Shown here piece by piece: positions 1-50,820 of a DNA stretch of 50,820 nucleotides. Numbering within the stretch: position 1 is the first letter of the stretch; each line of letters opens with the position of its first letter. The position numbers and the translations under genes were made by a program. The DNA is taken from IMG/VR virus record IMGVR_UViG_3300036818_000065, positions 1 through 50,820 of that record; one strand, given 5' to 3'. Source of the stretch: a virus (taxonomy: Duplodnaviria > Caudoviricetes). The notes under the pieces are model-generated. The model was not told where the DNA came from. It was given only the letters and a program-made list of their open reading frames with translations, and did not search any database.

Positions 1-127
1 CTTTACCAGTTTCACGATTGGACTAGCGGTCTTGATTGTGAGTGTGCTCAAGTGACCGGGGAGGAGCGTGCACCTAGCAAGACCAAGATGATCGTCATGG
101 CCTTGGTGGTTAGCCTGATTGCTAGTT
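1..127. repeat. Terminal direct repeat (copy 1), circular-assembly overlap
   Basis: 1-127 is identical to 50694-50820 (ctttaccagt...attgctagtt); 127 is a common assembler k-mer size. Confidence 0.95.
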
Positions 128-408
128 TGGTGCTGCTGGGTGGCGCCATCTACATCAAGTCACGACAGGAAAATGAACTTAAACAATCTCTTATTGAGAG
201 TTGTGAAAATAGTCCAGTACGTGGAGCCCTCACTGAAATCTTGACCGAAGAAATTGAAGAATCGCACAGCCCACTTACCGCAAAAGTGGCTGAAGCTCTT
301 CACCTCACCAAAAAAGAGTTCGAAGAAGTCATAGCTAAAACCGATGACAAAAAGCAGGACAGGATCGAACAAATCGAACCGTCCGATTGCGAAGCGCAAT
401 ACAAGTAA
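52..408 (+). CDS. Membrane-anchored protein in the lysis cassette
   Basis: N-terminal TM helix (IVMALVVSLIASLVLLGGAIYI); GTG start overlaps the TGA of the upstream membrane gene across the junction. Confidence 0.7.
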   Translation: MTGEERAPSKTKMIVMALVVSLIASLVLLGGAIYIKSRQENELKQSLIESCENSPVRGALTEILTEEIEESHSPLTAKVAEALHLTKKEFEEVIAKTDDKKQDRIEQIEPSDCEAQYK

Positions 409-417
409 GGGAGCGAC

Positions 418-1284
418 ATGCCTACTCACACCAAAAACAAGCCAAGGACTTCAACCAAGAATGAGGTCCATCGTACCTTGCACCTGACCACGCCTTTGCT
501 GCAGGGCAAGGACGTCGAGAATCTGCAGCATTCCATTAACGGACTTGTGAAGCACTACGAGTTCCCATGGATGGCAATCACCCCAGATGGCGAATACGGC
601 AAACGAAGTGCGCGCAAAGCCGCGTTCGTGATGGAACTCATAGGTCTGGACAGCGACCTGGTTCACAAGACGCGTCATACCGGTCATCTCAGCGAGGCCA
701 CCCAGCGTCTGATCCGCAATCCGCAAAAGCGAACCGACGCTGATCGCAAACGCGAAGACAACCGCAAGTCTCGATTCCAGAAGCTTCGCAAACAGCACAA
801 AGAAGGACTGAGTGCTGCTGTCGACGCCATGATCAAGCACGTTGGCGTCAAGGAGAACCCACCGGAATCGAACATGGGTCCGTTCCCCATCACGGCTTGC
901 CAGGCGCACTTCGGGCTGGACCATCAGCCGTGGTGCGGATGTTGCGCTGGGTTCTTCATCGAGGTCGAGTGCAACGGCGGGCAGCACACTGGCACCTGGT
1001 GGCCCTATGCGGGCAGCATTCGTACGGACGCGGAAGCTGGCAAAAACGGACTAGAAGACATTAACCCGGCGCATGCCCACAAGGGCTGCATCGCAACCTT
1101 CTTCAGCGGGGGCGATGATCACGTCGGACTGGTGCGAGCAGACAGCGAGAACGGCATCCTCTTCACCGTCGAGGGGAACACGTCGTCGGCGCGCCAGGAC
1201 AGTGACGGCGGCATCATCGAAATCAAGGAACGGTCGTTCAGCGAAGTCACTTGCGTGGCGGTGCTGAACCTCGCTCTGATCTAG
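418..1284 (+). CDS. Endolysin: N-terminal peptidoglycan-binding-like domain plus CHAP domain
   Basis: LQGKDVENLQ...ITPDGEYG (PG-binding-like); QPWC, DHVGLV and TVEGNT are CHAP motifs; SD GGGAG. Confidence 0.85.
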   Translation: MPTHTKNKPRTSTKNEVHRTLHLTTPLLQGKDVENLQHSINGLVKHYEFPWMAITPDGEYGKRSARKAAFVMELIGLDSDLVHKTRHTGHLSEATQRLIRNPQKRTDADRKREDNRKSRFQKLRKQHKEGLSAAVDAMIKHVGVKENPPESNMGPFPITACQAHFGLDHQPWCGCCAGFFIEVECNGGQHTGTWWPYAGSIRTDAEAGKNGLEDINPAHAHKGCIATFFSGGDDHVGLVRADSENGILFTVEGNTSSARQDSDGGIIEIKERSFSEVTCVAVLNLALI

Positions 1285-1297
1285 GAGAGGGAGCATC

Positions 1298-1657
1298 ATG
1301 ATATTTGGATACACTCTGGCGGAAGCAAAGAAGACGGTGATCGCGGTGATCACCTTCGGAGCAGCCGTTGCGGCGATGTTCATCGCCTATAACCCCGGCA
1401 TCAATGAAGCAGCGATCACTCTCGCAGGCGCCATCTTCGGCGTGATCGGGGTGTTCCTGTCACCGCAGTTCAGCATCGAAGACCTGTCCAAGGCGGTGGC
1501 TGCCCTCCAGGGCGCACTGATAGCCCTGGGCAACTTCTTTTTCGTTATTCATCCCTCGACCGTTGTGCAGATCACCACGGTCGTAGGTTCCGCTATCGCG
1601 TTGTACGCGCTGTACCGAGCGAACAACGAGAAGAATCACAACGCGGTAAGCGTCTAG
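1298..1657 (+). CDS. Holin-like multi-pass membrane protein
   Basis: About four hydrophobic segments; directly after the endolysin; SD GAGGGAG. Confidence 0.7.
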   Translation: MIFGYTLAEAKKTVIAVITFGAAVAAMFIAYNPGINEAAITLAGAIFGVIGVFLSPQFSIEDLSKAVAALQGALIALGNFFFVIHPSTVVQITTVVGSAIALYALYRANNEKNHNAVSV

Positions 1658-1673
1658 TCGAAGGAGCAGGGCC

Positions 1674-3905
1674 GTGCCAACCGCAACCAAGCCAAATACC
1701 ACTGAACAAGGAAGTCTGGGCAATCAGACTACGGTGATCAGCGGTCTCAGGTCATGGGGCCAGATGATCAACGAAACGGAGTTCTCGCCTGAGCTTCGGT
1801 GGCCAGCTAGCGTCTGGGTCTTCAATCGGATGATCAAGAGTGACGCTCAGCTGAAGGGTTTGATGCGAGGCACGGTCCTGCCTCTCGAGAGGTTCAGGTA
1901 TTCGCTTGATCCCAACGGCGCCAACGACAAACTCGTGCAGCAGCTTAGCAAAGAGATCAAGCTTCCCATCAAGGGGCGCGAGGACGAGTTCGTTGTTGGC
2001 CGCACCCGCAATCAGTTCACCTGGAAACGCCATCTGCCCGTCGCGCTGCGTGCGCTGACCTATGGCCACTACTTCTTCGAACAGATTATGGAGATGGACG
2101 AGGAAAAGTACGGCGACGATCTATACCATATCAAGAAAATTGCGCCGCGTCCGCCGTACACCATCGCCCAAATCAACGTCGCCAAAGACGGCGAGCTTGA
2201 AGGCATCAAACAGGCAACCTCGTCTTGGGCGCTTGGGGTCAGCAATCTACTGTCACCTGGCATCCCCGTCAGCGCACTGATCGCATACGTGTGGGAAAAA
2301 GAAGGCGCCAACTGGACCGGCGAGTCACTGATGCGGTCTTGCTTCCGCAACTACGTGATCAAGGACATGCTGATTCGCATCGACGCTCAGAAGCACGAAC
2401 GGATGGGCATGGGCATCCCCTGGTTCGAGGCTCCGGAAGGCGCCAGCCAGGAGCTGATCGACGCGCTGGACGAACTGGCCGAGGAAATTCGTGGCGGTGA
2501 CGAGTCGGGCTTGGCGGTCCCCAGCGGAGCTAAGCTGAAGCTGGCTGGCGTAGAGGGCACGGTGCCCGACACGATGGGGTCGGTGGACAAACACAACGAG
2601 GAAATGGCACGTTCCTTCTTGATGATGTTCATGCAGCTGGGGCAGACCAAAACCGGCAGCCGCGCGCTGGGAGCAGAGTTCATCGAATTCTTCAACTACG
2701 CCCAAGAGGGCATTGCCGATTGGGTCACTGAGACCTTCAACGAGTACATGATCGAGGATTGGGTAGACTGGAACTACGGTGAGGACGAGGCAGCGCCGCG
2801 AATCATCTACGAGCGCAGCCCCACCGAGACGGTACAGGCAACCGAACTTGCTGAACTGGTCGCCAAGGGCGTGGTCAAAGTTGATCCCGAACTGGAAGCC
2901 TACATTCGCCAGCGCTACAAAATGCCTCTCAAGTCCGAAGACCAACGGACCAAAGAGGAAGAAGAAGCCAAAGCGCAGCAAGAGCGGGAAGACAAAAAAG
3001 CTGAACAGCCCGTTGTGGCTCCTCCGCCGACCAATGAGCCAGCCGCCCCAGAACCTGAACCAGCGAAAGCCGGTTCGGGGCGGCGCAGCAGGAAAGTTCG
3101 CGCAGAGGAAGGTGCTCCCTCGCCTCTACCGGACCGAGCGTTGCGCCGTCAGCCTTACGACCACGAGATCACTGCTGCCACTGACTTCGCCCGAATGGAT
3201 GAACAGTGGACTGCAAATCGTGACGCACTGTTCGAAGCGGTCAAAGAGCTACAGGCCGCGCAAGTTGACGAACTACACGATCTAATCGTGGCTGCCGATG
3301 GTGATCTAGTGCAGCTGAGCCAACTAGCAGTCGAAGACACCACGCATGAAGCCATCCTAGCAAGCATGCAGGAAATGGCAGATGAGGGCATCGATCAAGC
3401 CGCTACTGAGGCCGAGGACCAGGGCGTGACCAAGGCCAAGCGCCCCAAGCTGAGTGAGCTGGAGGACAGCCTTACCGCCCGCGCAAAAGGTGTAGGCGAA
3501 GTGCTGACCCGCGAGCTCAGCGCCGCCGCCGGCAAGAAAGCGATGGACCTGAGTGGGGGCAGTCTTGATGCAAAAGAAGTTGCTGCGGCAGTCAAGGAAC
3601 ACCTGAACGGTCTGACCAAAGCTCGCGTTAAGGACCAAATCAGCGGTGCGACCAGCACTGCCCAGAATGGTGGGCGGAAGTTGACCATGCGGCGCAACGA
3701 CGCGCAGCACATTTACTCAAGTGAGTTGCTGGACGAGAACACCTGTCAGAACTGCACCGCTGAGGACGGCACTGAATTCGACAGCGTTGAAGCAGCTGAG
3801 GTCGATTATCCCGGTGGTGGCTACGCTGCATGCGAAGGTGGAGAGCGCTGTCGTGGCACGTTGGTGGCGGTATACAACGAGGAGGCGAACAGTGCCGAAA
3901 GTTAG
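1674..3905 (+). CDS. Portal protein (Mu gp29/DUF935-like) fused to a C-terminal MuF/gp30-like minor head domain
   Basis: GESLMRSC, ERMGMGIP and GSRALG fit DUF935-type portals; Pro-rich linker; C-terminal LDENTCQNC...CEGGERCRGTLV resembles the MuF Cys motif; SD AAGGAG. Confidence 0.8.
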   Translation: MPTATKPNTTEQGSLGNQTTVISGLRSWGQMINETEFSPELRWPASVWVFNRMIKSDAQLKGLMRGTVLPLERFRYSLDPNGANDKLVQQLSKEIKLPIKGREDEFVVGRTRNQFTWKRHLPVALRALTYGHYFFEQIMEMDEEKYGDDLYHIKKIAPRPPYTIAQINVAKDGELEGIKQATSSWALGVSNLLSPGIPVSALIAYVWEKEGANWTGESLMRSCFRNYVIKDMLIRIDAQKHERMGMGIPWFEAPEGASQELIDALDELAEEIRGGDESGLAVPSGAKLKLAGVEGTVPDTMGSVDKHNEEMARSFLMMFMQLGQTKTGSRALGAEFIEFFNYAQEGIADWVTETFNEYMIEDWVDWNYGEDEAAPRIIYERSPTETVQATELAELVAKGVVKVDPELEAYIRQRYKMPLKSEDQRTKEEEEAKAQQEREDKKAEQPVVAPPPTNEPAAPEPEPAKAGSGRRSRKVRAEEGAPSPLPDRALRRQPYDHEITAATDFARMDEQWTANRDALFEAVKELQAAQVDELHDLIVAADGDLVQLSQLAVEDTTHEAILASMQEMADEGIDQAATEAEDQGVTKAKRPKLSELEDSLTARAKGVGEVLTRELSAAAGKKAMDLSGGSLDAKEVAAAVKEHLNGLTKARVKDQISGATSTAQNGGRKLTMRRNDAQHIYSSELLDENTCQNCTAEDGTEFDSVEAAEVDYPGGGYAACEGGERCRGTLVAVYNEEANSAES

Positions 3906-5448
3906 GCAGCCAAAGATCAAAGCTGGCGCTGCATTGGTCACCATTCCAAATGTGCCTATTGTCAGCACTGGAACGTACCACCTGGCGTCGGGCATCACCA
4001 CCTTTACGGAGGAGCATCTAAGGGCGGCCATAGCTGCCCAAGACGACCCCGCTGTCACTGCTCCCAGACTCAAGATAGGGCATGAGTCTGATTTCGGTGA
4101 TGGCGAGCCTTGCTTCGGCAAAGTGCTCAACATGTACTTGGGCGACAACGACCAGACTATCTACGGTGATTACGTAGGTGTGCCAGTTTGGTTGGCTGAA
4201 CTGATGCCCACTGCTTATCCTGCTAGGTCGATTGAGGGCGCGTTCGACGCCCAGGTGGCGGAGGACAAGCCGCCTCATGCCCTCTTGATCACGGCAGTCA
4301 GTCTTCTTGGTGTTGTTGCTCCTGGCGTCAGCACCTTGGAGGATCTCCCTGACCTGTATGGCGAGCAGGCACCGGAGGGTCTCGAAATAATCGCGACGAC
4401 GAACTTGGTCGCGGGAAGCAAAATCATCGCCAAGGCAGTCGGAGGTGACATGCCGAAAGACAAGATCACTGCCGCTGTCTCCGTAGACGACGTTCGTCGC
4501 GAGTACTACGAGTCATTGGGCTCAGCTGAAGCGTGGTGGTGGATATGCCGCGTGGAAGTGGACCCGATGCAGCTGATCGTCGACGACGAAGAAGGGAGCC
4601 TGTATAGGGTGACTTACGACCCCTCTGGGAGTGAAATCACGTTCGGTGATCCCATCGAGGTCGAAATCGTCTACGTCGACGTAGGCAGCAGCGAAGCGAC
4701 GGCTGCTCGTGCGGCTGTCAAAGGCGAGGGAAAGATTCTCGCCAGTTACAACAATCGGTCGGAATCCCGGCCGGACGACAATGAGGAAGGAGGAAGCGTG
4801 CCAAAAGCGAAAGCCAAAACCAAAGCGGAGAAGGCCAAGCAACTGCGCGCAGGCCTCGGTCTGGCTGAGGACGCCACCGATAAAGAAGTTTCGGCGGCTC
4901 TCAAAGAGGCTGAGGAACTCCTCGCCTCAGACGACTCCGAAGAAGAGGAGGAGTCTGACGATGACGAGGATAATGAAGAAGAAGAGGAAACCCCTGAGCC
5001 AGAAGGCGGGGGCGAGGAAGAAGAGGAAGATGACGACGAGGAAGGCGAGACCACTGCCAAAGGTGGCAAGTTCGTCGACGAGGCAACTCTCGCCAAGCTG
5101 AAGGCCAATTCCGACATGGGCGTCAAAGCCCGTAAGGAACAGCTCAAAAAAGAGCGTGAGGATGCTCTCAGCGCTGCTGTCAAGGCAGGTAAGTTCCCTC
5201 GCGCTCGGAAGGGACACTGGAGGAAACTCTGGATCAACGATCCAGATGGTACCAAGGCGTCCATAGAAGAACTGGAGCCCAATCTGATTCCAGTTGAGGA
5301 GCGTGGCCAGACCGATGGAGACGATGTCGAGGCAGGCAACGGCTCCGACTACCCCGAGACCTGGCTCTCACCAGCTGAGCGACAGCGCATTGCTTCCGCC
5401 AAGCAGGGTGTAGGTGCTGGCTTGATTACCACGCAAGAGGTGGCGTAA
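3892..5448 (+). CDS. Capsid maturation protease/scaffold (Mu I/Z-like)
   Basis: GTG 3892 with GGAGG; LKIGH, YPARSIEG and AVSLLGVVAPGVSTL motifs; acidic low-complexity region and C-terminal AAVKAGKFP scaffold-like segment; lies between portal and capsid genes. Confidence 0.75.
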   Translation: MPKVRQPKIKAGAALVTIPNVPIVSTGTYHLASGITTFTEEHLRAAIAAQDDPAVTAPRLKIGHESDFGDGEPCFGKVLNMYLGDNDQTIYGDYVGVPVWLAELMPTAYPARSIEGAFDAQVAEDKPPHALLITAVSLLGVVAPGVSTLEDLPDLYGEQAPEGLEIIATTNLVAGSKIIAKAVGGDMPKDKITAAVSVDDVRREYYESLGSAEAWWWICRVEVDPMQLIVDDEEGSLYRVTYDPSGSEITFGDPIEVEIVYVDVGSSEATAARAAVKGEGKILASYNNRSESRPDDNEEGGSVPKAKAKTKAEKAKQLRAGLGLAEDATDKEVSAALKEAEELLASDDSEEEEESDDDEDNEEEEETPEPEGGGEEEEEDDDEEGETTAKGGKFVDEATLAKLKANSDMGVKARKEQLKKEREDALSAAVKAGKFPRARKGHWRKLWINDPDGTKASIEELEPNLIPVEERGQTDGDDVEAGNGSDYPETWLSPAERQRIASAKQGVGAGLITTQEVA

Positions 5449-5910
5449 ATGACTGTCACCAACGAGTGCATCCCCTACCAGGAGCCAGGAGACGATCTCC
5501 CCTGCAGCGTCAAGGCCGGCAAATCGGTTGTAGGAAAGCGATTCGTGGTTATTGGCGAAGATATGCAGGGCGATCCAAATGGCCTGTCAACTGACGTAGA
5601 AGGTAACAACTACGTCATTGAACCGGCCCCTGCCAACGCCCTGGTCGTGTTGGGCGTCGCATCTCACAACGCGGCAGAAAAAAAGAAGGTCACCGTTAAG
5701 GGTGCTCCGTGCGTGCTCCCTGTGACGGCAGGAGCGGCCATCGCTGCAGGCGAACAGGTCGGAGTTGGGGCCGAAGGTAAAGCGGTCAAAGTTGTACCGC
5801 GTACCGAAGCCGAAATCAAAGAAGGCAAAAGCGACTTCAAAACTCCGCCAGTGGGTCTCGCTCTTGCCGACGCAGCCGAAGGGGTCGATTGCCCCGTGAA
5901 GCTGTACTAG
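5449..5910 (+). CDS. Capsid cement/decoration protein (DUF2190-like)
   Basis: VLGVASHNAA...VLPVTAGAAIAAGEQVGVGAEGKAV...VGLALADAAEG pattern; immediately before the major capsid gene. Confidence 0.75.
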   Translation: MTVTNECIPYQEPGDDLPCSVKAGKSVVGKRFVVIGEDMQGDPNGLSTDVEGNNYVIEPAPANALVVLGVASHNAAEKKKVTVKGAPCVLPVTAGAAIAAGEQVGVGAEGKAVKVVPRTEAEIKEGKSDFKTPPVGLALADAAEGVDCPVKLY

Positions 5911-5928
5911 AAGGGAAGGAGGAAGAGC

Positions 5929-6831
5929 ATGCCAAAAGAAAACAGCCCTGTTCATCCGCTGGGTCCTCCGACCCTGTCGGGCAACGAGCTCACGGTTGAC
6001 ACGATGCTGGAACAGCCAACCCGCATCACCAACATGATCATGGACCTGTCTCTGCAGAAATTCATCATCGACAGGATCTTTGCATCGGCTGGTGGTGTAA
6101 CCGGCGGCGCCATCGTGTACGACGTTACGAGCGCGAACGAAATTTACGCGTCGCGTGACATCGGGCGCGTGTCGCCTGGCGGCGAGTTCCCGCTCATCAC
6201 CAGCGAGCGTCCCGTACCCTCGATTGCAGAAGTCGAGAAGTGGGGCGCCAAAGTGTTCATCACTGAGGAGGCGAAAGAACGCAACAACAGCGCTCTCTTC
6301 ACCAACAAGGTTCGCCAGATGACGAACACCATCATCCGCAAGCTCAACCAGAGGGCTATTGCGGAGCTGGAGAAGTCGATTGAAGCATCTGAACAGAAAA
6401 CGAACGGAAACAATTGGGCGGCTGTCAAAACTGCCGGGGTCGAAGCCTCGCAGGCTGACAAATTCCCGGCGTTCGATTTCGCCCACGTTCAGCAGCTGGC
6501 AGACGAAGATGAGCTCGGCATCGTCTACAACCTGTGGCTCCTTAACCCGCAGGAGTTCACGCGGCTTGTCACGATCTACGGGTCGGCAAACCTGCGGCCT
6601 CTGCTGCAGGAGCTCGGCATCGACATCTACGTGTCGAACCGGGTTACCGCTGGAACGGCGTACGTCGTCGCCCAGCAGCAAGTCGGTGAGATGCGTGTCG
6701 AGAAACCGCTGACCACTCGTACGTGGTACGAGGAGGAAACCGAGCGCACCTGGGTTCAGTCCAGCGTCCGCCCGGTGATGTTCGTGAACAACCCGTTCGC
6801 GGTGGTCAAAGTAGAAAAACTCGCGGGGTGA
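5929..6831 (+). CDS. Major capsid protein
   Basis: 300 aa; position; strong SD; GC3-rich codons; VSPGGEFP, VEKWGAKVFITEE and LWLLNPQE motifs as in actinophage HK97-fold capsids. Confidence 0.85.
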   Translation: MPKENSPVHPLGPPTLSGNELTVDTMLEQPTRITNMIMDLSLQKFIIDRIFASAGGVTGGAIVYDVTSANEIYASRDIGRVSPGGEFPLITSERPVPSIAEVEKWGAKVFITEEAKERNNSALFTNKVRQMTNTIIRKLNQRAIAELEKSIEASEQKTNGNNWAAVKTAGVEASQADKFPAFDFAHVQQLADEDELGIVYNLWLLNPQEFTRLVTIYGSANLRPLLQELGIDIYVSNRVTAGTAYVVAQQQVGEMRVEKPLTTRTWYEEETERTWVQSSVRPVMFVNNPFAVVKVEKLAG

Positions 6832-6835
6832 TCGA

Positions 6836-7534
6836 ATGGAAACTCGCGAGATAAAAATCCGTTCATTCGTTTACACGTCGACGTTCAAGGACTTCGACGG
6901 AGTTGAGCGATCGCAGCAACAGATCGCTTCTAAAGGAGACACCGTCGAAATCAGCGACTACTGGATTCGCTACGGTGAAGACATGGGTGCGTTCGTTACT
7001 GACGCTGATCGCGAAGCAGAAGAGACGGACGAAGATGTGCTTGACACGGCTGAGACGGTCGAGGAAATGGGCGACGACGAACTCATGAATTGGGTTTCGG
7101 ACAAGACCATTCCCGAGATTCTTTCCGTGGCCAACGCAGATCCAACCCTGTGCGCGAGACTGCTGGATGCCGAGAACAAGGCGACTGGCAACGACCCGCG
7201 TACCGGATTGCTGGAGGCCCTGACCCATATCATGGCTGCTAGTGAGGGCAGTGGTGCTCTTGCCGAGACTGAAGAAAGTGTCGAGGACCTGGCCAAGCGG
7301 CTGGGCGTCGACCTGGAACAGGTTGAGGGTACTGGCGAAGACGACGAGATCACCGTCGATGACGTCAAGGAGTACTACGACGAAGAGATCGCAGACGCCA
7401 CCGACGGCGCTGTTGAGCTCGCTGAGGAGAAGCAGTTGTTCCTGGCGGACATCACCGGCACCGGCGCGGACGGACGCATCACCAAAGACGACGTCCAGAA
7501 GTTCCTGGACAAGCGCGAGGCCGCATCCGAGTGA
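6836..7534 (+). CDS. Acidic protein with two C-terminal E3-binding (PSBD)-like domains
   Basis: LAKRLGVDLEQVEGTGEDDEITVDDV and LAEEKQLFLADITGTGADGRITKDDV match the PSBD consensus LAxExGIDLxxVxGTGxxGRITKxDV. Confidence 0.75.
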   Translation: METREIKIRSFVYTSTFKDFDGVERSQQQIASKGDTVEISDYWIRYGEDMGAFVTDADREAEETDEDVLDTAETVEEMGDDELMNWVSDKTIPEILSVANADPTLCARLLDAENKATGNDPRTGLLEALTHIMAASEGSGALAETEESVEDLAKRLGVDLEQVEGTGEDDEITVDDVKEYYDEEIADATDGAVELAEEKQLFLADITGTGADGRITKDDVQKFLDKREAASE

Positions 7535-7553
7535 AGTTGGCCGCAGACAGCAA

Positions 7554-7603
7554 GCAGGGCTGGCAGGCAACTGTCGGCCCTGCGCTGCCCGCGCTGGGGC
7601 AGC
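7554..7603 (+). other. Two tandem GC-rich hairpins (possible attenuator or processing signal)
   Basis: GCAGGGCTGGCAG-GCAA-CTGTCGGCCCTGC followed by GCTGCCC-N6-GGGCAGC; no U-tract. Confidence 0.55.
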
Positions 7604-7607
7604 TCTG

Positions 7608-8060
7608 ATGAACTACGCCTGGGAAGCCAGTGTCGAAGATGTTGCGGCGTTGTTGCCGCAGCGCACCAAGGGTGAGTACGGTAAAGATGGGGAATTCACT
7701 GAAGGCACCACCCCGACCAAAAAACAAGTCGAAGACATCCTTGTAAAATCTGCCGGGCGCATAGCAAGCAAGCTGCGTCTTAAGGGCGAAAAAGACATCT
7801 GCTCCGACGGACCGATTGGCATGGCGGAAGAAGTGCATGCCTTGCGCGCCGCGATGATGGTGGAGCTCACCTACTTCGCGAATCAGCTGCGCACCGATCA
7901 GTCTCCATATAAAAACTTGAAAGAGCAATACGACGAAGGAATCAAGGATCTGCTTGCAGCCTATGAGGACGAGTGCGGTGGTGGCACCGGGCTTGGTGGC
8001 GAGGAGAGACCTAAAGGTTCATTCCCACGACCGCGTCGTTGGAATCGGAGGAGATTCTGA
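7608..8060 (+). CDS. Head-tail adaptor-like protein
   Basis: ATG 7608 (MNYAWEASVEDVAALL, a typical adaptor N-terminus); position after the capsid genes. Confidence 0.6.
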   Translation: MNYAWEASVEDVAALLPQRTKGEYGKDGEFTEGTTPTKKQVEDILVKSAGRIASKLRLKGEKDICSDGPIGMAEEVHALRAAMMVELTYFANQLRTDQSPYKNLKEQYDEGIKDLLAAYEDECGGGTGLGGEERPKGSFPRPRRWNRRRF

Positions 8061-8536
8061 TGCCAGGCGTGGTGATTGAGTTTGAGGCATTTGGCCACAA
8101 ACAGATCGTTCGTGAACTTGAGCGTTTTGCAGACTTTGCCGGTGACGCTGCGCCTGCTTGGGAGAAGATCATCGACCTGATGCGCGAGGATATCCAGGAG
8201 CAATTCGACTCCGAGGGGCAGAGCATGTCAGGTGGTTGGGCTCCTCTCAAGCCGGTCACCATCGAACGCAAGGCTGCACTTGGCCTGAGCCCAGAGATCA
8301 TGCGAGCTACTGATAGGCTGATGCAGTCGCTGACCGATGAGCGTGGCGGCGACCAGGTTCACGAGGTGACGCCACATGGCTTTGACTTTGGTTCCAAGGT
8401 GGACTACGGCAAATACCACATGGGTCCAGCCAAGGACGGAAGCCGTCCGGCTCGACCTCCGATCGACTTCACTGAGGCTCAACGTCGAAAGTACGTCAAG
8501 GTGCTGCAGACGTATCTGATGGGCGGAGAGATATGA
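8060..8536 (+). CDS. Virion morphogenesis / neck protein (Mu gpG, P2 gpS-like)
   Basis: FDSEG...WAPLKPVT...GSKVDYGKYH...PARP motifs; TGATG coupling at 8060. Confidence 0.75.
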   Translation: MPGVVIEFEAFGHKQIVRELERFADFAGDAAPAWEKIIDLMREDIQEQFDSEGQSMSGGWAPLKPVTIERKAALGLSPEIMRATDRLMQSLTDERGGDQVHEVTPHGFDFGSKVDYGKYHMGPAKDGSRPARPPIDFTEAQRRKYVKVLQTYLMGGEI

Positions 8537-9177
8537 CCGACTTCTCCAAATTTGGACTCAGCGTCAGCCGCAAGCACGTGATGGATTCGGTTGAAGCAAC
8601 CATCAAAGCTTTCGAAGAAGACTACCTGTCAGAGGCCGAGCGCCAATGGGGATTGAACCCCCATGACTTGCCCACGTTCAAAACCCATTCGCAGGTCAAC
8701 GAATTCCGCAATTGGGCTGATGACGAAACGCCAGTGTGCGTGATTGTGTCGCCTGGACTGGCAGGACGCCCAGAAAAGAAGGGCAGCGGATTGTACATGG
8801 GCAAATTTGACCTTGGGGTGGCTTGCATTGTGCAGGCCAACAACCGTGAGAACACCAACCGGCTGGCTGATATCTACGGGCCGGCCATTCGCCAGCTGTT
8901 GCTGCAGCAGATTGGATTCGGTGGCCTCATATCCGGCATAGATTTCGTGGACGAAAAAGCAAACGACGTCCCGGAAAGTGAAGACCGTGCGCAAACTGCT
9001 GTGCAGGTGATCTTCACTGTAGATGTGCCTGGGATCGTCAACGGCAGGCTTGGCATAGCCGCTCCTTCCGAAGACCCCTACGGCGAAGATCTGGAAAAAC
9101 CAGATGAACAGTCGGAAGCGGCCGTGGCAGAGAAAGCTACGGCAACTGTTGAAAAGAAAGATGAGGTGGAGCCATGA
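8533..9177 (+). CDS. Probable tail terminator/completion protein
   Basis: Position before the sheath, size and ATGA coupling; no diagnostic motif. Confidence 0.5.
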   Translation: MTDFSKFGLSVSRKHVMDSVEATIKAFEEDYLSEAERQWGLNPHDLPTFKTHSQVNEFRNWADDETPVCVIVSPGLAGRPEKKGSGLYMGKFDLGVACIVQANNRENTNRLADIYGPAIRQLLLQQIGFGGLISGIDFVDEKANDVPESEDRAQTAVQVIFTVDVPGIVNGRLGIAAPSEDPYGEDLEKPDEQSEAAVAEKATATVEKKDEVEP

Positions 9178-9539
9178 CGGCCACTACGTTCCACAAGGTG
9201 CGGAGCAGCCACCCCGAGGACGACGCCGAAGGTAGGGTGTTCGCCCCTGGGGAGTTGGTCCCAAATCTTGATGTGGGCGATCCGTACAATCAGGAGAAGA
9301 TAGATTCTGGCGTCTTCTTCGAGATCGACGGAGAACCCATCCAAGAAGATCCAGCGCCCGGCGAGGGCAGTGCTGGTGATGAGGTCAATGCCAGCGATGC
9401 TGCTAAACGTCTGGCTGAGGAACATGAAATCGACCTGTCAACCATAGAAGGCACTGGCAAAGACGGCCGCATCATCGACACCGACGTAGAAAGTGTTGTT
9501 GAGGAACAGGACGATTCTAATCAGGAAGGAGACGACTAG
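9174..9539 (+). CDS. Small acidic protein with a C-terminal E3-binding (PSBD)-like domain
   Basis: ASDAAKRLAEEHEIDLSTIEGTGKDGRIIDTDV. Confidence 0.7.
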   Translation: MTATTFHKVRSSHPEDDAEGRVFAPGELVPNLDVGDPYNQEKIDSGVFFEIDGEPIQEDPAPGEGSAGDEVNASDAAKRLAEEHEIDLSTIEGTGKDGRIIDTDVESVVEEQDDSNQEGDD

Positions 9540-10987
9540 TGCCTGCACCAGGTAGCGAAGTCATTGAACGTCAGTCTCCTCCCTCTCGGTCTACGCCGAT
9601 TCAGAGCGGGTCGTGGTTCATTGCCGGAATGGCAGACCGTGGCTCGGTCAAAGAAGCGGTGACCGTCCGCAATCTACAACAGTTCGAAGACGCATTCGGA
9701 GAATTCGTCAGTTACGGAACGTTGTACAGCGCTGCGGACGTGTTCTTCCGCGAGGGAGGTTCGGTCCTTAATGCGACGAGGGTGGTAGGACCGGCTGCCA
9801 AATCAGCAACCATCACGATCAAAAACGCTAGCGCAGAAAACACTCTCGTCGTAACGGCTATCAGCCCCGGTGAATGGGGCAATGACGTCGACGTAGAAAT
9901 CACTGCTGGCCTGGTTGAAGGCAACTTCACCATCACTGTCCTGGAGGACGGCAAAGAGGTGGAGGGGTCACTCGAACTCGCCGACAATGAAGCAGCTGTG
10001 GCTTGGGCTGCAGAACAGTCCAAATACATCAGGTTGGAAGATCTGGGTAAAGGCGATCCCAAAGCCGGGAAAGCTGAATTGAAAGAAGGAGCTGACGACA
10101 GGAACAACGCTCTCGATTCGCATTGGGAAGAAGCAATTAACAACAACTTCCCAAAGTCGATGGGTCCTGGGCAGGTCAGCATGCCAGGTCGCACCACCGA
10201 CGCTAGCTATAAAGCGCAGCTGGAACATTCCTTTGAAAGGAATCGGATCGCTCTGCTGGACGGAACCGACACCTCCAGCAAAGCTACGTTGATCGGCGAC
10301 GCTGCAGTTGGCCGGGCAATGGGAGTTGTCGGGGGCAAAGGTGGGCTGTTTGGCAGCTGGTACATAGTGCCCGGCCTCGCACTCGGAACGACCAGGACGG
10401 TCCCGCCCAGCTGCGTGGAGGCAGGCATCCTTGCCCGCCTGGCATCAGAAGGGTACAGCCCCAACAAACCGGGCGCAGGCGAACGCTACGGCCGTTCACG
10501 CTACGCCATCGACCTCGCTCAGCCGGAATGGTCAGAAGATGACCGCTCCGACCTGAATGAAGCCGGGGTCAATGTTGCGGTCATGAAGGACAGTGTTGCC
10601 GTCAACATGGGGTTCAGGACCATGGTCAACCCTGTCTCTAACGACACCTGGTTGCTGCTAAGCAACTCTAGGCTGTATATGGAGATTGCTGCAAAAGCAA
10701 ATCAGATCGCGGACAGCTACGTGTTCGAGGAGATCGACGGCAAGGGATTGGTGTTTGCCAAACTCAACGGTGAGCTCACTGGCATGTTGCTTCCCTACTT
10801 CCCAGGTTCGCTCTACGGCGAAACCTTCGAAGAAGCAGTGTTCGTCAACACCGGCTCTCAGGTCAACACGGAACAGACCATTGCCGCCCGCGAAATCAAT
10901 GCTGTGATCGAGCTTCGCATGGCTCCTTATGGAGAGCGTGTGAAAATTGAAATCAGCAAGATCGCGACCACGGAGGCGATCGTCTGA
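9539..10987 (+). CDS. Contractile tail sheath protein
   Basis: MPAPG..VIE, FEDAFG, FFREGG, AISPGEWGN, VPPS and LNEAGVN are sheath motifs; 482 aa. Confidence 0.9.
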   Translation: MPAPGSEVIERQSPPSRSTPIQSGSWFIAGMADRGSVKEAVTVRNLQQFEDAFGEFVSYGTLYSAADVFFREGGSVLNATRVVGPAAKSATITIKNASAENTLVVTAISPGEWGNDVDVEITAGLVEGNFTITVLEDGKEVEGSLELADNEAAVAWAAEQSKYIRLEDLGKGDPKAGKAELKEGADDRNNALDSHWEEAINNNFPKSMGPGQVSMPGRTTDASYKAQLEHSFERNRIALLDGTDTSSKATLIGDAAVGRAMGVVGGKGGLFGSWYIVPGLALGTTRTVPPSCVEAGILARLASEGYSPNKPGAGERYGRSRYAIDLAQPEWSEDDRSDLNEAGVNVAVMKDSVAVNMGFRTMVNPVSNDTWLLLSNSRLYMEIAAKANQIADSYVFEEIDGKGLVFAKLNGELTGMLLPYFPGSLYGETFEEAVFVNTGSQVNTEQTIAAREINAVIELRMAPYGERVKIEISKIATTEAIV

Positions 10988-11409
10988 TGCCCAAGCCAAG
11001 CCGACAGGACATGTACAGCGTCACGGTCGTGGTGCAAGACATCGGGAATACCGACGTCTGGGACAAATGCGATGGTGGCGAGGTTGACTCAAGCGAGAAG
11101 AAGTACAAGCCCGGAGCGATGGCGAAAGAGCTGTCGCTTGGCGGATTGCAGTCGGTAGGGAATCTGACGATCTCCAGGTACTACGACCTGGATCGTGACG
11201 GCGCTATCAAAAAGAAACTGATGTCTGGCGCCGGCAACAAAGAATGCGTCGTGACCAAGCAGCCGCTTGACGTCAATGGCATTCCGTACGGAGCTCCGGA
11301 CGTATACGCCGGAACTCTCAAAATGTGCAAACCGCCGGAGCCGGACAGCGAAGGATCTGACGAGGCGCGCATCGAAATCGAGGTCAGCAGCGCAGGCATC
11401 GTCGCCTAG
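10987..11409 (+). CDS. Tail tube protein
   Basis: Directly after the sheath; 140 aa; GGEVDS..KYKPG..LGG..NLTISR as in gp19-like tubes. Confidence 0.8.
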   Translation: MPKPSRQDMYSVTVVVQDIGNTDVWDKCDGGEVDSSEKKYKPGAMAKELSLGGLQSVGNLTISRYYDLDRDGAIKKKLMSGAGNKECVVTKQPLDVNGIPYGAPDVYAGTLKMCKPPEPDSEGSDEARIEIEVSSAGIVA

Positions 11410-11435
11410 CATGCTGGTTAAAGGAGGGAGCAAAT

Positions 11436-12008
11436 ATGAGTCAGGTAATAGACGAGCAAGAGCCGGGTAGCGGAGTTGAGCCCGAGGAAGAGGGCGCGGC
11501 TGTAAGTGAGGGCCGCGCCCAATCGGTGATGGAGCGACTCAAAGCCAAGCGCAATGCGATTGGTTCGGACACCACCGTCAAGCTACCCATTCCCGGATAC
11601 GATGGAGAGCTCGTTGGTGAATTCAAGCGCATGCGTTGGGAGGCTCTCTCGGACATCGCAGAAGCAGCCGAAAAGGGTCGCTCAAAACGCAGGCAGCTGA
11701 ATGGCCACGCAGACGTCATCGCCACTGCCCTGCAGCAGCTGCTGATCCGGAAACTGCTGCCGGGCGGCGACACCGAAGACATCCCGATGCATGAGATGTT
11801 CCCGGATGAATTTGGTGAGACCCCGGTTCGGTTCGATCCACGCCTGAGCAGCTGGATGGAACTTGAGATCGACGGCACCCCCACTGCCCGCAAGGTGGTG
11901 TTCGGGGTGTTCAGCAATGATCTGGCAGTCACCGCCATGCACAACGAACTTGGCGAATGGATGCAGTCCAGCAAGTCTGAGGAGGACGAGGATTTCTCGA
12001 AGAGCTGA
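11436..12008 (+). CDS. Tail assembly chaperone (gpG-like)
   Basis: Between tube and tape measure genes; ends in slippery-like G_GAT_TTC (11990-11996). Confidence 0.75.
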   Translation: MSQVIDEQEPGSGVEPEEEGAAVSEGRAQSVMERLKAKRNAIGSDTTVKLPIPGYDGELVGEFKRMRWEALSDIAEAAEKGRSKRRQLNGHADVIATALQQLLIRKLLPGGDTEDIPMHEMFPDEFGETPVRFDPRLSSWMELEIDGTPTARKVVFGVFSNDLAVTAMHNELGEWMQSSKSEEDEDFSKS

Positions 12009-12217
12009 CGTATGGTGAGAACTCGATCGACATGGCGGCGAGGGTGCTCCTGGTTGGGGGAACTTTGAACGTGGTTGATGTCTTGAATGTCAAAGACCAA
12101 ACCGAGTTCACTATCCTTGACGTCATCGTCGATCGGGCTGCAGAATTTCAGGAAGTTCGAGACAAGAACCTAGCAACTGACATCGCCAACAAGATTGCAA
12201 AGAGCCAGAGGAAATAA
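11990..12217 (+). CDS. Tail assembly chaperone -1 frameshift extension (gpT-like)
   Basis: The -1 frame reads GGA TTT CTC GAA GAG CTG... with no stop into ORF 12032-12217. Confidence 0.65.
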   Translation, partial: GFLEELTYGENSIDMAARVLLVGGTLNVVDVLNVKDQTEFTILDVIVDRAAEFQEVRDKNLATDIANKIAKSQRK

Positions 12218-14622
12218 TGGGCCTGACTGAGGAGCAGATTGGTGTGAAGATGCGCCTACAGGGCACGTCTGAATATCAGGCCCAGATGAAGAAAAGTACG
12301 GACGTCACTCTGGCATACGGTGACGCCGCTGAGCGTGCTGGGGCTCAGGCCAAATCTGGCGCGGTTGGCATTGACGCTATGGCAGCGTCATCCAAAAAAG
12401 GCGTTGGTTCTCTAGAACGAATGAAGAAGGCCGGTGAGGGACTCAAGTCCACCGGCAGCAAGTTGACGGGAGCGTTCACCGTGCCCATCGCCCTCATCGG
12501 CGGCGTGGGCGTGAAGATGGCGCTTGACTTTAGCGATGCGATGGAGCAAATCTCCACGCAGGCAGGTGCATCGCAGCGAGAAGTTGGAATCATGACTAAA
12601 AAAGTCATGGAATTTGCTGCGTCTGGAAAATCATCTGAGGGACCCAATCAACTAGCAGAAGGCTTGTATAGCATCGAGTCGGCTGGCTTCCGAGGGAAAC
12701 GTGCATTTGAAGCGCTGGTCAGGTCGGAGCAGCTGGCGACCGTAGGACACGCAGACTTCGGCAAAACTTCCAAAGCCGTAGCAGCCGCCATGGCCACCCA
12801 GATCAAGGGTACCCAGAACTTGGGTGAAACCGTCGGACTGATGAACAGCATCGTCGGAATTGGGTCCATGCGGATGGAAGACCTGCTGTCAGCGATGGGC
12901 ACCGGCCTTCTGGACAAATCGGCTGGCCTCGGGCTTTCCTTGCAGGAAGTCGGGGCAGCGTTGGGAGTGCTCACTACGACGGGCACCCCGGCTGCAGCAT
13001 CCAGCACCCGCATGGCAATGGCCTTTAACATGATGGCTGCCCCGACGGAAAAAGCGGCCAAGGCTATGGAATCGATTGGCCTTAGCGAATCGCAGCTTGC
13101 AATGAGCATGCGCCAGCGAGGCCTGGTGCCAACCATCGAACTTTTGAAAAGCAAACTGGACGAAACTTTCGGAACCAACAAGCAGGGGTTGGTTGAACAG
13201 TCTAAGGCCATCAGTGAAATGTTCGGTGGCGGTCGTACCAGTGGCGGCATCATCAGCCTTATGCGCCACATCGACATGCTCAAATCAAAGACCGGAGAAC
13301 TCACCGGTTCTCAGGAGAAATTCAAACACGCCTTGGAGCACACTGAGGAGCAGCCCATCACGAAACTGCATCAAGCTTGGGCGCAGGCCCAGACGGTGTT
13401 GATCGAACTAGGGAACATCTTGATTCCCGTCCTGACTAAGGTAGTCAAATTCTTCACCGGACTGTTTCAAGCATTCTCTCATCTTCCTCCTAGCGTCAAG
13501 CAGGTGATTGTGTTCGCGATGCTGGCGATAGGTGTTCTCGGCCCGTTGCTGTCACTGATTGGAACTATGACTATTGGGATAGTTGCTCTTGGTGATGCAC
13601 TGATGTTCTTGGCCACCAACCCGGTCGGCGCGGTCATCACTGCAGTGGCGCTGGCAGCGATTGGATTCTACACTTTGTACACTCAAGTCGAATGGTTTCA
13701 CAAGGCTGTAGACGATGTTGTTAGCTTCTTGAAGGCGCACCCGCTACTGCTGTTTGGCATCAGCCCGTTCTTGGCCGAGGTGGTACTCATAATTCAGCAC
13801 TTTGACTGGATCAAGAACGCTGTACACAACGTCATTCACTTCTTCGAACTTCTACCCCAGCGGGCTTTGGCAGGAGTTCAAGCGCTCCCGGGTTTGATCA
13901 AAACTCTGGTGATTAAGTCCATTGTGTTCATGGCACTACTACCGATCAAGGTTCCGATCTTTTTTGTTCAGATGGGGATAAAGATCGTGGGCATCCTGAT
14001 AGGTTTGCTTCCCAAGCTGCTCAGCATCGGCGGGAAGATGGCGGTATTTATCGGCCACGGTGTTGCTCAAGGTGCATCTGCCATCTGGGGCTGGGTCAAG
14101 ACGCTGCCAGGCAAGTTCATGTCCGCCGTGGCTTCGATCGCTTCGCAGCTGGCAAGTGTCGGCGCTAACATCGCCAAGGAAATTGCCAACGGTCTGAAGA
14201 ACGAATTGTTGTCAATACTGCCCGGCCCTGTCAAGGATGCGCTCGAAGGAGCGACTGGGGTGGCAGGTGAAGTTGGCGGCTTCCTTGGTGGCGTGTTTGC
14301 GAGCGGCACCACCTTTGCGCCGGGCGGCATTTCACTGGTGGGCGAGCAAGGTCCGGAGCTGGTTAACCTGCCACGTGGCTCAGAAGTCATCAATGCCTCC
14401 CGCACCCGGCGCGTCATGGACAGCCCTGAAGCCACCGTACGGCCGCTGCGCTACCGGGGTGGGCCTACCCCCACGCGGCTTGAAAATGGGCGCGTACGTG
14501 GTGCAGGCGTGGCCAAGCGGCCTCCTATACGCCAGCCTATCAAGGTTGAGATGAAGGTTAGCAGGCGTACCTTCGGCGAGGCCATGGTGATGGCCCTGAT
14601 TGACGACGAGGAGAACGAATGA
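12217..14622 (+). CDS. Tape measure protein
   Basis: 801 aa, Ala/Gly-rich and helical; TP901-like core; hydrophobic segments; C-terminal FASG...LVGEQGPELVNLPRGSEV motif. Confidence 0.9.
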   Translation: MGLTEEQIGVKMRLQGTSEYQAQMKKSTDVTLAYGDAAERAGAQAKSGAVGIDAMAASSKKGVGSLERMKKAGEGLKSTGSKLTGAFTVPIALIGGVGVKMALDFSDAMEQISTQAGASQREVGIMTKKVMEFAASGKSSEGPNQLAEGLYSIESAGFRGKRAFEALVRSEQLATVGHADFGKTSKAVAAAMATQIKGTQNLGETVGLMNSIVGIGSMRMEDLLSAMGTGLLDKSAGLGLSLQEVGAALGVLTTTGTPAAASSTRMAMAFNMMAAPTEKAAKAMESIGLSESQLAMSMRQRGLVPTIELLKSKLDETFGTNKQGLVEQSKAISEMFGGGRTSGGIISLMRHIDMLKSKTGELTGSQEKFKHALEHTEEQPITKLHQAWAQAQTVLIELGNILIPVLTKVVKFFTGLFQAFSHLPPSVKQVIVFAMLAIGVLGPLLSLIGTMTIGIVALGDALMFLATNPVGAVITAVALAAIGFYTLYTQVEWFHKAVDDVVSFLKAHPLLLFGISPFLAEVVLIIQHFDWIKNAVHNVIHFFELLPQRALAGVQALPGLIKTLVIKSIVFMALLPIKVPIFFVQMGIKIVGILIGLLPKLLSIGGKMAVFIGHGVAQGASAIWGWVKTLPGKFMSAVASIASQLASVGANIAKEIANGLKNELLSILPGPVKDALEGATGVAGEVGGFLGGVFASGTTFAPGGISLVGEQGPELVNLPRGSEVINASRTRRVMDSPEATVRPLRYRGGPTPTRLENGRVRGAGVAKRPPIRQPIKVEMKVSRRTFGEAMVMALIDDEENE

Positions 14623-15302
14623 GTGAATTCCTCAGGATCTTGGCTCCTTCCGTCAACGTCGACCTAAAAGTCTTGATGGGCGCGGGAGCTGCAACTCCGA
14701 CCGGAGGCATTGGCGGTTGGACTCAAGAGGAACGCCCTGATGCCAAAAACCTGACGGAGTGGAAAGGCAACTCCACTGTCACCCAGGACATACCGATTTT
14801 GATTAATGGATTCATGGACGGCAACAATGTACAAGGGCAAGCCAACGACATCATTGCTTTGGGACGCAATCCCGAAGACGATGAAGTGCCGCCTGTGTTC
14901 CGGATGTTTGGGGCCATCTGGTTCCCTTGGTTCGCATGGGTGCTTGAAGGAATCAGTTGGGGTGAAGAACCTGGCGACGAGGTGATTCGTGACACCGACA
15001 CCACTTTGCTCCGACAGGAACTTACCTTGCACGTGGCTGAGTTCGAAGACCCTGATCAGATCAGGATCAAACGCATCAGGCACGCTTTCGGGGTTGGCAA
15101 GGGTGGTGGTGTCAACGCTCCTGGCAACATCTACATAGTACACAAAGGCGACACTATCGCTAGCATTGCGGCAAAAGTGTACGGTGATAGATCAGTTTGG
15201 AAAGTGCTAGCGAAGAAGAACGGAATTCGCGACCCCAATGCGGAATTGAAACCGGGCCGGGAGATCAAACTGCCTGCCAATCCTTGGGCCAACAATGGCT
15301 AA
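14619..15302 (+). CDS. Tail tube initiator with C-terminal LysM domain
   Basis: YIVHKGDTIASIAAKVYGD...LAKKNGIRDP..LKPGREIKLP is a LysM domain; follows the tape measure gene. Confidence 0.85.
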   Translation: MSEFLRILAPSVNVDLKVLMGAGAATPTGGIGGWTQEERPDAKNLTEWKGNSTVTQDIPILINGFMDGNNVQGQANDIIALGRNPEDDEVPPVFRMFGAIWFPWFAWVLEGISWGEEPGDEVIRDTDTTLLRQELTLHVAEFEDPDQIRIKRIRHAFGVGKGGGVNAPGNIYIVHKGDTIASIAAKVYGDRSVWKVLAKKNGIRDPNAELKPGREIKLPANPWANNG

Positions 15303-17184
15303 GACCAAGCATCATTCCAAGCGTCGCGAGAACAACCGTGTTCTTGGAATAGGACAGGACATTCGTGACATCAAACTGGTTGCCGATAACAGGCCGCTTC
15401 TGGTCGTCATTGGCGGCACTGTCTTAGACGCCCGCATCACCAGGACCATTGCTGGCGCCAGCAACATACAGATCACCGTTCATGACCCGGAACGAAAGCT
15501 GCTTCGGAATAAGATTTTAGAAGAAAAATGGTCGGTAGACATCGATGGCCTGAAGTTCCGGTATAAAGGAAAATCTAAGGCTGGTCCAGACATCACTTTG
15601 AAATTCATCGAAGAGAACGCTGCCCGGCTGCAGGAAGTGATGGGGACTCGCAAAGCCTACCGAGACCAGGTAACCAGGGCCGAGTTCATCTTGAGCGAGG
15701 TGCGCGAAGCCAAGGGACCAGAGATACCGGTTCGTATCTTCGAGCTTCACAAAGACCAGCCCATCAAACACGAAAAGGAACGACAGACCAAAAAGGAAGA
15801 ACGCAACGAATCTGGGGAGGAACACACCCAAGGCGAACCGGGTTTGGGGCAAGCCGACGTCGGCAACATCACCCTCAAGCACGTCAAGGCCACCGCACCG
15901 CAGGTTCACATCCTGGACACCGTGCTGGAAACTGGAATGAGCATGGGCGTGTCATTCAAGTTGCTGGTCTGCTCTGTCATGACCGTGACGCAGGAGAGCG
16001 ACGCAGAGGACCTGAACATCAAATCTGGACCCAATGGAGAAGGATATGGACCGTTCAGCCAAACTGCCGAATGGCGCAACGCTGGCTACCCAGGTGGAGT
16101 GCATGGCGACGTCGTGCAGTGCGCTCGGGGGTTCTTCCAAGTTGCGAGCCGGGTAGACAAAGCGCATCCGGACATGGCAAAGGGGCCGCTGTGCCAGGAA
16201 GTGCAACACGCCGGAGCGGGGCAGCTATACAGCCAGTGGGAAGATGAGTCAACCAAGACGGTCGAAACCTACTTGGGCGGCGCAGATGTGGGCAGTGTTG
16301 AGCAGACTGTCAAGGAGCGCTATGCCTTTGAGCGTGAAAAAAAGGAAAGCGCCTGGACCAACGCCAAAGAATTGGCCAAGGAGGTGCAGTGGCGTCGGTT
16401 TATGGTTGCTGGCAATTTCTTCTACGTCCCCGACACCTTCCTCATGCGTGGGAAAAAGCGCGCAAATATAGATGAGGACGACAGTGGTATTGACACCATA
16501 GACTTTGAAGACCATGAGAACCTCGAAGTCATGGAGGCCACTGTATCTTGCAGGGCTCCATACTGGAAGGTTCCGCCCGGATGCATAGTACAGCTGAACA
16601 AGAAAATGGGTTCGGCTCAGGGCTTGTATCTGGTCACCACCATCGAAGCAAGCCTGTTCGACAGCGACCCCAACATCACTGTCAAAATCCACAAACCGGT
16701 ACAGCCTCTCAAGGAGCCAGCTCCTTCCACTCACACCAATTCCATCAGTGTTCCTGGTAGTGGTAACGCTGAATTGGCAGGAGCACCTCAGAAGGTTGTC
16801 GAGATCATTGAATGGATTGATGAAGCAACTGACAAGGGAACCAACTACCTGGGGGGTGGTGGACATGGTTCCTTTGGAACTCCTGAGAGTGAAAAGGACT
16901 GCTCGGGCTTTGTGTCGGCTGCGGTTCACGCGGCTGGTTACCTTTCGCATCCGATCTCATCTGCCGAATTTGCCAGCGTGTTCGATAGTGGTCCTGGTGA
17001 TTGGGTAACGATCTATGGGGACTCTAAGCACGTCTTCCTAAAAGTGAAATATCCAGATGGACACTGGCGCTTTGCTGGCACCGGAGGTCCTACTGGATCG
17101 GGTGGATGGGTGCCAGAAAGTAATGCAACCTCGGGTGCTGCTGGTATTGGATCGAAAGTAGCTTCTCACCCGCCGGGATTGTAA
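15295..17184 (+). CDS. Baseplate hub with lysozyme-like insertion and C-terminal NlpC/P60-like peptidase
   Basis: Position; TQES...YGPFSQ...W (lysozyme-like); YLGGGGH...DCSGFVS...HVF (NlpC/P60-like Cys/His). Confidence 0.65.
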   Translation: MAKTKHHSKRRENNRVLGIGQDIRDIKLVADNRPLLVVIGGTVLDARITRTIAGASNIQITVHDPERKLLRNKILEEKWSVDIDGLKFRYKGKSKAGPDITLKFIEENAARLQEVMGTRKAYRDQVTRAEFILSEVREAKGPEIPVRIFELHKDQPIKHEKERQTKKEERNESGEEHTQGEPGLGQADVGNITLKHVKATAPQVHILDTVLETGMSMGVSFKLLVCSVMTVTQESDAEDLNIKSGPNGEGYGPFSQTAEWRNAGYPGGVHGDVVQCARGFFQVASRVDKAHPDMAKGPLCQEVQHAGAGQLYSQWEDESTKTVETYLGGADVGSVEQTVKERYAFEREKKESAWTNAKELAKEVQWRRFMVAGNFFYVPDTFLMRGKKRANIDEDDSGIDTIDFEDHENLEVMEATVSCRAPYWKVPPGCIVQLNKKMGSAQGLYLVTTIEASLFDSDPNITVKIHKPVQPLKEPAPSTHTNSISVPGSGNAELAGAPQKVVEIIEWIDEATDKGTNYLGGGGHGSFGTPESEKDCSGFVSAAVHAAGYLSHPISSAEFASVFDSGPGDWVTIYGDSKHVFLKVKYPDGHWRFAGTGGPTGSGGWVPESNATSGAAGIGSKVASHPPGL

Positions 17185-17642
17185 TGCCCAAACCTTCTGA
17201 ACAGATCAGCAACACTGTAGGTTCGTCGTCAGGCGAACAGCAGATGTATTCTGCTGTTGTTAGCAACGACGCATTGTCGCCCAGCGACGAGGTGTGGGTG
17301 ACTGTTCCTGACTTCGATGAAGGCGTCCATAAATTTGGACCGGTAGTTTGGAAGCCAGTTGTGAACGACAAAGGCATCTTCTATCCAAAGAAAGATGCTG
17401 CTTGCTTAATCTCCAAACCTGATCCGACTTTGAAGATTTGGATGCCTGAGTTTGAAGAGGCAGAGGAACCTGATGTTGTGCAGGCATCTGGCTTGCTGGA
17501 CACTGAAGGTTTGGGAGTGATCATCGTCGAAGACAATGAAGAGGACGAAACGCCTCGACCCAAAGGCTTTGCTCACCGCTGGTGGTTTGCTCACAAAGCC
17601 CCCAAAGAGGCAGTCCTCAACGACATTTGGACTAGGAGATAG
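17184..17642 (+). CDS. Baseplate spike/assembly-like protein
   Basis: After the hub; VWVTVPDF...YPKKDAACLI resembles the gpV OB-fold N-terminus. Confidence 0.5.
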   Translation: MPKPSEQISNTVGSSSGEQQMYSAVVSNDALSPSDEVWVTVPDFDEGVHKFGPVVWKPVVNDKGIFYPKKDAACLISKPDPTLKIWMPEFEEAEEPDVVQASGLLDTEGLGVIIVEDNEEDETPRPKGFAHRWWFAHKAPKEAVLNDIWTRR

Positions 17643-17643
17643 C

Positions 17644-18045
17644 ATGCTGCTCTTTTACTTGTTGCTGGCGCTGTCGTTCATCACGAACAGCGTCAAAGAA
17701 GGAATTCTCAAAGCCTTCAAAAATGAAGCTGCGACCAAATACGAAGAAGTATGGGTCAAGCTGTACAAAGGTAATCCAGGAGAAGCTGGTACGGCGGAAG
17801 CAGCCGGTGAAACGAAACGTCTAAAAGTAACGCTCACCGGCACTACGGTTCTCAAGAACAACGCTGCCCTCCTCTGGTCCGGGGTGTCTACGGCAGAGAC
17901 TCCAAAATTCCTTGGCTTCTGGACCACGGAAGGCGGAGGTACGTTCTTGGGCTACACCGAACTTGCAGCTGAATACCAGAAAGCCGTCAGCATCGGGGAC
18001 AACATCGAAATCCCCAAAGAAGGCTTTGAATGGAAAGTCGCATAG
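17644..18045 (+). CDS. Minor tail protein
   Basis: ATG 17644 with GGAG; VWVKLYKGNPGEAGT...GFWTTEGGGTFLG pattern common in phage tail modules. Confidence 0.6.
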   Translation: MLLFYLLLALSFITNSVKEGILKAFKNEAATKYEEVWVKLYKGNPGEAGTAEAAGETKRLKVTLTGTTVLKNNAALLWSGVSTAETPKFLGFWTTEGGGTFLGYTELAAEYQKAVSIGDNIEIPKEGFEWKVA

Positions 18046-18060
18046 CAAGGTAGTCTGCTC

Positions 18061-19116
18061 GTGGCCATTGCTTACAAAGGCAACAAAGAACTCGGGTACG
18101 TTGAACGTACCTCGATGGAACTTGAAAAGCCTGGGGAATCTGGCCAAATAGTTCTGATATGGATCTATGTCGAGAACCCAACGTTGAAAAAATTCACGGT
18201 CGAACAAGGGTCTAATGCCTGCACCCAGATTACTCCAGATGTCCTTGCAGGTGCTGCATTCTGCACCGGTGCATACTGGTGCGTTCACGATGGCACCAGC
18301 AGCAAAATCAAAGTGGAATGGGAAGGCGCTGCTAAACATGGATCGGTTCTGGTTCTTGACGCCTTCAGCGGAGTAGACACCACCACTCCGGTTGATGTCA
18401 CTGGCGTCATTCAGACTGGCGAAGCCACGGCTCTGAAATGGGCTGCACTAGAAATTGTCACTAAAGGGGCCTGGCAGATTGGGATGCAGTCTAATACTAG
18501 TGGCGAAGGGTTGTCCTCAACTCCAGCGGGATGGACGTTGCGTACCAATAGCTCGCCTCAGACGTTTTCCATAGAACGCGCAGCAACCGGAGCTACCGGT
18601 GAAACGGAAATCAAATGGACTGTCAAACATCTGTCAGCCCGATGCACCATGGCGCTGCGACCATCTGGCGGCGCCAAAACGGTAGAAATTAAAGCGGCTA
18701 TGTCGATGACTGTTACGCAGGCATCTAAACTTCTCCGAACCAGAGTGTTGAAAGCCGCACAAGAAATGACCTCTTCTTGGGCGGTCACTGTCTTGCGTAC
18801 CAGGGTGCTGAAAGCTGCTCAACAGATGACGGTATCAGTGACGTCTAGCTTGCTACGGACCAGGGTGCTCAAAGCAGTGCAATCTATGACTGTTTCGTTC
18901 AGCGCCAAAACTGCCTTGACGAAAGTGCTCATTGCTACCTTGAGCATGAACAACATGATAACCGCCAAAGTGGTCAGGACCAGAGTGCTCAAATCGGTCT
19001 TGGAAATGACCAACGTGATTTCGGTCAAACTGATCAGCGAAAAAGGATACGAACCAGGGACTTACCTCAAGACCGGACCTGGCGACGACGACTGGACTTT
19101 GATCATCAAAGGATAG
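18061..19116 (+). CDS. Minor tail / fibre-like protein with 20-aa repeats
   Basis: Beta-rich N-terminal domain followed by tandem LRTRVLKAxxxMT repeats; located in the tail module. Confidence 0.6.
   Translation: MAIAYKGNKELGYVERTSMELEKPGESGQIVLIWIYVENPTLKKFTVEQGSNACTQITPDVLAGAAFCTGAYWCVHDGTSSKIKVEWEGAAKHGSVLVLDAFSGVDTTTPVDVTGVIQTGEATALKWAALEIVTKGAWQIGMQSNTSGEGLSSTPAGWTLRTNSSPQTFSIERAATGATGETEIKWTVKHLSARCTMALRPSGGAKTVEIKAAMSMTVTQASKLLRTRVLKAAQEMTSSWAVTVLRTRVLKAAQQMTVSVTSSLLRTRVLKAVQSMTVSFSAKTALTKVLIATLSMNNMITAKVVRTRVLKSVLEMTNVISVKLISEKGYEPGTYLKTGPGDDDWTLIIKG
18676..19035 (+). repeat. Degenerate intragenic 60-bp tandem repeat (about 6 units)
   Basis: A unit encoding RTRVLK or a variant starts at 18736, 18796, 18856, 18916 (degenerate) and 18976, exactly 60 bp apart; a weaker unit starts at 18676. 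Confidence 0.8.
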
Positions 19117-19118
19117 AC

Positions 19119-19442
19119 ATGGAAGAGTTTGACACTCCTCACTTCAAATCACCGTTCAGAATAGATGGGGCCACGGCTGCCTACGTAGAGCAGGACTCTA
19201 TTGAGGAGGTCATGCAAAATTGCGTGGCGATACTACGCACTCCATATGGCAGCCGCGAAGACATGAAGGACTTCGGTTTGATTCCTCAGGAATTTGAGGA
19301 CCTGGCTGCCATTACGGAGCATGACATAGAAGCGGCCCTGCTGCGAGACGAGCCGCGTGCTAGAGCACTGACTAGCTCGCAGCTGAAAACGCTGGTCCGT
19401 GAAGTTCAAGTTCAATTGCAAACGACCGCACAGGGGAGCTAA
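19119..19442 (+). CDS. Baseplate wedge protein (gp25/GPW-like)
   Basis: ILRTPYGSREDMKDFG...EPRA gp25 motifs. Confidence 0.85.
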   Translation: MEEFDTPHFKSPFRIDGATAAYVEQDSIEEVMQNCVAILRTPYGSREDMKDFGLIPQEFEDLAAITEHDIEAALLRDEPRARALTSSQLKTLVREVQVQLQTTAQGS

Positions 19443-19443
19443 G

Positions 19444-20613
19444 ATGGCTGAAGGATTTATCAACATTGCGATAGAGAGCGACCCTGATGTTTTGCGCCAG
19501 AGCGTGTACGAAAGGATCCAGGAACAGTTTCCAGAATGGAATCCTGCCAAGGCCGTGCTGGACAAATGGATCATCGATGGGTGTGCCCTCATTGGGGCAG
19601 ACCTTGGTGACGTGGCGGGCGTGGTGCCGGAAGAGATACTGCGACAGTTCGGCGAGACTATCTACAAAATTCCAGCACTGCTAGCCGAACCGGCAGTGGG
19701 TGTCATAACGATCAAAATACAGGACGGCAAAGGCTACCCAACCATCAAAGCCGGGACGCAGATGATGTTCGTCAAACCGGATGGGAACAAGGTTGCATTC
19801 CGTACCCAGGTCGACGTGGAAGTTCCAGTTGGCATGTCCGAAGTTAAAGAAGTTCCTATCGAATCTATCGAACCCGGAACTGAACAGAATCAGTTGTCCG
19901 ACGACCCACATCTTCTCGACAGCGTGTCCTACGTTACCGAACTTATCCAAACCAGCGCCAACACCAGCGGTGGCAAAGACGCTGAGACGCCAGAAGAATA
20001 TCTGGATCGCTTGACCGTCGAACTTGAACTGCTCAGCACTGCCCCCATCGTGCCCAAAGACTACGAGAAGCTGGCGCGGCGGGTTGGAATGTACAGGGCA
20101 GTGGCGATAGACGGCTGGGACCCGGTGGCTGAAACTGAAGGAAACGAACGCATGATCTCGGTAGCCATGGTCGATGAAGAAGGCGAAGGTGCCACGGCCA
20201 AAAAGAAAGAAGAATATGAAGCGGAAGTAGAGTCCAAACGTGAGGTCAATTTCGTCATACACGTCATCGACCCCACCTACAATGAAATCAACGTGCAGGT
20301 GGAAGCAGTAGCGCTGCCGGGGTTCGACAAAGACATTGTCAAAGAACAGATTGAATCAGCATTGGACAACTACCTTGCAGCTAGGAACTCTGGCAACAGC
20401 CCTGGTGAACCGCGCTCGTGGAGGCAGAACACTGTTGTTCGCAAAAATGAGTTGATCTGGCTGATCAACACGGTACAAGGCGTGGACTACATAGTGGGGG
20501 ATGTAAAACTGTCCAAGGGCGTTGGTGCGTTGAAAGCAGAAGATGTTCCGCTAACTGGCAAAGCTGCCCTCACCAAACCTAAGACCTTGACCGTCACGGT
20601 GGTGGAAGCCTGA
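19444..20613 (+). CDS. Baseplate J-like protein
   Basis: IKAGT, EPGTEQN, SGGKDAETPEEYLDRL and DYE motifs; ATG 19444 with GGGGAG. Confidence 0.9.
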   Translation: MAEGFINIAIESDPDVLRQSVYERIQEQFPEWNPAKAVLDKWIIDGCALIGADLGDVAGVVPEEILRQFGETIYKIPALLAEPAVGVITIKIQDGKGYPTIKAGTQMMFVKPDGNKVAFRTQVDVEVPVGMSEVKEVPIESIEPGTEQNQLSDDPHLLDSVSYVTELIQTSANTSGGKDAETPEEYLDRLTVELELLSTAPIVPKDYEKLARRVGMYRAVAIDGWDPVAETEGNERMISVAMVDEEGEGATAKKKEEYEAEVESKREVNFVIHVIDPTYNEINVQVEAVALPGFDKDIVKEQIESALDNYLAARNSGNSPGEPRSWRQNTVVRKNELIWLINTVQGVDYIVGDVKLSKGVGALKAEDVPLTGKAALTKPKTLTVTVVEA

Positions 20614-21221
20614 TGCCTCGACCCGAAGTTACCCAAGCTGCGGAGCTCCTATATGGACGCCTGTGGCCGTACACGTTGGAAGATGAAGCCAATGAATGGC
20701 AGCTGTTGTTGTTCTGCGAGTTCTTGGCTGGGACGTTGTTCGAGCAGGTGCGATCTTATGTCGCTGACCGACCTGAAATGCTTGGCTGGGAGATCGTCTT
20801 TAACGTGGACGCTTGCCCTCCAGAGGCACTGCCCTACCTGGCGCAATTCGTCGGCGTTCACTTCGACCCCAGCGAAACGGTTGAACAGCAACGGCAAAAG
20901 ATCAAGGATCGCCCGGCGTTCAGCCGAGGCACTCCGGCTGCGATACTGGCGGCTGCCAAGCAACGCTTGACTGGTGATAAGAACGTATATATGGAGGAGC
21001 GATTTGAAGGGCATGCATATCGCTTGCTGATCCGTGTATTCGGTAGCCAAACTCCGGACCCGGAAGGGACCGAGTCCGATATCCTCAAACAGAAGCCAGC
21101 TGGGATCAAACTAGTGTTTGAGGTGACCGGACTGAAAGTCTATTCAGAGATCAAAGCTGAATATGCCACCTATGCCAAACTCAAAGAAGCCGGAACCTAC
21201 CAAGAAGCGGCTGCGGAATAG
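20613..21221 (+). CDS. Baseplate wedge / P2 gpI-like tail protein
   Basis: CPPEALPYLAQFVGV...RGTPAAI...KPAGI motifs. Confidence 0.8.
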   Translation: MPRPEVTQAAELLYGRLWPYTLEDEANEWQLLLFCEFLAGTLFEQVRSYVADRPEMLGWEIVFNVDACPPEALPYLAQFVGVHFDPSETVEQQRQKIKDRPAFSRGTPAAILAAAKQRLTGDKNVYMEERFEGHAYRLLIRVFGSQTPDPEGTESDILKQKPAGIKLVFEVTGLKVYSEIKAEYATYAKLKEAGTYQEAAAE

Positions 21222-21228
21222 CCATTCG

Positions 21229-21237
21229 CGCTAAGAT
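21229..21237 (+). promoter_or_regulatory. Putative promoter -10 element (CGC-TAAGAT)
   Basis: Intergenic; identical to the CGCTAAGAT at 22932. Confidence 0.45.
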
Positions 21238-21300
21238 GTAGTACAGTTCGATAGGTAGCAGTAACAGGCAACGCACACAACAAAAGAGGGAGCACCTAGA

Positions 21301-21801
21301 ATGCCGAAAGGTAAAGCGAAAAGCAAAGGTCGGGCCAAGAACAACGACGAGGCTCTGATCAAGAAAGTTCTCGCCCTTCGCGGACGAGACAAGAAGTGGA
21401 GCGAGATCGGGGAAGAGCTCGGGATCACGCCGGGTAAGGCTCAGTTCCTCGTGATGCGTTCCGAGGTGAAGCCGAAAGACCGGATCAAATTCACCAACGA
21501 CGAAGATCTGGCCGCCAAGGTGGTTGCGGCTCGCGACAAGGACCTGCTCTCCTGGGGTCTGATCGCCGCGCGCTCGGGCGTGTCCGAGGGCAAGATCAAG
21601 CGCCTGTACGAGGAGGCCGGGGGCAAGGGGCCGCAGAACGTCGCCTCCGCTCGTGCCGGCGATGGAGAAAGCGCCCCGCGCAAAGCATCCAAAAAAGGCG
21701 CCAAAGCCAAAGGCAAAAAAGGCGCTCGCGAGAAAGTCGCTCGCAAAGGCAAAGGTCGGCGTAAAGGCAAAGGGCGCAAAAACCCTTCGACCAACAGCTG
21801 A
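21301..21801 (+). CDS. Histone-like DNA-binding protein: two HTH-like units plus a Lys/Arg-rich tail
   Basis: KKWSEIGEELGITPGKAQ and LSWGLIAARSGVSEGKIKRLY (HTH-like); KASKKGAKAKGKKG...KGKGRRKGKGRK tail; SD GAGGGAG. Confidence 0.75.
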   Translation: MPKGKAKSKGRAKNNDEALIKKVLALRGRDKKWSEIGEELGITPGKAQFLVMRSEVKPKDRIKFTNDEDLAAKVVAARDKDLLSWGLIAARSGVSEGKIKRLYEEAGGKGPQNVASARAGDGESAPRKASKKGAKAKGKKGAREKVARKGKGRRKGKGRKNPSTNS

Positions 21802-22016
21802 CCGATGAGGAGCTAGAGACCCTGCTGCCGGAAGGCCGCAGGGTCACTATCCTCTCGTCCTACGAAGGTCATTCTTTGGAGAATGAGTTCGTGGTCAAAT
21901 CGGTCAGGAGTTTCACCCCCGATACCGGAATCCTTCAATTCTGGGATCAGCACACCATGGGGCTACGGACCTATAAGGTCGCCGGCGAAGGGGCTTCGAA
22001 GATCATCCTCCACTAG
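21780..22016 (+). CDS. Putative -1 frameshift extension of the histone-like protein (not in the ORF track)
   Basis: Open frame KPFDQQLTDEELETLLPEGRRVTILSSYEGHSLENEFVVKSVRSFTPDTGILQFWDQHTMGLRTYKVAGEGASKIILH*; heptamer A_AAC_CCT at 21780-21786; downstream hairpin. Confidence 0.6.
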   Translation, partial: KPFDQQLTDEELETLLPEGRRVTILSSYEGHSLENEFVVKSVRSFTPDTGILQFWDQHTMGLRTYKVAGEGASKIILH

Positions 22017-22055
22017 GGCAGGTCACCCGTACGGAAATCGAAGGGTGGCCTGCCC
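22016..22055 (+). terminator. Strong hairpin (terminator or mRNA stabiliser)
   Basis: 13-bp stem GGGCAGGTCACCC / GGGTGGCCTGCCC starting in the stop codon of the extension frame; no U-tract. Confidence 0.55.
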
Positions 22056-22074
22056 ATCCACATAAGGAGCGACT

Positions 22075-22305
22075 ATGAAGTTTGAGTTCAAGAAAGTTCC
22101 AGTGCCGTCCCGCGCCAAGAAGAGCCTCGACAAGAGCGTTACCAACGTACGTGCGTTCAAGGTCAAATGTGACGGCAACGTCATTGGCACGGTGGTGGGC
22201 TCGGACATGGCAGGCAAGCCGGGTTGGGGATACATGCGAGAGGACAAGCTGTATGGCGGCTTCGGTACGCGACAGCTAGCAGCGGAACGGCTGGCGGCAT
22301 CATGA
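22075..22305 (+). CDS. Hypothetical protein
   Basis: SD TAAGGAG; ATGA coupling to the next gene. Confidence 0.75.
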   Translation: MKFEFKKVPVPSRAKKSLDKSVTNVRAFKVKCDGNVIGTVVGSDMAGKPGWGYMREDKLYGGFGTRQLAAERLAAS

Positions 22306-22502
22306 TCAAATTCAGGAAGAACAGGTCAAAACAGATCTTGGTTCTATCAGAGGTGTTGCGCATCAAATGTGACGCTCCTCGACTGGAGGTGTCGCAGTAC
22401 TCCGATGGCGGTTTGGGAGTGTCCAGGCTCAACGAGTCTGGCAAGGTCGAGGCTTACACCGCCATTGCTGTCGATGGCGAGACCAGGACGGAGGTTGCTT
22501 GA
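22302..22502 (+). CDS. Hypothetical protein
   Basis: ATG 22302 overlaps the upstream stop; stop overlaps the next start. Confidence 0.6.
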   Translation: MIKFRKNRSKQILVLSEVLRIKCDAPRLEVSQYSDGGLGVSRLNESGKVEAYTAIAVDGETRTEVA

Positions 22503-22723
22503 TGCCAAAGAAGACGCCAAGCCGAGACAAACGGCTTAAGATTGATCTCTGGGTGACGGATGGCCTGCGAGCTGCTGTGGGAGCCACCGTGCGTGACGAC
22601 GGTAAGCCCGCCAACGACACTCAGCTTCGCTACTGGGCGCAGCAGCAGGTAGACGAGGCCAGCACCCAGGAGGTTGAGAGGTTCGAGTCGCACCGCCGAC
22701 GCCCGCGCCGACGGGGGCAGTGA
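22499..22723 (+). CDS. Hypothetical basic protein
   Basis: SD GGAGG; coupled on both sides. Confidence 0.65.
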   Translation: MMPKKTPSRDKRLKIDLWVTDGLRAAVGATVRDDGKPANDTQLRYWAQQQVDEASTQEVERFESHRRRPRRRGQ

Positions 22724-22974
22724 TGGCTGGGCTGCCAGTCTACACCATCGAGAAGCGAGAACGCGGGTGGCTGTTTGTCAGCTGCCCGCGTAAAGACTGC
22801 GGCGAACAGTTTGCTGTGGTCCCTAGTCGCTGGGCCGAGTCCTGGAAGGGACATGGGCGTGCATGCCCATATTGCTTCCGCCCCTCAAAAATGCCTGCAA
22901 AACGTGGGGAAAAGCGGAAAGGATCGAAATCCGCTAAGATTTCTTCTACCAGCCAACGTAGAAGGAGCGTCTAG
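22720..22974 (+). CDS. Small zinc-finger-like protein
   Basis: CPRKDC...CPYC. Confidence 0.6.
   Translation: MMAGLPVYTIEKRERGWLFVSCPRKDCGEQFAVVPSRWAESWKGHGRACPYCFRPSKMPAKRGEKRKGSKSAKISSTSQRRRSV
22932..22956 (+). promoter_or_regulatory. Repeated promoter-leader motif, copy 1
   Basis: CGC-TAAGAT-N6-TACCAGCCAA, then AAGGAG and ATG 22976. Confidence 0.65.
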
Positions 22975-22975
22975 T

Positions 22976-24940
22976 ATGGAAGCCAAAGCCAGCCTACACG
23001 AAGACTCGAAGATCAAGGTCGAGTTTCCATGGCATCCCAAAGCCGTTCAAGTCATCAGGGGAATCCCTGGAGCTCGTTTCACGCCGCGTGAGAAGGGTGG
23101 TCCGTTCTGGCTGCTGCCGCTCAGTATGGAGAGCGGACGCGCGCTGCGCGAAGCTTTCAGTTCTGATGGTGATTCGATCGCTTATAGCAAACAGTTGCTA
23201 GTCTGGGGCCGGGAGCAACGCGACCGCGAGCGTAATCTGGCCAATGTAACGCTTGCCGATGACGCAAAGCTACCACGTCTGGAAAGCCTTGACGTTCATA
23301 TGCCCAAGGAGTTCCGGAGGTCTAACAAACGTCTCAAAAAAGAAGGGCGCAAAGCCAACTACGACAGCCAGCCGCTACATAAGTGGATGCGATCTGATCA
23401 GCGCGTCAACGCTGCATTCATGGCCAAGACCAGCTGCATCAACGGCGACCAGCAGGGGCTGGGCAAGACGGTTGAGTGGATCGCTGCAATTTACGAGGCT
23501 GAAATGGAAAACGGTTACCACCTAGTGTCAGCTCCCGTCACCTCGTTAGAGAACACTTGGGTGACTGAGATTGAGAAGTGGATGGACATCACTATCCTGA
23601 CCGGCGACAACCCCGCTAAGCGCAAACTGGCGCTGGAGGTTGCGGTGGAAATGTACGAAGCGGAGGAACCGTTCGTACTACTGATCAACCCGGCCATGAT
23701 CATCATGCACACGGAGAAGAAGGACGGCATACCGGTGCACGTTGATTCCAAAGGTCGTGCTGTCCGCACGCCTAAGAATCCAGGGTTTGAGCAGATTGAT
23801 TGGACTACGGTAACCGTGGACGAGTTCCACAAGATGGGGCTGGGCAACCCCAACACTGCCCAGCGTGAGGCGCACATCCGCGTCGGCCGTAAAGCGGAGC
23901 GGTTATGGCCGATGTCTGGCACTCCAATGGGCGGCAAGCCGATCAAGTTGTGGGGTGCGCTGAATGCCATATTTCCAAAACAGTTCAGCAGCAAATGGGC
24001 GTTCGTCGGGCACTATCTGGAGACGGAAGAGCGCGAGTACGAAAAAGAAGGCGAGCAACGAACTGGCCAGGTCATCGGTGGTATCCGTCCCGAGAAAGAA
24101 GAGGCGCTGACCCGCATGCTGGCCAGCTACATGGTTAGGCACCTCAAGAGTGAAGTGCTCAAAGACCTGCCTCCTAAGCAGTATGAGGACGTGTGGTGCG
24201 CCATGCATCCTAAACAGCGCAAACAGTACGAGGCATTTGCCAAGGAAGCCGAGATCAAACTCGAAACTGAGCGCATGTCCGTGCAGAACGTGCTGGATGA
24301 GTACACGCGGCTCAAACAGTTTGCCAGCGCTTGGCAAAAGGTTGTCAAGGCCGGCATGCGAGAAACCCAAGATGGTGACACGTTGCCGGTATGGCAGCTT
24401 ACGCCTCACGCAGACGCTTGTGGCAAGCTGCCCTACCTGCTAGACAAACTAGCTGAGCAGGGCATCACGCCGGACGATCCGGATGGCGATAGCGTAGCTG
24501 TTGTCGGTAGCCAGTTCAAGACGGTAGTCAAGATGCTGCATGGTCACTTGAACAAGATCGGCATCAAGGCTGAGATGATCACTGGAGATACCAAGGAGAA
24601 GGATCGCAATGCCATAGTGCAGCGCTTCCAGAACGGCTCCGAGGACAGCCCGCGAGTGCTGCTGTTGGTCACGACGGCAGCGGTGTCTCTCACGCTCGAC
24701 CGGGCTGACACCGTCCACATCATGGACGAGACTTGGAACCCAGACGATCAGGAACAGTTGGAGGACCGCATCCACCGAAGCAGCCGCATTCACCAAGTTA
24801 TTTGCTTCTACTACCGCAGCAAAGACACTCTGGAGGAATACATTCAAGAGATCACTGGCGGCAAGATAGTTGTCAACAAAAAGGTGCTTGACGAGCTCCG
24901 CAAGAAATTGAAAGACAGTCTTGTTGCCGAAGCCGCATAA
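22976..24940 (+). CDS. SNF2-family (SF2) helicase/ATPase
   Basis: GDQQGLGKT Walker A, VDEFH Walker B, MSGTP, WNP..QEQLEDRIHR motif VI; start reassigned to ATG 22976 (SD AAGGAG). Confidence 0.9.
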   Translation: MEAKASLHEDSKIKVEFPWHPKAVQVIRGIPGARFTPREKGGPFWLLPLSMESGRALREAFSSDGDSIAYSKQLLVWGREQRDRERNLANVTLADDAKLPRLESLDVHMPKEFRRSNKRLKKEGRKANYDSQPLHKWMRSDQRVNAAFMAKTSCINGDQQGLGKTVEWIAAIYEAEMENGYHLVSAPVTSLENTWVTEIEKWMDITILTGDNPAKRKLALEVAVEMYEAEEPFVLLINPAMIIMHTEKKDGIPVHVDSKGRAVRTPKNPGFEQIDWTTVTVDEFHKMGLGNPNTAQREAHIRVGRKAERLWPMSGTPMGGKPIKLWGALNAIFPKQFSSKWAFVGHYLETEEREYEKEGEQRTGQVIGGIRPEKEEALTRMLASYMVRHLKSEVLKDLPPKQYEDVWCAMHPKQRKQYEAFAKEAEIKLETERMSVQNVLDEYTRLKQFASAWQKVVKAGMRETQDGDTLPVWQLTPHADACGKLPYLLDKLAEQGITPDDPDGDSVAVVGSQFKTVVKMLHGHLNKIGIKAEMITGDTKEKDRNAIVQRFQNGSEDSPRVLLLVTTAAVSLTLDRADTVHIMDETWNPDDQEQLEDRIHRSSRIHQVICFYYRSKDTLEEYIQEITGGKIVVNKKVLDELRKKLKDSLVAEAA

Positions 24941-24942
24941 AA

Positions 24943-25124
24943 CCACTGCACCCCTACGGGCGCGTACGTACGCGGACGCTCGGGCGTATCCCGCGAGGAG
25001 GCTGCTAGTTTGGCCTGAGTCCTCGTTCGAGCGTCCGCCCGTACGTACGAGAGCGCGGACCCGATCGCGAGAGATTGGCTGGGTAGCGCCTCTCGCGCGG
25101 GGGCGCGCGTAGCGGGTGTAGCGG
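24943..25124. other. Structured non-coding element, copy A
   Basis: Nested inverted repeats: CTGCACCC/GGGTGTAG, CTACG/CGTAG, CGTACGTACG-CGGACGCTCG / CGAGCGTCCG-CC-CGTACGTACG, CGCGAGAG/CTCTCGCG; homologous to 42351-42470. Confidence 0.75.
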
Positions 25125-25141
25125 GGAATCGTGGATTAGGT

Positions 25142-25162
25142 TATACTTGCTGTACCAGCCAA
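25142..25162 (+). promoter_or_regulatory. Repeated promoter-leader motif, copy 2
   Basis: TATACT-N5-TACCAGCCAA, then AAGGAG and ATG 25184. Confidence 0.65.
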
Positions 25163-25183
25163 GCAGACAAAGGAGTATCTACA

Positions 25184-25858
25184 ATGGAGTTCCCCAAACA
25201 TCTCAACCTTGACCTCACCAAGCGAGCCAGCCGCATGCTCAGCGCAGGCAACGTGGTAGTGACTGTCAAGAGCAAGTCGACGGGCGAGCACATCACCGTC
25301 AAGCTTGCAAGCCGCCTCAAAAACGATTCAGGGCGCGGCAAGAAATGGCAGCCCGTTGGCCCCGACCAAGCCAGCCACATCTTTGCTAGCGTTCGCAGCG
25401 CTGACGCCGCCGGGTGGGATGACAAGATTGGCACCTACTATCCCCGCAACGGTCGCTTCTACGAGGACGACAAAGCCGACCCGGCCCGGGTGTGGGCAGC
25501 GTCGGCGGTTATGCAGTGGCTCTGCGGCAATGCTGACGAAACTCGTGCCATCTACCAGGAGAGCAGCGAGTGTGGTCGTTGTGGCAAGAAGCTGACCGAC
25601 CCGGTAAGCATCGAACGCGGCATCGGTCCTGAATGCTGGGGCAAAGTGACCGGCAGCCAGCATCAGGTCAAGGACAAGACTGCGAGTAGCCGTCCAACGG
25701 AAGACGAGGTGATTGCCCGCGACGCGCGCAACGCAGAAGAAGAACACGCTGAGGCACACATGTTCGATCGGCAGACCAGAGGCGACGAGGCTGCTAAACG
25801 AGAGGCGCTCGCAGAATCCAGTGTCTTCACGGACGACAACGACGGAATCTTCAGTTGA
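25184..25858 (+). CDS. DUF6011-like zinc-finger protein
   Basis: CGRCGKKLTDPVSIERGIGPECW signature. Confidence 0.8.
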   Translation: MEFPKHLNLDLTKRASRMLSAGNVVVTVKSKSTGEHITVKLASRLKNDSGRGKKWQPVGPDQASHIFASVRSADAAGWDDKIGTYYPRNGRFYEDDKADPARVWAASAVMQWLCGNADETRAIYQESSECGRCGKKLTDPVSIERGIGPECWGKVTGSQHQVKDKTASSRPTEDEVIARDARNAEEEHAEAHMFDRQTRGDEAAKREALAESSVFTDDNDGIFS

Positions 25859-25873
25859 CGAAAGGAGGGAATT

Positions 25874-25993
25874 ATGAGCCGTCCAGCCGGTAATTCGGTT
25901 GGGGCCACCTACCGGGGGGAGACGTGGGCGGCTAGGCAAATACCCGCAAATTACGGACAAATTGTGTTAGCGGGGCGGCGCCATACACGGTAA
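25874..25993 (+). CDS. Putative 39-aa small protein
   Basis: Strong SD AAAGGAGG; MSRPAGNSVGATYRGETWAARQIPANYGQIVLAGRRHTR*. Confidence 0.4.
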   Translation: MSRPAGNSVGATYRGETWAARQIPANYGQIVLAGRRHTR

Positions 25994-26065
25994 GGTTGCC
26001 GCCTCGTAGCACCAACCAGCCGTCTCAGCTAAGCAGCAACTACCAGTGAGGAGAGCCGTTCTAGC

Positions 26066-27184
26066 ATGCCACCCCTGTCCGTCCGCACGTCTGAGCGCAC
26101 CACGTGGAAGCGCTGCCGCCAGCAATGGGCGTACGCCTACATGGCGATGCTCAAGCCGAAAACTGAGGCTCCTGCCCTGCGGTTTGGCGGACTAGTTCAC
26201 AAGGCGCTGGAGCTACGGTATCCACCTGGCATCAAACGTGGGCCACATCCGGCCAAGACGTTTGAGAAAGTCTTTAAGGCTGAGTTAATCGACGCCGAAG
26301 AGAAGTGGGGCTTCCGTGACGCCGATGGTGATTGGGCCAATGCCCTAGAGCTAGGCATCGCCATGATGAACGCTTACGTCGACGAGTTTGGTAAAGACGA
26401 GCGCTACAAAGTGATATCCTCTGAGCGTACGTTCAAAGTGCCTGTGCTCAATCCGCGTACGGGCAAGGTGGCGTTTTACTACGTGGGCACCATTGATGGG
26501 GTTTGGGAAGACAGGCAGGACAAAGCCAAGCTGCTCAACGATTACAAGACCACCAAGAACAACCCCGAGGACCTTGATTACCTAGCGCTGGACGACCAAG
26601 CCGACGCCTATTGGACGTGGGGTGTCGACGCGCTGTACGCCGAGGGCGTCCTCAAACCCAAGGACAAACTCAAGGGGATGATCTATACCTACCTGCGTAA
26701 GGCCATGCCAGACACCCGTCCCGTCAATGCGCAAGGACAGCGGCTTAACAAACCCAAGAAGGATGCGCTGATCACCGCAGCTACCAACCTCGGTATTGAG
26801 GTCAGGGGTCTCAAAGTCGATGAGCTGATTGAAGTGTGCCAGGCAGGTGGGGTGGACACGGACCAGCTAGGCGAGGTCAGCGAGAGGCAGCCGCCGCCGC
26901 TGTTCCATCGGGAGAAGGTTTTCCGGTCGGATGTAGAAAGAGAGTTTGCCCGGCCCATGGCCTACGCAGAGGCGCGTGAGATGTTCGCTGCCCGCGCCGG
27001 CAAGATGGCGGTTTACATGAATCCTGGCGGAGCGCCTCCCATGAACAACTGCGGCTTCTGCGGCTACAAGGAACTTTGCGAGATTGACAAGATAGGCGGT
27101 GACGTCGACGCCATGATCAAGGCGACGATGAAACCGTGGGATCCATACGAGCAACACGAGATTGAAGAAGAGGGAAAAGGATGA
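26066..27184 (+). CDS. Cas4/RecB-like PD-(D/E)XK exonuclease
   Basis: N-terminal KRC; FGGLVHKALE; GTIDG...DYKT; C-terminal CGFC.YKELC (Fe-S staple pattern). Confidence 0.85.
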   Translation: MPPLSVRTSERTTWKRCRQQWAYAYMAMLKPKTEAPALRFGGLVHKALELRYPPGIKRGPHPAKTFEKVFKAELIDAEEKWGFRDADGDWANALELGIAMMNAYVDEFGKDERYKVISSERTFKVPVLNPRTGKVAFYYVGTIDGVWEDRQDKAKLLNDYKTTKNNPEDLDYLALDDQADAYWTWGVDALYAEGVLKPKDKLKGMIYTYLRKAMPDTRPVNAQGQRLNKPKKDALITAATNLGIEVRGLKVDELIEVCQAGGVDTDQLGEVSERQPPPLFHREKVFRSDVEREFARPMAYAEAREMFAARAGKMAVYMNPGGAPPMNNCGFCGYKELCEIDKIGGDVDAMIKATMKPWDPYEQHEIEEEGKG

Positions 27185-27187
27185 CCA

Positions 27188-27260
27188 GCCGGGTTAGACT
27201 AATTGGAAAAGTCGCAGGCTTTGTAAGCCTGAGTTGCGAGTTCGAATCTCGTACCCGGTA
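27188..27260 (+). tRNA. tRNA-Thr (anticodon UGU), CCA not encoded
   Basis: Full cloverleaf: acceptor GCCGGGT/ACCCGGT, D-stem GACT/AGTC, anticodon stem CAGGC/GCCTG with loop TTTGTAA, T-arm GCGAG-TTCGAAT-CTCGT. Confidence 0.9.
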
Positions 27261-27340
27261 CTCCCCGCAAGGGGATGGAGCCCCCTGGGGCGGTGGCCAA
27301 CTAGGGCTGCCGCCCCAACCAACTAAAAGGAGCAACTAGA

Positions 27341-27586
27341 ATGCCAATCAAACATGGATCGGGTGAGCATGCAGAGTTGTGCGCTGCCCGCATGGCGGAA
27401 CGAGAGCACGAACGCAAGGAGCGCGCCCGCTTGGTTCGAGTCAAGCGCCGCCGCTGGCTACTCTGGACCCCGCTAGCCCTCGTTGGGGCAGTGTTGCTTG
27501 TGTGGCAGCTGACCAGCGACATGCCCATCCCGCTGCTGGTGTACGTAGGCATCGTGATGCTGCTGCCGACGGTGGTGGACGTCTGA
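27341..27586 (+). CDS. Small membrane protein (two TM segments)
   Basis: SD AAGGAG; two hydrophobic segments. Confidence 0.7.
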   Translation: MPIKHGSGEHAELCAARMAEREHERKERARLVRVKRRRWLLWTPLALVGAVLLVWQLTSDMPIPLLVYVGIVMLLPTVVDV

Positions 27587-27948
27587 TGGCTCTCACGCCT
27601 GCTCCAGACGGCTACCCCATCAAGCTGGTTCGCGACAACACGCCTGATCTGATCAACCAATCAGGCGAGCCAGGAGAATTGTGGTACGAGATCTCCACCA
27701 ATGTGGGAGAAGAGGAGCTTATGCGGCTTCTCAAACTCAAGCTCGCAGAGGAGGTGGGCGAGTATCTAGTTGACGGAGGGCGGAATGAGTTGGCTGATGT
27801 GCTGGCTGTGGTTGATGGGCTGTCTCGCCTACATGGGACTGGCTTGAGTGACATACTAGAGATCGTGCATAGTGACCCGCGCGGCATGTTTCCTGACGGG
27901 GTGGTCATGTTCGGTCGACATCCCGAGTTCGATGGAGGCGATGGATGA
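27586..27948 (+). CDS. MazG/HisE-like all-alpha NTP pyrophosphohydrolase
   Basis: KLVRDNTP...KLAEEVGEY...ELADVL (EExxE...ExxD); start reassigned to ATG 27586 (TGATG overlap). Confidence 0.8.
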   Translation: MALTPAPDGYPIKLVRDNTPDLINQSGEPGELWYEISTNVGEEELMRLLKLKLAEEVGEYLVDGGRNELADVLAVVDGLSRLHGTGLSDILEIVHSDPRGMFPDGVVMFGRHPEFDGGDG

Positions 27949-28724
27949 GACCGCAGAAGCCAAAGTTGGGAGCGTCGGCTCAGATGCTCATTCATGGACC
28001 GCCGGGCATAGGCAAGACGCTTCTCATAGCGCAGCAGCCGCGCACCCTGATCATGCACCCGCCTACGGACCATCTGGATTCCATTCATAAACCCAGCAAC
28101 GTCGAAGAGATCATTCTGGGTGATCACGACGACTTCGATCAGGCATTTGAGTATCTGCAACAAGGCGGTGGTGAAGAGTTTGATTGGGTGTGGTTAGACA
28201 GCCTGTCTCTTTTCCAAGACCATGGGCTAGATGAAATTTGGAAGAATCTCATCGCGGCCAAACCCAACCGCAAAGAGTGGGGGCTGGACAAAGGCGAGTA
28301 CGGCCGCAACATGGAGCGCATTGCGCGTCGCACCCGCGAGCTGGTAGGACTGAGCATGACGGGGATGTTCCACCTGGGAATCACCTGCCACACTGAGATG
28401 CTGTACGATCCCGAGACTGAGAAAGACATGCTGATGCCTTGGGTGCAAGGTAAGGGCATGAGCACCCGCACGATGGCGGCGATGAACCTTGTCGGGTACT
28501 ACCGATGGGTCGCCGTTAAAAAAGGAAACAAAAAGCGACGTGCGCGCGTTCTGGACTTCCATGAAACGGAGGCGTTCAAAGCCAAGGACCAGCTTAACGT
28601 CTTTGGTGAGAGCGGGCGGTTGATCTCGCCGACCATGCCCGACATTCATCGGGCCATTGCAACCAAGAAGAAAGGTGGCAGCACTGCCGCCCCAAAACGG
28701 CGTAAACGCGCCAGGAGGAAATGA
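27945..28724 (+). CDS. Sak4-like (AAA_24) ssDNA-annealing ATPase
   Basis: LIHGPPGIGKT, WVWLDSLS, ITCH and AKD motifs; flanked by exonuclease and SSB-like genes. Confidence 0.8.
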   Translation: MRPQKPKLGASAQMLIHGPPGIGKTLLIAQQPRTLIMHPPTDHLDSIHKPSNVEEIILGDHDDFDQAFEYLQQGGGEEFDWVWLDSLSLFQDHGLDEIWKNLIAAKPNRKEWGLDKGEYGRNMERIARRTRELVGLSMTGMFHLGITCHTEMLYDPETEKDMLMPWVQGKGMSTRTMAAMNLVGYYRWVAVKKGNKKRRARVLDFHETEAFKAKDQLNVFGESGRLISPTMPDIHRAIATKKKGGSTAAPKRRKRARRK

Positions 28725-29506
28725 TGCCCAAAGTCAAATACGACCTGCGGGATGTAGAGGCTGCAGGTGAAGGTTTCGAGACGCCGCCGCCCGGCTTGTA
28801 TCGCGCCAAACTAGCTGAGTGTAACATGACTCAGTCAAAGGCTGGCAACGACATGCTCGAATGCGTGTACGAGCTAACCAGGGGCGACTACAAAGGCAGC
28901 AAAGTCTGGGACTATATCGTCATTGGCGTAGAGGGATTCCCGGAACGAAAGCTGCGGCAGTTCCTGGAGGCTGTCGAACACATTACCGGCAAAAAGAATG
29001 CCAAGGGGTCGTTTGACCCCGACGAGTTCGAGGACAGCGAGGTTCAGCTGCGACTCAAGAACGAAACTTACGAAGACGAGCCACGCGCCAGGGTGGCTGC
29101 CGTGCTGCCTCTGCCTGAGGATGACGAGGACGAAGAAGAGATCGACGCCGAAGGCGAAGAGGATGACGACGACGAAGAAGGCGCAGGCGAGGAGTACACC
29201 TATGAGGAACTCGAAGGCATGGACCTCAAAGAGCTCAAAGAAGTCGTCGATGAGGAAGAGCTTGAGGGCATCCGCGTAACCAAAAAATCCAAGCAAGAGA
29301 CCGTCTTGGCTAAGGTGGCTGAGGCGCTTGAGCTAGAGCCTGCAGAGGAAGACGAGGACGGAGACGAGGTTGAGTACGAGGACATGACCCCCGAAGAACT
29401 CAAAGCAGAGCTCAATGACCGTGGCCTGAAAACGGCGGGCAAAAAAGCAGTACTGATCGCCCGCCTGGAGAAGGATGACGAGGAGGCTGAGAATCCCTTC
29501 GAGTAG
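28721..29506 (+). CDS. DUF669-like ssDNA-binding protein with acidic region and C-terminal SAP-like domain
   Basis: PPPGLYRAKL...SKAGNDML...KGSKVWDY; YEDMTPEELKAELNDRGLKTAGKKAVLIARL (SAP); NPFE C-terminus. Confidence 0.8.
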   Translation: MMPKVKYDLRDVEAAGEGFETPPPGLYRAKLAECNMTQSKAGNDMLECVYELTRGDYKGSKVWDYIVIGVEGFPERKLRQFLEAVEHITGKKNAKGSFDPDEFEDSEVQLRLKNETYEDEPRARVAAVLPLPEDDEDEEEIDAEGEEDDDDEEGAGEEYTYEELEGMDLKELKEVVDEEELEGIRVTKKSKQETVLAKVAEALELEPAEEDEDGDEVEYEDMTPEELKAELNDRGLKTAGKKAVLIARLEKDDEEAENPFE

Positions 29507-29777
29507 TAGACAGCCGGTTGCTGCCGATCCGTTCAGCACTGACGATCTGGCGCTAGCAACGGTGCTCTGCATGCAGGGTTTCGGTGCTAGCCGCCTGGTT
29601 CGAAAGCGGCAGGACAGTCGGCAGGCCGAGTGGCAGTTCGATCGTGATGACAGGCTGGACAAGATCGTGAGCGAATATAATTCAGGCACGCACCAGGTTG
29701 AGCCTCGTCAGTTCATGTCAACCCTGAAGAAAGTCCGCAGGCAACTGTATGGCTTCTTGGATCACAGGGCGCTGTGA
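29475..29777 (+). CDS. Small DUF5659-like (probably DNA-binding) protein
   Basis: FSTDDLALATVL...VEPRQFMSTLKKVRRQLY pattern; stop overlaps the primase start; start uncertain. Confidence 0.55.
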   Translation: MTRRLRIPSSSRQPVAADPFSTDDLALATVLCMQGFGASRLVRKRQDSRQAEWQFDRDDRLDKIVSEYNSGTHQVEPRQFMSTLKKVRRQLYGFLDHRAL

Positions 29778-32575
29778 AAGTCACGGACGAGCAAATTGCC
29801 AAGCTCAAACCGTTCCTGGTTGGGGAGCGGCCCGGTGGTGACGGGGAGTGGGGGATGTTTTGTCCCCTGCACCCCGACACCACCCGCTCGGCAAGCCTCA
29901 ACGTCAACAAGGGTGTCTTCCACTGCCAGGCTTGTAGCGAAGGTGGCTCCGTCGACATGCTGATCGATTTAGAGGATACTTGGGTCAAACCCGAGGGACG
30001 TGTAAACAGCCGCGCCCGGCCTGCCCGCGCCAGCGTAGCACCCAGCGACGAGGTGTCGAAGGGAAAGGTGCGCGGATGGCATGCCGCCCTTCTGCAAGAT
30101 CATCCAGCGAGGCTAGACAACTTAATGTCTGCGCGTGGTGTCAACGAAGAGTTGATTCGTGACTTTGAGATTGGATGGGATGCCAACAGGCGGGTATACA
30201 CGATCCCCATCTACAGCAACAAGGGTGACATCTGGAACGTACGGCGTTACGACCTCAAGCCTCACGGCGACCGCCGCAAGATGTGGAGCGTCAAAGGCAT
30301 GGGAGCGCCGCGCTTGTATCCCGTCAAGCAGCTGCTAGACAAGCCCGACTACATCATCATCTGCGAGGGCGAGTGGGACTGTCTTCTCACTATTCAACAC
30401 GACTTTCACGCCATCACCCGAACGGGGGCAGCGGACGTATGGGAAGACCGATGGAATCAGCTGTTCAAAGGCATGACTATTTACCTAGCGCACGACAGCG
30501 ACTACAAGGGACAGCTGGCTAATCGCAAGATCGGAGAACAACTGCTGGGCATTGCAGATGAGGTGCGAGTGCTACGACTGCCCTACCCGGTGATCAAAAA
30601 AGACGGCAAAGACTTGACTGACTTCTGGCTCGACTACAGTGATCATCCAGAGGCTGAGATGCGCTCCTTGATGGAAGACGCTCAGCTGTTCAATCCTCGC
30701 ATGTTTGAAGTTGAAGACACCGATGCCTCTGATGCCAGCGTGCTAGACAGCTTCGACTCGAGGCGCGTGGCGCAGCCTATGCGGTTGACTGTCACCATCA
30801 AGGGCAAGCGGGACCCAGGATTCTCCATTCCACGCAAGGTGAAATACCAGTGTACGATGGACGCTGGGACCAAGTGTCAAACTTGTCCGTTGTTGCAAGC
30901 ACAAGGCCAAGCAAATGTGGAGATCCCAGCCGCTGATCCTGTGGTGCTTGAGATGATGGAGAGCACCAAAGGACAGTTGCGTGACATTCTTCGTATGCAC
31001 TACGGCATCCCCAAATGTCAAAGACTTGAGATTACTGTCGACCAGCATCAGGCAGTGGAGATCCTCTACGCCCGCCCCAGCATTGACCACGTCAAGAGCG
31101 AGGAGGCTGCAGACTTCAAGAATGTCAAGATTACTAGCGTGGGCAAACACGACACGCTGCCCAACAACACGGTACAGGCGGTGGGCGCGTTGCATCCTGA
31201 CCCTCGTCGGCAGACCAATGAGTTTCAAGCTTGGGACGTGAGCGTGATGGAAACCAGCTTGGACAAATACGAGTTGGACGAGGACGACGTTGAAATGCTT
31301 AAGCGGTTTCGACCCCGAACCGGACAGCGGCCACTCAGCAAGCTGGCAGAGATAGCACGAGACATGAGCGCTCATGTGACCAAGATATATGGTAGGCCGG
31401 AGCTGCATGCCGCTATCGATCTGACGTTCCATAGCGCTCTCAGCTTCAACTTTGGTGGGCAGCATGTTGATCGAGGTTGGCTTGAGTTGCTGGTGGTGGG
31501 TGACACTCGTACGGGCAAGAGCGAGACTGCCCTCAAGCTGAGCAGGCACTACGGCGCAGGCGAGCTCGTGTCCTGTGAGGCAGCTAGCTATGCAGGCATA
31601 GTAGGTGGCCTGCAACAATATGGTTCAAAAGAGTGGAGCGTCACCTGGGGTGCTATCCCTATCAACGACAGGCGGCTAGTCATCCTGGATGAGATTGGAG
31701 GCATGCATCCGGAGGAGATTGCGGCCATGAGCTCCGTCCGGTCTAGCGGTACTGCCGAGCTGACCAAAATTCAGAGCGAGCGTACGTACGCCAGGACGAG
31801 GCTGATCTGGCTTGGCAACCCGCGTAATGGTCGCATGAGCGACTATACGTACGGAGTTCAAGCCATCAGACCGCTCATCGGCAACGATGAGGACATTGCC
31901 CGCTTCGACCTGGCCATGAGTGTGGTGGCTGATGAGGTTCCAGCTCAGGCCATCAACACGGTGCGAGTGGTGGGCTCTAACCCTTACTCAGACGAGGCCT
32001 GCAACAAGCTGCTACGATGGGCCTGGTCACGCAAGGCCGGTGATGTCGTGTGGGTGGAGGGCGCGCAGGAGGAAGTATTGGAGGCAGCCAACCAGTTGGG
32101 TCGCAAGTTCATTGAGGACCCGCCGTTGGTACAGGCCGCCAACATACGCATCAAGGTAGCACGGCTGGCAGTGGCCATGGCCATTCGGTTGTTCAGCAGC
32201 GACGAGGATTTCGAGCGGGTGCTGGTTCGTAGAGAACACGTACAAGACGCGGTGCGTTTCCTCGAACGTATATACAGCATGAAGAACTTTGGATATGCCG
32301 AGCGCAGCCAGGAACTGATACACGACCGTCGTGAGGCTGAGGACCATCGTGCTTACATAGAACGATATCTTGAGGCCAACCCCAACCTTGCCAAGTTCTT
32401 GCGCGGTACCGGGTCATTCCGCCGACCTGACATTGAGGAGATCATGCACATTGGTCGTGAAGAAGCTAACGCCATCATCGCCACCCTCTGGGACCGCCGC
32501 ATGATCCGCAAAGAGAAAGGCGACAGCAAAGTGGAGCCAACGCTGCACCGAATTTTGAGGGAGATCAAGGCATGA
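29774..32575 (+). CDS. Primase-helicase fusion: CHC2 Zn finger, TOPRIM and MCM-type AAA+ helicase
   Basis: CPLHPD..S...FHCQAC; ICEGEWD, HDSD..G and KDLTDF (TOPRIM); LLVVGDTRTGKS, SYAGI, ILDE, GNP and ARFDL (MCM motifs). Confidence 0.85.
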   Translation: MKVTDEQIAKLKPFLVGERPGGDGEWGMFCPLHPDTTRSASLNVNKGVFHCQACSEGGSVDMLIDLEDTWVKPEGRVNSRARPARASVAPSDEVSKGKVRGWHAALLQDHPARLDNLMSARGVNEELIRDFEIGWDANRRVYTIPIYSNKGDIWNVRRYDLKPHGDRRKMWSVKGMGAPRLYPVKQLLDKPDYIIICEGEWDCLLTIQHDFHAITRTGAADVWEDRWNQLFKGMTIYLAHDSDYKGQLANRKIGEQLLGIADEVRVLRLPYPVIKKDGKDLTDFWLDYSDHPEAEMRSLMEDAQLFNPRMFEVEDTDASDASVLDSFDSRRVAQPMRLTVTIKGKRDPGFSIPRKVKYQCTMDAGTKCQTCPLLQAQGQANVEIPAADPVVLEMMESTKGQLRDILRMHYGIPKCQRLEITVDQHQAVEILYARPSIDHVKSEEAADFKNVKITSVGKHDTLPNNTVQAVGALHPDPRRQTNEFQAWDVSVMETSLDKYELDEDDVEMLKRFRPRTGQRPLSKLAEIARDMSAHVTKIYGRPELHAAIDLTFHSALSFNFGGQHVDRGWLELLVVGDTRTGKSETALKLSRHYGAGELVSCEAASYAGIVGGLQQYGSKEWSVTWGAIPINDRRLVILDEIGGMHPEEIAAMSSVRSSGTAELTKIQSERTYARTRLIWLGNPRNGRMSDYTYGVQAIRPLIGNDEDIARFDLAMSVVADEVPAQAINTVRVVGSNPYSDEACNKLLRWAWSRKAGDVVWVEGAQEEVLEAANQLGRKFIEDPPLVQAANIRIKVARLAVAMAIRLFSSDEDFERVLVRREHVQDAVRFLERIYSMKNFGYAERSQELIHDRREAEDHRAYIERYLEANPNLAKFLRGTGSFRRPDIEEIMHIGREEANAIIATLWDRRMIRKEKGDSKVEPTLHRILREIKA

Positions 32576-32775
32576 AAGTTCACCTCACTACGATGCCCGC
32601 CCCTTACGTTCTACCGGCCGACCCAAAGCAAGGCAGGCCCAAGGATGTAAAGGTTGACCGCGTTTCGATATTCAAGGTGGTCAAAATAGATGAACTAATT
32701 AAGTGGTGCAAAGACAACCCCGACGTTCCGGCCGACTCACTGGCCCTGTCGTTGGAGTCAGGAGCGTTCAAATGA
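32572..32775 (+). CDS. Hypothetical protein
   Basis: ATGA coupling on both sides. Confidence 0.65.
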   Translation: MKVHLTTMPAPYVLPADPKQGRPKDVKVDRVSIFKVVKIDELIKWCKDNPDVPADSLALSLESGAFK

Positions 32776-33581
32776 GGGCAGCAGTTCTAGGATATGGACC
32801 AGCAGGACTCATTGCCGCCAAGACGCTGGTTGATCAAGGCATTGACGTCGACGTCATAGGGGCTGGCGGCAAGAGCGTTATCGGCGGGGCGCAGTACCTG
32901 CACGAGCCCATCCTGAACGCCGAGCATGTCACCGACCCAGAGGGTTACATTGAGTTCCTCAAGGTTGGCGAGCGCGACGGCTACGCAAAAAAGATCTATC
33001 CGCAAGCTGAGTTCACTGTTAGCTGGGACAACTACGAGGGACGGCAACCAGCATGGGCATTGGGGCCTGTATATGACATCTTGTGGAAACACTTCGAGGA
33101 CAAACTGCTACACGACACGTTCAACGGCATGAGCCTCACCATGCTACTAGAGACCGACAAGTACGACGTCGTGTTCAGCAGCATCCCGGCACACGCACTT
33201 TGTATGCACAGCCATGACTTCCCCCGAGTGAATATCGCCCTGGTTCCATTCAGCCCCATCAACGGCATCAACAACGTGGTGCTATACAGTGGACGGCCGC
33301 AGGACGTTTGGTATCGAACCAGTGTCATATTCGGGGAGGCGTGGAGCGAGTTTGGGCAGAGCGAGATTGAGACGGTGCATTACACCTCCATGGCGGCCGA
33401 CGCCATCGGGGCAGAGGAGCTGCCAGTTCATCACGGCTTCAAGCCGCTCGGCACCAATTGCAACTGCCATCCAGAGGTCGTGCGGATAGGCCGGTTTGGA
33501 AGGTGGGACCGTAAAATTCTCCTGCACCACGTACCGCATCAGGTGCTGGGAGCTCTAGAAGACAAGGGGTTCACCCCATGA
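32772..33581 (+). CDS. FAD-dependent oxidoreductase, UDP-galactopyranose mutase (Glf)-like
   Basis: ATG 32772; AVLGYGPAGLIAA Rossmann motif; GAQYLH; FSSIP; IGRFGRW. Confidence 0.75.
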   Translation: MRAAVLGYGPAGLIAAKTLVDQGIDVDVIGAGGKSVIGGAQYLHEPILNAEHVTDPEGYIEFLKVGERDGYAKKIYPQAEFTVSWDNYEGRQPAWALGPVYDILWKHFEDKLLHDTFNGMSLTMLLETDKYDVVFSSIPAHALCMHSHDFPRVNIALVPFSPINGINNVVLYSGRPQDVWYRTSVIFGEAWSEFGQSEIETVHYTSMAADAIGAEELPVHHGFKPLGTNCNCHPEVVRIGRFGRWDRKILLHHVPHQVLGALEDKGFTP

Positions 33582-34237
33582 GATGCAGCGAGTGCAGCAA
33601 TACCATCAAGCCTTTGGTGGCCATCGACATCGACGGTACGCTGGGCGATTATCACACCCACTTCCTCCGGTTTGCCGACGCTTATTTGGGAGACACTATT
33701 CCTTTTGTATCGCCAAGCTACGCAGGGCAATGCTCATTCAAAGAATGGTTCATGACCGGGTACGGCTGCGATGAGTCGACCTGGCAGACCATCAAGCTAG
33801 CGTACCGACAGGGCGCTCAGAAGCGCAGCATGCCGTCGTACCCTGACGCACAGTGGCTTGTCAACAACCTGCGCTGGGACAACGTGGAGGTTTGGCTCAC
33901 TACGACGCGGCCGTACCTCCGGCTGGACGGCGTCGACCCGGACACTCGCGCGTGGCTTGATCGCATAGGCATCGAGTACGACGGGCTGCTGTATGACGAG
34001 GACAAGTACCACGTGCTGGGAGAGCGCATCGACCCGGACAGGGTAGTGGCGGTCTTGGACGACCTGCCCGAGATGTACGACGCGGCGGCACAGGTGTTTG
34101 GCAAAGACATCCCCATCCTTGCCAAGCAGGATTACAATGCCGACACCACCCGGCCAAACGAGGCGGAATCATTGGGGGCAGCGTTGGGTATGATTCAGGA
34201 TAGATTGGAGAGCTGGTATGGCAAATTCAGCAATTAA
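33578..34237 (+). CDS. HAD-family 5'(3')-deoxyribonucleotidase-like phosphatase
   Basis: AIDIDGTL (motif I), LTTTRP (II), DK (III), VLDDLPE (IV), YN. Confidence 0.8.
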   Translation: MRCSECSNTIKPLVAIDIDGTLGDYHTHFLRFADAYLGDTIPFVSPSYAGQCSFKEWFMTGYGCDESTWQTIKLAYRQGAQKRSMPSYPDAQWLVNNLRWDNVEVWLTTTRPYLRLDGVDPDTRAWLDRIGIEYDGLLYDEDKYHVLGERIDPDRVVAVLDDLPEMYDAAAQVFGKDIPILAKQDYNADTTRPNEAESLGAALGMIQDRLESWYGKFSN

Positions 34238-34541
34238 CGAGTCAGTGCTATCGCAGACTCTGGCTGATGCCGGGCTGGAAGACACTGACGACAATCGAAA
34301 TCAGTTGCGAGTGATGCTGGAAGCAATGTGCATCTACGAAGAGCGTGAGGCCGCGCGCGGGGGCTTGTGGAAGGCGGCTGGCGCTATCGACAGCGCACAC
34401 CACCTCAGGAGCAAGGCACGGCGCATCGTGTTTGCTGTCGACGCGCAGCCGGAGGCTGTCATTGATGATGGGCTGGACGCAGTAAACTACGCCGTGTTCG
34501 CTGTGCGCAATGTCAGGGCAGGAAGACTTGTAGAGAGCTAG
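34218..34541 (+). CDS. Nucleotide modification-associated domain 1 (Nmad1/DUF1599-like) protein
   Basis: IYEEREAARGGLWK...LRSKARRI...DDGLDAVNYAVF fits the family pattern. Confidence 0.65.
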   Translation: MANSAINESVLSQTLADAGLEDTDDNRNQLRVMLEAMCIYEEREAARGGLWKAAGAIDSAHHLRSKARRIVFAVDAQPEAVIDDGLDAVNYAVFAVRNVRAGRLVES

Positions 34542-34555
34542 CAGGAGGATCTAGA

Positions 34556-34936
34556 ATGGGCAGGTTATATAACAGCAAGCAGCAAATCCGGAAGGAACTG
34601 GAACGGCGTACTGATCCGGATAGCCCCCAAATGGAACAAATCATACTCGCGATGGCTTCTGAGCTCATAGCGGGGCATATCAGCATTCGCAATGGCATCC
34701 GAGGAATTCTCAGTATGACTGCAGACAACGAAGATTTCCCGAGCCAACTGCACAAGGACATCGTCGATCGCATAACTAGCGGCATGAAAGAACGTATGGT
34801 CGCGTTCGAACTAGAGTTGCTTGGAGTCATCGTCGATATCATATGGGAGATCGACAATTGCCAGTGCGATTGGTGCGCTGCGCGAGAAGCAGAAATCAAG
34901 GCGGCTGACAGGGCTTCGAAAGCGAAATACAATTGA
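34556..34936 (+). CDS. Hypothetical protein with C-terminal CxCxxC
   Basis: SD GGAGG; CQCDWC. Confidence 0.7.
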   Translation: MGRLYNSKQQIRKELERRTDPDSPQMEQIILAMASELIAGHISIRNGIRGILSMTADNEDFPSQLHKDIVDRITSGMKERMVAFELELLGVIVDIIWEIDNCQCDWCAAREAEIKAADRASKAKYN

Positions 34937-37900
34937 GCGAGAACACCGGACAAGGTAGCAGTGGTTCTTGGCGGGACGACGAGGTAGACAGCACCAAGAA
35001 TGCCACGCGCCGGGGCGCTGAAGAATCAGGACTTGACGCACAGGTCAGCACGTTCAAGCGTGACTGTGACCACGGCTACCAGCCTATAGGCATACGTGCC
35101 CGTAGGCGCCAGCGCGCGGCTGCCAGGCGCCATGCAAACCTCAAGCCCATGCGGTTTGTTAGCCTGCACCACCACAGCACTTATAGCTACCTGGACGGCT
35201 TTCAGCTTCCTGAGGCCCACGTCCGCCGCGCCACCGAGATCAACATGGGCGCCATCGCCATGACCGAGCATGGTAACATCTTCAGCCACGTCAAGTTGGA
35301 GAAAGCAGCAGAAGAGCAAGGAGTCAAACCGATCTTTGGTTGCGAGGTCTATTGCTCTCACGAACAATCCCAGAAAAAGAACCATCTCACCCTGCTGGCA
35401 ATGAACTCCGAAGGGTACAAGAACTTGCTGATGTTGGCAAGCAAATCTTGGGCAGATGGCTTCTACTACGAGCCCACCGTCAACTACAAATGGCTCAAAG
35501 AATACAGCAAGGGAATCGTCTGCCTAAGTGGCTGCCAAGGATCAGCGCTGTTTACTGCCCTCGTCGGAGGCAAGTTCGTTGACCCGGCTGATGCCAGCTA
35601 TGTTCGCGGCGAGAAGGTTGCCAAATTCTTCAAGCGCATCTTTGGTGACAGGTTCTTCTTGGAGGTTCAGGCGTTTCCGGAGCTGGAAAAAAGCTGTCAG
35701 GCCAACCCCATGATCGAAAGGCTAGGACGTGAGCTCGGGATCAGACTCGTTGCAACCATGGACTGCCACTACACTGCACCAGAGGAGCAAGAGATTCAGA
35801 AGTTGCTCCATAATGTGCGGCCGGGCGAGAAGAGGACCCTGGAGGATATGGTGCGTGATTGGGGGTATGAAGTTCCACTATGTCCTCCTCCGACTGACAT
35901 GGCAATCTACCGGCGTCTGCGGGGTACGGGTCTCAGCAAGCGTGGAGCGCTTGAGGCCATAATCAGCACTGAGGAGATAGCGCAGCAGTGCGAGGTTGAG
36001 CTACCCAAATTGCCGCCTGTCGAATATCCCCTTCCGAAAGGCTACGACACGCCCAAAGACCTTTGGCGGGCCTGGTTGAAGGAGGGATGGCTGTACCGCA
36101 AGTGCGACAAACTGCCGCCGAGAGAGAGAGCACGGTACAAAAAGCAGCTGGCCAAGGAGTGCGAGGTCATCGAGGCCAAGGGATATGAGAGTTACTTCCT
36201 CGTGGTAGCCGACACGGTCAAGTGGACCAAGAACGAACAGATACCAGTTGGCCCGGCTCGGGGCAGTGCTGCTGCGTCGCTCGCTTGTTGGCTACTACGC
36301 ATCACTGAGGTCAACCCAATGCTGTTTGACAACCTGGTGTTCGAGCGCTTCATTGATTGGTCACGCGAAGATATGCCAGACATCGACCTTGACTTTGCCA
36401 CCTATGGTCGTCCACAGATCAGGGACTACCTGGTCGGCAAATATGGCGAGGGGTGCGTCAACAATATCGGCACGTTCACGGTGTACAAATCTAAGTTGGC
36501 GCTTGACGATGTGGCGCGGGTGCACCGCATTCCCAAATTCAAAACTGAGACTGTCAAAGGCTTGTTGATCGAACGTAGCTCAGGGGACCTGCGCGCCAGC
36601 GCCACCATTGAGGATACGGCTGGCCAGTTCCCTGACGCAGCCAAAGTGTTTGAGGAACATCCCGAGCTTCAGATGGCTATGGACCTGGAGGGCAACGTCA
36701 AGGGGTTTGGGGTGCATGCTGCCGGTCTGGTGGTTAGCAACGGTCCCATCACTGACGTGACGGCGGTGCTGGAGAAGAACATCAAGGGAAATCTGGTGCA
36801 GGTGGTAAGCATGGACAAGAAGGACGCTGAGCGCCAGGGTCTTGAGAAGCTTGATTTTCTCGCGTTGGGTACGATGGACATGATCGCCGACGCACTACAC
36901 CGGTTGGACATGACGGTTGAGGAACTGTATGAACTGCCGCTTGATGATCCCAAAACGATCGAAGGCTTCCGGCAGAACGACGTGCTTGGCATCTTCCAGT
37001 TCGAGGGGCGTGCCATGCGCAGCATCAACGGTGCTCTCAAGCCCGACAATTTCGATGAAATCTGCGACGTCACCGCGTTGGCCCGGCCGGGTCCGCTGCA
37101 CAACGGCGCGGCTAACGCTTACATCGACATCAAGCGCGGTGCTGCCCAGCCTGAAATCATTCACCCGGCGTTGAGCGCTATCACTGAGCGCACCAACTAT
37201 CAGATTGTGTACCAGGAGCAAATCTTGAAAGCTGTAGTTGAGATCGGTCAGTTTGACTGGACCCACGCCAGCTACATTCGAAAGATCATTAGCAAGAAGT
37301 TGGGCGAGCAGGAGTTCAATCGACAGTGGTCGCGCTTCTGGGATGGAGCGCGTACGATTGATCAGCGTTCTGATTACGAACCCATGACTGAAGCTACGGC
37401 CAAACGAATATGGGGCAACTTGATCACGTCTGGTTCCTACGCCTTCAATGCTGCCCACTCACGCAGCTACGGCATGATTGGGTACTGGTGCCAATGGCTC
37501 AAGCAGCATCACCCAGAGGTTTTCTTTGCAAGCAGCTTGACCAAAACTCGCCGTGGCTCTGGCGGTGGTAACGTTAAGGCGCAGTTTAAAGGTGGACAGA
37601 TTGACCGTCACGTGGTGCTAATGCGTGACGCGAAGAAAGGCAAACCGGAGTGCGGTCGTAAGCCTATCAGGGTGATGCCTCCTTCCTACGACAGTGGGAT
37701 GCATTGGGAGTATGAGGATGGTGTGCTGTGGGCGGGATTGGTGCAGATACCTGGCGTAGGGGACAAAACGGCAGAAGCCATGGCGGCGTATGCCAAAGAG
37801 AATGAGATCGAAGCATGGGAAAACTATGTGGATGTCAAAGGCATTGGGCCAAAGACCATAGACAAAATTGAAGAGTTTTGTGAACGACCTGACCCATTCA

Positions 37901-38349
37901 ACATAGAAGGCATTGATCGAACTCTTGACACTGTGCGGGACATGCTTAGTGAGGGTTGGGCTGACATGCCGGTTCCCACGCACACGTCAGTTGACGTACC
38001 CTACGAGCGTGGTAGGGACGAGAAGATTGTGTTCCTGGGTATGCCAATGGATATCAATCTGCGCGACATCTTCGAGAGCAACAGGGCACGAACCGGCGAA
38101 GAGCTCAGTCGTAATTCAGTTCGTGATCCGGACAAGAACGAGTGGGTCATGATCCTATGTACCGATGGTGACGAGCAAGTAACTATCCGTGTTGATCGCT
38201 GGCGCTATCCAAGGTTCCGGAAGATGGTTTGGGGTGCGCAGATGGGTCACGACTTGTTGCTGGTGGAGGGAGTTAAGCCTGGGTTCCGCACGGCCCGGGA
38301 GATTTATGTAAGGAAAATGTGGGTCATTGACCCCGACGAGGAGGATTGA
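34933..38349 (+). CDS. dnaE: DNA polymerase III alpha subunit-like (family C)
   Basis: PHP motifs HHHSTYSYLDG, TEHGN, GCEVY, DCHY; RGSAAAS; FERF...PDIDLDF; HAAG; YQEQ; YAFNAAHS; alternative start ATG 35149. Confidence 0.95.
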   Translation: MSENTGQGSSGSWRDDEVDSTKNATRRGAEESGLDAQVSTFKRDCDHGYQPIGIRARRRQRAAARRHANLKPMRFVSLHHHSTYSYLDGFQLPEAHVRRATEINMGAIAMTEHGNIFSHVKLEKAAEEQGVKPIFGCEVYCSHEQSQKKNHLTLLAMNSEGYKNLLMLASKSWADGFYYEPTVNYKWLKEYSKGIVCLSGCQGSALFTALVGGKFVDPADASYVRGEKVAKFFKRIFGDRFFLEVQAFPELEKSCQANPMIERLGRELGIRLVATMDCHYTAPEEQEIQKLLHNVRPGEKRTLEDMVRDWGYEVPLCPPPTDMAIYRRLRGTGLSKRGALEAIISTEEIAQQCEVELPKLPPVEYPLPKGYDTPKDLWRAWLKEGWLYRKCDKLPPRERARYKKQLAKECEVIEAKGYESYFLVVADTVKWTKNEQIPVGPARGSAAASLACWLLRITEVNPMLFDNLVFERFIDWSREDMPDIDLDFATYGRPQIRDYLVGKYGEGCVNNIGTFTVYKSKLALDDVARVHRIPKFKTETVKGLLIERSSGDLRASATIEDTAGQFPDAAKVFEEHPELQMAMDLEGNVKGFGVHAAGLVVSNGPITDVTAVLEKNIKGNLVQVVSMDKKDAERQGLEKLDFLALGTMDMIADALHRLDMTVEELYELPLDDPKTIEGFRQNDVLGIFQFEGRAMRSINGALKPDNFDEICDVTALARPGPLHNGAANAYIDIKRGAAQPEIIHPALSAITERTNYQIVYQEQILKAVVEIGQFDWTHASYIRKIISKKLGEQEFNRQWSRFWDGARTIDQRSDYEPMTEATAKRIWGNLITSGSYAFNAAHSRSYGMIGYWCQWLKQHHPEVFFASSLTKTRRGSGGGNVKAQFKGGQIDRHVVLMRDAKKGKPECGRKPIRVMPPSYDSGMHWEYEDGVLWAGLVQIPGVGDKTAEAMAAYAKENEIEAWENYVDVKGIGPKTIDKIEEFCERPDPFNIEGIDRTLDTVRDMLSEGWADMPVPTHTSVDVPYERGRDEKIVFLGMPMDINLRDIFESNRARTGEELSRNSVRDPDKNEWVMILCTDGDEQVTIRVDRWRYPRFRKMVWGAQMGHDLLLVEGVKPGFRTAREIYVRKMWVIDPDEED

Positions 38350-38543
38350 GTATGCTCAAAGGAAAACAGCTGTATGAAGTCGCCCGCAAATTTGCAGAGG
38401 AGGATTTGGTACCGGCCCTCAATGGCAATGAAGTCGACGAGGAGGCTACGGACGCCATTCTCGAGAAAGCGGCAGAGCTCGGCATCGCCCTCTTGATTGA
38501 CATCGCTGAGAGCTTGCACGGTATCAAGGCGAAGGTTGGGTAA
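38346..38543 (+). CDS. Hypothetical protein
   Basis: Coupled to the dnaE stop; SD GGAGG. Confidence 0.65.
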   Translation: MSMLKGKQLYEVARKFAEEDLVPALNGNEVDEEATDAILEKAAELGIALLIDIAESLHGIKAKVG

Positions 38544-38548
38544 TTCAG

Positions 38549-38791
38549 ATGCCAAAACAGCCAACTGATACCCAAAGGTTCTTGTTGAAGCGCGTTGTCA
38601 GCCGAGCTTATCGTGCAGGATGGAGCGGGAAGCTTGGCAATGACATGGCCCCTTCTCTGAGTGTCGGTAGACGTTATGGCGGTGCTGACTGTTCAATGCC
38701 TACGGCTATGTCGCTAGCCAGGCAAGGGCTGGTGCAAGAGGGGCATCATGACTTTGGTTTTGCCTTCAACGTGATCAGTGTCGGTTGGTAA
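38549..38791 (+). CDS. Hypothetical protein
   Basis: Fills the operon gap; weak SD. Confidence 0.5.
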   Translation: MPKQPTDTQRFLLKRVVSRAYRAGWSGKLGNDMAPSLSVGRRYGGADCSMPTAMSLARQGLVQEGHHDFGFAFNVISVGW

Positions 38792-38913
38792 GCTGATCGA
38801 AGAACGGGCTGGCGGTGAGGGAGGGAGTGGCGAGTGCTGCTTCGACCTGAATGAATTGGAACAGCTGGGCCTGTTCTTGCCGAAGTAAACCCACAATTAC
38901 CAGGAGAAATAGC

Positions 38914-39831
38914 ATGGGTGAAGAGATTCAGAAGTGGGCTGACGATGCGATGTTTGCCGCCGAGCCGATGGACGTAGGTGAGGGAGAGCAGATTATGCCA
39001 AGGGTGTACCTGCTACAGGCCACGCCTGATCCGCTGGGTGGCATTGCTGCTATGGCGATGATGTATGAGGGCAAGGTTGTCCGAAACCTCCACGACATAA
39101 CCGACGAGCAGCGACGGCACTACTGGGAGGAGTCGCAGAAGACGCATCTGCGTGCACCGCACGAGGCCGTCGACCTGCACTTCATGGTTGAGGGGGTGAC
39201 GCGCGCCTTCACCCATCAGATGGTGCGCCAGCGTACGGCCGTCTACGCGCAAGAGTCTCTGCGCTTTGCGGTAAAGGAGGGGTTCGCTGACGAGGTGCCG
39301 CTGCCACCCAGCCTTATGGGGCTCAAGCCTGATGACGCTAGCGTGCGGGCATGGCAGGACTGCATTAAAGAGGTTGAGGAAATGTACGAATTCCTTATCA
39401 ACCGAGGTGTGCCAGCAGAGGACGCGCGTGGTCTACTGCCTCACAGCATTACTACGCGACTCAACTACAAGACCAACTTGCGCAACCTGGTCGAGCACAT
39501 TGGAAATCGGCTGTGTACGCAAGCGCAGTTCGAATGGCGGCTTGAGGTCACCGAGCTCATGCGTGCCATCCGCATGTATAAAGGTCCTATCACGGCCTAC
39601 GGATTTGACTCTAATCTTGGGCCAGATCACGAACGTGGAAATGCCTGGCAGTTCAAGACCATCGCCAAGTCGGAGTTGTTTAGGCCGGTGTGCTACTCAC
39701 TCGGATACTGCCCCTTCACGGCTGACTTCGACCGGGGGTGCACGATCAGGGGCAGGGTTGAAGAAGGCAAGTTCAATGAGATCGACATTCGTGAGTGGCT
39801 GATGGACCCAGCTGCAGCTAGGAGGGGATGA
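38914..39831 (+). CDS. thyX: ThyX-like flavin-dependent thymidylate synthase homologue (variant motif)
   Basis: GVTRAFTHQMVRQR-x7-SLR, AEDARGLLP, NLRNL, RLCTQAQFEWR; ATG 38914 with AGGAG. Confidence 0.85.
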   Translation: MGEEIQKWADDAMFAAEPMDVGEGEQIMPRVYLLQATPDPLGGIAAMAMMYEGKVVRNLHDITDEQRRHYWEESQKTHLRAPHEAVDLHFMVEGVTRAFTHQMVRQRTAVYAQESLRFAVKEGFADEVPLPPSLMGLKPDDASVRAWQDCIKEVEEMYEFLINRGVPAEDARGLLPHSITTRLNYKTNLRNLVEHIGNRLCTQAQFEWRLEVTELMRAIRMYKGPITAYGFDSNLGPDHERGNAWQFKTIAKSELFRPVCYSLGYCPFTADFDRGCTIRGRVEEGKFNEIDIREWLMDPAAARRG

Positions 39832-40211
39832 TGTGGCGTAAGGTGCGGCATCCCATCCTTACCTTCAAGCGCTGGCGGCTACGCAGGCAGCACGTCGTAA
39901 ACAGCAAGGTTGACTTGCAGGCCAGCCGCAAACATCGTCTGCCGCTGGAGCAGTGCACTGTAGATCAACTGCAGTCAGCGCTGCGACACAATGAAAGGGA
40001 GGCGTTGCGATATCAGCAGATTGTAAATGGTCGTCCACACAAGGGCAACTATGATGCACTTGCCACCTGGCACCGCATGTGCCAGCGGCCCATCAAAGAA
40101 CTGATTGCTGAGTTGGGTAAGCTGGGAGACGGCAAGCGAGTTGAGGACATTAGGTGGAAGCGTCGACGTCGTCCGACGGAAGAGTTGATGCGTATTCGTA
40201 GGCTGGGGTGA
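39828..40211 (+). CDS. Hypothetical basic protein
   Basis: Coupled ORF with GGAGG SD. Confidence 0.6.
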   Translation: MMWRKVRHPILTFKRWRLRRQHVVNSKVDLQASRKHRLPLEQCTVDQLQSALRHNEREALRYQQIVNGRPHKGNYDALATWHRMCQRPIKELIAELGKLGDGKRVEDIRWKRRRRPTEELMRIRRLG

Positions 40212-40858
40212 AGGTTGTGGCTAGCAAAAAGCGCATGGAACAAGATCCTAATCTAGACCCTAAGACTGGCAAGAAGAAAGATCGCCGTAAGGATGACAAG
40301 CCCAAGCAGCCTACCTTCGATATCAAAATCGATTTTGAGAAAATCGGCTTCACCTCAGAGGGGGTGAATAGGACGGCTGAGGCCATGCGCAAAGCAATCA
40401 AGGCTGGTCGCATCCATAGCTTCGAGGAGTACCGTTACATGTTCGGAAGCGGTCCGAGAGCCAGCGGTGGCGGCAACGTGTTCATTGAGGGCGGAGACGG
40501 GATATTCCATTCATTCTACGACAGGTTGGCTGCCAATACGGTGAACATGATCGGAGAAGGCGTGGACTTCAAATCTGCAGTGAGTCGTATGCTTCACAGC
40601 AAGGCTATTGAGTGCTGGGATAATCTGCTTAACTGGCAGTTTGCTGTGACTTACCAAGATGGGCAAGATAAGTATTGGTTCACTGCTCGGTACTATGACG
40701 ACGAGGAAGCGTCGCCGGTGCCTCTGGTGTCGGAGACGTTGGAGTTCAGCGGCGAGGTTCTTATTGAACAGAACTGGGATGAGACCAACTTGGAGGTTGA
40801 GAGGCAGATGGAACAACTACACGAGAAGTGCGTGGCTGATTTGGCGGCGTTTGAATGA
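40208..40858 (+). CDS. Hypothetical protein
   Basis: 216-aa ORF coupled on both sides. Confidence 0.65.
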   Translation: MKVVASKKRMEQDPNLDPKTGKKKDRRKDDKPKQPTFDIKIDFEKIGFTSEGVNRTAEAMRKAIKAGRIHSFEEYRYMFGSGPRASGGGNVFIEGGDGIFHSFYDRLAANTVNMIGEGVDFKSAVSRMLHSKAIECWDNLLNWQFAVTYQDGQDKYWFTARYYDDEEASPVPLVSETLEFSGEVLIEQNWDETNLEVERQMEQLHEKCVADLAAFE

Positions 40859-41157
40859 GCGTCTCGCAGTATATGGTCGCGCTTGAGAAGGCTAACGCCA
40901 CGCGGCTAGCCAGGGCTGATCTCAAACGCAAGATCAAAGACAATGACCGCGAGCTGCTGCGCGCTCTAGAAGATCCTCCTTACTTCATCATGAACTGCCC
41001 TATTGGCGAGCTGCTCAGCGCTCAAAGACGCTGGGGGATGACCAAGACGAGGAAGTTCTTGACGCCATTCAATATCAAGGAGCACAGGACTGTAGAAGAT
41101 CTAACTAAAAGGCAAAGGGACCTGCTGGTCTCGGGCCTAGAAGGAGACAGAATATGA
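40855..41157 (+). CDS. Actinobacterial-type integration host factor (mIHF/sIHF-like, H2TH fold)
   Basis: ALEKANATRLARADLKRKIK...IGELLSAQRRWGMTKTRKFL...TVEDLTKRQRDLL. Confidence 0.8.
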   Translation: MSVSQYMVALEKANATRLARADLKRKIKDNDRELLRALEDPPYFIMNCPIGELLSAQRRWGMTKTRKFLTPFNIKEHRTVEDLTKRQRDLLVSGLEGDRI

Positions 41158-41768
41158 GTGGATTTGACACTGGCAACAAGTTGCAATTTGGTCCCAATGG
41201 CGAGAAGTTGACCAGAACCAGCTTGATTACTCACAGCCTGCACACCATCGACCTAGCAGCGCCTTGTGCTGAGGACGTGTACCTGTCAGACATCGCGCAC
41301 GGCCTGAGCATGCACGTGCGCTGGGCTGGGCAGGGGTCATGGTTGAGTGTTGCGCAGCATAGCGTCATGGTCATGCGCTACATTGAGGCGGAGGGCGATC
41401 GGCTTGATTTGGGCACTGACAAAGGCTTGCTATCTGCAGCGCTGTTACACGATGCACACGAGGCTTACATTGGCGATCTAAGCGGTGGCCTTAAGTACAT
41501 GTTGCGCTATAGCGAGCTGCCTTCTTTGATTATCAGTATTGATCGCGCCATCGGAGAGAAAATGGGGGTACAAATGGCGCATGGCTTCCAAGATGTCGAA
41601 CGTGCTATTGATAGGGCTGAGCAGGATTTGATAACTGAGGAATATGGATTCTTGTTTCGCAACCTTGACAGCCCATGGATAGAAGGCGGCATGTGCAACA
41701 AAATGGCTGAGGGTCTTTTCTTGAGCGAAGCTGCCCGCTTGGGCATGGTGGACGATGTCGATCGGTAA
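41154..41768 (+). CDS. HD-domain phosphohydrolase (YfbR-like deoxynucleotidase)
   Basis: DIAHGLS..VRWAG...SVAQHS...ALLHDAHEAYIGD. Confidence 0.85.
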   Translation: MSGFDTGNKLQFGPNGEKLTRTSLITHSLHTIDLAAPCAEDVYLSDIAHGLSMHVRWAGQGSWLSVAQHSVMVMRYIEAEGDRLDLGTDKGLLSAALLHDAHEAYIGDLSGGLKYMLRYSELPSLIISIDRAIGEKMGVQMAHGFQDVERAIDRAEQDLITEEYGFLFRNLDSPWIEGGMCNKMAEGLFLSEAARLGMVDDVDR

Positions 41769-41976
41769 GTACAGTCGGATGTTTGGACTAAAGGGGGAAG
41801 TCACCGTTGACATCCGTGAGGCTACGCCAGCGTTCGCTGACAGGACGCATGTGGTGCGCATCACAACCGATGAATGCGAGCTGAAAGTGTCTGAATGGCT
41901 CAAGCTGGTGGAGAAGGTCAATAGTCTGCTGGTAGAGCATGGCATACCAACTGAGCGGGTGGCGGACGGATCGTGA
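41755..41976 (+). CDS. Hypothetical protein
   Basis: Coupled small ORF. Confidence 0.55.
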   Translation: MSIGKYSRMFGLKGEVTVDIREATPAFADRTHVVRITTDECELKVSEWLKLVEKVNSLLVEHGIPTERVADGS

Positions 41977-42344
41977 CCTTCCGCGAGGCAAACATCAGAC
42001 GATTGGAACGCGGCATCACGCAGTGCCTTGAAGTGTTGGATGTACCTCGACGTTTGGGCGCTGATGCTACCGACAAGGAACTGGCGGATGACAAGCGCAC
42101 CGCTCGACGCGTGAAGCATAGGCTGGTGGTGGCGCTGAGCGATTGGAATGGTACCGTCGATGGTAATAGTGAGGGTGCGCCGCCTGATGGTACTGGCGCG
42201 CGGTTGTTGTGGTCGCAATGGTGGGATGATTGGCAAGAGCAAGCTACTGAGTTGCGGCAGCAAGCCGACAACCGTGATGAACAGCATTCCATCGATCGTG
42301 AGCTTGAAGGCATATCTCACGTGATGGCGGAGTTGCGGTCGTGA
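41973..42344 (+). CDS. Hypothetical protein
   Basis: GTGA coupling; 123 aa. Confidence 0.6.
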   Translation: MTFREANIRRLERGITQCLEVLDVPRRLGADATDKELADDKRTARRVKHRLVVALSDWNGTVDGNSEGAPPDGTGARLLWSQWWDDWQEQATELRQQADNRDEQHSIDRELEGISHVMAELRS

Positions 42345-42350
42345 AAACCT

Positions 42351-42470
42351 GCAACCCCCTACGCGCGTACGTAGGCGCGGACGCTCGCTCGTTACGCCCG
42401 AGCCGCAACTGTCTTACCACTGAACTTCTCGTTCGAGCGTCCGCGAGCGGACGCGTACGCGAGGGGTTGC
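42351..42470. other. Structured non-coding element, copy B
   Basis: GCAACCCC/GGGGTTGC, CGCGTACG/CGTACGCG and CGCGGACGCTCG/CGAGCGTCCGCG; shares both arms with 24943-25124. Confidence 0.75.
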
Positions 42471-42519
42471 CCAAAGAGCCACCTCGGGGGCGGGCGGGTA
42501 CGTACGCGCGAGGGAGTGG

Positions 42520-43017
42520 TTGATGAAGACTATTCCTGATCAGTTGGCTGTGATGGCATTCGATCCAGGCGGTACTACCGGCGTGGCGTGGGGCGTGATG
42601 AAAGTGGAGCCGACGCTGAACGAAACGCTCAACGGTGCTGAATTGGGTTCCTGCGACATCACCGGAGACTACCGACAGCAGGCTGGCAAACTTGCTGACC
42701 TGTGGAGTGGCTTAGTGTACAACTGGAACATTGAGCGTCAGATCAGTCTTGAGAACATCCACTGCGTTAGCGAGGGGTTCAGCCTTCACAAAATTGGTAG
42801 CCGTGAGAAAGTGGGGCTGTATCCGGTGTGGATAGCCGCCATGTTTGAGGGGTTTGTGTGGAGGCTTGGGGTGCGTGTGATGTACCAAGAACCAAGCACC
42901 AAGTCACGTAGCACGTCGGCCCGTATGAAACGATGGGGCTGCTGGCAACGCGGTGTCAGCGAGCATCGCAAGGATGCTATGCGCCACCTTGCTTACCGTG
43001 TGAACAAATTGATCTAA
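42520..43017 (+). CDS. RuvC-like Holliday junction resolvase (RNase H fold)
   Basis: MAFDPGGTTGVAW, CVSEGF, HRKDAMRH. Confidence 0.75.
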   Translation: MMKTIPDQLAVMAFDPGGTTGVAWGVMKVEPTLNETLNGAELGSCDITGDYRQQAGKLADLWSGLVYNWNIERQISLENIHCVSEGFSLHKIGSREKVGLYPVWIAAMFEGFVWRLGVRVMYQEPSTKSRSTSARMKRWGCWQRGVSEHRKDAMRHLAYRVNKLI

Positions 43018-43035
43018 GCGCGAAATCGAGGAATA

Positions 43036-43059
43036 CGCTATGCTTCTGATACCAGCCAA
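43036..43059 (+). promoter_or_regulatory. Repeated promoter-leader motif, copy 3
   Basis: CGC-TATGCT-N5-TACCAGCCAA, then AAGGAG and ATG 43078. Confidence 0.65.
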
Positions 43060-43077
43060 CTACAAGGAGTTTCTACT

Positions 43078-43203
43078 ATGTTCGGTATAACGATTTTCAG
43101 GGAGACTGATAATGAAGGGTACGGGCCTTGGGTATGCGTCACTCCTCGTCGTCCTTGGTCTCGAGGCCGTTGCTACCGCGTCTTGAAGGTGTGGTCCGCA
43201 TGA
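43078..43203 (+). CDS. 41-aa small protein (not in the ORF track)
   Basis: SD AAGGAG; MFGITIFRETDNEGYGPWVCVTPRRPWSRGRCYRVLKVWSA*; ATGA coupling to 43200. Confidence 0.6.
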   Translation: MFGITIFRETDNEGYGPWVCVTPRRPWSRGRCYRVLKVWSA

Positions 43204-44129
43204 GTGACGACAAAAAAGATCTGATTCTTCAGCGGGTCCGTGCGATGTTGGCCAAGGCTGACAGCACGGAATTTGAGGGTGAGGCTGAGGTCTTCCGCGC
43301 CAAGGCAGATGCCCTCATGACCAAGTACACCATCGAGCAGTGGCAGTTGGACGCCGCTGACGACGTCGACGCAGCTGGTCGTGAGCCGCAGCGTCGTGAT
43401 GTAAATATCAGCTGGTACTGGGACCCAGCATACGATCACCTCAAGCTCGACATGTTTACGTTGTTCAGCAACGTGGCCAAGCACTGTCGCTGCAAAGTGA
43501 TCTGGTGGAACACCATCGAGCAGCGGGACATTCCGGTGTTAGGTCTGCTGGCTGATTTGGATTACTTTGACCTGCTGTTCACCCACCTTCAGATTCAACT
43601 GAGCGCCAAGCTGACGCCGGGCGTTGAGAAAGGCGACAGCTACATCGAGGCGCTTGTCCGCATGAAGGAGGCAGGCATGCGCTGGGAAGCCATCGGTGAG
43701 CGTCTGATCAACGCAGGGCTGATGGATGGTCCTTACACGCGCAACGTTGGCGTCAGGTTCACCAAGGAGTACACCGAGTATTGCAAAGAGACCAATCGTG
43801 AGCGCAAGTACATCAATCCGAAGACCTACCAACGTTCATTCGCCGAAGGCTTTCGTGAGCAAGTAAGTGCTCGCCTGCGTGCTCAGAAGCAGGAGCAGGC
43901 TGAGGAGGGTGGCACGGGAATGGAACTGGTGCTGCGTGATATCAGCCAGTTGCTTGATGAGACCGCCACCGACATGTTCGGACGTCAGCCACGTGGCGGC
44001 ACTGTCTCGCGTGACTTGGCTCGTGACAAACAAGGCTATGGCTCCGGCTCACACGCAGGGCGTGAGGCCAACATCAGCGGCAACCCGCAGCGCAGCGTCA
44101 AGGGTACTCGAGGGGAGCTGACCTCATGA
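43200..44129 (+). CDS. DUF2786-domain protein
   Basis: ILQRVRAMLAKADST..GEAEVFRAKADALMTKYTI; YQRSFAEGF; start reassigned to ATG 43200. Confidence 0.8.
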   Translation: MSDDKKDLILQRVRAMLAKADSTEFEGEAEVFRAKADALMTKYTIEQWQLDAADDVDAAGREPQRRDVNISWYWDPAYDHLKLDMFTLFSNVAKHCRCKVIWWNTIEQRDIPVLGLLADLDYFDLLFTHLQIQLSAKLTPGVEKGDSYIEALVRMKEAGMRWEAIGERLINAGLMDGPYTRNVGVRFTKEYTEYCKETNRERKYINPKTYQRSFAEGFREQVSARLRAQKQEQAEEGGTGMELVLRDISQLLDETATDMFGRQPRGGTVSRDLARDKQGYGSGSHAGREANISGNPQRSVKGTRGELTS

Positions 44130-44260
44130 CCCCGATGAGCGACAAGGATACCAACCGCAAGGAGCTAGAGCGGGAAATTGAGGACCTTGAACGTGAAATA
44201 GAGGATCTTCAAGGCGAGCTCAACGCCAAGCGCGAGGAGCTCGAGGATACTCCATCATGA
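44126..44260 (+). CDS. 44-aa coiled-coil protein (not in the ORF track)
   Basis: MTPMSDKDTNRKELEREIEDLEREIEDLQGELNAKREELEDTPS*; ATGA overlaps at both ends. Confidence 0.65.
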   Translation: MTPMSDKDTNRKELEREIEDLEREIEDLQGELNAKREELEDTPS

Positions 44261-44907
44261 AGCGCGTCGATTACACGCCAGGTAACGACTGGTCTGGTGC
44301 GAGGACCACGTTTGAAGATGAGTACGGCAACAGAGGCGAAGTTAGGTGGCCTCGATTGCACACTTACGGTTTGCGCAATTACTTCCGTTGGGACGATGCT
44401 GAGGTCAATGTGCAGTCAACTTCACAAGACGACGCGGACGGGATGGCTGTGTATGCTGAGTTTTGCATGCACCTGGCTCATGTTACCAAGACGCTTGACC
44501 TTGCATTCGCTCAAGAGAAGCAGCAAGCCGAAGAAGAACGAGAGCGTTCAGAGGTTGAACGCGAGAGGCGTGAAGCCGTTAGGGCCAAGGCCATGCAGTA
44601 CCGCTGCGAGTTCTTGGCGCAGTTCTACATGCAGATGGTTCGTGTACAGCGTGAGGGACACAGCTCGCATGCCAAGGGCGAGCTCAACGTGACCGTGTTG
44701 CGTGAGGGAACGGACGAGCAAAGCATCAAGCGACAGATGTTCTTGCGTGAGAGCAACGGCAATCGTTGGACGTTTGATGCCAACGCGGTAGCAAAATTTG
44801 AAGTCAAGGATGGCAACAGGTACGAGGCAATCGACCTGACGCCGATGAGCGAGCTAGAAGAGACAGCTAGGAAGGAGTTGCAAGATGAGCAAGCAAGCCA
44901 AGTGTAG
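44257..44907 (+). CDS. Hypothetical protein
   Basis: 216-aa coupled ORF. Confidence 0.7.
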   Translation: MKRVDYTPGNDWSGARTTFEDEYGNRGEVRWPRLHTYGLRNYFRWDDAEVNVQSTSQDDADGMAVYAEFCMHLAHVTKTLDLAFAQEKQQAEEERERSEVERERREAVRAKAMQYRCEFLAQFYMQMVRVQREGHSSHAKGELNVTVLREGTDEQSIKRQMFLRESNGNRWTFDANAVAKFEVKDGNRYEAIDLTPMSELEETARKELQDEQASQV

Positions 44908-45059
44908 AGGCTGCAAGAAAGCCGTTGGTGGTGTCGTATTGCTGGCCGACGGAGAAGAAACGCGGCTGGGGCTACTACCTGTACTGCGCAAACAACAAGT
45001 GCCAGTTGCTGAGCATCAAGGTGCAGGGGGAGACGCCGGATCATGAACCAGTTTCCTGA
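44885..45059 (+). pseudogene. Zinc-ribbon gene split by a +1 frame discontinuity near 44918
   Basis: Frame 0 gives MSKQAKCRGCK (SD AAGGAG); the +1 frame continues KPLVVSYCWPTEKKRGWGYYLYCANNKC with GC3-rich codons. Confidence 0.5.
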
Positions 45060-45678
45060 CAACGACGATATCGAGAAAGCATTCCCTGGGATGACGCCAG
45101 AGAAGCGGGGTGAGATCCACGACCGCAGCGAAGAGGAGCTCAACGCCGAAGGCTTGGCCCGGATGCGGGCAGCGAATATACCGCCTATCAGCGGTCCGCA
45201 TGTGGACGACTACGCGCCGGATGGAACCGCATACGACCGTGCTCACGCTCCGTTGACTGAGGACGACGCCAAGCGGGTCAACGACATCGCCAACAGCTTG
45301 GAGGAGGTTTGCGAACGTCGCCGACGCGGGCTTGCTCTGAGGCAAAGCCCTCCAGACGAGCGCGACGTCGGATATCTGAAGGAGTTGGCTGCGCGGATCG
45401 GCACCGCGTTGGGGGCAGTGTTGATTGTGGTTGCCATCGGGCTGGGCGGTTCGTCGACGGCGCAGGCGGAATACAAGACGCCAGCACATCGGATTGTGGA
45501 ACGGGCTATTGCTCACAACCCTAAGATCTGCGACAAGATTGAATGGGCTGTCTACCTGCGAGGGTACCACAAGGCTGAGATGCAGTTCCTGCGGGAATGG
45601 AAGGAGCTCGGCTATCAGAAGCGTGTGGACGGGCGAGACGTGTTCGCTCAGCTTGTGGAGCAGTGCAAGGAACAGTGA
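45043..45678 (+). CDS. Hypothetical protein with one TM segment
   Basis: 211 aa; IGTALGAVLIVVAIGLGG. Confidence 0.65.
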   Translation: MNQFPDNDDIEKAFPGMTPEKRGEIHDRSEEELNAEGLARMRAANIPPISGPHVDDYAPDGTAYDRAHAPLTEDDAKRVNDIANSLEEVCERRRRGLALRQSPPDERDVGYLKELAARIGTALGAVLIVVAIGLGGSSTAQAEYKTPAHRIVERAIAHNPKICDKIEWAVYLRGYHKAEMQFLREWKELGYQKRVDGRDVFAQLVEQCKEQ

Positions 45679-45700
45679 ATTGGAAATTACGCTAAGCTTT

Positions 45701-45858
45701 CATCCACATCTGGGTTTGATCGACCCTGCATAGTGGGTGGCATGAGCGCCCTCGTCGACCCTGGCTGGTGTTGGCGAGGGCGCTACCCTTGAGAGGCTGT
45801 TGCTTGTGCGCGTAGCCGGGTGAAGGGCCGTTCGATTTCTGGGCGGCCCTTTGCCTTT
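45701..45858 (+). ncRNA. Candidate small structured RNA
   Basis: Preceded by CGC-TAAGCT (45690-45698); several consecutive hairpins; ends in a terminator-like stem. Confidence 0.4.
45823..45858 (+). terminator. Rho-independent terminator-like hairpin
   Basis: AAGGGCCGTTC-N7-GGGCGGCCCTT followed by TGCCTTT. Confidence 0.65.
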
Positions 45859-45952
45859 GAGGTGTGGAATTTGGCTCTACGCCTGGGTTTGCGTGGGATC
45901 GTCCATGACGGGCGTACGCGCGAGTGTGTGAGATGGGGTAAGCTACCCAGCC

Positions 45953-46537
45953 ATGCCGACCCGCTCAACCACCTCGAAGGCACGCCGCCGTACTGCCCGC
46001 AGGGACGGTCAGCCGTTCTGCGGAGCACCGAAGAAGAACGGCGACCTCTGCCTGTGGGAGGCTGGGCGGGGCACTGACCACCCTGGCACTGGTCGGTGCT
46101 ACAAGCACGGAGGCCTGCAGCAGACTGTTGGAGCGGCGGCTGAGCAGGCTGCTAGTATGGCCGGACCGATCTCTGTCACCCCAGGGCAGGCGATCCAGGC
46201 AGTGCTCAATACGGCAGCCGGCCAATTCGCCTATGCGACTGCGATGGTAGGTGGCCTGTCGGAGGCGCAGATGTTCGAAGAGGCCATTGGTGGCGCAGTG
46301 CCAAATCGCTGGGTGCGCCTCCAGCTTAACATCATGGATCGTCTAGCTAAGTACACTCGTGCTGCTGCGGACATGGGCATCAACGAGCGCCAAATGAAGC
46401 TGGCTGAGGTACAGACGGCGATGATGGGCAAGCTGCTAGAGGCTGTCATGGACAAGCTCGATCTGACGCCCAAACAGCGCAAGCAGGTTGGACCAGCCAT
46501 ACGAGAGGCACTGCCCATGTTGGCGGCGGGCGACTGA
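45953..46537 (+). CDS. Probable terminase small subunit (HGG-motif type)
   Basis: CGAPKKNGDLC...GTGRCYKHGG Zn motif followed by a helical region; upstream of terL. Confidence 0.65.
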   Translation: MPTRSTTSKARRRTARRDGQPFCGAPKKNGDLCLWEAGRGTDHPGTGRCYKHGGLQQTVGAAAEQAASMAGPISVTPGQAIQAVLNTAAGQFAYATAMVGGLSEAQMFEEAIGGAVPNRWVRLQLNIMDRLAKYTRAAADMGINERQMKLAEVQTAMMGKLLEAVMDKLDLTPKQRKQVGPAIREALPMLAAGD

Positions 46538-46734
46538 TGGAGAACCACAACTGCCGGTGCACCCTTCTGCCCCCAGGCACGACTCCTGAGAGCCACGCCA
46601 AGGTAGTGATCGGTAGGGTGCTAGGGTCGGCTGAGGCGAACGAGTTCTTTGCTGTTGAGCTAGGCGACCCCTTGTACCGTCATCCGGCCAGGCTAGCCCG
46701 CCTAGCCTACGAAGGGAGCAAGCATGGCCGGTGA
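46537..46734 (+). CDS. Hypothetical protein
   Basis: TGATG coupling. Confidence 0.5.
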   Translation: MENHNCRCTLLPPGTTPESHAKVVIGRVLGSAEANEFFAVELGDPLYRHPARLARLAYEGSKHGR

Positions 46735-46957
46735 GAACCACTTCGAGATCTACCCCGAGCGCGACGGAATGAGGAGCGGCCCTCGCGAGCCTACCGGCCA
46801 GTACATGTTCCGGTTCGTGTACGCCAACGGGGACGTGGGGCCGGTATCTATGCAGCGGTACCGCGACCGTACGGACGCGAACCGGGGCATCCACGACTTC
46901 ATGTCCGCTATCAACAGGGACCACCCGCATCCGCCTATCATCGACGTGGAGGAGTAG
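46724..46957 (+). CDS. DUF1508/YegP-like protein
   Basis: FEIY...GQYMFRFVYANG...S..Y.....A..GI pattern; SD GGGAG. Confidence 0.65.
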   Translation: MAGENHFEIYPERDGMRSGPREPTGQYMFRFVYANGDVGPVSMQRYRDRTDANRGIHDFMSAINRDHPHPPIIDVEE

Positions 46958-46959
46958 AC

Positions 46960-47127
46960 ATGCCTGAGGTAGAGCTCGAGACCAAGCTGATTGCGGTCAA
47001 ACACGGCGTGACGGGCGTGACGCAAGAGGCGGTAGATGAAGTTCAGGCGCGAGTGGACAGCTTGAAGGAGCAGCTTGAGGCGCTCGACGCTCGCAAAGCT
47101 ATCCTGGACGGCGAGGAAGAAGACTGA
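46960..47127 (+). CDS. 55-aa coiled-coil protein (not in the ORF track)
   Basis: SD GGAGGAG; MPEVELETKL...LDGEEED*. Confidence 0.65.
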   Translation: MPEVELETKLIAVKHGVTGVTQEAVDEVQARVDSLKEQLEALDARKAILDGEEED

Positions 47128-47282
47128 TGAAGCCGGTCAGCCCTGTAGCAGCCAAGCAGGGCGAGCTGATCAAGGTCAAGGCCAGCGCTCGGTGCTCGTG
47201 CGACAAGCAGCGCTACGGAGCGCCCAAGATCAACCCCACCTGTCCTGTACATGGGCACGGCCGTCCTGCGGGGCGGGTATGA
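47127..47282 (+). CDS. 51-aa Cys/His protein (not in the ORF track)
   Basis: CSC...CPVHG; coupled at both ends. Confidence 0.6.
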   Translation: MKPVSPVAAKQGELIKVKASARCSCDKQRYGAPKINPTCPVHGHGRPAGRV

Positions 47283-47569
47283 GACTGATACGACGAATGC
47301 TGCCGCCTGCTGACGTCGATGGCAACCTCATCACCGAGGCCGAGTTCGTCACTCCTGACGGTCCGTTCCTAGGATGGCCGCGCGAACTGTACCTAGGCCT
47401 GAGAGGACAGCTACGCATCTGCCTCGTTGACAGGGTGGGTAGGGTTAGCCATTATGACACGGATCTTGTGCATCCTGTTGGCGACCCCCTCATTGTAGAG
47501 GGACGATGCAGAAACCCCTTCCCAGGAGTTCATGCATTCAGCGTAAAGTTCAGGAAGGTTGCAGCGTGA
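47279..47569 (+). CDS. Hypothetical protein
   Basis: ATG 47279 (ATGA overlap), in frame with track ORF 47075-47569. Confidence 0.55.
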   Translation: MRLIRRMLPPADVDGNLITEAEFVTPDGPFLGWPRELYLGLRGQLRICLVDRVGRVSHYDTDLVHPVGDPLIVEGRCRNPFPGVHAFSVKFRKVAA

Positions 47570-47572
47570 CTC

Positions 47573-47800
47573 ATGGCATGGTACGAGGGCGAACTGTTTC
47601 CTGCTGGCAAGGATTGGGAATACGCGCCAGAGGACATTGCGGAATGCGTTCACGAACGTGGGGTAGTTGCTCCCAAGGACCGCGACGGGAACATCGCCAA
47701 CACGCAAGGCAGAGTGGCCTTGCACTGCATGGTTTGCGATCAGACCTGGTGGGAGCCACTTGCAAACGTGAAGGGCAGCCCTTGGGCAGGCAAAGCATGA
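47573..47800 (+). CDS. Small zinc-binding protein
   Basis: CVH...CMVC. Confidence 0.6.
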   Translation: MAWYEGELFPAGKDWEYAPEDIAECVHERGVVAPKDRDGNIANTQGRVALHCMVCDQTWWEPLANVKGSPWAGKA

Positions 47801-47973
47801 ACTGCCCGGCCTGTGGGCATGGATGCGTGCACTCTGAGGGTGGTTGGTACTGCTTTCAGTGCGATTGGGATTTGCAGCTAGGGTCCAAGAGCACTCGTCG
47901 CCATGAGCGGCGCTACAAGAAGGTCATACGACGACTGGATAAGATAGGCGCACGACTCGCTGGTATCCGGTAG
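47797..47973 (+). CDS. Small zinc-ribbon protein
   Basis: MNCPACG...WYCFQCDW; ATGA overlap. Confidence 0.6.
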   Translation: MNCPACGHGCVHSEGGWYCFQCDWDLQLGSKSTRRHERRYKKVIRRLDKIGARLAGIR

Positions 47974-49535
47974 TGCCCACCAAAGTCAAGCCCGGTCAGT
48001 GGGACCCCAAATCCCCTGAAGACCCGGACTCGGTCGGGGCAGTGCTGTTTGGGACCGAACAAATGCGAGTCAACGGTCTCGCGCTAGCTGAGCAGTACGA
48101 TCCCACGCCGCATCCATACTTGCACGACCCGGTGGGATGGATAGCTAGCAAGGGCGGCTTCATGTGGAGCAAGCAGCGCGAGGTGGCTGATTCGCTGGTC
48201 GCCAATCGCTATACTGCTGTACATAGCTGCCACGGTACCGGAAAGTCTTTTGATGCCTCGGCGCTGGCCTGCTGGTGGTTGGATGTCCATCCGCAAGGCG
48301 AGGCATTCGTGGTCACTACTGCCCCGACCTGGCAGCAGGTGCACGCGATCCTTTGGCGTGAGATGCGCAAACTCCACAAGCGTGCCGGTACGCCTGGGCG
48401 TCTAACGCTAGATGCTCGCTGGTACATGGGCGATCCTGGCCGCAAGGGTGGTACCAGCGATGAGGAACTTGTAGCCTATGGACGTAAGCCTTCTGACTAT
48501 GACCAGGCCGCTTTCCAAGGTATCCACGCCCGTTACGTGTTGGTGATCATCGACGAGGCCTGTGGCGTGCCCAAACTTCTGTACGACGCGGTCGACTCGC
48601 TGGTCACCAACGACAACTCACGTGTGCTGGCCATCGGCAACCCCGACGACCCCAGCAGTCAGTTCCGTGAGGTGACCAAGCCAGGCTCAGGATGGAACAC
48701 GATCCACATTGGGTACGAGGACACGCCCGCCTTTACTGGCGAGGAGGTGCCCGAGTGGCTGCTGGAGTTGCTGATCAGCGCTCAGTGGGTTGAGGAGCGC
48801 AAAGTGCGTTGGGGTGAGGATTCACCCACGTACTGCTCTAAGGTGCTTGGCCTATTCCCAGACATCAGCGACGACACGCTGCTATCGCCCGGCTTGCTGC
48901 TGCAGTGTCAGCTGAACGAGCTCAAAGGAATCGACAAGGGCCAGTTTGGCGCTGACATCGCTCGTATGGGCGCTGATGAGACTTGCGTGTACCGCAACCG
49001 TGGTGGCAAGATTCGCTTGGTATACAGCAAACACAAGCAGGACACTACCAAAACCACCAACGCCTTCACCAAGTTGCTTAAGGACACGTTCAAGGAAGTG
49101 CCCATGCAGGTGGACGCAGACGGTCTTGGCGCTGGCGTGTACGACAATCTGCGGTCAGCCAACTTGCCGGTTGTCGAATTCAGGGGCGGGCACAAACCGA
49201 TTGACAGCAAGCGCTTCCTGAACAAGCGGGCTGAGACGTACTGGAACTTCAAGGAGCTGTGTGAAGCTGGTGAGATCGACCTTCCTAGTGACGCTACTGA
49301 CAGCGACCTCATGGCTCAGCTTGGCTCCATTAAGTGGGACCTCAACAGCAAAGGTCTGATCTACATGGAGTCTAAGGAGGACATGAAAAAACGTGGGCTG
49401 CCTTCGCCTGACCGCGCCGACGCTTGCGTAATGAGCGCTGTCAACAGGCAGGGCTTGCTGCTCTCGTCCAAGCGCAGGAACAAACGCAATCGGCGCAAAA
49501 CCGTCACGAGTGGGCTGCGCAGGAGGCAGATGTAG
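47973..49535 (+). CDS. terL: Terminase large subunit
   Basis: HGTGKS Walker A, TAPT, IIDEA Walker B, IGNP, GADIAR.G.D, DADGLGAGVYD, SPDRADA. Confidence 0.95.
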   Translation: MPTKVKPGQWDPKSPEDPDSVGAVLFGTEQMRVNGLALAEQYDPTPHPYLHDPVGWIASKGGFMWSKQREVADSLVANRYTAVHSCHGTGKSFDASALACWWLDVHPQGEAFVVTTAPTWQQVHAILWREMRKLHKRAGTPGRLTLDARWYMGDPGRKGGTSDEELVAYGRKPSDYDQAAFQGIHARYVLVIIDEACGVPKLLYDAVDSLVTNDNSRVLAIGNPDDPSSQFREVTKPGSGWNTIHIGYEDTPAFTGEEVPEWLLELLISAQWVEERKVRWGEDSPTYCSKVLGLFPDISDDTLLSPGLLLQCQLNELKGIDKGQFGADIARMGADETCVYRNRGGKIRLVYSKHKQDTTKTTNAFTKLLKDTFKEVPMQVDADGLGAGVYDNLRSANLPVVEFRGGHKPIDSKRFLNKRAETYWNFKELCEAGEIDLPSDATDSDLMAQLGSIKWDLNSKGLIYMESKEDMKKRGLPSPDRADACVMSAVNRQGLLLSSKRRNKRNRRKTVTSGLRRRQM

Positions 49536-50444
49536 ATGCCACTTCCCAAACATCTAGCCACCGCTCACTTCGGCTGGGAATATCCTGAACTCGGTGCGGA
49601 AGCAGACATACCAGCCGACCTCAAACGCTTGCTAGAACAGATTGAGGCTGTTGTCCACGCGCTGAACGTGGAAGAGCTGGGCAATGCAGGCGCAGGCGAC
49701 GCTGGCAAGCTACTGGTCGTTGGGCCAGGTGGCATCAACGCTTGGAAAGCGATGTCAGGCGATGCCACCTTCTCGTCAGCCGGTGCTTTGACGATAGGCA
49801 ACGAAAAAATCTCCACCGCCAAGCTCGCTGCCCTAGCCGTGACGGAAGCCATCCTGGGTGGCGAATCAGTCAGCGAAGGCAAGATCAAAGCGCTAGCAGT
49901 GACGGCAGCCAAACTAGCCGCCGCCTGCGTCGAAGAATCAAAGATCAAAAATCTAGCTGTCAGCGCTGCCAAGCTCGCAGAACTTGCAGTCACCACCGCC
50001 AAGCTGGCCGAACTGTGCGTGACCGAAGCCAAGATCGCAGACGGGGCAGTGTCGAGCCGCAAATACAAGCCGACTGTAGGACACAAACCTCAGATCGGTG
50101 GCGGCCCAATGACTCCAGAAGACAAAGAACTCTTTCAAACCAAACTGGAAATCACTCCAGCGGTCAAAAGCTGGCTGAAGGTCAACGCTGTTTGGGACTT
50201 CGAAGTCTTTGGGGCCACCATATGCGTGGGATCCATGTACCTCAATGGGGTGGTGCAAGCTGGCGTGGCGATCTTACAGAGTTCGGGAGCAGCCATGCGT
50301 GCTGCAGTAGCACAGAACTACATGTTCGAATTGCCGGCGGGCGTCAAAGCAACTTTGTTCCAGGCCCAGCGCTTTGCAGGGGGGCCAACGCCAGAAACCA
50401 AAGAAATCCATACTGGCTACTACTACGAGTTGTTTGCGGCATGA
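49536..50444 (+). CDS. Fibre/appendage-like protein with 10-aa AVTxAKLA repeats
   Basis: Tandem (A/S/C)V(T/S/E)xxK(L/I)xxx repeats followed by a beta-rich C-terminal domain. Confidence 0.55.
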   Translation: MPLPKHLATAHFGWEYPELGAEADIPADLKRLLEQIEAVVHALNVEELGNAGAGDAGKLLVVGPGGINAWKAMSGDATFSSAGALTIGNEKISTAKLAALAVTEAILGGESVSEGKIKALAVTAAKLAAACVEESKIKNLAVSAAKLAELAVTTAKLAELCVTEAKIADGAVSSRKYKPTVGHKPQIGGGPMTPEDKELFQTKLEITPAVKSWLKVNAVWDFEVFGATICVGSMYLNGVVQAGVAILQSSGAAMRAAVAQNYMFELPAGVKATLFQAQRFAGGPTPETKEIHTGYYYELFAA

Positions 50445-50463
50445 TCGGTCTGGGGGAATAGCT

Positions 50464-50748
50464 GTGGAGGCAAACGTTCCAGGGTTGGAAGGGATGCGGG
50501 CAGAACTTCGTGGCCTTGAGCAGAGAGTTGATTCGATGCATACTGGACTGGGAGCGGTAAGAGGTGCAGTGGGCGGTCACGACACTCAAATCGGAATCAT
50601 GGCCAAGCAGTTCGAAAATGTCACCGAAGACATTGGCGAACTCAAAGGTCAGATGAAATGGGTGCTGCGGGGCTTGTGGCTGGCCGCAGCTACCTTTACC
50701 AGTTTCACGATTGGACTAGCGGTCTTGATTGTGAGTGTGCTCAAGTGA
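50464..50748 (+). CDS. Coiled-coil plus C-terminal TM protein (XhlA-like lysis accessory)
   Basis: GTG 50464; coiled coil then KWVLRGLWLAAATF...LIVSVLK; first gene of the lysis cassette. Confidence 0.6.
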   Translation: MEANVPGLEGMRAELRGLEQRVDSMHTGLGAVRGAVGGHDTQIGIMAKQFENVTEDIGELKGQMKWVLRGLWLAAATFTSFTIGLAVLIVSVLK

Positions 50749-50820
50749 CCGGGGAGGAGCGTGCACCTAGCAAGACCAAGATGATCGTCATGGCCTTGGT
50801 GGTTAGCCTGATTGCTAGTT
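50694..50820. repeat. Terminal direct repeat (copy 2)
   Basis: Identical to 1-127. Confidence 0.95.

Follow-up and report, generated by a model that had tools for sequence, protein, structure and literature searches.

Programmed frameshifts known in phages are found mainly in tail chaperone and capsid genes. In the lambda G/GT type of tail chaperone the -1 site lies in the last codons of a tailed-phage gene, the less abundant product gains an additional C-terminal domain from a start-less overlapping ORF, and diverged phages retain the break (PMC5009743). In the IS3 family (IS911, IS1222) a -1 shift close to the end of a short HTH product adds a further domain, and activity is regulated by the ratio between short and long products; tetramer-only sites are in use there, such as A_AAG in IS1222, with 3' structures acting as stimulators (PMC5009743 and PMC4066793). 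The locus described here would resemble both systems in these features.

It was found in an uncultivated tailed phage (virus record IMGVR_UViG_3300036818_000065), whose 50,820 nt are referred to as the window. Our principal reading, to which we assign a probability somewhat above one half (about 0.55), is that a programmed -1 frameshift gives two isoforms, of 166 and about 238 aa, from a single HTH gene. The locus adds a candidate to a known mechanism, in a gene class that is unusual for it, and no description of the case was found in the literature searched. The features on which the analysis rests are collected in Table 1.

Table 1. Coordinates of the features discussed, numbered from the first base of the window
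Feature	Position	Strand	Comment
Tail tube gene	10987-11409
Tape measure gene	12217-14622
0-frame gene, 166 aa	21301..21801	+	Two HTH repeats and a Lys/Gly/Arg-rich tail
TAA closing the -1 frame upstream	21762..21764	+	5' limit for any shift site
A_AAC_CCT, sole X_XXY_YYZ heptamer of the overlap	21780..21786	+	In 0-frame phase; 3' tetramer C_CCT at 21783-21786
-1-frame coding stretch, 76 codons and TAG	21786..22016	+	Would be read after the shift; predicted disordered link, helix and five strands
0-frame stop TGA	21799..21801	+	Shares bases with the -1-frame CTG 21798-21800
Long imperfect hairpin, -34.7 kcal/mol	21800..21859	+	Candidate 3' stimulator; also encodes the predicted helix and first strand
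Second hairpin	21862..21891	+	Joined to the first by a 4-bp outer helix, 21789-21792 / 21893-21896
TTG, first canonical start in the -1 frame	21876..21878	+	Residue 33 of 78 of the extension, within predicted strand 2
13-bp hairpin	22016..22055	+	22016-22028 / 22043-22055; opens on the final base of the extension's stop
ATG of the next gene	22075	+	Preceded by its own ribosome-binding site, 3' of the 13-bp hairpin

Reading frames and homologues of the HTH gene

An earlier note, made from the letters of the window alone, had described a -1 frame that stays open beyond the 0-frame stop, is bounded upstream by the TAA at 21762 and offers no ATG, GTG or TTG before 21876. These coordinates were reproduced, and the absence of a canonical start is correct. 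The -1 frame has no stop from 21765 up to TAG 22014-22016 (83 codons), the two frames overlap at 21765-21801, and the listed TTG-initiated ORF occupies 21876..22016. With its short overlap and no usable downstream start, the locus has the two-ORF, 0/-1 layout of a frameshift cassette, and a -1 shift in the overlap would yield products of 166 and 238 aa, in agreement with the lengths that the note had given.

The two HTH units of the 166-aa protein lie at residues ~15-60 and ~65-108, and its conserved C-terminal end reads K-N-P-S-T-N-S, followed by TGA. Matches to the Sigma-70 region 4-like HTH (PF04545 / PF08281) reached 17.1 and 15.1 bits, under the gathering cut-offs of 24.1 and 25.7. In the model of a homologue the first HTH resembles the DNA-binding domain of DeoR (Z 8.8, rmsd 1.2, 50 aligned) and is also like sigma region 4 and LuxR-type HTHs (Z ~6). 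No significant transposase match was found in Pfam or PHROG. The label "histone-like", which the note had applied to this protein, is not supported: two ordinary HTH units of three helices each make up the N-terminal part, and the HU/IHF, H-NS and Lsr2 families were absent from the Pfam and PHROG tables (E up to 1) and from the PDB sequence search. The Lys/Gly/Arg-rich tail is the sole feature reminiscent of histone-like or nucleoid-associated proteins.

The frame break is probably conserved. All 10 close homologues (53-83% identity), like the window, end in the same 0-frame tail, x-P-S and 1 to 4 further residues, and the domain was in frame in none of the 17 homologues of the protein search; among longer proteins searched for the extension, none of 65 candidates scored. 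In a more distant homologue (L004, 40% identity) the downstream ORF is again in the -1 frame, which is free of stops and has a GC3 of 0.82, versus 0.66 and 0.45 in the other two frames. The helix motif of L004 is placed 3' of its 0-frame stop and 5' of GTG 1311, which is the first canonical start, and the downstream ORF of L004 showed no significant similarity to the extension of the window or to the in-frame domains described next.

That the same protein carries the domain elsewhere is borne out by three distant homologues (L001, L003 and L007, 31-38% identity), which are HTH-HTH-linker-domain proteins of 209-234 aa with the domain in frame. The possibility that homologues would prove to be in-frame fusions, which the earlier note had raised against its own proposal, thus holds for the distant relatives and fails for the close clade. 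A profile comparison of the two domain sets gave E 0.0039 over 53 columns. Since the domain is found in frame in distant relatives and the -1 frame here has no start, a share of ribosomes probably slips.

A search of representative proteins with the extension returned six matches, of which P0019 and P0022 are relatives. P0019 and P0026 are 65-67% identical to the extension over its last 46 aa, with no stop. Two other matches (P0020 and P0023) are long repeat proteins that have only a short motif in common with the extension and were judged spurious; P0021 and P0024 are also long proteins, of 1,703 and 1,598 aa. GenBank phages gave no match by blastn with 20600-22400, by tblastn with the extension or by tblastn with the 166-aa protein, and no homologue was found in any cultured phage of the GenBank set. 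The capsid protein of this phage has its closest relatives among actinophage proteins. Scans of IMG/VR with the extension alignment or the L004 downstream ORF returned nothing, and those with the HTH alignments two distant loci only (L001/L012 and L002/L013). Genome contigs gave nothing with either alignment, and a metagenome scan yielded eight loci, none from the close clade.

Coding signal and predicted fold of the extension

The codon log-likelihood of the -1 frame over 21780-22013 is +0.361 per codon, the mean for genes of this genome being 0.360, and no off-frame window of 78 codons reached this value. The 25 codons upstream of TTG 21876 score +0.391 per codon. The -1 frame is truly coding, including the part upstream of the TTG.

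The earlier note had suggested that the downstream frame encodes a folded, beta-rich domain, and the gene-like codon score and the AlphaFold model of the extension (pLDDT 82.8, pTM 0.70, from a 7-row alignment) agree with this. The model has a helix at residues 9-15 and strands at 21-28, 31-46, 51-56, 62-66 and 74-77, and the extension is predicted to be a small helix-plus-five-strand barrel of the Sm/SH3 kind. Since the TTG codon corresponds to residue 33, a start there would leave out the helix and strand 1 and would truncate strand 2. In the model of L003, one of the in-frame homologues, a disordered linker is followed by a helix at 172-179 and five strands, with the elements in the same order as in the window.

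Among the matches listed for the C-terminal domain of the L003 model, Hfq/Sm chains ranked first (Z 6.4, rmsd 2.6, 59 aligned). For the extension of the window the Hfq match had a Z of 4.5 (rmsd 2.6, 53 aligned) and the C-terminal domain of BirA came top at 4.6, the Hfq/Sm rows being within 0.1 Z of the top row. Both models have the helix-then-five-strands order of an Sm/Hfq-like barrel, and for both the Sm/Hfq Z values tie with SH3, KOW and Tudor rows. Foldseek gave no match at E 0.001 or better for either model. Searches of the extension sequence gave a best Pfam E of 0.16, with no match to the WYL profile (PF13280) at E up to 1, and no PHROG hits. Sequence searches of the PDB gave nothing under E 0.029. 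Atlas scores were all at or below 0.85 and serve as leads only, among them a score of 0.82 to a cluster in which 12% of members have WYL.

These data bear on whether the extension is still made. A fixed frameshift mutation might have split an ancestral in-frame HTH-barrel gene and left the downstream part as a slowly decaying relic, unmade in useful amounts or present as a 46-aa TTG product only. The in-frame versions in distant relatives imply that such a split did happen, the domain is dispensable in some lineages since L002, L005/L006, L008 and L010 lack it wholly, and gene callers recorded 46-aa ORFs only. We nevertheless consider decay quite improbable: the frame is intact over its whole length with gene-like codon usage even upstream of the TTG, the fold is predicted with confidence, relatives with diverged HTH parts retain the same tail, P0019 and P0026 are free of stops at their level of divergence, and the GC3 of the L004 -1 frame is still high.

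Candidate slip site and RNA structure

The heptamer A_AAC_CCT that the earlier note had placed at 21780-21786 is present and in 0-frame phase. C_CCT and A_AAC_CCT are the only motifs of the form Z_ZZN or X_XXY_YYZ in phase within the overlap. Across 28 long genes of the phage, 18 of 11,605 codon positions hold an in-frame heptamer, a rate at which about 0.017 would be expected in the 11-codon overlap. The full heptamer did not hold up as a conserved element. L004 reads G_GAC_CCT, and a D, R or S precedes the proline in four of the 10 close homologues (P0003, P0004, P0007 and P0008), which makes A_AAC impossible there and leaves the tetramer C_CCT as the one part that all could have in common. 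The window and L004 junctions have AC CCT TC in common, and it is in these two only that the recurrence of C_CCT is seen at the nucleotide level. Two other elements near the site were considered and rejected. The UCG following the motif is not rare enough for a "hungry" codon, since it accounts for 15% of the Ser codons of the phage, and AAGGGC, which the window and L004 both have 7-8 nt upstream, has a spacing unfit for a Shine-Dalgarno-like stimulator and is explained by the Lys-Gly-rich tail.

Because the frame break adjoins AAAAA and CCC (21778-21785), an assembly indel in one of these runs, or slippage of RNA polymerase there, has to be weighed. Runs of five A or three C are shorter than those known for transcriptional slippage. 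The 10 close homologues, which come from Logan and JGI assemblies (P0011 also from ENA), all end in the same 0-frame tail, the residues before the proline exclude an A5 run in the four proteins named above, and the L004 junction has no run longer than 3. Taken together, the in-frame domain of L001, L003 and L007, the shared tail of the close clade and the -1 arrangement of L004 make an assembly error very unlikely, and we hold the same of slippage by the polymerase. For comparison, A/T runs are discussed in PMC5009743.

C_CCU and A_AAC_CCU are weak shift motifs. In E. coli, C_CC.U belonged to a set of six tetramers for which frameshifting of 0.26-5.6% was measured in the presence of a pseudoknot, and A_AA.C_CC.A was one of three heptamers under the threshold (PMC4066793).

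The stem that the note had drawn from about 21800 to 21859, with its inner GCC-GGAA-GGC, is real by folding. Its core pairs 21818-21825 with 21838-21845 around an inner GCC/GGC and a GGAA loop, and only 0.18% of 5,076 genome windows equal the stability of this 60-nt hairpin. A 126-nt fold reached -50.8 kcal/mol (z -4.26), a stability attained by none of 200 shuffles. In L004, also frame-broken, the downstream structure has a z of -5.31; at the corresponding position in-frame L001 has just as much structure (z -4.13) and L003 and L007 do not, so that structure does not split the two classes cleanly. The usual spacing from motif to structure is 5-9 nt. The gap to the main hairpin is 13 nt in the window, or 3 nt to the 4-bp outer helix, while that in L004 is 0 nt. 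Alternatively, the hairpin could be an element placed 3' of the 0-frame stop. A search of Rfam with 21600-22200 (E up to 1) gave no match.

The second claim about structure, a 13-bp hairpin starting at the stop codon of the -1 frame, also proved sound (z -3.81, with none of 200 shuffles as stable). As no U tract lies 3' of it, an intrinsic terminator was ruled out, and it does not belong to a repeated intergenic family, since other strong hairpins are unlike it in sequence and some are intragenic.

The same region provides the grounds on which two separate proteins might be proposed, with the barrel translated, free of any frameshift, from a non-canonical start at CTG 21798 or CTG 21822. CTG 21798-21800 overlaps TGA 21799-21801 in the classic 4-base geometry of translational coupling (compare ATGA junctions), and a start there would retain the entire helix-plus-barrel; CTG 21822 lies 9 nt beyond a Shine-Dalgarno-like GAGGAG at 21807-21812. 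GTG codons 1311 and 1332 of L004 are in the right frame for a separate start. P0022, a protein of 100 aa, begins with its own ATG and a basic N-terminus and has in common with the extension the motif E-G-R-R-V-T, encoded upstream of the TTG in the case of the window; the domain can therefore exist as a separate protein. However, CTG is a rare and poor bacterial initiator, the lower hairpin stem sequesters the GAGGAG, and L004 has no CTG between its stop and GTG 1311, while either GTG start would cut the conserved helix motif. Separate initiation also leaves unexplained the x-P-S tail and the AC CCT TC common to L004, and, as the in-frame homologues show, attachment to the HTH part is the normal arrangement for the domain. 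We regard two independently initiated proteins as unlikely.

Proposed decoding and comparison with known systems

In the frameshift that we favor, the majority of ribosomes would stay in the 0 frame to TGA 21799-21801 and make the 166-aa protein, with its pair of HTH units and its basic tail. A minority would move back by one base at C_CCU (21783-21786), which forms the 3' half of A_AAC_CCU; there tRNA-Pro would re-pair from CCU to CCC, and these ribosomes would resume at UUC 21786 in the -1 frame and read on to TAG 22014-22016. The long product would have about 238 aa (162 + 76 residues), its basic linker ending in the predicted helix-plus-five-strand barrel. The RNA structure at 21789-21896, with its main hairpin at 21800-21859, is the likely stimulator. 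We infer the slip itself, its exact site and its purpose, and for a motif of this class the efficiency is probably a few percent or less. As to function, we would guess that the barrel contributes a means of self-association or a second contact with nucleic acid, and that the ratio of long to short isoform would tune the action of the protein on DNA, by analogy with OrfA versus OrfAB and with the gamma and tau products of dnaX. A broader proposal, which is possible but doubtful at present, is that a conserved, low-efficiency C_CCU shift in a non-structural gene sets the ratio of HTH-HTH isoforms with and without the Sm-like barrel in a clade of uncultivated contractile-tailed phages, that the short form modulates or opposes the long one, and that the family has toggled between in-frame, frameshift-dependent and domain-less forms.

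On that proposal the locus would regulate by a recoding switch, in the gene of a phage DNA-binding protein and not in a virion-assembly gene. A conserved shift in a DNA-binding protein encoded where the structural module meets the replication module would broaden the range of gene classes in which recoding fixes isoform ratios, and it would provide a natural weak tetramer site kept by selection. The family permits in-frame and frameshift-dependent forms to be compared. Since gene callers give the 166-aa protein and at best a 46-aa fragment, a folded domain is going unannotated in this phage group.

The lambda G/GT site is G_GGA_AAG, while the candidate here is of the weak C_CCU type. Nor does the gene occupy the place of a tail chaperone, in the interval between tube and tape measure genes; it begins at 21301, 3' of baseplate J-like and P2 I-like genes, and the phage has a separate tail chaperone shift candidate of its own at 11436-12217. 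Unlike the IS3-family elements, the locus has no transposase domain, inverted repeats or mobile element, and the added part is a predicted barrel of about 70 residues.

An N-terminal HTH followed by a small beta-barrel is also seen in CapW, PafBC, DriD and BrxR (WYL) and in DtxR/IdeR, and WYL/DtxR-type rows were the top whole-chain Foldseek matches of the in-frame homologue, at weak scores (E ~0.02, TM ~0.2). Those proteins have one winged HTH, whose place is taken here by a pair of HTH units with a long, basic and disordered linker, and the WYL/DtxR and Hfq/Sm scores imply a common fold only.

The dnaX tau/gamma system differs in that the protein is unrelated and the site is A_AAA_AAG, with an upstream Shine-Dalgarno-like element, a close hairpin and an efficiency of 50%, far above that predicted for the motif here. 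It is alike in that the long form is made in frame or by a -1 shift according to lineage, with a stop just past the site (PMC5009743). This pattern is matched here, the domain being in frame in L001, L003 and L007 and frame-broken in L004 and the clade of the window.

Frame layout and genomic setting

All of the features described in the earlier note, comprising the gene, the open -1 frame, the motif and both hairpins, are present in the sequence (see table). The first ATG, GTG or TTG in the -1 frame is TTG 21876. A_AAC_CCT is the only heptamer in the 12-codon overlap, and in-frame heptamers occupy 18 of 11,605 codon positions in the 28 long genes of the phage, giving 0.017 expected per such overlap. 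The 126-nt fold had a z of -4.26, and the 60-nt hairpin was equalled or beaten by 0.18% of 5,076 genome windows; motif, fold and hairpin exceed chance. The 13-bp hairpin (z -3.81) ends 20 nt before the ATG of the next gene and, having no U tract, was ruled out as a canonical terminator.

Coordinates of the features in the window
Feature	Position	Strand	Remark
Major head protein	5929-6831	+	nearest cultured relatives are Gordonia, Mycobacterium and Arthrobacter phage proteins, 47.5% identity or less
ORF between tube and tape-measure genes	11436-12008	+	190 aa
-1 ORF	11981-12217	+	ends where the tape-measure gene starts
Baseplate J-like ORF (presumed)	19399-20613	+	upstream of the double-HTH gene
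P2 gpI-like gene	20613-21221	+	Pfam Tail_P2_I, E 2.6e-07; upstream of the double-HTH gene
0-frame (double-HTH) gene	21301-21801	+	166 aa
TAA closing -1 frame upstream	21762	+	frame then open to TAG 22014-22016
A_AAC_CCT, in phase	21780-21786	+	
Long hairpin	21800-21859	+	
13-bp hairpin	22016-22055	+	starts on the final base of the stop codon of the extension
Most stable local hairpins	about 7551-7600, 22761-22795, 25050-25105, 27285-27320, 29830-29885, 45740-45790		

Locally, the strongest hairpins in the genome fold at -35 to -44 kcal/mol per 60 nt. Some sit between genes (e.g. after the tRNA at 27285) and others within ORFs (the small ORF 22720-22974, and the primase gene at its start), and they have no sequence in common. 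Highly shift-prone in-frame heptamers also occur within long genes, at 10150, 16338, 32987, 4728 and 30061, and consist of one C_CCA_AAG (in the sheath gene), two A_AAA_AAG and two G_GGA_AAG.

The window is a complete virus record of 50,820 bp with direct terminal repeats and a G+C content of 56%, and all of its long genes are on the + strand. Its PHROG matches (portal, head protease or scaffold, major head protein, tail sheath, tube, tape measure, primase-helicase, DNA polymerase, exonuclease and large terminase) mark it, by gene content, as a contractile-tailed phage. That the nearest cultured relatives of the major head protein are actinobacteriophage proteins (272 records, each at <60% identity) hints at an actinobacterial host despite a G+C of only 56%. 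The baseplate J-like label was assigned by translation and position. Downstream of the double-HTH gene lie a few small genes and then ORF 22775-24940, which we take from the ORF listing to be a SNF2-type helicase. A single tRNA-Thr (anticodon UGU; 27188-27261) lies directly 3' of the exonuclease gene. The portal ORF (1674-3905) and the next long ORF (3721-5448) share 185 bases; the C-terminal 130 residues of the former match a head-maturation-protease family and the latter matches protease families too, and simple listing of ORFs may have misplaced either the end of the portal ORF or the start of its neighbor.

The double-HTH protein family and its C-terminal domain

The 17 homologues of the upstream protein (161-218 aa; alignment A1) have in common two repeats of a three-helix unit followed by a variable Lys/Gly/Ala/Arg-rich tail. 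Pfam gave only Sigma70_r4 hits below threshold (17.1 bits; cut-off 24.1), and PHROGs a weak match to 'HTH DNA binding protein'. In the model of L003, a related locus, the first HTH unit can be superposed on the DNA-binding domain of DeoR (Z 8.8, rmsd 1.2, 50 residues), and many HTHs of the sigma-r4, LuxR and resolvase types match it as well, at Z of about 6-7. Because of these profile and fold matches, the label 'histone-like' in the earlier note finds no support; this is a DNA-binding protein with two HTH units and a tail that is basic and disordered.

The downstream -1 frame is a gene, as its codon usage, predicted fold and relatives indicate. With codon scores derived from the 28 long genes, the -1 frame over 21780-22013 scored +0.361 per codon, compared with a mean of 0.360 for true genes and with -0.48 and -0.34 for the other two frames; no off-frame window scored as high. 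The 25 codons 5' of the TTG scored +0.391. The extension was modelled with AlphaFold2 from a 7-row alignment (pLDDT 82.8, pTM 0.70), bearing out the proposal of a folded, beta-rich domain: residues 1-8 are disordered, a helix spans residues 9-15 and five strands follow, with the TTG at residue 33, inside the second strand. Relatives include two 46-aa ORFs, P0019 and P0026, 65-67% identical to the extension, and the 100-aa protein P0022, 43% identical, which shares with the window a motif of six residues, positioned 5' of the TTG in the window.

Ten related loci with DNA were compared. L001, L003 and L007 encode a single continuous protein of 209-234 aa with HTH-HTH, basic linker and C-terminal domain; L004 is frame-broken like the window; L002, L005/L006 (identical in sequence), L008 and L010 end in the basic tail with no C-terminal domain; and L009 is cut off by its contig end. 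In L002 (3001-3604) the basic tail is preceded, where the barrel would be, by an acidic stretch and a segment rich in helix; by reading only, we presume this segment to be a SAP/Rho-N type motif. The L003 model is disordered over 130-163, with a helix at 172-179 and five strands, the same order of elements as in the extension. Profile-profile comparison aligned the window-type and in-frame domains weakly but in register (E 0.0039, 53 columns), and alignment A3 displays a helix motif, T-x-E-E/D...E-G. Hfq/Sm chains were the best matches listed for the C-terminal domain of L003 (Z 6.4), and for the extension they scored Z 4.5, just 0.1 below the top row (BirA C-terminal domain, 4.6); SH3, KOW and Tudor barrels tie with them. 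From the in-frame homologues, the L003 model, and the profile and barrel fold matches, the extension is the C-terminal domain of the double-HTH family, shifted out of frame in the window.

Probable conservation of the frame break

The frame break is probably conserved. The window and 10 of 10 homologues of 53-83% identity, found in Logan and JGI assemblies (P0011 also in ENA), end the 0 frame in x-P-S plus 1 to 4 residues, and L004, 40% identical, ends in P-D-P-S and a stop, its -1 frame continuing for about 100 codons free of stops with a GC3 of 0.82 (0.66 and 0.45 in the other frames). The homologue P0002 and the extension relative P0019 probably share one contig, arranged as in the window, since the longest recorded contig is 4,338 bp for both. 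In-frame fusions, the arrangement that the earlier note had set against a frameshift, do occur in L001, L003 and L007, but there were none among the 17 homologues, and of 65 longer candidate proteins searched for the extension none scored.

The residue before the tail proline, across the window and the 10 homologues, is N in seven, S in two, and D and R in one each; in the four close homologues with D, R or S an A5 run is excluded. K, E and Q never occur there, though K dominates the tail, a pattern that would be expected if a C were required before CCT. Assembly error or transcriptional slippage is very unlikely as the source of the break, judging by these varying junction residues and by L004, which has no runs. 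That the extension is what remains after a frameshift mutation became fixed is quite doubtful, its frame being intact, gene-like in codon usage and conserved across the clade.

Independent initiation of the extension with no frameshift is also unlikely. CTG 21798 shares bases with the TGA stop, the geometry of ATGA-type coupling, CTG 21822 stands 3' of GAGGAG, and P0022 is a stand-alone form of the domain; yet CTG is a poor start codon, the GAGGAG is base-paired within the hairpin, and L004 has no CTG, its first GTG being placed so as to cut the helix motif. We favor decoding by a -1 frameshift, at a probability of roughly 0.55.

Candidate tetramer shift sites and known systems

The heptamer itself is not conserved: the junction codons are AAC CCT TCG in the window and GAC CCT TCC in L004, which has C_CCT only, so that the conserved element would be the tetramer C_CCU. 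A_AAC and C_CCT are the only re-pairing sites in the overlap. On C_CCU, tRNA-Pro would re-pair cognately to CCC, and the shifted product would have 162 + 76 = 238 residues. In a systematic study in E. coli, -1 shifting in the presence of a pseudoknot was obtained with six tetramers at 0.26-5.6%, in the order A_AAG >> U_UUC > U_UUU > C_CCU = C_CCC > A_AAA, and heptamers with CCC as second triplet were among the poorest shifters (PMC4066793); the minimal -1 site is given elsewhere as Z_ZZN, in use by IS1222 (PMC5009743). Just 3' of the junction both frame-broken loci are very stably structured (z -4.26 in the window, -5.31 in L004), with an atypical spacing from motif to structure; at the matching place L001 had z -4.13, while L003 (-1.01) and L007 (-0.61) are unstructured. 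The long hairpin is a plausible stimulator.

A second pair of ORFs in the same genome, between the tube and tape-measure genes, matches the classic layout of tail-chaperone systems, although no PHROG or family match was found for it. The only shift-prone motif in its overlap is the tetramer T_TTC (11993-11996), and TCG is the next codon after both this tetramer and the C_CCT, which suggests that the phage relies on tetramer shift sites. The RNA at this overlap has no strong fold (z -0.57), and the -1 ORF has an ATG at 12032.

In the long isoform a small Sm/SH3-like barrel would be tethered to the double HTH via the basic linker; barrels of this type are often involved in self-association or in binding to single-stranded nucleic acid. 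Literature searches returned no description of a frameshift in this gene. The mechanism is already known, and the gene class and domain are new for it; non-structural phage frameshifts have precedent in the cases noted as predicted or reported in the PRFect paper (e.g. cro, lysins and polymerases). If a fixed minority of the long isoform were made beside a majority of the short one, the logic would resemble that of OrfA/OrfAB and gamma/tau.

Follow-up and report, generated by a model that had tools for sequence, protein, structure and literature searches.

The window is a whole 50.8-kb phage genome (IMG/VR record IMGVR_UViG_3300036818_000065). Its replication module contains a run of genes that a sequence-only reading had proposed to be an uncharacterised DNA base-modification pathway built around the phage's own DnaE. 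That observation is confirmed, as all eight genes that it named are present on the + strand at the stated starts. Together with one further gene, which lies between the ThyX-like and HD genes, they are:

27586..27948 (+), candidate MazG/PRA-PH-like all-alpha NTP pyrophosphatase (a lead only)
32772..33581 (+), small ThyX-associated flavoprotein of 269 aa, with a predicted minimal UGM/PPO-class fold
33578..34237 (+), HAD phosphatase with an inserted helical cap, overlapping the flavoprotein stop by 4 bases
34218..34541 (+), Nmad1/DUF1599-like small helical protein (a lead only)
34556..34936 (+), orphan of 126 aa with a C-x-C-x2-C motif near the C-terminus
34933..38349 (+), DnaE-type replicative polymerase with PHP, NTPase, finger and HhH domains
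38914..39831 (+), ThyX-like protein of 305 aa with RQR in place of RHR and a Cys-rich C-terminal extension
40208..40858 (+), protein of 216 aa with a faint likeness to the UDP-binding C-terminal domain of nucleotide-sugar dehydrogenases
41154..41768 (+), HD-domain hydrolase, a candidate YfbR/T5-Dmp-like 5'-deoxynucleotidase

Most of the run is linked by gene overlaps of 4–20 bases, but this is usual in phage operons and is not evidence in itself. In contrast, the co-occurrence described below is far beyond chance.

The flavoprotein has an N-terminal, FAD-type GxGxxG motif and a C-terminal GRFGxW motif that resembles the C-terminal motif of UDP-galactopyranose mutase (UGM, Glf). C144 and C230 are invariant in 78 homologues, while H148 and C232 are present in at least 90%. 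Pfam searches gave only sub-threshold Rossmann hits and no GLF hit, whereas phrog_8720 was matched at E 1e-36. The AlphaFold model (pLDDT 92) was compared to solved structures and the best match is the UGM 4dsg_A (Z 16.0, rmsd 3.7, 261 of 269 residues aligned), followed by the UGM 3hdq at 13.6 and protoporphyrinogen oxidases at 13.1. However, the protein is 269 aa against 365–473 for UGM, identity is only 13–14%, and protoporphyrinogen and amino-acid oxidases score only about 3 Z units lower, so that the match is to a fold class and not to the enzyme.

The HAD protein matches phrog_415 at E 2e-15 and its motifs D17xD19, T109, K143 and D161-D162 are invariant in 17 homologues. Its top structural matches are tied among nucleotidases and sugar-phosphate phosphatases (Z 16.9–14), and it is likely a small-molecule (deoxy)nucleotide or sugar-phosphate phosphatase. 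The Nmad1/DUF1599-like protein has no Pfam hit even at E 10 and its assignment rests only on a language-model and structure lead (score 0.90, TM 0.70 to DUF1599 clusters); homologues are present in 18 of 58 ThyX-like loci. The orphan has no family hit and no relatives were found in the fetched loci. DnaE is matched by Pfam DNA_pol3_alpha at 1e-62 and PHP at 7e-42. The 216-aa protein matches TIGR03026 at E 5.8e-4 and Pfam at E 0.09 and has no homologue in related loci; its membership in the cassette is uncertain. The HD protein falls below cut-off for Pfam HD and YfbR-like, but matches phrog_318 at E 3e-23 and PDB 2gz4 at 2.5e-7. The MazG-like protein has no Pfam, PHROG or NCBIfam hit, leaving only a lead to all-alpha NTP pyrophosphatase clusters (0.93, TM 0.72).

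The ThyX-like protein matches Pfam Thy1 at 1e-30, but scores 73.4 bits against the NCBIfam thyX equivalog, whose cut-off is 87.9. When compared to canonical ThyX (T. maritima, M. tuberculosis, PBCV-1), the arginines and the serine of the ThyX motif are kept, and the residues aligning with T. maritima R78, R80, S88, R90, R147, R165 and R174 are retained. In contrast, RHR is replaced by RQR, the positions aligned with H53, Y91 and H178 are L, F and Q, and there are N- and C-terminal extensions (305 aa against about 220–250) with four clade-specific cysteines (C201, C260, C266 and C276). Of the flavoprotein-linked ThyX proteins examined, 11 of 11 lack the histidine and have RQR, RSR, RTR or RNR, whereas two phage ThyX proteins without the flavoprotein, as well as T. 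maritima ThyX, have RHR. Of 100 ThyX-like loci that show the motif, 0 have His.

The gene-neighbourhood comparison that the sequence-only reading had suggested as a check showed that flavoprotein, HAD and ThyX-like genes co-occur strongly in other phages. Of 49 flavoprotein loci with at least 9 kb downstream, 48 have the ThyX-like gene, 49 have DnaE and 42 have HAD; near-identical contigs were not removed from this count, and the IMG/VR loci were chosen by similarity to the query. Of 58 ThyX-like loci with at least 7 kb upstream, 56 have the flavoprotein, and in both misses the module appears to run past the fetched flank. In isolates, tblastn genus counts match: Gordonia 46, Microbacterium 36 and Mycobacterium 32 for the flavoprotein, and Gordonia 46, Microbacterium 36 and Mycobacterium 28 for ThyX-like matches at E<=1e-10. 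Gene order varies but linkage is maintained. In Microbacterium phage Hiddenleaf the flavoprotein gene overlaps the ThyX-like start, and in 7 IMG/VR loci the ThyX-like gene lies within 1.1–2.3 kb downstream of the flavoprotein. In addition, the genes are absent jointly: Fowlmouth, Emianna, Rope and P1201 share helicase, Cas4 exonuclease and DnaE (34–44% identity) but have none of flavoprotein, HAD or ThyX-like.

The pair also recurs in a second, independent set of lineages. The window flavoprotein family and the Pbunavirus ORF65 family are homologous, aligning at an hhalign probability of 97.7% (E 2.4e-12) over 231 columns. Relatives of ORF65 number 292 in Pseudomonas, 27 in Escherichia, 9 in Serratia, 8 in Rhizobium and 6 in Xanthomonas phages, with ThyX hits of 291, 26, 8, 10 and 6, respectively. 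The two genes are neighbours in 14-1, XcP1, Ro157lw, MyoSmar and RHph_TM61, where the ThyX is of the same clade. A homologous FabG-like reductase joins them in Wifcevirus, XcP1, and in mycobacteriophage cluster D and related Gordonia (Lambovirus) phages.

These comparisons define the conserved core as flavoprotein and ThyX-like, usually with HAD, and the interpretation in the sequence-only reading is partly supported. Its description of the flavoprotein as Glf/UGM-like and of the ThyX as a variant holds. In contrast, a pathway built around DnaE is not supported, as phages with the same DnaE backbone lack the cassette and, in a 200-kb Rhizobium phage, no DnaE is annotated in the 14.9 kb fetched around the pair. 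DnaE is a neighbour of the cassette and not a defining part. Similarly, the idea that up to four hydrolases reshape the dNTP pool is not supported, since the HD and MazG-like genes are found in 0 of 58 related loci and are accessories of this phage only. The suggestion of base modification gains indirect support from Pbunavirus, as explained below, although neither a product nor a non-canonical base has been shown in this phage.

Virion DNA of the Pbunavirus phages F8 and 14-1 is reported in a 2025 preprint (Yee et al.; PMC12191111) to hold novel, hypermodified thymidine-derived nucleosides of 362 and 390 mass units, which replace about a quarter of T, in a TG context. The authors note that these phages carry no known modification genes. 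By simple arithmetic, 258 (5-hmdU) + 122 (tetritol) − 18 = 362, and 258 + 150 (pentose) − 18 = 390. Phage 14-1 shares with the window a homologous flavoprotein, a ThyX of the same histidine-less clade (33.5% identity over 188 residues) and DnaE at 34% identity, while the Pbunavirus HAD belongs to the same PHROG and a MazG-like gene is also present. The genomes are otherwise unrelated, as only 4 of 70 window ORFs match 14-1 by tblastn. In addition, the Pbunavirus-type HAD is a capless PNKP-type domain (Pfam HAD_PNKP) with an extra C-terminal part, whereas that of the window is capped, and profile comparison of the two is not significant. The genes responsible for the Pbunavirus modification may be others, and a TG-context pattern points to a step on DNA after replication.

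Several known systems are close. In the thymidine hypermodification pathways that start from a ThyA-family dUMP hydroxymethylase (SPO1, PhiW-14, M6, ViI and PaMx11), a thymidylate-synthase homologue in the nucleotide-metabolism module also sits with phosphatases or pyrophosphatases, and a flavin-dependent tailoring enzyme, PaMx11 gp47, is known (PMC8989533). Here, the synthase homologue is of the unrelated ThyX fold, and no 5-hmdU DNA kinase, aGPT-Pplase transferase, radical SAM or PLP enzyme was found in the window. Of the 70 ORFs listed, about 60 were scanned against at least one of Pfam, PHROGs or NCBIfam, and none showed a glycosyltransferase, nucleobase kinase, amino-acid:DNA transferase or methyltransferase. 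A precedent for new pyrimidine C5 chemistry with flavin is the ThyA homologue of RB69 and DLP3, which makes 5-hydroxy-dCMP and feeds later glycosylation (PMC13326640). That enzyme differs in fold family (ThyA, not ThyX) and acts on a cytosine substrate, and glycosyltransferases, which were not found here, are encoded nearby.

Ordinary thymidylate supply is the main rival and remains possible, though somewhat less favoured than modification. In this view, the ThyX-like enzyme makes dTMP for canonical DNA, the flavoprotein is a dedicated helper, for example a reductase or one-carbon/folate-side partner that makes up for the lost RHR histidine, and the HAD, HD and MazG-like enzymes only clean or rebalance the nucleotide pool, as in phages with normal DNA. 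Consistent with this, the retained residues mean that the ThyX-like protein could bind dUMP and make plain dTMP, and it is the only thymidylate-synthase homologue in 5 of 5 cassette-bearing isolates checked, none of which has ThyA, as expected of an ordinary thymidylate synthase. Streptomyces phage Gibson also carries a dCMP deaminase, the usual feeder for dTMP synthesis, and MazG-like genes occur in Fowlmouth and Rope, which lack the cassette. phrog_318 is named after a deoxynucleoside monophosphatase; its type member is T5 Dmp, and T5 DNA is canonical. The window genome also avoids some G/C-only palindromes (CCGCGG 0 seen against 11.5 expected, GGCC at 0.77), with TGCA mildly avoided at 0.81, so that its DNA is not blind to restriction. 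However, ThyX is not known to need a separate reductase in characterised systems, and its reaction leaves tetrahydrofolate, so that a folate reductase is not needed. A UGM-class fold is not a known flavin reductase type, a nucleotidase coupled to a dTMP synthase would work against it, and the Pbunavirus and Wifcevirus observations are left unexplained.

It is unlikely that the flavoprotein and HAD, with the reductase or methyltransferase of relatives, form a small-molecule pathway unrelated to DNA bases, such as a sugar-nucleotide or cofactor pathway or an attack on host envelope precursors, and sit near ThyX only because all are early metabolic genes. The UGM-like fold, the capped HAD, and the FabG-like reductase and methyltransferase in the cluster D cassette would fit this reading. 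However, the link to ThyX in particular survives changes in gene order, host phyla and genome sizes from 50 to 200 kb, the cassette always lies inside the replication/nucleotide module, and the very different envelopes of the hosts (Actinomycetota and Pseudomonadota) argue against a shared envelope target. Least likely is the absence of any functional unit, with the run being inherited synteny of one lineage and co-occurrence reflecting common descent only. Helicase, Cas4 exonuclease and DnaE are indeed widely kept in the same loci, but backbone relatives lack exactly flavoprotein, HAD and ThyX-like together, and the pair recurs both in the otherwise unrelated 14-1 and, within about 2 kb of each other, in the 200-kb Rhizobium phage.

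The reading that we tentatively favour is a ThyX-centred pathway to a 5-substituted deoxyuridine, a thymidine derivative. The analysis itself establishes the genes, their folds as matched by profile or model, their strict co-occurrence and joint absence, and homology to the Pbunavirus pair, whereas every step that follows is inferred. The ThyX-like enzyme would put a one-carbon unit on C5 of dUMP by the flavin/methylene-folate route, with the exocyclic-methylene intermediate in this clade being captured by water or an alcohol instead of being reduced, to yield 5-hydroxymethyl-dUMP or an ether of it. The UGM-like flavoprotein, with the reductase where present, would make or tailor a sugar or polyol partner, or act on the 5-substituent. 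The HAD phosphatase would remove a phosphate from that partner or lower the competing dTMP/dUMP pool, and in this phage the HD and MazG-like enzymes would add to the pool shaping. The phage DnaE would then incorporate the nucleotide. The folds fit, as a UGM-like fold, a FabG-like reductase in relatives and a capped HAD are the kinds of enzyme that handle sugars, polyols and their phosphates. Literature searches found no chemical data on this phage or on any actinophage that carries the cassette. The set, which travels together in very different phages, is a strong but unproven candidate for a new DNA-modification pathway, one that may make a 5-substituted deoxyuridine for the phage's DNA and not only ordinary dTMP.

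The window is a whole genome, one contig of 50,820 bases, and all its long ORFs lie on the + strand. The left 22 kb encodes portal, protease, major head protein, tail sheath, tape measure and baseplate, while the large terminase lies at 47973, and it is therefore a contractile-tailed phage. The portal ORF (1674-3905) and the protease-like ORF that follows it (3721-5448) overlap by 185 bases, and the C-terminal 130 residues of the portal ORF already match a head-maturation-protease PHROG, which may reflect a mis-set start or a programmed arrangement. A megablast search with the 10-kb region against 50,697 phage records found no match, a search for related loci with DnaE alone returned only 2 loci, and a search for sequencing runs covering 32001-42000 listed none. 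The replication module spans 22.7 to 42 kb and consists of the following features (+ strand), given by start or by full coordinates:

22775: helicase
25184-25858: DUF6011 protein
26066: Cas4-type exonuclease
27586: MazG-like candidate
27945: Sak4/RecA-like protein
28721: SSB-like protein
29475: DUF5659 protein
29774: primase-helicase
32772-33581: small flavoprotein
33578 (start): HAD phosphatase, followed by the Nmad1/DUF1599-like lead, the CxCxxC orphan and DnaE
38914-39831: ThyX-like protein
40208-40858: protein with a weak likeness to nucleotide-sugar dehydrogenases, followed by the HD hydrolase

The sequence-only reading had named the flavoprotein, HAD, Nmad1-like, CxCxxC, DnaE, ThyX, HD and MazG-like genes, and its observation holds, as each of them is present at the start it gave. 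Family assignment is strong for three. DnaE has PHP, NTPase and finger domains at 143.9, 212.3 and 127.1 bits; the ThyX-like protein matches Pfam Thy1 (PF02511) at 104.2 bits against a gathering cut-off of 24.8; and the HAD protein has motifs I-IV (DxD, T/S, K, DD), with D17, D19, T109, K143, D161 and D162 invariant in 17 sequences. The HD hydrolase is a good but less formal assignment: the HD motif is present, phrog_318 is matched at E 3e-23 and PDB 2gz4 at 2.5e-7, but the Pfam YfbR-like score of 16.2 bits falls below the cut-off of 25.9. In contrast, the Nmad1/DUF1599 (PF07659) identity is a lead only, since there is no Pfam hit at E up to 10 and no profile library matches the protein, and only a language-model/structure atlas places it near the named family (score 0.90, TM 0.70). 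The same is true of the MazG/PRA-PH-like candidate, which has no Pfam, PHROG or NCBIfam hit, an atlas score of 0.93 with TM 0.72, and an EExxE...ExxD-like pattern. The CxCxxC protein is an orphan. Residues 118-212 of the 40208-40858 protein weakly resemble the UDP-binding C-terminal domain of nucleotide-sugar dehydrogenases (TIGR03026, E 5.8e-4; Pfam UDPG_MGDP_dh_C, E 0.09), and no homologue was found in related loci.

In the flavoprotein, Pfam detects only the N-terminal dinucleotide-binding turn, both in the query and in 33 of 33 family members, and never above cut-off; no GLF hit was obtained in any of these 33 at E 0.1. An AlphaFold model built from 33 sequences is confident (pLDDT 92.3, pTM 0.89). 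When this model was used in an all-against-all structural search, the best match was UDP-galactopyranose mutase (UGM) 4dsg_A, with Z 16.0 and rmsd 3.7 over 261 of 269 residues, followed by a second UGM at 13.6 and by protoporphyrinogen and amino-acid oxidases at about 13. Foldseek agrees. The earlier label "Glf/UGM-like" is fair as a label of predicted fold, although the protein is 100-200 residues shorter than UGMs and, in comparison with the three-domain UGM fold with its helical nucleotide-binding domain, its model has few helices between residues 140 and 240. The family is large and compact: a profile search of 1.84 billion representatives gave at least 601 clusters (50% identity) at E<=1e-30, and the 150 best listed are almost all 243-302 aa. 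Across 78 diverse members, C144, C230, R182, E193, K224 and R241 are invariant and H44, H148 and C232 are nearly so, with H148 and C232 kept in at least 90% (C-x3-H ... C-x-C).

The family of the ThyX-like protein is also large, with 2,856 hits, of which the 120 best are 55-85% identical. When aligned to Thermotoga maritima ThyX, the protein keeps the residues at R78, R80, S88, R90, R147, R165 and R174, but has Q for H79, L at H53, F at Y91 and Q at H178. In the region of the RHR(X)7S ThyX motif the sequence is VRQRTAVYAQESLRF: here, both arginines, the serine and the following arginine are kept, but histidine is replaced by glutamine, so that RHR becomes RQR. The protein scores 73.4 bits against the NCBIfam equivalog TIGR02170, whose cut-off is 87.9. 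A C-terminal extension carries three cysteines (C260, C266 and C276) which, together with C201 just after the R174 equivalent, are invariant in 27 close relatives. These four were considered as a possible Fe-S or Zn site essential to the chemistry, but this was rejected as a general feature because they are replaced in the Microbacterium and Arthrobacter phage homologues of Hiddenleaf and Wollypog; they may instead form a clade-specific metal or disulfide site. Likewise, C144 and C230 of the flavoprotein, with H148 and C232, are not kept in the Pbunavirus ORF65 family described below.

The HAD protein has an inserted helical cap. Its top structural matches are two deoxyribonucleotidases, 3bwv (Z 16.9) and 6g2n (Z 16.4), which are tied with the sugar-phosphate phosphatases 3mc1 (16.7) and 1te2 (16.1). 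This points to a small-molecule substrate. A profile search of the HAD family against PDB sequences gave nothing significant, and a single-sequence search gave only chance TIM-barrel hits. On comparison of 33578-33620 of the window with the HAD homologues in the related loci L005, L015, L035, L022, L010, L054 and L004, many HAD homologues begin with a C-x2-C pair (MRCSECS...) just before motif I, whereas others lack it.

Co-occurrence of these genes in other phages, which had been proposed beforehand as a way to check the pathway idea, was examined from both ends. A tblastn search finds the flavoprotein in 126 isolate genomes, all actinobacteriophages, where it is annotated as an oxidoreductase. 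In Wollypog, Gibson, LuckyLeo and Gumball the order is oxidoreductase, phosphatase/nucleotidase, a few genes, DnaE, a few genes, ThyX-like. Of 82 flavoprotein loci (80 from IMG/VR plus two isolates), 49 have at least 9 kb downstream, and among these 49 hold DnaE, 48 ThyX-like and 42 HAD. Starting from ThyX-like instead, of 58 loci with at least 7 kb upstream, 56 hold the flavoprotein, 58 DnaE, 40 HAD and 18 the Nmad1-like gene, and none holds a relative of this phage's HD or MazG-like genes. These counts include near-identical contigs and loci chosen by similarity, and alone they could reflect shared descent. There is also variation within the run: DnaE is a single gene in the window but is split in two in several relatives (Wollypog, L001, 14365-18241; Hiddenleaf, L163, 11578-14929; and loci L168, L170 and L171), with an HNH endonuclease gene between the halves in Wollypog. 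Mycobacteriophage cluster D (Gumball, L165, 11437-13158) and the related Gordonia phage LuckyLeo (L164, 13969-16059) insert a small methyltransferase (Pfam Methyltransf_11, E 5.5e-7 in Gumball gp63) and a FabG-like reductase between the HAD and DnaE, neither of which is in the window.

Three results argue for a functional unit. Gene order changes while linkage stays: in Hiddenleaf the flavoprotein gene is followed at once by ThyX-like, and the two lie within 1.1-2.3 kb in seven IMG/VR loci. In addition, phages with the same replication backbone and 34-44% identical DnaE (Fowlmouth, Emianna, Rope and P1201) have no flavoprotein, no HAD of this kind and no ThyX-like gene, and whole-record profile searches confirm this for Fowlmouth and Rope, although sequence-profile absences of the flavoprotein are weak, because the flavoprotein profile did not detect ORF65 of Pseudomonas phage 14-1 at E 0.01. 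Mycobacterium phage Rope (L170, 13112-16235) carries a different thymidylate synthase, with no ThyX-like match, and an annotated nucleoside deoxyribosyltransferase downstream of DnaE. A published table gives the same picture by cluster, with the oxidoreductase pham in AE, BN, D, DG, DV and EF, the phosphatase in AE, BN, D, DV and EF, and ThyX-like in D, DG, DV and EF (PMC11385102). Finally, the pair recurs in unrelated phages, as explained next.

The nearest ThyX relatives outside the actinophage-type group are in Pseudomonas PB1-like phages and their kin, and a search of viral structure models with the flavoprotein model hit an uncharacterised Pseudomonas phage protein. In phage 14-1, ORF65 (333 aa, GxGxxG start) lies 1.2 kb upstream of ThyX, and then come a HAD-domain protein, an exonuclease and DnaE, with a MazG-like gene nearby. 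An alignment of ORF65 homologues from 14-1, XcP1, Ro157lw, MyoSmar and RHph_TM61 matches the window's family at hhalign probability 97.7%, E 2.4e-12, over 231 columns, and the match runs from the Rossmann start through the shared YxxKVxG, STxP and C-terminal GRFxxW motifs; the single ORF65 sequence gave 88.5%. ORF65 relatives occur in 362 phage records, with genus counts that mirror the ThyX hits. The two genes are neighbours in all five genomes inspected, including a 200-kb Rhizobium phage where no DnaE is annotated in the 14.9 kb fetched. Xanthomonas XcP1 and Escherichia Ro157lw add a FabG-like reductase, whose phage relatives include the reductases of mycobacteriophage cluster D and related Gordonia (Lambovirus) phages at 30-32% identity. 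Only 4 of 70 window ORFs match 14-1: besides DnaE and ThyX, these are a piece of terminase and the DUF6011 protein (Pfam E 6e-14), which shares a 33-residue stretch at 48% identity with the DUF6011 protein ORF12 of 14-1.

The partnership also has a mark in the ThyX sequence. All 11 flavoprotein-linked ThyX proteins aligned lack the RHR histidine, with RQR in 5, RTR in 4, RSR in 1 and RNR in 1. In contrast, the ThyX of a Clostridium phage and of Sulfolobus virus STSV2, whose genomes give no flavoprotein hit, have RHR, as does T. maritima ThyX. Among 134 ThyX-like loci, which were not de-duplicated, 100 show the motif in the aligned part and none has histidine (Q 93, S 5, T 1, I 1).

A 2025 preprint describes the DNA of two Pbunavirus phages, F8 and 14-1 (PMC12191111). 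F8 DNA resists enzymes whose sites contain TG, and nucleoside LC-MS of F8 and 14-1 shows new thymidine-derived nucleosides of 362 and 390 mass units, which replace about a quarter of T. The authors read these as a tetrose sugar-alcohol derivative and a cyclised aldopentose derivative, and stress that Pbunavirus carries none of the genes previously tied to modification. By our own arithmetic, both masses equal 5-hydroxymethyl-deoxyuridine joined through loss of water to a tetritol (122) or a pentose (150). Neither this preprint nor a second paper names ThyX or ORF65, their supplements aside, and those of PMC12191111 may hold gene-level hints. Literature searches found no paper that links ThyX or this flavoprotein to a modified base and no nucleoside analysis of cluster D, DV or EF phages, and a term search of the T-dioxygenase paper (PMC13229309) found no mention of Pbunavirus.

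Sugar or polyol adducts on a C5 one-carbon arm would need a C5 one-carbon transferase, enzymes that prepare a sugar or polyol, a phosphatase and a polymerase that accepts the product. The cassette offers a ThyX-fold enzyme, a flavoprotein of predicted UGM class (plus a short-chain reductase in many relatives), a HAD phosphatase and DnaE. We therefore tentatively favour a pathway to a 5-substituted deoxyuridine, without regarding it as more likely than not. The presence of the genes, their linkage in other phages and the homology to the Pbunavirus flavoprotein come from the analysis itself, whereas every catalytic step, including any action of the ThyX-like protein on dUMP with methylene-tetrahydrofolate and NADPH, is inferred. 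The recent finding that a ThyA homologue uses flavin to make 5-hydroxy-dCMP shows that thymidylate-synthase folds can be turned to such chemistry (PMC13326640).

Several findings weigh against this reading. The ThyX-like enzyme keeps the residues that, by alignment, would bind the nucleotide, and it is the only thymidylate-synthase homologue in five cassette-bearing isolates, with the ThyA family (PF00303) found in 0 of 5 relatives. No gene family of the known thymidine hypermodification systems (ThyA-type hydroxymethylase, 5-hmdU DNA kinase, aGPT-Pplase) was found among the scanned window ORFs. The Pbunavirus HAD is a capless PNKP type that is not clearly orthologous to the window's, and hhalign of the window HAD family against 14-1 ORF57 was not significant (probability 0.6%). 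The TG context in Pbunavirus implies at least one step on DNA by an unknown enzyme. The window genome also avoids a few palindromes, as CCGCGG occurs 0 times against 11.5 expected, GGGCCC 0 against 4.7 and GGCC at 0.77 of expectation, while GAGCTC is over-represented at 30 against 14.7; this may reflect host restriction pressure on G/C-only sites, but such statistics are too weak to decide. The plain alternative, dTMP synthesis helped by a partner flavoprotein, is possible and only somewhat less favoured, and it would still be new enzymology. A small-molecule pathway unrelated to DNA is unlikely, and mere synteny is very unlikely.

The interpretation in the sequence-only reading, a base-modification pathway built around the phage's own DnaE with up to four hydrolases, is supported in part. 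The pathway idea is strengthened by evidence that was not open to that reading, but the unit is centred on ThyX and the flavoprotein, not on DnaE, and the HD and MazG-like hydrolases are accessories of this phage only. Pre-replicative pyrimidine modification by a thymidylate-synthase homologue is already known; what would be new is its use of the ThyX fold, and this is unproven although directly testable.

In a bolder form of the proposal, which we consider possible but less likely than not, the histidine-less ThyX clade and its UGM-like flavoprotein partner are the missing biosynthetic core of the O-linked polyol/pentose 5-hydroxymethyl-deoxyuridine seen in Pbunavirus DNA. That would be the first non-dTMP chemistry for the ThyX fold. 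Because the same core is in this phage, in six actinobacteriophage clusters (AE, BN, D, DG, DV and EF) and in Wifcevirus, Carpasinavirus and Myosmarvirus, hundreds of sequenced phages now taken as unmodified would carry hypermodified thymidine.

The modification reading would give directly testable gene candidates for an orphan DNA hypermodification in Pbunavirus, a phage genus widely used for therapy, and would extend base-modifying chemistry to the ThyX fold. It would define a large uncharacterised family of flavoproteins of about 245-295 aa, and would flag many teaching-collection actinophages as possibly modified, which affects restriction, CRISPR, sequencing and defence-system studies. 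Even if the DNA turns out to be canonical, an obligate flavoprotein partner for a ThyX clade would be new enzymology.
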